From assembly GCA_937894185.1 (NCBI GenBank), contig CALCSA010000485.1, forward strand, positions 1 to 33,916: a stretch of 33,916 nt of DNA, given 5' to 3'. The notes under the pieces were generated by a model. The model did no database searches. It was given only the letters and a program-made list of their open reading frames with translations, and was not told the origin of the DNA. Both the position numbers and the translations under genes were made by a program. This document shows, one piece after another, positions 1 through 33,916 of this stretch. Source of the stretch: an uncultured Clostridia bacterium. Lineage in GTDB: Bacteria; Bacillota; Clostridia; Oscillospirales; Ruminococcaceae. How positions within the stretch are numbered: position 1 is the stretch's first letter; each line of letters begins with the position of its first letter.

Positions 1-1359
1 CCGAATCACCCGCTCCATCCGACTAAAGCCGATGCGGAACTGGTTTTGCAGCAGCTCGCCCACCGAGCGAATCCGGCGGTTGCCCAGATGGTCGATATCG
101 TCAATGTGGCCGATTCCCTTGCTCAGACCCATCAGGTAGTTGATGGAAGCAAAGATATCGTCCTTGATGATGTGCTTGGGGATGAGGTCATCCTGACGCT
201 CCCGAATCTGCTGGCGAATTTCTTCCTCATCCTGAGCGGATTCCAGAATCTCCCGAAGTACCACAAAGCGCACCTTTTCGTTGATGCCCAACTCGGTGCA
301 GTCAAAATCCACATAGTCCTGAATGTCCACCATGCCGTTGGAAATGACCTTGACCTCGATTTCCCCTACCTGCAGGAATACGTTGTCCACTCCGGCCCGC
401 TCGATGGCTTCGGCCTGTGGCCTTGTCAGTGCCTGTCCGGCATCAGCCATCAGCTCTCCGGTCATGGGAGCGATGACGGGCCGTGCCAAGACATGACCAA
501 CAAGCCGGTCGGCCATGGCCAGCTTTTTGTTATACTTATAGCGACCTACCCGGCTCAGGTCATATCGCCGGGGATCGAAAAACAGGTTGTTGATGTGAGT
601 TTGAGCACTATCTACTGTAGGGGGCTCGCCGGGGCGCAGCTTGCGGTAAACTTCCAGCAGGCCCTCTTCGGTGTTGCGGGTGGCGTCTTTTTCCAGAGTT
701 GCTTTAAGGAGAATGTCTTCGCCGAAGAACTCCTCGATCATTTCATTGCTGGAAAGTCCAAGGGCCCGAATAAGGGTGGTGGCGGGCAGCTTGCGGTTTT
801 TATCGATGCGGACATAGACGATGTCGTTGGAATCGGTTTCATATTCCAGCCAAGCACCCCGGTTGGGGATAATGGTGGAGGAATACAGCTCTTTACCGGC
901 TTTGTCCCGGGAAAGAGCGTAGTACACACCGGGAGAGCGAACCAGCTGGGAAACAATGACCCGCTCGGCTCCGTTGATAATGAAGGTTCCGCTATCGGTC
1001 ATCAGCGGAAAATCGCCCATAAAAATGTCCTGTTCTTTTACTTCTCCGGTCTCTTTATTATAAAGGCTGGCTCTTACCCGCAGGGGTGCTGCGTAAGTGG
1101 TGTCCCGCTCCTTGCACTCTTCGATGGAATATTTGGGCTCTTTCTCCATACGATAATCGATGAAATCCAAAACCAGATTGCCCTGGTAGTCCGAAATGGC
1201 CGAAATGTCCCGGAACACCTCCTTGAGCCCTTCCTCCAGAAACCAGCGGTAGGAATTCTTCTGCACTTCAATGAGGTTTGGCATATCCAGAACCTCGTTG
1301 ATCTTTGCGAAGCTCATCCGGACATTGTTCCCCAGTTGCACCGGCTTTACTTTTACCAT
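1..1359 (-). CDS. rpoB: DNA-directed RNA polymerase subunit beta (5' part; runs off window start)
   Basis: Manual translation of minus strand from ATG 1359 (RBS GGAGAGGA): [37 protein letters not shown]..., later [17 protein letters not shown] and [21 protein letters not shown], all RpoB hallmarks. Missing from the ORF track because there is no stop in the window. Confidence 0.98.
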
Positions 1360-1531
1360 AGGCTTATCCTCTCCATTTCTGAATCTATGCGCAGCGAGAT
1401 AATTGAGGCACTTACGGCGCGGTGTTTTGGCAGATATCCGCCCCGATTAGGTATCGCTTAACTGTTAAATCAAATACCGGCTGGCAAAAACCATCCTCTC
1501 CCAATTTGTGGGTTCCCATCAAAAATAGGGG

Positions 1532-1560
1532 TTGCATTCGATATAACCATATGCTATAAT
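1532..1560 (+). promoter_or_regulatory. sigmaA-like promoter facing the rpoB promoter
   Basis: TTGCAT(1532-1537)-17 bp-TATAAT(1555-1560) with extended -10 TGn. Confidence 0.6.
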
Positions 1561-1602
1561 ACTGAATTAGATGGAAAAATAGTCATTTTGATACAATATA
1601 AT

Positions 1603-1631
1603 ATTATATTATAATACTGCTCGGATGTCAA
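1603..1631 (-). promoter_or_regulatory. sigmaA promoter for rpoB
   Basis: Perfect TTGACA-17 bp-TATAAT on minus strand (plus strand TGTCAA 1626-1631, ATTATA 1603-1608). Confidence 0.85.
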
Positions 1632-1675
1632 TATCTTTTTTACTAGAGATATTGACTTTTTTTATTTATTGCACA

Positions 1676-1719
1676 AAAAAGCGGCCTTCCCTTTGTATAT
1701 GCTGCTTTTTCTTTTGTTT
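1676..1719 (+). terminator. possible intrinsic terminator
   Basis: AAAAAGCGGC/GCTGCTTTTT stem with a 15-nt loop, followed by CTTTTGTTT. Confidence 0.4.
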
Positions 1720-2304
1720 GGCGCTTCATACCATCCCCATATTCTGTTGGGACATGGCGGATATTTTTCTTGGCAGGTGTTACAATACAGTGGTCGGGAG
1801 GCAAGAAACCTCTTGCATTTCAGCACGCACCTATTAGGATGCCCTTTTTCCCATCTCCTCAAACAGTATTTGTAAATTTTAGCAGCAGGGATGTTTCCGG
1901 CAATATGCGCGCCGAATTCGCTTTTTTATTTCCTTTTACCGCCACCAAACAAGAAAGGGGAAAATTCTGTCGCCAGTTAAGTTTTTCTTTAAAATAATAC
2001 CATAGAATTTGGTAGAAAAGTTAAAAATTGTTACCAATAATCCCCCGGAGTTTTTCGATCTCTCCTATAAATGGTTAATTTTTGCTGACAATTTGAATCA
2101 AAACATTTTCCTTTGCAAGATTGGTCTACCTGCTGGGCACTATATGAGTGTTGCAGCCCCAAAGAGGATTCCCATCCGGTAGGGATAGCCGGTTTATCCT
2201 ATAATTATGCGGAATTTTTTGGGTGGGCAGCGCAGACAACCGGGACTTGGCTGCGGTTTCAGGAGCCGCGCAACCCGGAATTCATGATGAATGGAGAACA
2301 GAAT

Positions 2305-3063
2305 ATGAATACCAGGAAAATGCTTGCGGTTTTGTTTACTCTTCTGCTGATTGTGGGCATGACAGCTTGCAACCGCAACCGCAACAACGAAGTCAGTCCG
2401 CTGCCCGGAGGCACTCCCGGTACTGCCGGCGCCGGAACCGAACTGAGCTCTCCCCCCTCTCGGGTCGACGGACTGGGAAGCTCCGAGGTAGAAGTGGACA
2501 ACCGGTCCGGACGCCACGAGTTTTCCGACACCAACGTCAGCATTGATCTTAAGCTGGACCGCGAGGAGTACACCGTCAGCGACATGTTGGACCTGAATGT
2601 CACCATTAAAAACAACGCATCCACCCCTATTGTGTTTGTCGGCGGCTCCGGCTCCAACATTGTGCCTGACGGCCTGCAGGTCACTCTGGACGAGCTGACC
2701 CCCATGTATCGCCCGGTAGCGGCTACCATGGATATGCAGTATTCTAACCTTGCCCCCGGTGAAAGCGTCACTTTTAATCTTCCCTTCGCCCCTTATGTGG
2801 GAACCCGGCAGGATTTGCTGGGCCCCGGATTGGATCAGAACCTTGACTTTTTCCGCAGCAATGCTGATTATACCCCCGCCAAAGCCGGAAAGATCAACGG
2901 TACCCTGACCTTCACTTATCAGCTCATGACGACCGAGAGCATCGAAGGTCCTTACAACGATCTGATGGAAGGCGGAAACCCCCATGTCATCACCGGTGAC
3001 TTCACCACTAATATTGTGGATGCCGTGGGCGCCGATGTTTCCGGTGCGGTAACCTCGAAATAA
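2305..3063 (+). CDS. hypothetical lipoprotein (Ig-like/beta-rich domain likely)
   Basis: GGAG RBS before ATG 2305; MNTRKMLAVLFTLLLIVGMTAC is a signal peptide with lipobox; low-complexity linker followed by a beta-rich domain. Confidence 0.8.
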   Translation: MNTRKMLAVLFTLLLIVGMTACNRNRNNEVSPLPGGTPGTAGAGTELSSPPSRVDGLGSSEVEVDNRSGRHEFSDTNVSIDLKLDREEYTVSDMLDLNVTIKNNASTPIVFVGGSGSNIVPDGLQVTLDELTPMYRPVAATMDMQYSNLAPGESVTFNLPFAPYVGTRQDLLGPGLDQNLDFFRSNADYTPAKAGKINGTLTFTYQLMTTESIEGPYNDLMEGGNPHVITGDFTTNIVDAVGADVSGAVTSK

Positions 3064-3076
3064 AGACACGCTCATT

Positions 3077-3112
3077 GCAAAAAAGTCGCCTTGGACCGGG
3101 CGACTTTTTTGC
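3077..3112. terminator. bidirectional intrinsic terminator
   Basis: GCAAAAAAGTCGCC...GGCGACTTTTTTGC between convergent genes. Confidence 0.9.
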
Positions 3113-3139
3113 TTTTTATATACCTGCGCCAATTGCCTA

Positions 3140-5836
3140 TCAGACGGGGCTTTCCTCCCGCTCGGGAAGGGAGGACGCCGTTTTCTTGCGTTTGGAAATC
3201 AGATGGCCCAAAGCGGAGAGCACAGGAGCCAGCAGGGAATAAAGAAACACCCGCAGTAGCTGATGCAGGGAAAGGGGCACTGTCAGGAACACCCGCTGCA
3301 TCCAAGGGTGATAGACGGTGAGCAGCGTCATGCCAAGGGAGGTCAGCACCGCCAGAATCAGGGCGGGATTGCTGAGATACTTAACGCCAAAGATGCTCTT
3401 TTCTTCCGATTTGCACTCAAATACGTGGAAGAGCTGGGTAAAAATCAACGTGACCAACGCTCCGGTTCTGGCAAGGGCTACATCGCCGTATAGCCCCATG
3501 TAGCTGGTAAAGATGGCCAGCGTCGTCAATCCAATGATACAGCCCCGGAAGATAATGGTGGTGAGCAACCCGTTTGAAAAGACGCTCTCCCCTGCCGGAC
3601 GGGGCTTTTGCCTCATAATTCCCTCCTCGGCGGGCTCCAGGCTCAGCGCCATGGCGGGCAGGCCGTCGGTGGCCAGATTGACCAGCAGTATCTGAATGGG
3701 AAGCAGCACCACCGGCAGACCCATCAGCATCCCTACAAACATGGTGATTACCTCTCCGATGTTGCAGGAGATCAGGTAGCGGATAAACTTGCGGATGTTG
3801 GCGTAGACTACCCGGCCTTCTTCAATGGCGGCCACCAAGGTGGCAAAGTTGTCGTCCAGTAGAATAATGGAGGCAGCCTGCTTGGTGACGTCGGTTCCGG
3901 AAATTCCCATGGAGACACCGATGTCCGCTTCTTTGACAGCAGGGGCATCGTTGACTCCATCTCCGGTCATGGCCACCACATCCCCCCGGCGCTTGAGGGC
4001 ACGGACAATCTGCAGCTTGTGCCCGGGACTGACCCGGGCAAAGACGCTGATCCGGGGGCAGATCTCCTGAAAGGCCTCCTCGGGCATGGCGTCGATTTCC
4101 ACCCCCGTCATCACCAGATCACCCTTCTTCATAATCCCCAGATCCTTGGCGATGGCGCAGGCGGTAGCTTTGTGGTCCCCGGTAATCATCACCGTGCGAA
4201 TCTTGGCCGACTTGCAGAGGGAGACCGCCTCATAGGCTTCCTTGCGGGGAGGGTCCAGCATCCCGGCCAGCCCCACAAATACCATATCCTCCTCCGCCCG
4301 GGATTTGTTCCCCGTCTCCCTGTAGGCAAAGCCCAGCACCCGCAGCGCCTGTTCCCCCATGGATTTGGCGGCTTCTTCAATGACCCTGCGGTGGGTGGGA
4401 GTCAGGGGAAGGCTCCCGGCATCGGTCATGACGTATTTGCAGCGGTTAAGGAGCAGATCAAAGGCGCCCTTGGAAAAGCTGACTTCCCTTCCCCCCTGCT
4501 CCTGCAGCAGCACCGTCATCCGCTTGCGCTCGGAATCAAAGGGGATTTCGTCCAGCTTATGGTAGCGGCCCTGTCCCTGCCGCAGCCCCGCCTTGGCGGC
4601 CATTACCAGCAGAGCGGTTTCCGTCGGCTCCCCCGAAACCTCCCAGTGGCCGGAGACGTTGCCTCCCGTCCGGTCCCGGATGGAGTCAGCCTTTTGGGGC
4701 TCGTTAATCTGGGCGTTGCTGCACTCCACCGCAATAGAAAACAGCCGCGTCAGGGTGGGGGAAGCGCTGACATTGGCCTTCCTCCCCCCTGCCGAAAACT
4801 CTCCGGCCCGGGCATAGCCGTTGCCGGAAACCTCCAGCTGATAATCCATGGTAAAGATCTGTCGCACCGTCATTTTGTTTTCGGTCAGAGTTCCGGTTTT
4901 GTCGGTACAGATGACGTTGGCGCAGCCCATGGTCTCCACGGCGTGAAGCTTCCGCACCAGAGCGTGGCGCTTGAGAATCCGGTTGACGGCCAGAGCCAGA
5001 GCAATGGTGACAATGGCGGGCAAGCCCTCGGGAACGGCGGCCACCGCAAGGGAAATCCCCGTGAGCAGCATGTTGAACAGCTCTTCTCCCCGTAGGATGC
5101 CCGTTGCCGTCACCACGGCGCAGATGAGCAGGCAGCCCCCCGCTATGTACTTACCCAGCTGTTCCAGCCGCTTTTGCAGAGGCGTGGGTTCTTCTTCAAT
5201 CTCGTGGAGCATCCCAGCGATCTTGCCCATCTCCGTTTGCATTCCGGTGGCGGTGGCCACGGCTTTTCCCCGTCCCTTGGTCACCACGGTGCCCATGTAC
5301 ACCTGATCCGCCCGGCCCGGCTCCCGCACCGGCGCATCCCCGGCGGCCCGGTGCTTCTCCACGGGAACGGACTCTCCGGTTAGCAGGCTCTCGTCGCACT
5401 GAAGGGAAGCCACCTCCACCAGACGGCCATCTGCCGGAACCTTATCCCCCGGCACCAGAACCATCAGGTCCCCCGGCACAATCTCGCTGGCGGCAATGGT
5501 AATCTGCCTGCCGTCCCGGATCACCCGGGCGGTGGGAGCCGCCATGTTTTTTAGAGCCTCTAAGGTTCTTTCGGTGCGGAACTCCTGAATAAAACCCAGA
5601 ATGGCGTTGAGTAGCACAATGACAATGATGGCGATGGCCTCGGTAATTTCCCCCATGAGGACAGAAACCACCGTGGAGGCCAAAAGGATCATGATCATCA
5701 GATCCTTAAACTGCCCACCAAAAATTTTGATCATACTGATTTTTTTACCCGATTCCAGCCGGTTTTCGCCGTATTCGAACAACAGCTTTTCGGCCTGTTT
5801 CTGGGAAAGCCCTGACATTTGCTTTTCCGCGGACAT
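3140..5836 (-). CDS. calcium-translocating P-type ATPase (type IIA, YloB-like)
   Basis: TGES, VPEGLP, DKTGTLT phosphorylation motif, TGD, GDGVNDAP, NLATDGLPA; start placed at ATG 5836 after GGAGTTGGGG. Confidence 0.93.
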   Translation of the reverse strand: MSAEKQMSGLSQKQAEKLLFEYGENRLESGKKISMIKIFGGQFKDLMIMILLASTVVSVLMGEITEAIAIIVIVLLNAILGFIQEFRTERTLEALKNMAAPTARVIRDGRQITIAASEIVPGDLMVLVPGDKVPADGRLVEVASLQCDESLLTGESVPVEKHRAAGDAPVREPGRADQVYMGTVVTKGRGKAVATATGMQTEMGKIAGMLHEIEEEPTPLQKRLEQLGKYIAGGCLLICAVVTATGILRGEELFNMLLTGISLAVAAVPEGLPAIVTIALALAVNRILKRHALVRKLHAVETMGCANVICTDKTGTLTENKMTVRQIFTMDYQLEVSGNGYARAGEFSAGGRKANVSASPTLTRLFSIAVECSNAQINEPQKADSIRDRTGGNVSGHWEVSGEPTETALLVMAAKAGLRQGQGRYHKLDEIPFDSERKRMTVLLQEQGGREVSFSKGAFDLLLNRCKYVMTDAGSLPLTPTHRRVIEEAAKSMGEQALRVLGFAYRETGNKSRAEEDMVFVGLAGMLDPPRKEAYEAVSLCKSAKIRTVMITGDHKATACAIAKDLGIMKKGDLVMTGVEIDAMPEEAFQEICPRISVFARVSPGHKLQIVRALKRRGDVVAMTGDGVNDAPAVKEADIGVSMGISGTDVTKQAASIILLDDNFATLVAAIEEGRVVYANIRKFIRYLISCNIGEVITMFVGMLMGLPVVLLPIQILLVNLATDGLPAMALSLEPAEEGIMRQKPRPAGESVFSNGLLTTIIFRGCIIGLTTLAIFTSYMGLYGDVALARTGALVTLIFTQLFHVFECKSEEKSIFGVKYLSNPALILAVLTSLGMTLLTVYHPWMQRVFLTVPLSLHQLLRVFLYSLLAPVLSALGHLISKRKKTASSLPEREESPV

Positions 5837-6138
5837 ATTCCCCCAACTCCTCTGCTCCGGTTGTTTTAGACAGGTGCTCTCCCTTCCCATCATCGGTTTG
5901 GAGAGTTGTCCATAATATATATACGTGCCTGTCCCACCGTTTATGCCTTCCGCAACCCGCCGTCTGCTCCGGGATTTTTATAGGGAATCCGGTAGCCTAA
6001 ACTTTAAGTTTTTTCCTGACTGTTTTGTCAAAGGCGAATTTCATGCAGAAATTCCTCTGTTTTCTGCTACTATTACAGTAGAGTCTTTGTCCCATTGTTT
6101 TGGGGAACGGATTCTGGAAGGACACAGGAGGTTTTAAG

Positions 6139-7119
6139 ATGACAGCCGAAAAATACGCCGATGCTCCCCCTTATCTGCGGGATTTTTTGTTTTATATGTT
6201 GACCATTCGAGGCCGCTCTCCCCGCACGGTGAACGCTTATTACATTGACCTGCGCACCTTTCTGCGCTTTTTAAAGTACCGCGACCAGCCTGCCCCTGCG
6301 GAAAAAGCGCTCACCATTGCCGATGTGGACATTGAGATTTTGCGAAAGGTAACCCTTTCCGATGTCTATGATTACCTCAACTACACCCTGACCCAGCGGG
6401 AAAACAGCGCCAAAACCCGGGCCCGCAAGGTGAGCAGCCTGCGCTCTTTTTTTAAGTACCTCACCGTCAAGGCCCATCTGCTGGAGGAAAACCCCGTCAA
6501 AAATCTGGAGCTGCCCACAGTGAAGAAAACGCTACCCAGTCATCTGACTCTGGAGGAGAGTTTGGAACTCCTCTCCAGCGTGAACTCCCGGTATGCCCGG
6601 CGGGATTACTGCATCCTCATCCTGCTGCTCAATTGCGGGATGCGGCTTTCCGAGCTTTGCGGCATCAACCTCTCGGACATTCGGGACAACAGCGTCCGAC
6701 TTCTGGGCAAAGGCAACAAGGAGCGGGTGGTTTACCTCAACGATGCTTGCCTGTTCGCCTTGGAGCAGTATAAGCCGGAGCGGGCCGCCATGCCCCGGGC
6801 CGCCACGGAAAAGGCTCTCTTTCTCTCCTCCCGGGGGACCAGGCTGGGACCCCGCAGGGTGGAACAGATCGTCGCCGAATGCCTTAAGGCTGCGGGGTTG
6901 GATGACCGGGGCTATTCCCCCCACAAGCTGCGGCACACCGCCGCCACCCTGATGTATCAACACGGTCAGGTGGACATCCGGGTGCTTAAAGAGATTTTAG
7001 GCCACGCCAATCTGTCCACCACCGAGCTGTACACCCACGTTTCCAACGCCCAGATCGAACATGCCGCCTCCCAAAGTCCTCTGTCCAAAGTGAAGGTGCG
7101 CAAAACTCAACACACGTGA
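6139..7119 (+). CDS. tyrosine recombinase, XerC/XerD family
   Basis: AGGAGG RBS before ATG 6139; SAM-like N-domain (RSPRTVNAY, TRARKVSSLRSFFKYL); catalytic GMRLSEL, GKGNKER, HKLRHT, LGH, TTELYTH. Confidence 0.92.
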   Translation: MTAEKYADAPPYLRDFLFYMLTIRGRSPRTVNAYYIDLRTFLRFLKYRDQPAPAEKALTIADVDIEILRKVTLSDVYDYLNYTLTQRENSAKTRARKVSSLRSFFKYLTVKAHLLEENPVKNLELPTVKKTLPSHLTLEESLELLSSVNSRYARRDYCILILLLNCGMRLSELCGINLSDIRDNSVRLLGKGNKERVVYLNDACLFALEQYKPERAAMPRAATEKALFLSSRGTRLGPRRVEQIVAECLKAAGLDDRGYSPHKLRHTAATLMYQHGQVDIRVLKEILGHANLSTTELYTHVSNAQIEHAASQSPLSKVKVRKTQHT

Positions 7120-7137
7120 AGAACGCCTATCTGAATC

Positions 7138-7183
7138 GCAAAAACATCCCCCGCCGCAAACAAGTGGCGGGGGATGTTTTTGC
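7138..7183. terminator. bidirectional intrinsic terminator
   Basis: GCAAAAACATCCCCCGCC...GGCGGGGGATGTTTTTGC. Confidence 0.9.
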
Positions 7184-7243
7184 ATAATGGCAGTGCAGGC
7201 AATCAGGGCCACCCGGTAAAGGATGACCCTGAAGGTTTACAGG

Positions 7244-7615
7244 TTAGGCGGTGGGCAGTTTGCGGCCGCGGGTCACCCAAAGGGATGCCCCCAGCAAAGC
7301 CACGGCGCCAAGAAGCTGCAACGTGTCGGAGACTGCGCCGGTTTCAGGGGGAGGGATATAGCCTTCCACACTGGTAGTGGGTTCCGCGGGAGTTTGGGGA
7401 ATCACCACCTTGTTGTCTATTCGCAGGGCGGGAGCGTTTTCAATGTCCGAGAGGCCGGCGCTTTCTCTGGGCAAAAGAACCGAGTAATCGTAATTGTTCT
7501 GCCGGGCCGTTCCATTGGCTGTAGGATCTTCCGCTGCCATCACAGCAATGTAAGTGGCCGAGCAAATCACTGTCAGAAGCAGAACCAGAACCAGAGTTTT
7601 TGCCATTGCTTTCAT
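7244..7615 (-). CDS. small secreted protein with sortase-like PPETG sorting signal
   Basis: GAAGGTG RBS; N-terminal signal peptide; C-terminal PPETG + hydrophobic helix + RGRK tail. Confidence 0.7.
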   Translation of the reverse strand: MKAMAKTLVLVLLLTVICSATYIAVMAAEDPTANGTARQNNYDYSVLLPRESAGLSDIENAPALRIDNKVVIPQTPAEPTTSVEGYIPPPETGAVSDTLQLLGAVALLGASLWVTRGRKLPTA

Positions 7616-7798
7616 TTTGCTTCACCTTCCGTCTTGTTTTTGGAGCCCATTGCGGTTTGTTCTCTCCTACCCAAGCAGGAGGAAAAAGCTGCATGTTTTT
7701 TCTTTTATTGGCTCCATATTTAAAATTTCCCAATTTATCGTTTTTATGGCTGTTAAGATTTGGTATTTTTCTGCCTGCTTCTCTTTCTCTCGAATTTT

Positions 7799-7828
7799 GC
7801 ATAACCGTGGGATTGCAACCTCATAATA
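7799..7828 (+). promoter_or_regulatory. sigmaG-type forespore promoter
   Basis: GCATA-18 bp-CATAATA matches the B. subtilis sigmaG consensus; lies directly upstream of a YetF/DUF421 gene. Confidence 0.6.
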
Positions 7829-7865
7829 AAGCAGGAGTGATAAAAATTCATGTGGAGGAATGAAT

Positions 7866-8558
7866 ATGAGTGTGGTGGTACTGCGCACGGTGGTGCTTTA
7901 CATTGCAATCGTGCTGGCGCTGCGGATTATGGGAAAACGCCAGCTGGGAGAACTTCAGCCTGCCGAGTTGGTTGTTACCATCCTAGTTTCCAACATCGCC
8001 ACCCTTTCGATTGAGGACACCAACATCCCCCTATTGGGCAGTATTCTGCCTATTTTTATGCTGGTGAGCTGCGAGGTTCTGGTATCCGTCATCATTTTAA
8101 AGAGCGGCTACGCCCGCAAGATGATCTCGGGAAACTCGCGGATTCTCATCCGGGATGGAGTACTGGATCAAGAGGAGATGCGCAATCTGCGCTGGTCCAT
8201 TGATGATGTGACCGAGCAGCTGCGGATGAACAACATCTTTGATATCCGGGATGTAAGCTTTGCCATTGTGGAGACTTCGGGCTATTTAAGTGCCTATCCA
8301 AAGTTTTCGGCCCGGCCCGTCACTGCTCAGATGATGAACATCCCCCCCAATGGTGAGCCGGACGCTCCTCCCATGACCGTCATCAATGACGGGGTTTTGG
8401 ACCGGGACGCTCTGACCTTTCTTAATTTAAGAGAGGAGTGGCTGTACAAGATTCTGGAAGAGGAAAAGGTAACGGTGCAGGATGTCTTTCTCATGACCTG
8501 CGACCGCCGGGCCCAGTACAGCATCGAGGTCAAAAGCAAAAGGAGGAGAAAGCAGTGA
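7866..8558 (+). CDS. DUF421 / YetF-family membrane protein
   Basis: RIMGKRQLGELQPAELV, LIRDG, AIVETSGYLS motifs; three N-terminal TM helices; GGAGG RBS (alternative start 7860). Confidence 0.9.
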   Translation: MSVVVLRTVVLYIAIVLALRIMGKRQLGELQPAELVVTILVSNIATLSIEDTNIPLLGSILPIFMLVSCEVLVSVIILKSGYARKMISGNSRILIRDGVLDQEEMRNLRWSIDDVTEQLRMNNIFDIRDVSFAIVETSGYLSAYPKFSARPVTAQMMNIPPNGEPDAPPMTVINDGVLDRDALTFLNLREEWLYKILEEEKVTVQDVFLMTCDRRAQYSIEVKSKRRRKQ

Positions 8559-8935
8559 AGCGTTTTTACATCTGCCTTGCAGTGATTGCCGGGATTATTG
8601 GAGTCTGCATCTTTTCCATGCACCGGGTGTCGGAGATGAAGGACCGGGTGGATACCTACGCTCAGGCTGTTTTTACCGCCGTGGAGGAGGAGGACTACGA
8701 AAAGACTCTGGCCAGCGTCCGAGAGTTAACCACCTATTGGGAGGAGGAGCACAAGGTTCTGGTGCGGTACATTCGCCACGCCCAGGTAGACGACATTTCT
8801 AGGTCTATGTTTAAACTGGAGTCGCTGGCCCGCTATAAAGCCTATCATGATTTAACCGCCGAGCTAAGCTCCATTGTATGGCAGGCAAACCAGATTTGGG
8901 ACTCGGAGCGGATCAACGTGGGAAACGTGATGTAG
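8555..8935 (+). CDS. DUF4363-family protein
   Basis: GTG overlaps the upstream stop (GTGA) with AGGAGG RBS; N-terminal TM then helical domain with W...IRHAQVDDI; usual partner of DUF421. Confidence 0.75.
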   Translation: MKRFYICLAVIAGIIGVCIFSMHRVSEMKDRVDTYAQAVFTAVEEEDYEKTLASVRELTTYWEEEHKVLVRYIRHAQVDDISRSMFKLESLARYKAYHDLTAELSSIVWQANQIWDSERINVGNVM

Positions 8936-8947
8936 CCTGATTTTCAA

Positions 8948-8976
8948 TTGCATTTTCCCGGTGGAAATGGTAGAGT
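8948..8976 (+). promoter_or_regulatory. possible sigmaA promoter for TPM-recG
   Basis: TTGCAT-17 bp-TAGAGT with TGn extension. Confidence 0.45.
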
Positions 8977-9007
8977 AGAAAAAATAGAACCCCACCGAGG
9001 AATCGTT

Positions 9008-9790
9008 ATGAAACAATATTTGCTTCCCCCTGTTTTGCTGCTGTTTTGCCTGCTGCTGATGGGGGCCGCCCCCATTTTCCCCACCGTTGATTTTTATGTC
9101 AACGATGCCGCCGGCATTATCATTGATCAGCATAAGGACACTATGATGAAGGCTTCTGCCGGGCTGGAGCAGCAAAGCGGAACACAGCTGGTGCTACTCA
9201 CCCTCCCCTCCTTAGAGGAGCAGGGATACGATGACTTATCGGCCTTTGCCGGCGATGTTTTTACCTCTTGGGAAATTGGAGGCCGACAGGAAGAAAACGG
9301 CCTGCTGATTGTGGCGGTTAAATCCCCTGCCGCCTGCACCATCCGGGTGGGAAAAGCCTTTGCCGGAGAGATTACCCCTTCTCAAATTGAGGCAGTCACC
9401 CAAAACGTGGTGGCCACCATGCAAAAGGGCAACTCCACCAAGGCCCTGATGGATCTGTACTCCGCCCTTTCCCTGCGGGTTTACGAGATTCTGGAGCTGG
9501 AGCCTCCCGCTGCCGGAGCGGTCGAAGCGGCGGTAAGCCGCAGCCGTCTGCCCTATCTGCTGCTGGCGGGAGTGTTTGTGGTGGTGGCTCGCTCCTACCG
9601 GGTCAGCCGCAAATACCGCAATCGCTATAAGGGGTATTCTCCCACACGCAAGCAGTTTTCCCGCCTAAAGCGGGACGAGGACGCCATCCGTGCCGACAAA
9701 GTGCCGGAGCTCTATGACAGAATCGGCCGGGAAGCAACCGCCGATGCCTCATGGGAGCCGGATCAGGAACAGGAAGGAGCAGAACCGTGA
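9008..9790 (+). CDS. TPM-domain membrane protein
   Basis: Signal peptide; YVNDAAGII...QLVLLTLPSL...WEIG...NGLLIV...IRVG pattern of the TPM domain; C-terminal TM helix. Confidence 0.85.
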   Translation: MKQYLLPPVLLLFCLLLMGAAPIFPTVDFYVNDAAGIIIDQHKDTMMKASAGLEQQSGTQLVLLTLPSLEEQGYDDLSAFAGDVFTSWEIGGRQEENGLLIVAVKSPAACTIRVGKAFAGEITPSQIEAVTQNVVATMQKGNSTKALMDLYSALSLRVYEILELEPPAAGAVEAAVSRSRLPYLLLAGVFVVVARSYRVSRKYRNRYKGYSPTRKQFSRLKRDEDAIRADKVPELYDRIGREATADASWEPDQEQEGAEP

Positions 9791-11826
9791 CGCCCAAAAC
9801 CAGTATCCGGTACCTTAAAGGAGTGGGAGATAAGCGGGCGGGCCTTTATCACAAGCTGGGGGTCGATACCGTTGGCGACCTGTTGTTCCACTTCCCCCGC
9901 AGCTACATAGATTTGAGCACCCCCCACACCATTGGGGAAGCTCCCTTGCAGGAACCCTGCGCCATCAAGGCCCTGCTGACCCGCATCGGGCGGGAGCAGC
10001 GCATCCGGGGGGGGCTCTCTCTTTGGAAGCTGCGGGCGGAGGACGAAACCGGAACCCCTCTGGATATCACCCTGTTTAACGTCAAATACACCGTGGAGCA
10101 GCTGGTCCCCGATCGGCACTACATCTTCTACGGGCGGGTGACCGGCACCCTGTTAAAGCGGGAGATGAACGCCCCCGAAATCTATCCCACTGAAGGAATC
10201 CGCCCCATTCTGCCGGTTTACCCCCTCACCTCCGGGCTTTCCACCAAGATGCTCCGCAGCCATATGGCTCAGGCTTTGCGGGAACTGAAGTCCCTGCCTG
10301 ACCCCCTGCCCGCCGATTTGCGCCAGCAGATGGAGCTTCCGGACATCCTCCACGCTATGAAGGAGATTCACTTTCCCCACGATCTGGCGCAGGCGACCAG
10401 GGCCCGCAGACGGTTTATTTTTCAGGAACTGCTGGTGCTCTGCTGTGCTTTGGGCAGCCTTCACAATCAGGAGGCTAAGGCGGTCATCCGCCCCATGGAG
10501 CCGGTGGATTTGCAGCCCTTTTATAACAGCCTGCCCTTTTCCCCCACCGGTGCTCAGCGTCGCTGCATTGAGGAATGCGCCGGCGATCTTACCCGGGATG
10601 TTTCCATGAACCGGTTGATTCAGGGGGATGTGGGGTCGGGCAAAACCCTGATTGCAGTGGCCTGCGCCTATATTCTGGCCAAAAACGGCAGGCAAACCGC
10701 CATGATGGCCCCCACCGAAATTCTGGCGGAACAGCATCTGGCCACTATGTCCCAGCTTTTGGGGCCTTTGGGGCTGCGGGTGGAGCTGCTCACCGGCTCT
10801 ACCAAAGCGGCACAGCGGCGCAAGGTGCTGGATGCTCTGGCTCTGGGGCAGATCGATCTGCTGGTGGGAACCCACGCCCTTTTATCCGACGGAGTGGAGT
10901 TTTTTGATCTGGGGCTGGTGGTCACCGACGAACAGCATCGGTTTGGAGTCAAGCAGCGGACGGCTCTTACCCAAAAAGGAGAGGACTGCCACGTGCTGGT
11001 TATGTCGGCAACTCCCATCCCCCGCACCCTTTCCCTGATCATCTACGGGGATCTTTCCCTGTCTATTCTGGATGAGAAACCTCCCGGCCGCCGCCCGGTG
11101 GAGACTTTGCTCATCGATTCCGGCAAGCGTACCCGGGCGGTCGGCTTTATCCGCAAGCATCTGGATGAGGGCAAGCAGGCCTATATCGTCTGCCCTCTCA
11201 TCGAGCAGGGGGAGATGAACACCGAGCTGCGCTCTGCCGTAGAATACGCCAAGGCCTTGGCAGAAGGCGACCTGAAGGGCTACCGGGTGGGGCTGCTTCA
11301 TGGCAGAATGAAGCCCCGGGAAAAAGAAACGGTGATGCGCCGCTTTAAGAGCGGAGAACTGCAAGCGCTGGTTTCCACCACTGTGGTGGAGGTGGGGGTG
11401 GATGTGCCGGGCGCCACCATCATTATGATCGAAAACGCCGAGCGGTTCGGTCTTTCCCAGCTTCACCAGCTGCGGGGACGGGTGGGCCGGGCTCAGGAAA
11501 AAAGCTGGTGCATTCTGGTCAGCGACGTCAAATCCGGCAAAACCGCCCAGCGACTTCAGGTGATGAAGCAGGAGCACGATGGCTTTGAAATCGCCGAGCA
11601 GGACTTGGCACTGCGGGGCCCCGGGGACTTCTTCGGATACCGGCAGCACGGATTACCCACCTTGCGGGTGGCGGATTTGGCCGACGACATGGAAGTGATG
11701 GAGCAGGCCCGGCAGCATGCCCAGCGCCTGTTGGAGGAGGACCCTGCTTTGGAGCATCTGAAGCACGCACTGCTTCGGGCCGAGCGGGACGCCATGCTGG
11801 GTGCTGTAGGGGATCGCCCCAACTAG
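9787..11826 (+). CDS. recG: ATP-dependent DNA helicase RecG
   Basis: LKGVG, PRSY, QGDVGSGKT, MAPTEILAEQH, DEQH, SATPIPRT, QLRGRVGR, RGPGDFFG; GTG start overlapping the upstream stop. Confidence 0.97.
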   Translation: MTPKTSIRYLKGVGDKRAGLYHKLGVDTVGDLLFHFPRSYIDLSTPHTIGEAPLQEPCAIKALLTRIGREQRIRGGLSLWKLRAEDETGTPLDITLFNVKYTVEQLVPDRHYIFYGRVTGTLLKREMNAPEIYPTEGIRPILPVYPLTSGLSTKMLRSHMAQALRELKSLPDPLPADLRQQMELPDILHAMKEIHFPHDLAQATRARRRFIFQELLVLCCALGSLHNQEAKAVIRPMEPVDLQPFYNSLPFSPTGAQRRCIEECAGDLTRDVSMNRLIQGDVGSGKTLIAVACAYILAKNGRQTAMMAPTEILAEQHLATMSQLLGPLGLRVELLTGSTKAAQRRKVLDALALGQIDLLVGTHALLSDGVEFFDLGLVVTDEQHRFGVKQRTALTQKGEDCHVLVMSATPIPRTLSLIIYGDLSLSILDEKPPGRRPVETLLIDSGKRTRAVGFIRKHLDEGKQAYIVCPLIEQGEMNTELRSAVEYAKALAEGDLKGYRVGLLHGRMKPREKETVMRRFKSGELQALVSTTVVEVGVDVPGATIIMIENAERFGLSQLHQLRGRVGRAQEKSWCILVSDVKSGKTAQRLQVMKQEHDGFEIAEQDLALRGPGDFFGYRQHGLPTLRVADLADDMEVMEQARQHAQRLLEEDPALEHLKHALLRAERDAMLGAVGDRPN

Positions 11827-11833
11827 GAATCCG

Positions 11834-11869
11834 CCCCGTCCCCCTTCTGGAGGACGGGGATTTGTTTTT
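11834..11869 (+). terminator. intrinsic terminator after recG
   Basis: CCCCGTCC...GGACGGGG stem followed by ATTTGTTTTT. Confidence 0.75.
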
Positions 11870-11929
11870 CTATCGTGCACAGTTGTATTCAATCTGTGCG
11901 GGCTCCGCAAACAATCTGGCAGATTTTGA

Positions 11930-11957
11930 TTGACTTTTTACGTTGCCCTGCTATAAT
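11930..11957 (+). promoter_or_regulatory. sigmaA promoter for metA
   Basis: TTGACT-16 bp-TATAAT with TGn extension. Confidence 0.7.
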
Positions 11958-12035
11958 AACCATACGGCCTTACGGGAGACCAGGACTTTTCTTACCCAAA
12001 GGCCGGACTTATTTTTATAGAAGGAGGACGAGGCC

Positions 12036-12944
12036 ATGCCGATCAAAATTCCCAACGATCTGCCGGCGAGCAAAATACTAAACCGGGAGAACATCTTTAT
12101 CATGCAGCAGTCCAGAGCAGACACTCAGGACATTCGGCCCCTGAAGATCCTCATCCTCAACCTGATGCCCAAAAAGATGGAAACCGAAACTCAGCTTCTG
12201 CGCCTGTTGGGGAACACCCCTTTGCAGGTAGAGGTGGAGCTGCTGCAAACCGCCACCTATACCCCCAAGAACACCTCCCAGGAGCATCTGCTCAAATTTT
12301 ATAAAACCTTTGACGAGGTAAAGGATCAGCGCTTTGACGGCATGATTATCACCGGAGCACCGGTGGAGAAGATGGCGTTTGAGGATGTGAGCTATTGGCC
12401 GGAGCTCTGCACCATTATGGAGTGGGCGCGGCACAATGTGTTTTCCACCTACTTTATTTGCTGGGGCGCGCAGGCCGCTCTCTACTACTACTATGGAATT
12501 CCCAAGTATCTGTTGCCCCAAAAGCTGTTCGGTGTCTTTAAGCACACTCTCGCCGACCCCAGCCACTATCTCTTCAACGGCTTCGACGATGTCTTTTACG
12601 CTCCCCACTCCCGCCACACCGAGGTGCGGGCGGAGGACATTGCCAAATGCTCCGACCTGCAACTGCTGAGCACCTCCCGGGAAGCCGGAGTGTACATCGC
12701 GGCCAGCCGGGATTCCCGCCAGTTCTTTGTCACCGGCCACTCGGAATACGACCGGGATACTCTGGCCAATGAATATCACCGGGATATAAACGCAGGACAG
12801 CCCATCAGCACGCCCACCAACTACTTTCCCAAGGACGATGACCACAACCGCCCTCTCTTCCGCTGGAAAGCCCACGCCCATTTGCTTTATTCCAACTGGC
12901 TCAACTACTTTGTCTACCAGCAAACCCCCTACGACTTCGTGTAA
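12036..12944 (+). CDS. metA: homoserine O-acyltransferase MetA, predicted acetyltransferase
   Basis: [38 protein letters not shown] has Glu at the specificity position (Glu = acetyl-CoA, Gly = succinyl-CoA in characterized MetA). Confidence 0.96.
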
Positions 12945-12950
12945 ACGTTC

Positions 12951-12987
12951 CAAGGGCGACAAGCTATGCTTTGTCGCCCTTGTTTTT
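12951..12987 (+). terminator. intrinsic terminator after metA
   Basis: CAAGGGCGACAA...TTGTCGCCCTTG followed by TTTTT. Confidence 0.9.
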
Positions 12988-13092
12988 GAGTCTGCGATAA
13001 GAATTCAACCCGCTGGATACATAATCCGGCCGGGATGTGAAAAGCTACCAACAGCAATGTTTTCGCAACTATTTGATCATGGAGGAATTACC

Positions 13093-13800
13093 ATGAAGCG
13101 TATGTCGGTGATTTTGCTGGCCTGCCTGCTGCTCATGACGGCAACCGGCTGCAATCAGCAAAACAAGCAGACTGCTCCGCCTGTGCCTGCGCCACCGGAA
13201 ATCTCCCCGACTCCCCTTCCCGCAACTCCGGAAAGCTTGCCGGAGCCGGAACCTTTGCCGCTTCAAAGCTCCCTGCCTGAAGATAACCGCTTGACGGTGA
13301 TGGACGCTCCTTTCTACCGGGGAGTGGTTACCGCCATCTCCGAGGAAAAGGGCGTCTACGAGCTGCGTCTGGAGCAGGTAGAAGGCGCCGATTTCGGCTA
13401 CCCTTCCTTTATGATGCACACCGGTGAAGGGACCCGTGCCGGTTTTTCCTTTGCCGAGCTGGTTCCCGGGGACTATTTGGAGGTTTACTATGGAGAGCGC
13501 AACGACGGCCTTCCCCCTGTCATCATCGCCGCCAACAAGCTCCCCCCCGCTGTGGACTGTGTCTTTAACGGCGAGCTAACCGCTCTGGAGCATCAGGGCA
13601 GTCAGGGCAGACTGGAGATGACCGCCCTTTCCAACGGGGAGGAGATTCACTTTAATTTTGATGATTCCACTCTGTTTTACGTGGATATGGAAAGCCTGAA
13701 ATCCGGCGACAAGCTCAACATCTATCACAGGGGAACCCTCACCAGGAGCATCCCTCCCCAAGGCTTTGCGCTGGAGGTTCGGCCCTACATGGAACCTTAA
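13093..13800 (+). CDS. hypothetical lipoprotein with Pro-rich linker and two OB-like repeats
   Basis: GGAGG RBS; MKRMSVILLACLLLMTATGC lipobox; two units each starting G-x-(V/L)-T-A and containing L-x-x-G-D-x-L-x-(V/I)-Y. Confidence 0.8.
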   Translation: MKRMSVILLACLLLMTATGCNQQNKQTAPPVPAPPEISPTPLPATPESLPEPEPLPLQSSLPEDNRLTVMDAPFYRGVVTAISEEKGVYELRLEQVEGADFGYPSFMMHTGEGTRAGFSFAELVPGDYLEVYYGERNDGLPPVIIAANKLPPAVDCVFNGELTALEHQGSQGRLEMTALSNGEEIHFNFDDSTLFYVDMESLKSGDKLNIYHRGTLTRSIPPQGFALEVRPYMEP

Positions 13801-13832
13801 CCTTAGGGTCGCGCTGGCCTGCACAGCGGCCG

Positions 13833-14525
13833 CTACAACCGAATCGGCACCGGGCTGCCCAGTACCATGCTGTCCGGTGTTATTTTACTGCTCCAAGCCG
13901 ATACCAAAACCCCAGCGTCCACGCTTTGGCGCAGCGCCTGGCCAAAGGCGGGGTGGGTTTCCTCGTTGGGGGAAAAGGATGTGGCCTCCTCCATCTGAAC
14001 CAAAAACACCACCGCCGCGTGCAGCCCCGCTTTTTTAGCTTCGATAAGGTGGAGCAGGTGCTTCACCCCCCGCTGGGTGGGTGCATCGGGGAACAGCACC
14101 CGGCCCTCCTGCTCCAAGGTCACGCCTTTGACCTCCACAAACCCCTGCACCCCATCCAAGAGAAACCCAAAATCAAACCGGGAATTCCCCCAGGTCACCT
14201 CCCGGCGAAAGTGGGTAATATCACCTTCCAGCCCCGGAGGCATCCATCCTGCGGCAAAGGCTTCTTCCACCACCTTGTTGGGAGCCTGACTGTCCATATT
14301 GATCAGCAGCTCTCCTTTTTGAACCGCAATCAAAGAGTAGGCAGTCTTTCGCCCGGGATGAGGGTTGTGCTCCAGATAAACCGTTGCCCCGGGGATCAGA
14401 AGTTCCCGGCAGCGGCCTGTGTTTTTGACATGGGCCACCACCCTTTCCCCGCCCACCTGCACATAGGCAATAAACCGATTGGGCCGCTCCAAAAAGCTGC
14501 CCGATACCATCTTGCCGTAAACCAT
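13833..14525 (-). CDS. sfsA: DNA/RNA nuclease SfsA (sugar fermentation stimulation protein)
   Basis: RPNRF, HVKNTGRCRELL, SRFDF, EVKGVTL, FPDAPTQRGVKHL. Confidence 0.95.
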   Translation of the reverse strand: MVYGKMVSGSFLERPNRFIAYVQVGGERVVAHVKNTGRCRELLIPGATVYLEHNPHPGRKTAYSLIAVQKGELLINMDSQAPNKVVEEAFAAGWMPPGLEGDITHFRREVTWGNSRFDFGFLLDGVQGFVEVKGVTLEQEGRVLFPDAPTQRGVKHLLHLIEAKKAGLHAAVVFLVQMEEATSFSPNEETHPAFGQALRQSVDAGVLVSAWSSKITPDSMVLGSPVPIRL

Positions 14526-14673
14526 AGGGTTATCATCATCGCTTTCTTAATCTATGATCACCCCGCCGCTTTTGGGAAGAAGGCAGGGCCATAAGTCTCC
14601 TGCCGTATTATAAGGCGAAAAGCGCCCTTTGTCCAGACAGGCGGCTCCTTCCGGCAGGAAAGGATGTTTTCAC

Positions 14674-14701
14674 ATAATCAGCCTTGCGCCTCACATATAC
14701 T
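14674..14701 (+). promoter_or_regulatory. possible sigmaE-type mother-cell promoter
   Basis: ATA-17 bp-CATATACT upstream of the 14731 lipoprotein gene. Confidence 0.45.
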
Positions 14702-14730
14702 GTGGTATGGGGTGAAAGGGGGGGCTTAGG

Positions 14731-15270
14731 TTGAAGCGCTGGATTGCCCTGCTGGCGGCTTTGCTGATCATTTTTTCCGGCTGCACCGGCCGAACTCCCG
14801 AAAAAACCACTGGAGAATTTTTAAGCTGCCTGATCAAGAGCGATGTTAAATCCGCCGGGAAGCTCACCCTTTCCGGCAAACTTACACTGGATACCGGCAG
14901 CAAAGCAGCAGCCGCTATCTATCAGCCGCTATTTTCTGCCATGCAGTATTCGGTGGGCGGCTCCCTTATTGATGGGGAAACCTCTACGGTAAACGTCACC
15001 CTTTTGGTGGTGGATTTGCAGGAGCTGATAAATCAGGTCTCTCTGGAAGTGATGCAGCAGATGATAGCCAGCGGCAACAAGGGCAGCGGCGATCTGTTCT
15101 ATACCCTACTGCTGGAAAAGCTAGTGGCGGAGGATGTCCCCATGGTCAGCTACACCGTCACCGCCCAGCTGATCCGGGAGAAGGGACACTGGAAAATCGA
15201 CATGGAAGGCTCCCCCGAGTTTGCCCAAGCCGTGGGCGGAGGGGTGCAAGGGCTGATTCTTGCCTCCTAG
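14731..15270 (+). CDS. hypothetical lipoprotein (NTF2-like fold plausible)
   Basis: TTG start after AAAGGGGGG; lipobox FSGC; PEKTTGEFL...ends LIREKGHWKID, typical of clostridial NTF2-like lipoproteins. Confidence 0.75.
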   Translation: MKRWIALLAALLIIFSGCTGRTPEKTTGEFLSCLIKSDVKSAGKLTLSGKLTLDTGSKAAAAIYQPLFSAMQYSVGGSLIDGETSTVNVTLLVVDLQELINQVSLEVMQQMIASGNKGSGDLFYTLLLEKLVAEDVPMVSYTVTAQLIREKGHWKIDMEGSPEFAQAVGGGVQGLILAS

Positions 15271-15379
15271 CTCTTTTCCGGGCAGAAGAATGCACACCGC
15301 CGGAATTTCTTTTCATAACAAGCCTTGTTTGCTGTAATGTTTAATAGCTTTACAGCTTTCTCGAGCCATAAAGAGAGGC

Positions 15380-15404
15380 AGAAGCCTTCCGGGGCTTCTT
15401 TTTT
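15380..15404 (+). terminator. intrinsic terminator upstream of pyrC
   Basis: AGAAGCCT-TCCG-GGGCTTCT followed by TTTTT. Confidence 0.7.
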
Positions 15405-15415
15405 CCCTCGTTTTC

Positions 15416-15445
15416 TTGACAAAGCACCATCCCCTGTGGTAGCGT
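15416..15445 (+). promoter_or_regulatory. possible sigmaA promoter for pyrC
   Basis: TTGACA-18 bp-TAGCGT with TGTG extension. Confidence 0.5.
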
Positions 15446-15475
15446 GATGCAAACAGGAGATGGAGGGCGTGCACT

Positions 15476-16732
15476 GTGCTGCTGATTAAAAATGGCCGGG
15501 TGTTGGATCCGGCTAGGGGAACGGATAAAGTGATGGATATTCTTCTGGAGGGGGGTACCATCCGGGAGATGGGCGAAAATCTTTCGGGGGATACGGTGCT
15601 GGATGCCACAGGACTTGTGGTGGCTCCCGGCCTCATCGACACCCACGTGCATTTTCGAGATCCCGGCTTTACTCACAAGGAGGACCTGCACACCGGAGCG
15701 TTGGCGGCAGCCCGTGGCGGCTATACCTCGGTGGTCTGCATGGCCAACACCAGCCCGGTGACCGACTCCCCCACCCGACTTGGGGATATTCTTCGCCGGG
15801 CCGCCAAGGAGGATATCCGAATTTATCAGGCAGCGGCAGTCACTTTGGGGCTGGAGGGCAAAATTTTCACCGATTTTGATGCCCTCAAGCAAGCAGGAGC
15901 CGCCTGCTTTACCGATGACGGCATTCCGCTGACCGACAGCGCTGTGGTTTACAAAGCCATGGCGCAGATCGCCGCTTTGGACAGCGTCCTCTGCCTTCAC
16001 GAAGAGGACCCTGCCTTGGTGGGTTCCCCCGGCGTCAATGCCGGGGAGGTGGCGCAAACGCTGGGGCTGGAAGGCGCTTCTGCTGTTTCGGAGACCTCCC
16101 TCATTGCCCGGGACTGCATGCTGGCTCTGGCCACCGGCGCTAAAGTGGTCATTCAGCATATCAGCACCAAGGCGGGGGTGGAGATGGTTCGCTTTGTCCG
16201 CAGTTTGGGAGCCAAGGTGGAAGCAGAGGCAACTCCTCATCACTTTTCCCTCACCCAACAGGCGGTGACGGAACTGGGCACCCTTGCCAAGATGAACCCT
16301 CCCCTGCGCACCGAAGAAGATTGCCTTGCCATCATACAGGGCCTTGCCGATGGTACCGTCAATCTCATTGCCACCGACCATGCTCCACACACTCCAGAGG
16401 AGAAAGCAAAGCCGTTTTCTCAGGCTCCCAGCGGCATTCTGGGGCTGGAAACCGCTCTGGCTCTGGGCATTACCTATCTGGTGGAGCCGGGCCATCTATC
16501 CCTTGGAACCCTGTTGGAGAAGATGAGCACCCATCCGGCCAAAGTTTACGGGCTTCAGGGGGGCAGCCTGCACCCCGGTGCTCCCGCCGACTTGGTTCTA
16601 TTCCACCCCAAGGAGCGCTGGACCGTGGAGGGCTTTGCCTCCAAATCCACCAATTCCCCCTTCCTCCACAAAACCCTCATCGGCAGAGTGCGGGCAACCA
16701 TATGCCGGGGAAAGGTGATATTCCAGCTTTAA
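15476..16732 (+). CDS. pyrC: dihydroorotase (type I)
   Basis: PGLIDTHVHFRDPG, MANT, KMNPPLR, ATDHAPH, GLET, SKSTNSPF; GTG start with GGAGG. Confidence 0.95.
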   Translation: MLLIKNGRVLDPARGTDKVMDILLEGGTIREMGENLSGDTVLDATGLVVAPGLIDTHVHFRDPGFTHKEDLHTGALAAARGGYTSVVCMANTSPVTDSPTRLGDILRRAAKEDIRIYQAAAVTLGLEGKIFTDFDALKQAGAACFTDDGIPLTDSAVVYKAMAQIAALDSVLCLHEEDPALVGSPGVNAGEVAQTLGLEGASAVSETSLIARDCMLALATGAKVVIQHISTKAGVEMVRFVRSLGAKVEAEATPHHFSLTQQAVTELGTLAKMNPPLRTEEDCLAIIQGLADGTVNLIATDHAPHTPEEKAKPFSQAPSGILGLETALALGITYLVEPGHLSLGTLLEKMSTHPAKVYGLQGGSLHPGAPADLVLFHPKERWTVEGFASKSTNSPFLHKTLIGRVRATICRGKVIFQL

Positions 16733-16752
16733 GGTTTCTTGATTCAAACTAT

Positions 16753-16785
16753 AAAATCCACCCGCTGTTTTGCAGGTGGATTTTT
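16753..16785. terminator. intrinsic terminator after pyrC (possibly bidirectional)
   Basis: AAAATCCACC...GGTGGATTTTT. Confidence 0.8.
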
Positions 16786-16974
16786 ATTGAGACTATAAGA
16801 AGGCCAAATTTTTGAAAAGATAATTCCAGGCATAAAATCATGGAGCCTCCCAGAAGGCAAAAGCATCCCTTCGAGAACAAGACATGCACGACAAGATAAT
16901 TCATGATTGTCGGCATTAGCCCCAAAGCCCATGGGGACCCAATCCCCAGATACAACAAGCACATTGGCACCTAC

Positions 16975-18072
16975 TCAGGTGCTTTTTCTCACCACGACGT
17001 GAGTATCCACCCAGCGGATACGGCTTTCCTGCTCTGGATTAGAAATTAACTGAAGCAACTCCTGTACAGCAGCCTCCCCCATAGCAAAGGGGTTGGCGTG
17101 AACGGTGGTAAGGGGTGGAGAAAAGGTGGCAGACATAGGCAAATCGTCAAAACCAGCTACCGCAATATCCTTGGGCACCTCCATTCCCGCTTCCCATATG
17201 GCTTCCATAGCACCCAGAGCAACACTGTCCGTTGCGGCTAATATCGCCGTGGGCAGGTCCCCGGTGGAAAGCATTTGACATACGGCATCACGAGCCTGTT
17301 GGGCACCGTTCCCTTTTATTAAAATAGGCGTACCCTCTATTTCCTGTACCCTCTGCCCCAACATAGCCAGCTTTTCCGCATCCGGCCGGGGAAAGTCTCC
17401 CCATAAGTTTCCTAGGGGAATTTTAGGATTGTTGTATACTGGTAGACCGTATTGCCGGTGGGCATCCAAATACGCCAGATACCGCAGGTGATAGCTCAAG
17501 TGACTAAGGCGGCCACTGATAAAAGCAATCTTGCGGTGGCCCCGCTCCAGAATCAAATGCCGCATCATTTCCATGGCTCCACCGTACTCGTCCTGCATGA
17601 TAAAAGTATTGTTAGGCGACGGTATGGCGTCGTTGACCAATACCAGCGGAATCCGGCGCTTTCGGAATTCGTTGATGGGCTCCACCGGAGTAAAGGTAGC
17701 CAGAATTACACCATCAATGCTGTCCTGAATAAAATGCTCGTCAAAGGTGGTGTTTTTGGGGTCTGCCGGAGCCACCAGAATGTGATAATTGTGGCGGCGA
17801 GCTTCTTCAATCGCTCCATCCAGCATGGGTCCGAAAAAGGAATGCCCAAAATAGGGGCTTCCGGACTTGTGCATACAAAAGCCCAGAATACCTGAACGCT
17901 TGGTTGCTACCGCTTGGGCCAGAGCGTTAGGTTGATAGTTATGCTCTTTGGCAATTTGAAGAATACGCTGCTTGGTTTCTTCCCGGACGAGAGGAGAATC
18001 GGCCAGAGCCCGGGAAGCGGTAGCCTTGGATACACCGGCGATTCGTGCAATATCGCTTAAACGTGCTTTCAT
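16975..18072 (-). CDS. LacI-family transcriptional regulator
   Basis: LSDIARIAGVSKATASRAL HTH, YQPNALA, VPKDIAVAGFDD, PPLTTV, VRKST. Confidence 0.95.
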   Translation of the reverse strand: MKARLSDIARIAGVSKATASRALADSPLVREETKQRILQIAKEHNYQPNALAQAVATKRSGILGFCMHKSGSPYFGHSFFGPMLDGAIEEARRHNYHILVAPADPKNTTFDEHFIQDSIDGVILATFTPVEPINEFRKRRIPLVLVNDAIPSPNNTFIMQDEYGGAMEMMRHLILERGHRKIAFISGRLSHLSYHLRYLAYLDAHRQYGLPVYNNPKIPLGNLWGDFPRPDAEKLAMLGQRVQEIEGTPILIKGNGAQQARDAVCQMLSTGDLPTAILAATDSVALGAMEAIWEAGMEVPKDIAVAGFDDLPMSATFSPPLTTVHANPFAMGEAAVQELLQLISNPEQESRIRWVDTHVVVRKST

Positions 18073-18114
18073 GTATATCCAACCTTTTTGTTGTTATTTT
18101 GTATATATTAACCA

Positions 18115-18142
18115 TTGAAAAACTATATAATCTATGTATAAT
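18115..18142 (+). promoter_or_regulatory. possible sigmaA promoter for the GDPD-ABC operon
   Basis: TTGAAA-16 bp-TATAAT. Confidence 0.55.
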
Positions 18143-18154
18143 AAAAATATCAGG

Positions 18155-18171
18155 TATTGAAACCGGTTGTA
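18155..18171. promoter_or_regulatory. LacI-type operator 1
   Basis: TATTGAAACCGGTTGTA, quasi-palindrome with central CG; exact inverted copy at 18255-18271. Confidence 0.75.
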
Positions 18172-18180
18172 ATTAATGAT

Positions 18181-18209
18181 ATTGTAGTATGAAATAAGCA
18201 AAATGTCAA
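18181..18209 (-). promoter_or_regulatory. sigmaA promoter for the lacI-family gene
   Basis: TTGACA-17 bp-TACAAT on the minus strand. Confidence 0.7.
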
Positions 18210-18254
18210 TCAGCCAATTGTACCTATCTGTCCCAATTTTTTTATTATATAAAA

Positions 18255-18271
18255 TACAACCGGTTTCAATA
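18255..18271. promoter_or_regulatory. LacI-type operator 2
   Basis: TACAACCGGTTTCAATA is the exact reverse complement of 18155-18171. Confidence 0.75.
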
Positions 18272-18311
18272 ATATTAATGTCCGTAAAATTTGGAAGCGA
18301 AGGTAATCAGT

Positions 18312-19049
18312 ATGAGATACCGGTCCAGCATTACTGCCCATTCCGGTTGTGAGGGAACCCTCAGAGACTCCAGAGAATCCCTGGAAATCGCTTTGCAACT
18401 AAAAGCTGATGCAGTAGAAGTTGATGTGCGCCAAGCTCCCGACGGCACTTTGGTCATTTCTCATGACAGGCAAAGCACTTACCACAATGTTTTAACTCTG
18501 GAGGAAGTCATCGCCCAGGTCGCAGCAAATGGCACTATTCTCCTCAACTGCGATCTGAAAGAGGCCCAAGCTGCTCAGGATGTATTACATATGGCAGGGC
18601 GTTTGGGTCTTTCAGCCGAAAAGCTGATTCTTTCCGGCAGCCTATCTCCTTCTGCGCTGCGGGCTGATCCTGTGATTTCCCGGCATTGCAGCATTTATCT
18701 CAACATTGAGGAACTGCTGGGTGAACTGGTCGGCGTTACACCCCAAGAAAACGGATTGTCCCTTTGGGTGCAGCTGCAGGATAAAATTCAGGATATTTCC
18801 TCTTACCTGCAACCTGTTTCCGGCATTTGCCGCGAGTTGAAGGTGGGGGCGCTCAATCTTCCCTATTTTGCTCTCACGGAACCTTGTTTCAAACTGGTAG
18901 ACGAAATCCCCCTCTCTGTTTGGACTGTTAACGAAGAATCTATGATGCAACATATGTTCCGGCTAGGTGTGAAAAATCTTACCACTCTCAATGTAAGGCT
19001 GGCCATGAAGCAGCGGGAAAGCTTACGGGGGGAACCTGTAGTCCAATAA
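18312..19049 (+). CDS. glycerophosphodiester phosphodiesterase (GDPD)-family protein
   Basis: ITAHSG, AVEVDVRQAPDGTLVISHD, LNCDLK, SVWTVNEE, GVKNLTT; start at ATG 18312 after GAAGGT. Confidence 0.85.
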   Translation: MRYRSSITAHSGCEGTLRDSRESLEIALQLKADAVEVDVRQAPDGTLVISHDRQSTYHNVLTLEEVIAQVAANGTILLNCDLKEAQAAQDVLHMAGRLGLSAEKLILSGSLSPSALRADPVISRHCSIYLNIEELLGELVGVTPQENGLSLWVQLQDKIQDISSYLQPVSGICRELKVGALNLPYFALTEPCFKLVDEIPLSVWTVNEESMMQHMFRLGVKNLTTLNVRLAMKQRESLRGEPVVQ

Positions 19050-19096
19050 CTGTCTAACCGCTTGCACCGGTGTTTTATGATCTCGAAAGGAAGGCG

Positions 19097-19942
19097 ATGT
19101 CCATGAGTTACCTCAATCCCAAGCGCTGGCTGCATATGATGGGCCGTAAAAAATTTGGAGAATTTTTAATTTTAGCTGCATTTATGCTGTTTTTCTATGG
19201 ACCGCTGCTTCACATGTTTATGCTGGCCTTTGCCAACAAGTACGAAATGCCCGGGGTGCTCCCTCAGGAATTCGGCTTTCAGTGGTGGAGATACGTACTG
19301 GCGCAGCCTACTCTGGTCAGCTCCATAGTCCTTTCCTTTACAATTGCCCTGATTACCACCGGGCTTTCCCTGCTAATCTGCATCCCGGCCGCCTACGTGC
19401 TGGCCCGGTATGAGTTCCCCGGACGAAAGCTGGTCATGTTTTCCTTCCTGTTGGGCAATGCGTTCCCAAAGATCGGCATCTATGCTTCCATGGGTATCAT
19501 TTTTTACCGCATCGGCCTGATGGGCACCTTGCCCGGCGTGCTGATCGTCCATCTGCTGGGGGGCATGATGTTGATGATCTGGATGCCCACCAACGCCTTT
19601 AAAAACGTGCCCCGTCAGCAGGAGGAGGCAGCCCGGGACATAGGAGCCGGCCCGATCCGCACTTTTTTCTATGTAACACTGCCCATGGCCTGGCCCGGTA
19701 TCGCAGTGGCCTCTATGTTTACCTTTATCGGCTCCTTGGGGGAAAATCAGGGTACCCTGTTGGTGGGACTTCCCAACTACCGCACTATGCCGGTAGAAAT
19801 GTACGGTGTCATTCTGGATTATCCTGCTACCGCAGGTGCTGTATTTGCCCTGATTCTTCTGATTCCCAATATTCTTCTTCTATTTTTAATGCGCAAATAC
19901 GTAGGCCCCGAAACTCTTTCTAAGGGATTTAAAATGGGCTGA
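19097..19942 (+). CDS. ABC transporter permease (PotC-like)
   Basis: Six hydrophobic segments; EAA loop EEAARDIGAGPIRTFFYVTLP. Confidence 0.92.
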   Translation: MSMSYLNPKRWLHMMGRKKFGEFLILAAFMLFFYGPLLHMFMLAFANKYEMPGVLPQEFGFQWWRYVLAQPTLVSSIVLSFTIALITTGLSLLICIPAAYVLARYEFPGRKLVMFSFLLGNAFPKIGIYASMGIIFYRIGLMGTLPGVLIVHLLGGMMLMIWMPTNAFKNVPRQQEEAARDIGAGPIRTFFYVTLPMAWPGIAVASMFTFIGSLGENQGTLLVGLPNYRTMPVEMYGVILDYPATAGAVFALILLIPNILLLFLMRKYVGPETLSKGFKMG

Positions 19943-19992
19943 CAGATCAGACTCAACCACGAGCACGGATTACAAGAAGCGGGGGTACTAAC

Positions 19993-20982
19993 ATGAGCGG
20001 CAACGCAAAGCTGGAAATTCGGGATTTGACCATGCTCTACAAAACCGGTGATGGTGTGCGCAATATTAACCTAGCGGTGGAGCAAGGGGAACTGGTGACC
20101 CTTTTAGGTCCTTCGGGGTGTGGAAAAACCACCATTTTGCGCACAATCGGAGGCTTTCTTCACGCCGCGTCGGGACAAATTTTAATTAGCGGTAAAGATA
20201 TTACCCACATGCTTCCGGAAAAGCGCCCCACCGCCATGGTATTTCAGAGCTACAACCTTTGGCCTCACATGACGGTTTATGAAAACATGGCTTTTGGGCT
20301 TAAACTGCGCAAAGTTTCCAAAAGTGAACAAAAGCGGCGGATTGCCGAAATGCTGGAAATGATCAAGATGTCCGGTTACGAAAAAAAATATCCCGGGCAG
20401 ATGTCCGGTGGACAGCAGCAGCGCATCGCCATCGGGCGTTCTCTGCTCCTGCAACCCGATGTTCTGCTGCTGGATGAACCTTTTTCGGCGCTGGATGCCA
20501 AAATTCGCTCCCAAATGAGGGAAGAACTGCGCAAAATTCAGACCGACCTGAACATCACCGTGGTCTTTGTCACCCACGATCAGGAGGAAGCCATGGCTCT
20601 CTCCGACCGGATCGTGGTCATGAACAAGGGCTCCTTCGAACAAGTAGGGCCCCCACAAGAAATTTACAATCATCCTGCCAGCCGCTATGTGGCCGATTTT
20701 ATCGGCGAAATGAACTTTATACCCATGCCGGACGGTTCCGCCAAAGCCGTCCGCCCCGAAAATGTCAGTGTTTCTCCCGGTACCGGCGGTAATCTGGATG
20801 GCTATGTCCGCACCATCATGATGCTGGGCCACTATATCGAAATGACGGTCGATACCGATTGCGGCATTGTCAAGCTGTTTGTTTCCGCTGAAGAAGCTGA
20901 GCGGTACAAGCGGGGGGACCCCGTAGCTCTCACCTTTGGGGAGTCCCATCGCTATAACGACGATCAGAGCGCGGCCGGATAA
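19993..20982 (+). CDS. ABC transporter ATP-binding protein (PotA-like, C-terminal TOBE)
   Basis: GPSGCGKT, VFQSYNLWPHMTV, MSGGQQQR, LLLDEP, VTHDQEEA. Confidence 0.96.
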   Translation: MSGNAKLEIRDLTMLYKTGDGVRNINLAVEQGELVTLLGPSGCGKTTILRTIGGFLHAASGQILISGKDITHMLPEKRPTAMVFQSYNLWPHMTVYENMAFGLKLRKVSKSEQKRRIAEMLEMIKMSGYEKKYPGQMSGGQQQRIAIGRSLLLQPDVLLLDEPFSALDAKIRSQMREELRKIQTDLNITVVFVTHDQEEAMALSDRIVVMNKGSFEQVGPPQEIYNHPASRYVADFIGEMNFIPMPDGSAKAVRPENVSVSPGTGGNLDGYVRTIMMLGHYIEMTVDTDCGIVKLFVSAEEAERYKRGDPVALTFGESHRYNDDQSAAG

Positions 20983-21027
20983 CGACGGAATGCACTCTGC
21001 TTATATTGAAAAGGAGGATTACGATTC

Positions 21028-22248
21028 ATGCAAAGGAAAAAAACCTTAGCGCTTTTACTGGTGATCTGCCTGTTTGCCATGATTTTCACTGCTTGTGGCG
21101 GCAGTAGCAGCCCCTCACCTGCTTCCAGCGCAGCATCTCCCGATCCAGCAGCCTCCCCTTCCCCGGCAGCGCCCTCCGCCCCTGCCGAAAAACCTACCGT
21201 AACTCTGTGGACCACCGGTTCCCAGAATCTGTCCGATCTGTTTACCAAGGCCATTGAAGAGTACAATTCGCTTCCCGACGCCAAGTGCAAAATGGAACTC
21301 CAGTTCCTGATGAGCGGCACCGGAGATACCGTTTTGTATGATCGCCTAGCCGCCGCCTTTAAAACCAACCAGACCAAAGATGGCTTTGACATCATTGCGG
21401 AAAACAGCACCTCCCTCTTCAACTACGAGGCGGTGGCTGGAAGTGATGAGCTCTTCCTCCCGGTGGATTTTTCCAAAATCCCCAACTTTGCCAACGTACA
21501 GGTAGAGACTGCCTTCCATAAGGAAAAGTCCGTTCCTTACCGCATTACCACCGTTGTCATGGCTTACGACGAAGAACGCCTGCCCAATCCTCCCAAAACC
21601 TGGGAAGAGTTGGCTCAGTGGGTCAAAGAAAACCCGGGACGTTTTGCCTATAATCCTCCTGCCAGTGGTGGAGCCGGCGGTGCTTTTGTAAAAACTGCCG
21701 TCTATCGCACCCTGCCCAAGGATGCCTGGACTTCCGACGATTCCAAGTGGGTGGAGCAGTGGGGTGCCGGTATGCAGTATCTCATCGATCTGCATCCTCA
21801 CCTTTATTCCTCCGGTGGTTCCGTGGTATATCCTAACAAAAACCAAGGCCCCATCGATCTTTTGATCAACAAGGAAGTGGATATGATCCCCGCCTGGGCC
21901 GACCAAATCATGCAAAATATCAATCAGGGCACCTTGCCTGCCACCACCAAGATGACTAACTTTGATATTCCTTTGGCCGGCACCGATGTAGTCTTTACCT
22001 TCCCGTCTGTGGGCTCCCATCAGGAGGAAGCCTACGACTTCGTTAACTTCATGCTCGGTTCGCAGGGCCAAAAGCTCTGCCTGGAAACCATCTTCGCAGT
22101 TCCTGTGATCGATATTTCCGGTATCGACAGCCCCGCTAAGGCCGCTGTAGAGGACCTGGATATCAGCAATATGTCTATTATCGCTCTGGGTGATTTGGGT
22201 TCCGAGCTCAACGACAAATGGGACGCGGAAATCGCCACCCTGGGCTAA
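21028..22248 (+). CDS. ABC transporter substrate-binding lipoprotein (PotD/YnjB-like)
   Basis: Lipobox FTAC, Ser/Pro/Ala linker, PPKTWEELAQWVKENPGRFAY, EVDMIPAWAD. Confidence 0.9.
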   Translation: MQRKKTLALLLVICLFAMIFTACGGSSSPSPASSAASPDPAASPSPAAPSAPAEKPTVTLWTTGSQNLSDLFTKAIEEYNSLPDAKCKMELQFLMSGTGDTVLYDRLAAAFKTNQTKDGFDIIAENSTSLFNYEAVAGSDELFLPVDFSKIPNFANVQVETAFHKEKSVPYRITTVVMAYDEERLPNPPKTWEELAQWVKENPGRFAYNPPASGGAGGAFVKTAVYRTLPKDAWTSDDSKWVEQWGAGMQYLIDLHPHLYSSGGSVVYPNKNQGPIDLLINKEVDMIPAWADQIMQNINQGTLPATTKMTNFDIPLAGTDVVFTFPSVGSHQEEAYDFVNFMLGSQGQKLCLETIFAVPVIDISGIDSPAKAAVEDLDISNMSIIALGDLGSELNDKWDAEIATLG

Positions 22249-22283
22249 TAAAACGATAGCATACCGTTTCCCTTGCAATGGAA

Positions 22284-22319
22284 AAACAGAGGTGGCTGCC
22301 TGTGCCGCCGCCTCTGTTT
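22284..22319 (+). other. intra-operon stem-loop after the binding-protein gene
   Basis: AAACAGAGGTGGC/GCCGCCTCTGTTT 13-bp stem; could stabilise the mRNA or partially terminate. Confidence 0.65.
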
Positions 22320-22356
22320 ACATCAACCGGGCATGCAGCCGGAAGGAGTATTGGCA

Positions 22357-23208
22357 ATGACCCAAAAAACGTGGAAGACCAATGTGTTTATCGCATGTAT
22401 GCTGCTGCCGGCTCTTATTCTGGCACTAGGTATTATTCTGGTGCCTATGATCAATGTTTTCATCCAAAGCCTTCAGGATGGAAATGGAAATTTCTCATTG
22501 GAGCAGTATTATTTTCTGTTTACAGACAAATTGGCGCTTCAAAACCTATGGTACACCGTATGGATTACTGTGGTAACGGTAGCAGGTGCCATTACAATTT
22601 CTTACCTGCTGGCCCTATACCTGCGTTTTTCCGATTCTAAAATCAGTAAGGTGATTAGCACGGTCTATCTGCTGCCCCGCTTTGTTCCCCATCTGGTAGC
22701 TATCTACGCCATGATGACTGTGGTACGGGATTCCGGTTTTCTCAATCGCCTTTCCCAGTTGTTCGGCTACAATTTTAAACCGGGGCTACTCTACAACGCC
22801 AAGGGAATTATCATGATGAATCTGTGGTTTAACATCGCCTTTGCTACTATGATTATTGTGGCGGCCTTGGCAGGAATTCCAAACTCCATTATCGAAAGCT
22901 CCCGGGATGTAGGTGCCGGCAGAATTTACACTTTTTTTAAAATGGTATTACCCCTGTCCATCAAAGATGTTTTAGTCGCCATGACCTTTATCTTTATGAG
23001 CAACATTAGCTCCTTTACGACCCCTTATATTATCGGCCCTAACCACCCCAAAATGTTTGGAGTGTACCTGCGGGATCAGTTCTCCAAGATGCGGTACGAG
23101 CGGGCGGCAGCGGTATCGGTGCTTATCTTTGCCTTTTCCTCCATATCCGCCATTGTCTATCTATATACCAATCTAAAAGAAAAGGAATGGGAGAAAACCG
23201 GCTTATAG
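22357..23208 (+). CDS. ABC transporter permease (PotB-like)
   Basis: AAGGAG RBS before ATG 22357; six TM segments; EAA-like loop IESSRDVGAGRIYTFFKMVLP. Confidence 0.92.
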   Translation: MTQKTWKTNVFIACMLLPALILALGIILVPMINVFIQSLQDGNGNFSLEQYYFLFTDKLALQNLWYTVWITVVTVAGAITISYLLALYLRFSDSKISKVISTVYLLPRFVPHLVAIYAMMTVVRDSGFLNRLSQLFGYNFKPGLLYNAKGIIMMNLWFNIAFATMIIVAALAGIPNSIIESSRDVGAGRIYTFFKMVLPLSIKDVLVAMTFIFMSNISSFTTPYIIGPNHPKMFGVYLRDQFSKMRYERAAAVSVLIFAFSSISAIVYLYTNLKEKEWEKTGL

Positions 23209-23281
23209 CACGTAAGACATTTGGACGATCGGCTGTTTCGGCAACCATACACGTACCATAATCTAAATTGGATCAAAAGCA

Positions 23282-23314
23282 GCCGGGGGACTCCATCTAA
23301 TGGAGTCCCCCGGC
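23282..23314. terminator. hairpin between convergent operons (likely terminator)
   Basis: GCCGGGGGACTCCAT-CTA-ATGGAGTCCCCCGGC perfect 15-bp stem. Confidence 0.85.
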
Positions 23315-23360
23315 ATTCATAATGGCGATTCTGCTTGCTTTAGTGTTCATTTTCATTTGT

Positions 23361-24260
23361 CTAGCACAGGCCGGTTCCCGCCCGCAGCAGGTAGCTTTCG
23401 GTGGGATGTTCCACCCACTGGGTGACCTGCCTGCCGATTTCCATCACGGCATCCAGATCAATGCCGGTGGAAACCCCCATGCGATTCAGCAGGTAGACCA
23501 CATCTTCGGTAGCGATGTTACCTGCGGCACCCGGTACAAAGGGGCAGCCTCCCAATCCGGCAAAGGAGGTGTCGAACCGGGTGACCCCGGCCTCCATAGC
23601 AGCCATCAGGTTGGCGATACCAAGGCCGCGAGTGTTGTGAAAGTGCATCCACCACGTCACCTGAGGGTAGCGCTGCTGCATCTGGGTACACATCCGGTAT
23701 ACCTGATTGGGAACCGCCATCCCCGAGGTATCGGAAAGGGAAATCTCCTCCACTCCAAGGGAAAGGTAGGTTTCCACAATGGCCACGACGTCCTCCAGGG
23801 GAATCTCCGCCTCCCAAGGGGAAGCAAAGGGCATGGAAATAGAGCCGGAAAGGGCAATTCCCGCCGCTTTGGCAGCCTGAGCGCAGGGGGCGAAGCCCTC
23901 CATGCTTTCCTGCGGGGTTTTGTTGAGGTTGGCAAGGTTGTGGGCACGGCTGGCGGAAACATTGAGCTTTACCTTCTTACACCCGCAGGCAGCAGCCCGC
24001 TCCACCCCTTTCAGGTTGGCGATCAGGGCCCGCAGCTCCGCCTTGCTCTCCCCCACTTGGCGGTAGAGCTCGTCGGTATCCGCCAGTTGGGGAACCGCCT
24101 TGGGGCTCATAAAGGAGCCCGGTTCGATGACGGTAAATCCCGCTTCCATCAGCCTTTGGGTCAGGAACAGCTTGCGCTGGGTGGGGAAAAGGGTCTGCTC
24201 ATTTTGCAATCCATCCCGCAGCCCCACCTCACAAAGGGTTACCTGATTCGGCAAATTCAT
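23361..24260 (-). CDS. HMG-CoA lyase-family (DRE-TIM) acyl-CoA lyase
   Basis: EVGLRDGLQNE, SLSDTSG, HFHNTRG, GLGGCPFVPGAAGNIATED. Confidence 0.92.
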   Translation of the reverse strand: MNLPNQVTLCEVGLRDGLQNEQTLFPTQRKLFLTQRLMEAGFTVIEPGSFMSPKAVPQLADTDELYRQVGESKAELRALIANLKGVERAAACGCKKVKLNVSASRAHNLANLNKTPQESMEGFAPCAQAAKAAGIALSGSISMPFASPWEAEIPLEDVVAIVETYLSLGVEEISLSDTSGMAVPNQVYRMCTQMQQRYPQVTWWMHFHNTRGLGIANLMAAMEAGVTRFDTSFAGLGGCPFVPGAAGNIATEDVVYLLNRMGVSTGIDLDAVMEIGRQVTQWVEHPTESYLLRAGTGLC

Positions 24261-24272
24261 AAGAACCGCCTC

Positions 24273-26090
24273 CTATTTGTGGGAAGCGCCGTGAGCCGGC
24301 GTCACGTAGTTTCCATCCACTTTTTTGATCAGCTTGCCCTCCCGCACCAGCTCGCTGGGGCGGTAGATGTCGTTGATGTTCCAGCAGCCCGGAGTGGGCA
24401 CTGGGATGTTTTCCATAGGCACATCAATGAGGCAGGGCTGGCCGCCGGCAATCGCCTCTCTCAGAGCGGGAGCGAAGTCGTCTGCCTTTTCCACCCGCAC
24501 CGACTTCACGCCATAGCCCTTGGCAATGGCAGCCCAGTCGGGGTTATAGGACTTCCCATCGGGAGTGGTGAACAGGGTGCCGAACTGGGTGCCAAAGTTG
24601 GCTTTCTCCAGACCTGCGATGGTTCCAAAGGCGGAGTTGTTCATCACTACCCAGATGACGGGGATGTTCTGCTCCACAGCGGTGGCCAGTACCGAGGGAT
24701 TGGTACCGAAGCCGCCGTCGCCGATCAGGGTGATCACCACTTGATCGGGGGCAGCCAGCTTGGCTCCCAGCACCGCCGCCGAGCCAAAGCCCATGGTGGC
24801 AAGGCCGGAAGGGTGATGGATGGTGCCGGGCACGGTGACGTCAAACTGCTGGGCCACACCGTTTTTGTTCCAGCCCACATCGGTGAAGATAAGAGCGTCC
24901 TCGGGCAGCTCCTGCTTTACATCCCGCAGAATGCGCTGGGGCGTCATGGGGAAGCGGCCGTCGTCACACACTGCCTGATTCTTCGCCTTAAAGTCGGCCT
25001 TGGCCTTGGCGATTTCTTCCCGCAGTCCGGGACGGCGGATGCCTTCCGGCCGGAGCTCCTTCACCGCATCCAGAATCTGAGTCAGCGCCAGCTTGAGGTC
25101 CGCTACCGCCCCAATGGCCACCGGATAGTTCCGGCCGATTTCGCCGGGGTCGATGTCAATTTGCAAGAAGCGGGTGGTGGGCATGTGGAAGGTGACACCG
25201 TCATACCAGCTGGAGCTGTCGGCTTCCGCCAAGCGAGTGCCCAGCGCCAGAATCACATCGGCTTCCAGTGTTTTTTGGTGGGTAAAATCAAAGCCCCAGA
25301 ACCCGGTCTGCCCCAGTAGGAGAGGGTGCCGGTCGGAAACACAGCCCTGCCCCATCAAGGTGCGGGAAATGGGAATATCGCAAAATTCCGAAAGCTCCGC
25401 CAGCTCCCGGGAAGCATCTGCCAGCAGGATGCCGCCTCCTGCATGGAGCACGGGATGCTTAGCTTCCACCAGCTCCCGGGCCATCTCCTTGGCGATGGCG
25501 GGGTCCAGCGCAGGCTTGCCGGTAAAGGAGCTGTCCCGGTGGGTGCGCAGGAACAAGTCCTCCTCAATTTCCCGGGAGAACATATCCATAGGCACCGAAA
25601 TCAGCACAGGGCCGGGGCGTCCGCTTTCCGCCAAACGAAAGGCTTTGTCCAGAATGGAGGGCATGGCCTCTGGGTCGTCGATCCGCCAGGCCCGTTTGAC
25701 AAAGGGCTTGTAGATATCGTACTGGGAGCCGTCGCAGTGCATGTTAACTTCCTGATGGGGGTGACGGCCGTAGTAGTAGCTTGGCACATCCCCGGCGATC
25801 ACTACCATGGGGATGGAATCAAAGGCGGCGTTGGCCACACCGGTGGTGGCGTTGGTCAGCCCCGGCCCCAGATGGCAGAGCACCACGCCGGCCTTCTTTT
25901 TGATGCGGGCGTAACCGTCGGCGGCGGTAGAGGCTACCTGCTCGTGGCGCACCGACACATACTTGATCTTCTCACTGCGGGACAGAGCATCCAGCATGCC
26001 GATGACGGTGTGCCCGCACAGGCCGAAGATATATTCCACACCCCGGCGCTCCAGGTAGTCCACCATCAAATCGGAAAGCAGCTTCTTCAT
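24273..26090 (-). CDS. thiamine-diphosphate-dependent enzyme (ALS/IolD superfamily)
   Basis: RHEQ catalytic Glu, GPGLTNATTG, SGRPGPV, DVG, GLATMGFG, ThDP motif GDGGF...MNN; no ALS small subunit adjacent. Confidence 0.93.
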   Translation of the reverse strand: MKKLLSDLMVDYLERRGVEYIFGLCGHTVIGMLDALSRSEKIKYVSVRHEQVASTAADGYARIKKKAGVVLCHLGPGLTNATTGVANAAFDSIPMVVIAGDVPSYYYGRHPHQEVNMHCDGSQYDIYKPFVKRAWRIDDPEAMPSILDKAFRLAESGRPGPVLISVPMDMFSREIEEDLFLRTHRDSSFTGKPALDPAIAKEMARELVEAKHPVLHAGGGILLADASRELAELSEFCDIPISRTLMGQGCVSDRHPLLLGQTGFWGFDFTHQKTLEADVILALGTRLAEADSSSWYDGVTFHMPTTRFLQIDIDPGEIGRNYPVAIGAVADLKLALTQILDAVKELRPEGIRRPGLREEIAKAKADFKAKNQAVCDDGRFPMTPQRILRDVKQELPEDALIFTDVGWNKNGVAQQFDVTVPGTIHHPSGLATMGFGSAAVLGAKLAAPDQVVITLIGDGGFGTNPSVLATAVEQNIPVIWVVMNNSAFGTIAGLEKANFGTQFGTLFTTPDGKSYNPDWAAIAKGYGVKSVRVEKADDFAPALREAIAGGQPCLIDVPMENIPVPTPGCWNINDIYRPSELVREGKLIKKVDGNYVTPAHGASHK

Positions 26091-26102
26091 CGGTTCTCCC
26101 CC

Positions 26103-26921
26103 TTACAGATCATGTTTTTGCAGATAATCTTTGGCGCTTGCAATGCAGCGGCGCACGTGCTCGGCGTAGCCGAATTCCGCAGCGTTGACCAGATGAGGCA
26201 GTTCGATGCTGCAGGTGGTGTTCTTGGGCATCCGGCTGATGTAGGCCGCCATGTCGATGGCGCCTTCTCCGCAGTAGCGCCTCGCATCCCGGCCGATGAC
26301 AATCAGCTCCTCGCTGGTGTCGGGAATGGCGGCAGGGCCGTCGCACAGGTGGAAGAAGTTAAACCATTCCGGGGGACAGCTTTCCAGCTCCTCCGGTTTG
26401 ACTCGGGAGCGGTGGGCGTGGAGGGTATCCACCATCAGGCCCATATTGCTTCTGTTTACCCCTTCCAGAACCTCTTTGGCCTGAGTCAGAGTGCTGACAC
26501 TGGCTCAGGTGACAAATTCCAGCTGCACTCCCAGGCCGTATTTAGCGGCGAGATCGCAGAGCTCGCCAAACTTTTCGATATAGTAAGGTTTGTTGGAGGT
26601 CCAGATGCTGGAAAGCACAAACTTGGCTCCCAAAGACGCTCCTACTTCCATGGCCGGCTCGTAGCTGCGAAGATCCACCCCTTCCAGAATCCGCATCAAC
26701 TCAATGTCGTGGATGCCGACGCCGGTGGCCTCCATTGCCCGTTTGGTCTGGGCCAGCAACTGAGGCTGGCTGGCCAGATCGTAATTCCCCTCCCCTGCAA
26801 CTCCAAGGTTGACCAGACGGGGGCTGACATAGTCATAGCCGGCCATAGCGGCAATATAAATCAGTTCCGGTGTAGGACACCGCAGCGCGGTAAGGTGAGC
26901 CAGAGAAAATTTGCGCTCCAT
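26103..26921 (-). pseudogene. AP-endonuclease-2/xylose-isomerase-like TIM-barrel protein (dehydratase-like) interrupted by one in-frame TGA at 26505-26507
   Basis: ORFs 26505..26921 and 26103..26444 are in the same frame, joined by ...LEFVT*ASVSTLTQAKEVLEGVNRSNMGLMVDTLHAHR. Metal-ligand pattern EF / DxxH / HLCD / R..GEG / IE is intact over 272 codons. Confidence 0.85.
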
Positions 26922-26948
26922 ATCCTGTTCCTCCTTCGTGGTGGTGTA

Positions 26949-28364
26949 TTATGCCTCAAGGGCGGGATCGTAAAAGCTTCCGAACAGCTCCTTGTTGGAG
27001 GGCATATCCATGGGAATGGGCCGGGAAACCCAGGTGGTGTTCATATAATGCTTGAGGCTGATGTTTTCCGAGACGATATTGCCGCCCCAAGTTCCGCAGG
27101 ACATGGATGAGGTCATGGGCATGCCGTTGGTGGCGGAGCCTGCATTGGCTTTGGACTGGGGCTGCCGCACCATAATCCGGGAGACGGGAGCGGCCAGACC
27201 AAGGCGGTGAATGTGGTCGTCATTAAAGGAGTAGATGCCCACCGAGTGACCTTTTCCGCCAATATCGTAGATTTTCCGCATCATGTCCAGAGCGTTTTCA
27301 AATTCGCCCTCGTATTTATGTACCGCCAACAGGGTGGTGAGCTTCTCTTGGCAAAACTTTTTCTCGGGAGCAATGCCGTTCCCTTCCACAAAGATGAATT
27401 TGCGGTCCTCGGGAATGGTAAAGCCTGCGGCCTGCGCCAGCTTTTGGGGCGGAATGGCCACGGTATCGGACAGGCGGTGGCCCTCTTGATCCCACATCAC
27501 TTTGCCCAGCATTTCCCGCTGGGTGGCGTCGGCAAAGTAGCCGCCTTCCGCCTCCAACTGCCGGAGCACCGCGTCGTAAATGCTGTCGTGAACCACAAGG
27601 TTTCCGTCGGCGGAGCACCCCGAGCCGTAGTCGGAGGTTTTAGAAAGCATGGTGTTGTGGCAAGCTTCCACCACATCGGCGGTCTCATCAAAGATCATGG
27701 TGGCGTTGCCAGCCCCCGAACCGTAGGCCGGGGTTCCGGAAGAGTAGGCCGCCTTGACCATAGGTCTGCCGCCGGTGGCAATGACCAAATCGCTGCATGC
27801 CATCAGAGCATGGGTCATGGGGATGGAGGGCTGGGTGATGCAAAGGAGAATATCCTCGGGGGCTCCCTCTTCTCGCAGGGCCTCCCGCATCATCTCCACA
27901 CATTTGTAGGTGGTCTTTTTGGTGCGGGGATGGGGGCTGAAAATAATAGCGTTCCGCGCCTTGATAGAGTAGACCGCCTGTCCGCCGGGGGTCAGGTCGG
28001 GGTTGGTGGTGGGAACCAGAGAGCCGATGATTCCCACGGGCTTTGCGTATTTGACAATGCCCTTGGCCGGGTCCTCCTCGATAATGCCTACGCTTTTTTG
28101 GCGCAGGGCATCCCGCAGAATCCCCTTAATCTTGCCCCGCTTGTTAAGACGGGATACCGGGTCGCCCAGACCGCCTTCCGCGATGCCCATATCGGTGAGC
28201 ATGGCCCAGGCCTTTTTATTGTAGACCGACCAGGCTACCTTTTGGCAAAGGCGATCAATCCGCTCCTGATCGTAGGTTTCCAAAATCTTTTGCGCTGCCC
28301 GTGCGCGTTCCAACAGCTCATCCAGTTCCCGGGCTTGTTCCGGGGTCATCTCTTTTGTTGCCAT
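26949..28364 (-). CDS. CoA-acylating aldehyde dehydrogenase (AdhE N-domain/EutE/SauS-like)
   Basis: KPVGIIGSLVPTTNP, FSPHP, ATGGRPMVKAAYSSGTPAYGSGAGN, SKTSDYGSGC (catalytic Cys), EKL, GHS, CGTWGGNIVSENI; GGGAGG RBS before ATG 28364. Confidence 0.93.
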   Translation of the reverse strand: MATKEMTPEQARELDELLERARAAQKILETYDQERIDRLCQKVAWSVYNKKAWAMLTDMGIAEGGLGDPVSRLNKRGKIKGILRDALRQKSVGIIEEDPAKGIVKYAKPVGIIGSLVPTTNPDLTPGGQAVYSIKARNAIIFSPHPRTKKTTYKCVEMMREALREEGAPEDILLCITQPSIPMTHALMACSDLVIATGGRPMVKAAYSSGTPAYGSGAGNATMIFDETADVVEACHNTMLSKTSDYGSGCSADGNLVVHDSIYDAVLRQLEAEGGYFADATQREMLGKVMWDQEGHRLSDTVAIPPQKLAQAAGFTIPEDRKFIFVEGNGIAPEKKFCQEKLTTLLAVHKYEGEFENALDMMRKIYDIGGKGHSVGIYSFNDDHIHRLGLAAPVSRIMVRQPQSKANAGSATNGMPMTSSMSCGTWGGNIVSENISLKHYMNTTWVSRPIPMDMPSNKELFGSFYDPALEA

Positions 28365-28433
28365 ATCAAAAACCTCCCTACGATTGTGTTCTGCTCGTTC
28401 CTCTTTGTACATCGTGATATTTCTTTCATTGTA

Positions 28434-28500
28434 ACTATACCCCATATCTTGAGATAAGAAAAATTGTTATTTCTTATTTAAAGCATAGTTAAATCTTATG
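28434..28500 (-). promoter_or_regulatory. LysR-type promoter module A (catabolic operon)
   Basis: Minus strand: CATAAGATTTAACTATG-6 bp-ATAAGAAATAACAATTTTTCTTAT-14 bp-TATAGT; same layout as modules B and C. Confidence 0.7.
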
Positions 28501-28502
28501 TG

Positions 28503-28967
28503 TCACATCCGCAGACGCATTTCCGGACGGGTAGACTCCTGAAAACCCAGCTGATCGTATAAAGATTTGCCTGCCTGAGTGGCGGTCAGATCAATAGAAT
28601 CCACCCCTAGTTTGCGGGCCTCCTCCACTATACGGCTCACCACCAAAGAGGCGTATCCTTTGCGCCTGTGCTGCGGATCAGTGATGACATTAAGGAGGGT
28701 ACCGGTTTTGCCGGTGGGAAATACCACCGACGCCGGCTTGTTGCAGATTGCCAGATAGGCGGTGGAAACCACGTTTCCATCCACTTCCGCAAAGACCGCC
28801 AGAAAGCTTTTGTCCTCCAGCCCCTGCCAAAAGTAACCGGGAAGCTGGGCCAGAATCTTCTCGCGATCCGAGGGAGAAATCTCCCCGTAATCGGCGGCAA
28901 TGTAGTCCATGCGCAGGCGAACCAGCAGTTCAATGTCTCCTTGATGGGCGGTGCGTATGGCAACCAT
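28503..28967 (-). CDS. GNAT-family N-acetyltransferase
   Basis: AAGGAGG RBS; IRTAHQGD, NVITDPQHRRKGYA (acetyl-CoA motif A), LTATQAGKSLYDQLGF. Confidence 0.92.
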   Translation of the reverse strand: MVAIRTAHQGDIELLVRLRMDYIAADYGEISPSDREKILAQLPGYFWQGLEDKSFLAVFAEVDGNVVSTAYLAICNKPASVVFPTGKTGTLLNVITDPQHRRKGYASLVVSRIVEEARKLGVDSIDLTATQAGKSLYDQLGFQESTRPEMRLRM

Positions 28968-29070
28968 GCCCTTCCTCCTTCTAGACAGGACTTCTCTGGC
29001 AAAGCCTTGAATCCTGTGGTATGATGGGGTAATATCACGGAAAAACATAGATTTGCTTCCGTTCTACTCC

Positions 29071-29137
29071 CATAGTTAATTCTTATGGTTCGGATAATAA
29101 GAAACAATTTGACTTATATCCATTCAGTGACTATGCT
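29071..29137 (+). promoter_or_regulatory. LysR-type promoter module B (4Fe-4S gene)
   Basis: CATAGTTAATTCTTATG-6 bp-ATAATAAGAAACAATTTGACTTAT-14 bp-TATGCT; contains TTGACT-17-TATGCT. Confidence 0.72.
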
Positions 29138-29259
29138 AAATTTACTATTTTTATGGATTGTGCATAAAATCAGTGATGTCTCCGCAAGCCCCATCATCTT
29201 GTTCTGCCAAGACCTGATCCCACGGAAATTCAGCTGAAACCAGAAAGGAATGATGCTCT

Positions 29260-30093
29260 GTGACAGCGTTGGATCTTGATCGAATTGCCGCCGCATTTGT
29301 GGAGTCTTCACCCCTCAACCGTGTTGCCGCCGACAAAGCTCTCCGCCCCGATCTTGTGGGAATGAAGATGCTGGAAGCCCCTATTTTTGGGTTTGCAGCA
29401 GCGGACGATGATTACATTCTCAGCCTGCAGGACAATCCCGGGGCCAACCTAAAGATGGACCCACCCACCTTTTGGCTGGAGGGCGCCAAGACCGTCATCT
29501 CCCTGTTCCTGCCCTTTCCCGATGAGGTAAAGCGCAGCAATCGGCTGGACCGCCAACTGCCCTCTCAGGAATACATGCACTCCCGGGTGGATGGGCAGAC
29601 CTTCATTATCGCTTTGTGCCGCCACCTCAAAGAAGCGCTGGAGACCGAGGGTTATCAAGCCGTCATCCCCGCCGCCGATCCCCGTTTCTGGAGTAACGCC
29701 GCTATCGACAAACATGGCAATGGCATGTTGTTTACCAGCAACTGGTCGGAGCGTCACGCCGCTTATGGAGCAGGGCTGGGCACCTTTTCCCTCAACCGGG
29801 CCCTCATCACTCAAAAGGGGATGTCCGGGCGTTTGGGCAGTCTCATCACCAATTTAGAGCTCCCCTCCACTCCCCGGGCTTACACACAGCTGGAGGAGTA
29901 CTGCATTCTTTGTGGCGCATGTATCGTCTCCTGTCCCGCCGAAGCCATTTCGTTGGACAAAGGGAAGCAGCATCCTCCCTGCAACACTTATCTGGGGGGG
30001 ATTCTGGCGGCCAACCGCCCCTACTACGGCTGCGGAAAATGTCAGGTCTCGGTTCCCTGCGAACATAAAGCCCCTGGCATTCCCACGAGATAG
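29260..30093 (+). CDS. QueG/reductive-dehalogenase-like double 4Fe-4S protein
   Basis: SERHAAYGAGLGTF...GRLGSLIT, CILCGACIVSCP, C...CGKCQVSVPC; GTG start after AAAGGA. Confidence 0.85.
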   Translation: MTALDLDRIAAAFVESSPLNRVAADKALRPDLVGMKMLEAPIFGFAAADDDYILSLQDNPGANLKMDPPTFWLEGAKTVISLFLPFPDEVKRSNRLDRQLPSQEYMHSRVDGQTFIIALCRHLKEALETEGYQAVIPAADPRFWSNAAIDKHGNGMLFTSNWSERHAAYGAGLGTFSLNRALITQKGMSGRLGSLITNLELPSTPRAYTQLEEYCILCGACIVSCPAEAISLDKGKQHPPCNTYLGGILAANRPYYGCGKCQVSVPCEHKAPGIPTR

Positions 30094-30118
30094 CCCGGTT
30101 GTCATCTTCTTGCGATTC

Positions 30119-30185
30119 CATAGTATAAACCAATGGATTAGATAGCTACAAACAATTTGACTTATGTCTCCCATGATATTATACT
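30119..30185 (+). promoter_or_regulatory. LysR-type promoter module C (aroC)
   Basis: CATAGTATAAACCAATG-6 bp-ATAGCTACAAACAATTTGACTTAT-14 bp-TATACT; contains TTGACT-17-TATACT. Confidence 0.7.
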
Positions 30186-30243
30186 TTTTGTGATAGATTT
30201 TATAAATTCTGCACAAAACGCAACATGGAGGAGGAACTGAACC

Positions 30244-31422
30244 ATGATGGGAAATACCTTTGGCAAACTGTTTCGCATTACAACCTGCGGTGAATCCTAT
30301 TCCGGATGTTTCCGCAAAAAACCAGGAATTCCCAAAGAGCTTTATGGCGGCCTGCTGGTGATTGTGGACGGCGTCCCTGCCGGAATCAAAATTACCGCCG
30401 AGATGGTACAGGCCGAACTGGACAAGCGTAAACCCGGCCAAACCCCCTTGGATTCCCCCCGTTTGGAAAAGGATATCTGCTACATCTTTTCCGGCGTGAT
30501 GGAAAACGATCTGACCACCGGTGCGCCTGTAGGCATTGTCATCCCCAATAACGATATTGAGGACATCCACGTAGGCCAGTACCGGGATTACAAAGATTCC
30601 ATCCGCCCCGGCCACGCCGAATACTGCTACTTTAAGAAATACGGCGAGTTTACCGACTGGGTGGGTGCGGGACGGGCTTCCGGCCGCGAGACTGCCAGCC
30701 GTGTTGCCGGCGGAGCCGTTGCCAAGCAGGTTCTGGATCAGATAGGGATCGACGTCATCGGATTTATCACCGAATCCCACGGCATCAAGGCAAAGCCTGT
30801 TACTTACGAAGAAGCCAAGAAGAACTACCGGGCCAACGAGCTGAACTGCCCTGATCTGGAAGCTGCCCCCAAGATGATCGAGGACATCCTTAAGGTGAAG
30901 GATTCCGGCGATACCTGTGGCGGTGTAGTGGAGCTGATCATCAAGGGTGTTCCTGCCGGGTTGGGCGAGCCTGTCTTTGACCGTCTGGACGCCACCCTTT
31001 CTCACGCTCTCATGTCTATCGGCGCCATCAAGGGCATCGAATTCGGCGCAGGCTTTGAGGTTGCCCGCATGGCAGGTTCCCAGTGCAACGATGAGTCTTA
31101 TGTAGACCCCGAGACCGGACGGGTCGCTTTCTACACCAACAACGCCGGCGGTGTTCTGGGCGGCATCTCCAATGGAAGCGAAATCCGCATCCGTCTGGCG
31201 GTCAAACCCACCCCCACCGTTTCCGTTCCCCAGAAGGCTGTGGATGTGGAGAAGATGGAGGACGGGATTCTGGAGCCCATCACCCGCCGCGACGCCACCC
31301 TGCTTTCCCGCATTTATCCCGTGTGCGAGGCCATGGCCCGCGTCGCCATTCTGGATGCTCTCATGGCTGCCAACGCCTACCGCTCTGTGACCAATATCGA
31401 TCCTAAATGGGATAAAATCTAA
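30244..31422 (+). CDS. aroC: chorismate synthase-family protein (atypical)
   Basis: GNTFGKLFRITT, TTGAPVG, RPGHA, GRASGRETA, GDTCGG, GLGEPVFDRLD, NNAGGVLGGISNG, KPTPT; GESY replaces GESH. Confidence 0.9.
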   Translation: MMGNTFGKLFRITTCGESYSGCFRKKPGIPKELYGGLLVIVDGVPAGIKITAEMVQAELDKRKPGQTPLDSPRLEKDICYIFSGVMENDLTTGAPVGIVIPNNDIEDIHVGQYRDYKDSIRPGHAEYCYFKKYGEFTDWVGAGRASGRETASRVAGGAVAKQVLDQIGIDVIGFITESHGIKAKPVTYEEAKKNYRANELNCPDLEAAPKMIEDILKVKDSGDTCGGVVELIIKGVPAGLGEPVFDRLDATLSHALMSIGAIKGIEFGAGFEVARMAGSQCNDESYVDPETGRVAFYTNNAGGVLGGISNGSEIRIRLAVKPTPTVSVPQKAVDVEKMEDGILEPITRRDATLLSRIYPVCEAMARVAILDALMAANAYRSVTNIDPKWDKI

Positions 31423-31434
31423 AGGTCATATTCT

Positions 31435-31469
31435 TCCCCCTGTGTCATATCGACATGGGGGGATTTTTT
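31435..31469 (+). terminator. intrinsic terminator after aroC (overlaps the 3' end of the convergent lacI)
   Basis: TCCCCCTGTGTC/GACATGGGGGGA stem followed by TTTTTT. Confidence 0.7.
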
Positions 31470-32572
31470 CCGCCTGGAAGCTTTTCCATGTATGGCATTC
31501 GCTTGACCGCCGTGGAGTTGCGCACAATCAGGTCGGTGCCAATCATCTTGTCCTCCACGTTGCGGCCCCGGAGCATAGCGATCACCATATTCACCGCCGC
31601 ATAGCCGATGTCGTAGGGGAGCTGCCGCACCGAGGTAAGCATCGGCCGGGAAATCCGGGCCACTTCGGTGTTGTCGTACCCCACAATGGATACCTGACCC
31701 GGCACCGAGATGTTTTGTTCCTGCAAAGCCTGCAGCACCCCGGAAGCCACCCAATCGTTGGAGCAGATGACGGCGTCAAACTCGGTCATAGAGGTCAAAA
31801 AACGCTTCATGGAGCTGTATCCGCTGTCGTAATTATAGCTGGTCATGGTCACCAGATTGCGGTCAAAGGGTACCTGCGCTTCCTCCAAAGCCCGCTGATA
31901 ACCTGCCAGACGATCCAGAGAGGAATACGCTCCCCGCTGATCGGAATCCATCAGCTTCATCAGTTCTTCCACATTGGTGGCGGGGTTTTCCCAGAAGCCG
32001 GCAAAAAAGGCAATGCGGCGGTGCCCCTGATGGAGAAGAAACTTAGTGACGGTATAGCCGCCTTCCACGTCATCGGTGTAGACGTGGGGGACGCCCGGGA
32101 TGATACCACGGCGGGAAGCAATGACCACCGGCATTTTTTTGGAAAATACCACATTGAGATGATCCGAACTGGCCACCGAAATGGGGCAGTAAATCAGCCC
32201 GGCAGCGGCGGAAGATGCCACCGAGTATAGGCACTGAATGTCTTTTTCCGCGTTTCCGTCGCTGGAAAAGGCGGTGACGCGGTAGCCCTGCTCTAAAGCG
32301 CAATCCAAAGCCCCGTCTATGATTTTGCCAAAATACTGGTTGGAGGCCGTGGGGACAATCATCCCAAGGATACGGCTGTTTCCGGTGCGCACATATTGGG
32401 CGCTTGCGTTAGGAACATAGCCCAGCTTTTCGATGGTGCTCTGTACCCGGTCCCGAAGCTCAGGGGCAACGCTGGGATTGTTGTTGAGGATTCTGGATAC
32501 CGTGGAAACAGAAACCCCTGCCTCTTTGGCAACATCGGATATGGTGACTTGCTTCATCCTGCTAATATCCAA
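31445..32572 (-). CDS. LacI-family transcriptional regulator
   Basis: VTISDVAKEAGVSVSTVSRILN, YVPNASA, VPGQVSIVGYDN, LTSV, VRNST; start TTG 32572 or ATG 32557. Confidence 0.95.
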   Translation of the reverse strand: MDISRMKQVTISDVAKEAGVSVSTVSRILNNNPSVAPELRDRVQSTIEKLGYVPNASAQYVRTGNSRILGMIVPTASNQYFGKIIDGALDCALEQGYRVTAFSSDGNAEKDIQCLYSVASSAAAGLIYCPISVASSDHLNVVFSKKMPVVIASRRGIIPGVPHVYTDDVEGGYTVTKFLLHQGHRRIAFFAGFWENPATNVEELMKLMDSDQRGAYSSLDRLAGYQRALEEAQVPFDRNLVTMTSYNYDSGYSSMKRFLTSMTEFDAVICSNDWVASGVLQALQEQNISVPGQVSIVGYDNTEVARISRPMLTSVRQLPYDIGYAAVNMVIAMLRGRNVEDKMIGTDLIVRNSTAVKRMPYMEKLPGGKNPPMSI

Positions 32573-32591
32573 CCCACTCCTTTTCGCTGCG

Positions 32592-32626
32592 CGGCGCAGA
32601 AAAGCCGTTTCCTCTTTCCTGCGCCG
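32592..32626 (-). other. stem-loop between aroA and lacI
   Basis: CGGCGCAGGAAAG/CTTTTCTGCGCCG on the minus strand, with no U-tract. Confidence 0.5.
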
Positions 32627-32646
32627 GCATCTTCAAAAAGTATAAT

Positions 32647-33916
32647 TTACTGCGTTTCAACATCGGCGCCCATATTTCCCATCACCTCAAAAAAGTTGGG
32701 GAAAGTCACGGCGACGCACTCGGCATCCTGCACCACCGTTTCGCCTTCTGCAAAGAAGCCGGCGATGGTCATGGCCATGGCGATCCGGTGGTCGTGATAG
32801 CTTTCTACTTTTGCGCCGGTAAGGGGCTTGCCTCCGTGAACCACCATGTAGTCGTCCCCTACATCAATGGAGGCTCCCATCTTACCCAGCTCACTCTGCA
32901 TCACAGCCACCCGGTCGGTCTCCTTCAGGCGGACGGCATCCAGTCCGATAAAGGTGGTGTCCCCTTGAGCATAGGCCGCCGCCACCGACAGGGCGGGGAG
33001 AGAATCGGGAATGTTCTGCAGGTCCAGAGTAAAGCCGGATTTAAGGGGCTTTCCGCCTTTGATCAGCAGGCGGCCGCCCTCCACATCCTTTTGGATATCG
33101 GCTCCCATGGAGATGAGGTGATCCACCACCGCCTTGTCCCCCTGACTGTCGTGGAAATCCACGCCATCAATGATGACATCGGACTGGGTGACAACCGCTG
33201 CCACCAAGGGGAAGGCCACACCGGACCAGTCGCTGGCGATGACGGTATCCTGAGCCTGATAGCTCTTGCCGCCCTGAATCTTAAAGTACTTAAACTCCTG
33301 GGGATTCTCGATTTCCACGCCATGACGCTTGATCCAGTCCAGAGTCATCTGCAGGTAGGGGGTTTCCAGAGGATTATCCACTACGATTTCAGTTTCTCCC
33401 GGCAGCAAAGGCGCAATCATCAGGGTGGCGGAAATCATCTGGGAAAGCAGCCCGGTAAAGTGGACCTTTCCCCCGGTCAGGCCGCCTTTTACCACAATGG
33501 GGCAGGAATTGGAACCGGGCTTTGTAAAGACTGCCTTGCCGCCCAAAGCATTGATGGCCTCCACAGAAGGATAGATGGGCCTGCGGCGAATCTGCTCATC
33601 CCCGGTGATGAAGGTGTAGCCGTCCACCAGACCTGCCATCATGGAACCAAAGGCCGACACCGTTCCGGAGTTGCCGCACTCCAGATAGTTATCCGGGACC
33701 TGCAGGTGTTTGCCCCGGCCCTCCACCGTCCACACGCCGTCTGCTATGGTCACCTTGGCGCCAAAGGCTTTAGCGGCTTCCAGTGAGCTTTTGGCATCCT
33801 GACTGGTCAGAGGATTGCGGATATAGGATGTGCCATCCGACATGGTGGCCATCAGTACGGCACGAATGGTATGGCTTTTGGATCCGGGCGCTTGGGCATG
33901 TCCGGCAAGGGTGCTT
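32647..33916 (-). CDS. aroA: 3-phosphoshikimate 1-carboxyvinyltransferase (EPSP synthase) family; 5' end beyond window
   Basis: Frame stays open upstream of the ORF-track start to the window edge (STLAGHAQAPGSKSHTIRA); GNSGT, RRRP, QGD, PD, RLKETDR, DHRIAM. Confidence 0.93.
   Translation of the reverse strand, partial: STLAGHAQAPGSKSHTIRAVLMATMSDGTSYIRNPLTSQDAKSSLEAAKAFGAKVTIADGVWTVEGRGKHLQVPDNYLECGNSGTVSAFGSMMAGLVDGYTFITGDEQIRRRPIYPSVEAINALGGKAVFTKPGSNSCPIVVKGGLTGGKVHFTGLLSQMISATLMIAPLLPGETEIVVDNPLETPYLQMTLDWIKRHGVEIENPQEFKYFKIQGGKSYQAQDTVIASDWSGVAFPLVAAVVTQSDVIIDGVDFHDSQGDKAVVDHLISMGADIQKDVEGGRLLIKGGKPLKSGFTLDLQNIPDSLPALSVAAAYAQGDTTFIGLDAVRLKETDRVAVMQSELGKMGASIDVGDDYMVVHGGKPLTGAKVESYHDHRIAMAMTIAGFFAEGETVVQDAECVAVTFPNFFEVMGNMGADVETQ

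What the first reader, a model, noticed from the sequence alone, without database searches (positions are those of the whole stretch)
23361..28364. Candidate undescribed anaerobic ring-cleavage pathway for quinate/shikimate-type cyclohexane acids
Seen: four co-oriented genes 27, 12 and 12 bp apart, encoding a CoA-acylating aldehyde dehydrogenase, an AP-endonuclease-2 TIM barrel, a ThDP enzyme with no ALS regulatory subunit, and a DRE-TIM acyl-CoA lyase. They share a promoter module with aroC and lie near aroA. Established: IolE and AsbF/QuiC are TIM-barrel keto-cyclitol dehydratases; IolD and cyclohexane-1,2-dione hydrolase are ThDP enzymes that open cyclic 1,2-diones (the latter gives an aldehyde-acid); HMG-CoA-lyase-family enzymes release acetyl-CoA from 3-hydroxyacyl-CoAs. 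Inference: 3-dehydroquinate -> (TIM barrel, loss of water) 1-hydroxy-3,4-dioxocyclohexanecarboxylate -> (ThDP hydrolase) homocitrate semialdehyde -> (acylating ALDH) homocitryl-CoA -> (lyase) acetyl-CoA + 2-oxoglutarate. This uses exactly these four activities, needs neither O2 nor aromatisation, and I know of no description of it. The substrate is a hypothesis; another cyclitol or ketocyclohexane is possible.
Basis: partly seen in the sequence, partly recalled or inferred. Interest (0 to 1): 0.85.

Follow-up and report, generated by a model that had tools for sequence, protein, structure and literature searches.

The report
Oxygen-free quinate ring-opening gene cluster
These four genes are the core of a widespread bacterial gene cluster that sits with quinate/shikimate genes and likely breaks open the ring of these plant acids without oxygen and without making an aromatic compound, probably yielding acetyl-CoA and 2-oxoglutarate, although this genome's copy carries a stop codon in one gene.

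Summary
Four co-oriented genes lie 27/12/12 bp apart, with a 3' terminator and a promoter module shared with aroC and a 4Fe-4S gene. The TIM-barrel gene has an in-frame TGA where relatives have TGG. A typical cluster LysR is closest to shikimate-binding QuiR. This genome's shikimate dehydrogenase and aroD map just beyond the window by synteny. Unrelated enzymes fill the same slots: acylating ALDH versus plain ALDH plus CoA-transferase, and HMG-CoA-lyase-like versus citryl-CoA-lyase-like. That points to aldehyde, then CoA ester, then citrate-type cleavage, though independent-pair tests lacked power. Best reading: 3-dehydroquinate to homocitryl-CoA to acetyl-CoA plus 2-oxoglutarate (about 0.6 end to end). 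The TIM step is open: dehydratase, or an IolI-like isomerase with the ThDP enzyme removing the hydroxyl. No enzyme is tested, and six open-literature searches found no description. The scan found this cluster before in five other genomes. New here: the operator box, the isomerase rival, and a clade lacking de novo dehydroquinate synthesis.

The parts
28434..28500 (-). Promoter module of the four-gene operon: LysR-type dyad ATAA-N7-CTAT, AACAATTT..CTTAT block, weak -35 (TTTTCT), 17 nt spacer, -10 (TATAGT)
   Evidence: similar box before the ALDH in L165; reading as a LysR site is inference supported
26949..28364 (-). CoA-acylating aldehyde dehydrogenase (AdhE/SauS-like), 471 aa; Cys250 and His373 invariant in 54 of 54 orthologues
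   Evidence: the ATG at 28445 lies upstream of the -10 box, so 28364 is the likely start
26103..26921 (-). AP-endonuclease-2 / xylose-isomerase-like TIM barrel, 272 codons, interrupted by TGA at codon 139 (26507-26505); Glu135, Asp165 and Glu240 invariant in 54 of 54 orthologues
24273..26090 (-). ThDP-dependent enzyme, 605 aa, GLCGHT...HPHQE subfamily; His27, Glu50, His73, His110, His112 and Gln113 invariant in 40 of 40 aligned
23361..24260 (-). HMG-CoA-lyase-like DRE-TIM acyl-CoA lyase, 299 aa; Arg15, Asp16, Glu46, His206, His208 and Cys239 invariant in 55 of 55 orthologues
23282..23314 (-). Terminator-like hairpin (15 pairs, 11 G-C) closing the operon
29071..29137 (+). Second copy of the promoter module (TTGACT-17-TATGCT) before the 4Fe-4S gene
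29260..30093 (+). 4Fe-4S protein with weak QueG likeness; carries the shared module but has no assigned role
   Evidence: seen only in close relatives
30119..30185 (+). Third copy of the promoter module (TTGACT-17-TATACT) before aroC
30244..31422 (+). Chorismate synthase aroC, the only copy found in the genome
32647..33916 (-). EPSP synthase aroA, running off the window end; by synteny the last-but-one gene of a LysR-SDH-aroD-DASS-ABC run on contigs C189, C233 and C491
31445..32572 (-). LacI-family regulator downstream of aroA; link to the pathway not shown
28503..28967 (-). GNAT acetyltransferase between the operon promoter and the second module; not a recurring neighbour beyond close relatives

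Best explanation
The four genes form one operon that likely encodes the ring-opening half of an oxygen-independent, non-aromatic route for quinate and shikimate, predicted to turn 3-dehydroquinate into acetyl-CoA plus 2-oxoglutarate through homocitryl-CoA. Inferred steps: (1) a transporter imports quinate or shikimate; the shikimate-dehydrogenase-family enzyme oxidises it, and a dehydroquinase brings dehydroshikimate over to 3-dehydroquinate. (2) The metal-dependent TIM barrel removes the C5 hydroxyl as water, giving 1-hydroxy-3,4-dioxocyclohexane-1-carboxylate. (3) The ThDP enzyme hydrolyses the C3-C4 bond, leaving C3 as aldehyde and C4 as acid (homocitrate semialdehyde). (4) The acylating ALDH makes the CoA ester at C3. 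(5) The lyase cleaves at the tertiary alcohol. Net: quinate + CoA + 2 NAD(P)+ -> acetyl-CoA + 2-oxoglutarate + 2 NAD(P)H, which balances by atoms. Shown here: gene identities, intact catalytic residues, operon bounds, shared promoter module, conserved neighbourhood. Every reaction is inferred. In this genome step 2 is likely lost through the TGA unless the stop is an assembly error. I put the end-to-end route at about 0.6 and this exact version at 0.42.
For: Neighbourhood: in 74 GTDB loci (best 80 matches of 401) acylating ALDH 60, HMGL 58, TIM 55, SDH 44, AroD 16, TRAP dctM 28. A shikimate-pathway gene is present in 74 of 96 loci of at least 10 kb over all sets; a rough chance figure for SDH alone is 1.4%. 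Gene order varies. Named hosts span Bacillota, Synergistota, Fusobacteriota, Spirochaetota, Pseudomonadota and Actinomycetota. Slot swaps in 157 loci: acylating ALDH (80) and CoA-transferase (37) co-occur once; 23 of 30 plain-ALDH loci have the CoA-transferase; HMGL (65) and citryl-CoA-lyase-like (53) co-occur once. Thirteen loci pair acylating ALDH with the citryl-CoA-lyase-like gene and no CoA-transferase, so the aldehyde carbon itself would become the thioester. On the ThDP tree these labels change at least 8 and 4 times. Cluster LysR L050 has QuiR (5TED) as best PDB match, E 8e-30; QuiR uses shikimate as co-inducer (bioRxiv 2025.04.08.647683, passages). The box ATA[AG]-N7-[CT]TAT lies upstream in 10 of 17 LysR-adjacent operons (1.3 expected) and 0 of 17 IclR ones. 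The TIM model is closest to Lmo2234 (Z 30.6) and 5HMQ (Z 28.4), and a QuiC-like split gene fills the slot in Azoarcus KH32C. CDH has the highest query TM-score of the listed rows, 0.84. No intradiol dioxygenase domain in 0 of 10 cluster genomes.
Against: No biochemical, growth or expression data; no RNA run was listed. IolI ties with Lmo2234 in the profile search (7.5e-18 versus 1.2e-16) and nearly in structure (Z 29.5), and ranks first by Foldseek. TIM, cupin or QuiC-N is present in only 70 of 96 long loci. The proposed dione could lose its C1 hydroxyl and aromatise to protocatechuate (chemical inference). Independent-pair tests of the swaps were not significant (median p 0.25 to 1, too few pairs). 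By sequence and E-value the ThDP enzyme is nearer BbmA, AHAS and glyoxylate carboligase than CDH. The lyase passes the HMG-CoA lyase subfamily cut-off. The box pattern was chosen, where a weight matrix scored only 1 of 17. The LysR of this genome's own clade is not QuiR-like. The TIM gene here is broken and is the only copy found.
Confidence: 0.42

Rival explanations
1. Same start and end, different middle. The TIM barrel (or the cupin that replaces it) is an IolI-like isomerase that moves the ketone from C3 to C4. The ThDP enzyme then adds at C4, cleaves C3-C4 to release C3 as aldehyde, eliminates the C5 hydroxyl from the enamine and hydrolyses the acyl-ThDP. The product is again homocitrate semialdehyde, an isomer of 3-dehydroquinate, and no aromatisable dione is formed.
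For: IolI is the top sequence and Foldseek match and second by VIA-align. TIM and cupin never co-occur (77 versus 12 loci) and take the same place after the ThDP gene. An isomerase would be easier to lose, as the shift can run uncatalysed. It fixes the aldehyde on the acetyl arm without further assumption. Benzaldehyde lyase, Xsc and carboxyethylarginine synthase give in-family precedent for the cleavage and elimination (mechanisms recalled; family links).
Against: Arg211 and Trp139 match the QuiC-type barrel 5HMQ and not IolI in the printed alignments. A QuiC-like barrel fills the slot in L081. I recall no single enzyme that does all three ThDP steps. The Atlas search gave the cupin no clear function.
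Confidence: 0.2
2. The substrate is quinate or shikimate, but the ThDP enzyme cleaves the acyloin of 3-dehydroquinate directly, or the ring opens with other regiochemistry. The lyase then yields acetyl-CoA plus a different C5 oxo-acid, and the TIM barrel acts later or is an ordinary dehydroshikimate dehydratase making protocatechuate as a side route.
For: Many loci lack TIM and cupin. Variant clusters end differently: a split transketolase with a racemase-like gene and no ALDH (L015, L027, L031), or CoA-transferase with ApbA-like and MaoC genes (L095, L125, L127, L131, L142). Listeria makes protocatechuate that it cannot use (bioRxiv 2025.04.08.647683, passages).
Against: The common architectures have exactly one aldehyde-oxidising step and no gene for a further C5 aldehyde. 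The TIM gene is embedded in the operon in 43 of 49 long GTDB loci. No intradiol dioxygenase in 0 of 10 genomes tested.
Confidence: 0.2
3. The cluster degrades a related but different cyclitol acid (a quinate isomer, deoxy- or acylated quinate), and the shikimate-dehydrogenase-family gene is a paralogue with shifted specificity.
For: Most cluster SDHs score below several equivalog cut-offs. A Zn-dependent dehydrogenase is present in 19 loci. The TRAP binding protein gave no ligand clue. An alpha/beta-hydrolase (esterase-like) gene occurs in 3 loci.
Against: AroD (32 loci) and AroQ (15) pass their cut-offs in the representatives tested and act on dehydroquinate; aroK, aroA and aroC recur; the LysR is QuiR-like; the operon shares its promoter module with aroC.
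Confidence: 0.13
4. Housekeeping reading: acetolactate synthase plus HMG-CoA lyase and acetaldehyde dehydrogenase that happen to lie near aro genes.
For: AHAS models are the best NCBIfam hits, and no other AHAS large subunit was found in this 82% complete genome. The lyase passes the HMG-CoA lyase subfamily cut-off.
Against: Score below every AHAS cut-off shown. The AHAS motifs AYPGGA and TDAFQE are replaced by invariant GLCGHT and RHPHQE. A canonical AHAS over the cut-off exists elsewhere in 8 of 10 cluster genomes, with the small subunit next to it in several and never at the cluster. No leucine-degradation genes recur.
Confidence: 0.03

Closest known systems
myo-Inositol catabolism (IolG dehydrogenase, IolE dehydratase, IolD ThDP hydrolase; PMC9430895, passages)
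   Same: Same inferred logic: oxidise a cyclitol to a ketone, process it with an AP-endonuclease-2 barrel, open the ring with a ThDP enzyme, no oxygen needed.
   Different: The ThDP enzyme scores 246 bits on the IolD model (cut-off 715). The TIM gene is not among the IolE-model hits. No IolB or IolC recurs. Downstream is ALDH plus acyl-CoA lyase, and partners are shikimate-pathway genes.
Cyclohexane-1,2-dione hydrolase (CDH, Azoarcus; PDB 2PGN, 4D5G)
   Same: Same fold, highest query TM-score among listed rows (0.83-0.84); His27 likely corresponds to CDH His28 (register, mutant named in the 4D5G title). Its aldehyde-acid product is recalled.
   Different: Only 25% identity; ranked far below BbmA and AHAS by sequence. 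I obtained no residue-level alignment with CDH.
Hydroaromatic pathway (quinate/shikimate dehydrogenase, dehydroquinase, dehydroshikimate dehydratase QuiC/QuiC2/AsbF, then beta-ketoadipate)
   Same: Same entry enzymes, a related TIM barrel, and a QuiR-like LysR.
   Different: That route aromatises to protocatechuate and needs an oxygenase. Here none was found in 10 genomes, and ThDP, ALDH and lyase genes are added. The barrel scores 23 bits on the QuiC model against a cut-off of 1200 (C-terminal half).
Fermentation of quinate and shikimate by Ilyobacter insuetus and Propionivibrio limicola (Brune et al. 2002, seen only as cited in PMC10512730 and PMC2822220; the 1992 statement that no aromatic intermediate occurs is recalled)
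   Same: A physiology that needs such a route. The predicted 2-oxoglutarate fits acetate plus propionate (Propionivibrio products per PMC2822220) or butyrate (recalled). The full cluster occurs in the family of L039, a Fusobacterium record.
   Different: Neither species appeared among named hits (top 120 each), so the link is untested.
HMG-CoA lyase and citryl-CoA lyase (retro-Claisen lyases of 3-hydroxyacyl-CoAs)
   Same: All catalytic and metal residues kept; the two unrelated families replace each other in the cluster.
   Different: The predicted substrate homocitryl-CoA is not reported for either in my searches.

Membership tests
Biosynthetic acetohydroxyacid synthase (AHAS) | Score over the TIGR00118 cut-off | tested here: not met
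   393 bits versus 538
Biosynthetic acetohydroxyacid synthase (AHAS) | Substrate-loop motifs (A/G)YPGG and DAFQE | tested here: not met
   GLCGHT and RHPHQE instead, invariant His27, His110, His112
Biosynthetic acetohydroxyacid synthase (AHAS) | Regulatory small subunit encoded next to it | tested here: not met
   TIGR00119 matches lie elsewhere in 9 of 10 genomes, none at the cluster
IolD (trihydroxycyclohexanedione hydrolase) | Score over the TIGR04377 cut-off and iolB/C/E context | tested here: not met
   246 bits versus 715; no iolB or iolC among recurring neighbours
Cyclohexane-1,2-dione hydrolase | Fold and active-site histidines | tested here: inconclusive
   TM 0.83-0.84 at 25% identity; His27 likely equals His28; no residue-level alignment obtained
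Cyclohexane-1,2-dione hydrolase | Hydrolysis of a cyclic 1,2-dione | not testable with these tools
   needs an assay
IolE (myo-inosose-2 dehydratase) | Match to TIGR04379 | tested here: not met
   the window gene is not among 5 weak hits in the genome; structural Z 23.9, well below the top three
Dehydroshikimate dehydratases (AsbF, QuiC, QuiC2) | Three metal-binding carboxylates (AsbF Glu142, Asp172, Glu253; PMC9324987, passages) | tested here: met
   Glu135, Asp165 and Glu240 invariant in 54 of 54; these are shared by the whole barrel family and do not decide the reaction
Dehydroshikimate dehydratases (AsbF, QuiC, QuiC2) | Family model score, or clear nearest neighbour | tested here: inconclusive
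   far below the cut-off of the two-domain QuiC model; Lmo2234, IolI and 5HMQ lie within about 2 Z units; Lmo2234 = QuiC2 and 5HMQ = QuiC1 are recalled
IolI (inosose isomerase) | Nearest relative and iol context | tested here: inconclusive
   top or second match at 21-23% identity; no iol context
HMG-CoA lyase subfamily | Score over the NF004283 cut-off; Arg-Asp, Glu, His-x-His, Cys | tested here: met
   310 bits versus 246; residues invariant in 55 of 55
HMG-CoA lyase subfamily | Specificity for HMG-CoA, leucine-degradation context | tested here: inconclusive
   no such genes recur; specificity needs an assay
Acylating sulfoacetaldehyde dehydrogenase SauS | Score over the NF047625 cut-off | tested here: not met
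   438 bits versus 600; orthologues 469 and 477
CoA-acylating aldehyde dehydrogenases (AdhE type) | Catalytic Cys and His in the AdhE register | tested here: met
   Cys250 and His373 align with AdhE and are invariant in 54 of 54
Aerobic hydroaromatic / beta-ketoadipate route | Intradiol ring-cleavage dioxygenase in the genome | tested here: not met
   PF00775 in 0 of 10 cluster genomes, control positive in 5 of 14; extradiol families not searched

The most novel reading that the evidence does not exclude
This is the genetic basis of oxygen-independent, non-aromatic quinate/shikimate breakdown: a pathway present in at least six phyla, including common oral and gut Fusobacterium, that opens 3-dehydroquinate with a new ThDP enzyme subfamily and cleaves homocitryl-CoA to acetyl-CoA and 2-oxoglutarate. 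In the boldest form the ThDP enzyme alone performs ring cleavage, elimination and hydrolysis on the 4-keto isomer.
Probability: 0.6. Interest if true: 0.85.

Novelty: new variant of a known kind. Interest (0 to 1): 0.76.

Why it matters
Quinate and shikimate are abundant plant acids. The textbook breakdown goes through protocatechuate and needs oxygen, yet specialist fermenters of these acids have been described since at least 2002 (cited in PMC10512730 and PMC2822220), and I found no genes assigned to them in the open literature searched. This cluster gives named genes, predicted intermediates with masses, and cultured strains to test. The ThDP subfamily is large: 6443 of 7999 scored candidates at E <= 1e-200 (a threshold that was not checked against neighbourhood for each), usually labelled acetolactate synthase or ThDP-binding protein. 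A confirmed route would correct many annotations, add homocitryl-CoA cleavage as a catabolic reaction, and bear on plant-acid turnover in guts, digesters and sediments.

Tried and rejected
Recoded genome (TGA=W): rejected, TGA ends 398 of 1357 long ORFs. Whether the TGA is real or an assembly error could not be settled. No run holds more than 0.14 of the words, the only contigs covering the codon are 90-95% relatives, and 44 difference rows were not shown. No RNA holder was listed, which is no evidence either way. My first view that the repeat served only plus-strand genes (note) was wrong; the third copy was found later. A weight matrix from the three boxes did not pick out distant promoters (4 of 54 at p <= 0.05). 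Independent-pair tests were not significant. The careful tree did not finish; FastTree was used. A residue-level alignment with CDH could not be obtained. The TRAP binding protein gave no ligand. The Atlas gave only generic cupin clusters and did not answer for the TIM barrel. A QuiR-like LysR was not found in this clade with query L050. TIM-less metagenome loci could not be searched as whole genomes, so a TIM gene elsewhere in those genomes is not excluded. A recalled small-subunit motif scan is weak and is replaced. Literature: searches found no description of the route (one search listed 9 and one search listed 1 unrelated paper; one search listed 20 of 28 hits, none relevant by title). The library lacks most subscription journals, and Brune 2002 was not held. 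I read no supplements; fitness or transcriptome tables there could bear on the novelty claim.

Full report
OBSERVATION. Families are an aldehyde dehydrogenase of the acylating type, an AP-endonuclease-2 barrel, a three-domain ThDP enzyme and an HMGL-like lyase. Catalytic residues are intact: ALDH Cys250 and His373, lyase Arg15, Asp16, Glu46, His206, His208 and Cys239, ThDP Glu50. The TIM gene has TGA at codon 139. The genome uses TGA as a stop (398 of 1357 long ORFs), three close relatives have TGG, Trp is the residue in 42 of 54 orthologues, and the stop falls between two conserved metal ligands. This copy is therefore dead or mis-assembled; it is the only copy found in the genome, and source reads were not available. 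A terminator-like hairpin closes the operon.

PROMOTER MODULE. The repeat search showed two plus-strand copies, before the 4Fe-4S gene and before aroC. A third lies on the minus strand before the ALDH. A pattern built from the three hits only these sites in the 2.2 Mb assembly (circular for the hits, informative for the absence elsewhere). Each copy has a dyad, a conserved AACAATTT..CTTAT block overlapping a -35, and a -10 at 17 nt. The core ATA[AG]-N7-[CT]TAT lies upstream in 10 of 17 operons with a divergent LysR (1.3 expected from shuffles), 0 of 17 with IclR and 3 of 20 others. That pattern was chosen after a weight-matrix test that scored only 1 of 17, so it is suggestive and not independent. 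One cluster LysR has QuiR as best PDB match; passages of bioRxiv 2025.04.08.647683 say QuiR uses shikimate as co-inducer. The LysR of this genome's own clade is 22-28% identical to the others and not QuiR-like, so the regulator here is not settled.

BEYOND THE WINDOW. Aligning relatives to the assembly orders contigs C189, C233, C491 and the window's right end: LysR, shikimate dehydrogenase, aroD, a DASS-like transporter, a peptide-type ABC system, aroA. So the entry enzymes likely lie within about 10 kb of aroA; this is synteny, not a contig join. G000, G007, G008 and G009 (82-96% complete) gave no match for DHQ synthase, DHQ synthase II or either DAHP synthase, while 10 of the other 11 same-genus genomes have DHQ synthase, one only as a fragment. 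They keep one SDH and one aroC. This suggests that the ring is taken from outside. Against a simple salvage story, no shikimate kinase of either class was found in these four. They are close kin and count as about one event.

NEIGHBOURHOODS. I fetched 74 GTDB loci (best 80 of 401 matches), 3 from the plasmid collection and 80 metagenome loci (best 80 of 182). ORF clusters were named by NCBIfam or Pfam on representatives, then all loci were labelled with profiles built from those clusters (L075-L080 left out as duplicates of close relatives). In the GTDB set: acylating ALDH 60 of 74, HMGL 58, TIM 55, SDH 44, dctM 28, AroD 16; a shikimate-pathway gene in 42 of 49 loci of at least 12 kb. Over 96 loci of at least 10 kb: a lyase 81, an ALDH 78, any shikimate-pathway gene 74, TIM, cupin or QuiC-N 70, SDH or Zn-dehydrogenase 61, a dehydroquinase 38. 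Many loci are short or near-duplicates. The ThDP gene is patchy: 4 of 14 same-genus genomes and none of 26 more distant relatives, and 7 of 110 genomes in the family of L039; the three of those seven that I cut out all carry ALDH, ThDP, SDH, TIM and HMGL. Named proteins of the subfamily include Aromatoleum, Castellaniella, Priestia and several Fusobacterium species; for those records I did not see the neighbourhood.

WHAT THE SWAPS SAY. Acylating ALDH (80 of 157 loci) and family III CoA-transferase (37) co-occur once. A non-acylating ALDH goes with the CoA-transferase in 23 of 30. HMGL (65) and a citryl-CoA-lyase-family gene (53; over the PRK06224 cut-off in 3 of 3 tested) co-occur once. TIM (77) and a cupin (12) never co-occur. 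All four activation-by-lyase combinations exist. The simplest reading is that the ThDP product is an aldehyde, that it becomes a CoA ester in one step or two, and that a citrate-type retro-Claisen follows. No hydratase lies between in the main architectures, so the tertiary alcohol is already present, which points to dehydroquinate and not dehydroshikimate. The labels change at least 8 and 4 times on a FastTree of 123 ThDP proteins chosen for having a label. On 91 unselected loci the independent pairs nearly always went the predicted way when they differed, but were too few for significance.

THE ThDP ENZYME. It is not AHAS: below cut-off, substrate loops replaced by invariant histidines, canonical AHAS elsewhere in 8 of 10 cluster genomes, no small subunit at the cluster. 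PMC3534367 (passages) notes Phe-Gln as the majority at standard positions 114-115; here it is His-Gln. It is not IolD either. The model (pLDDT 83) matches BbmA, AHAS and glyoxylate carboligase best by E-value and CDH best by query TM-score. This allows ring hydrolysis but does not show it.

THE TIM BARREL. The profile and the model (pLDDT 93) place it among Lmo2234, IolI and 5HMQ, above IolE and AsbF. The three AsbF-type metal carboxylates (PMC9324987, passages) are kept. That Lmo2234 is QuiC2 and 5HMQ is QuiC1 is recalled; the preprint passages place QuiC2 in the operon next to lmo2233. Two chemistries lead to the same product. A dehydratase gives the 3,4-dione, which ThDP hydrolyses as CDH and IolD do. 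An isomerase gives the 4-keto form, on which ThDP could cleave, eliminate and hydrolyse. I favour the first about two to one, because a QuiC-like barrel fills the slot in Azoarcus KH32C and Trp139 and Arg211 match the QuiC-type barrel.

KNOWN OR NEW. It works like the first half of inositol catabolism but fails the IolD and IolE tests, and its second half has no iol counterpart. It shares entry enzymes with the hydroaromatic pathway, but 0 of 10 cluster genomes had an intradiol dioxygenase. Seven searches of the open library found no description; subscription papers and supplements were not seen. Specialist fermenters of quinate and shikimate are cited in PMC10512730 and PMC2822220 (passages); that their route avoids aromatic intermediates is recalled from Brune and Schink 1992, which I could not read. 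The scan's earlier notes reached the same reading in five other genomes. They are not independent evidence, and I had stated my reading before the look-up.

VERDICT. Real, conserved and apparently undescribed. Quinate/shikimate as substrate about 0.85; acetyl-CoA plus 2-oxoglutarate through homocitryl-CoA about 0.6; the exact dione version 0.42. New variant of a known kind; interest 0.76. This genome's own copy is a poor test object because of the stop codon.

Noticed in passing
G000, G007, G008, G009; window 30244-33916: This clade keeps aroA, aroC, aroD and SDH but gave no match for DAHP synthase, DHQ synthase or shikimate kinase of either class. AroA needs shikimate 3-phosphate, so either an unrecognised kinase exists or the genes are missing from four assemblies.
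   Followed up: partly
window 29260-30093: A 4Fe-4S protein with weak QueG likeness has its own copy of the promoter module, so it seems co-regulated with aroC and the operon; role unexplained.
   Followed up: partly
L015, L027, L031: Variant cluster: ThDP, TIM, SDH and an Nramp-like transporter, with divergent LysR, Asp/Glu-racemase-like gene, split transketolase and aroD, and no ALDH. Suggests another fate for the ring-opened product.
   Followed up: partly
L095, L125, L127, L131, L142 (ApbA also in L162): Variant with CoA-transferase, ApbA-like reductase, MaoC dehydratase, SDH and AroQ; three of these lack both lyases and both ALDHs.
   Followed up: partly
L096, L100, L102, L105-L107, L109, L117, L128, L137, L152, L153: A 140-aa Cupin_2 protein follows the ThDP gene where other loci have the TIM barrel; the Atlas gave no function.
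   Followed up: partly
L082, L083, L112-L114, L148, L156, L163: PQQ-dependent dehydrogenase-like genes near the cluster, most in loci without SDH; possible alternative entry dehydrogenases.
   Followed up: no
P0259, P0276, P0298, P0328, P0329: The ThDP subfamily is common in records named Fusobacterium nucleatum, polymorphum, animalis, canifelinum and simiae, at 82-83% identity to L039.
   Followed up: partly
window 16975-23208: LacI regulator divergent from a GDPD-like gene and an ABC transporter, with a 23-nt inverted pair at 18155-18177 / 18249-18271 that looks like two operators. Separate from the finding; convergent with the operon.
   Followed up: no
window 1-16732: Housekeeping stretch: pyrC over its cut-off at 15476-16732; by eye only, rpoB 5' end (1-1359), P-type ATPase (3140-5893), tyrosine recombinase (6100-7119), recG (9751-11826), metA (12036-12944), sfsA (13833-14525).
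   Followed up: no
G041: Three copies of the TIM subfamily in one genome, one with an internal TAA; L019 and L021 are two ThDP copies in one genome, one without the usual partners.
   Followed up: no
L006, L032, L072, L055: A peptide-type ABC system, in some with PrpD-like genes, lies beside the cluster in several Clostridia, as does the ABC run upstream of aroA here; substrate unknown.
   Followed up: no
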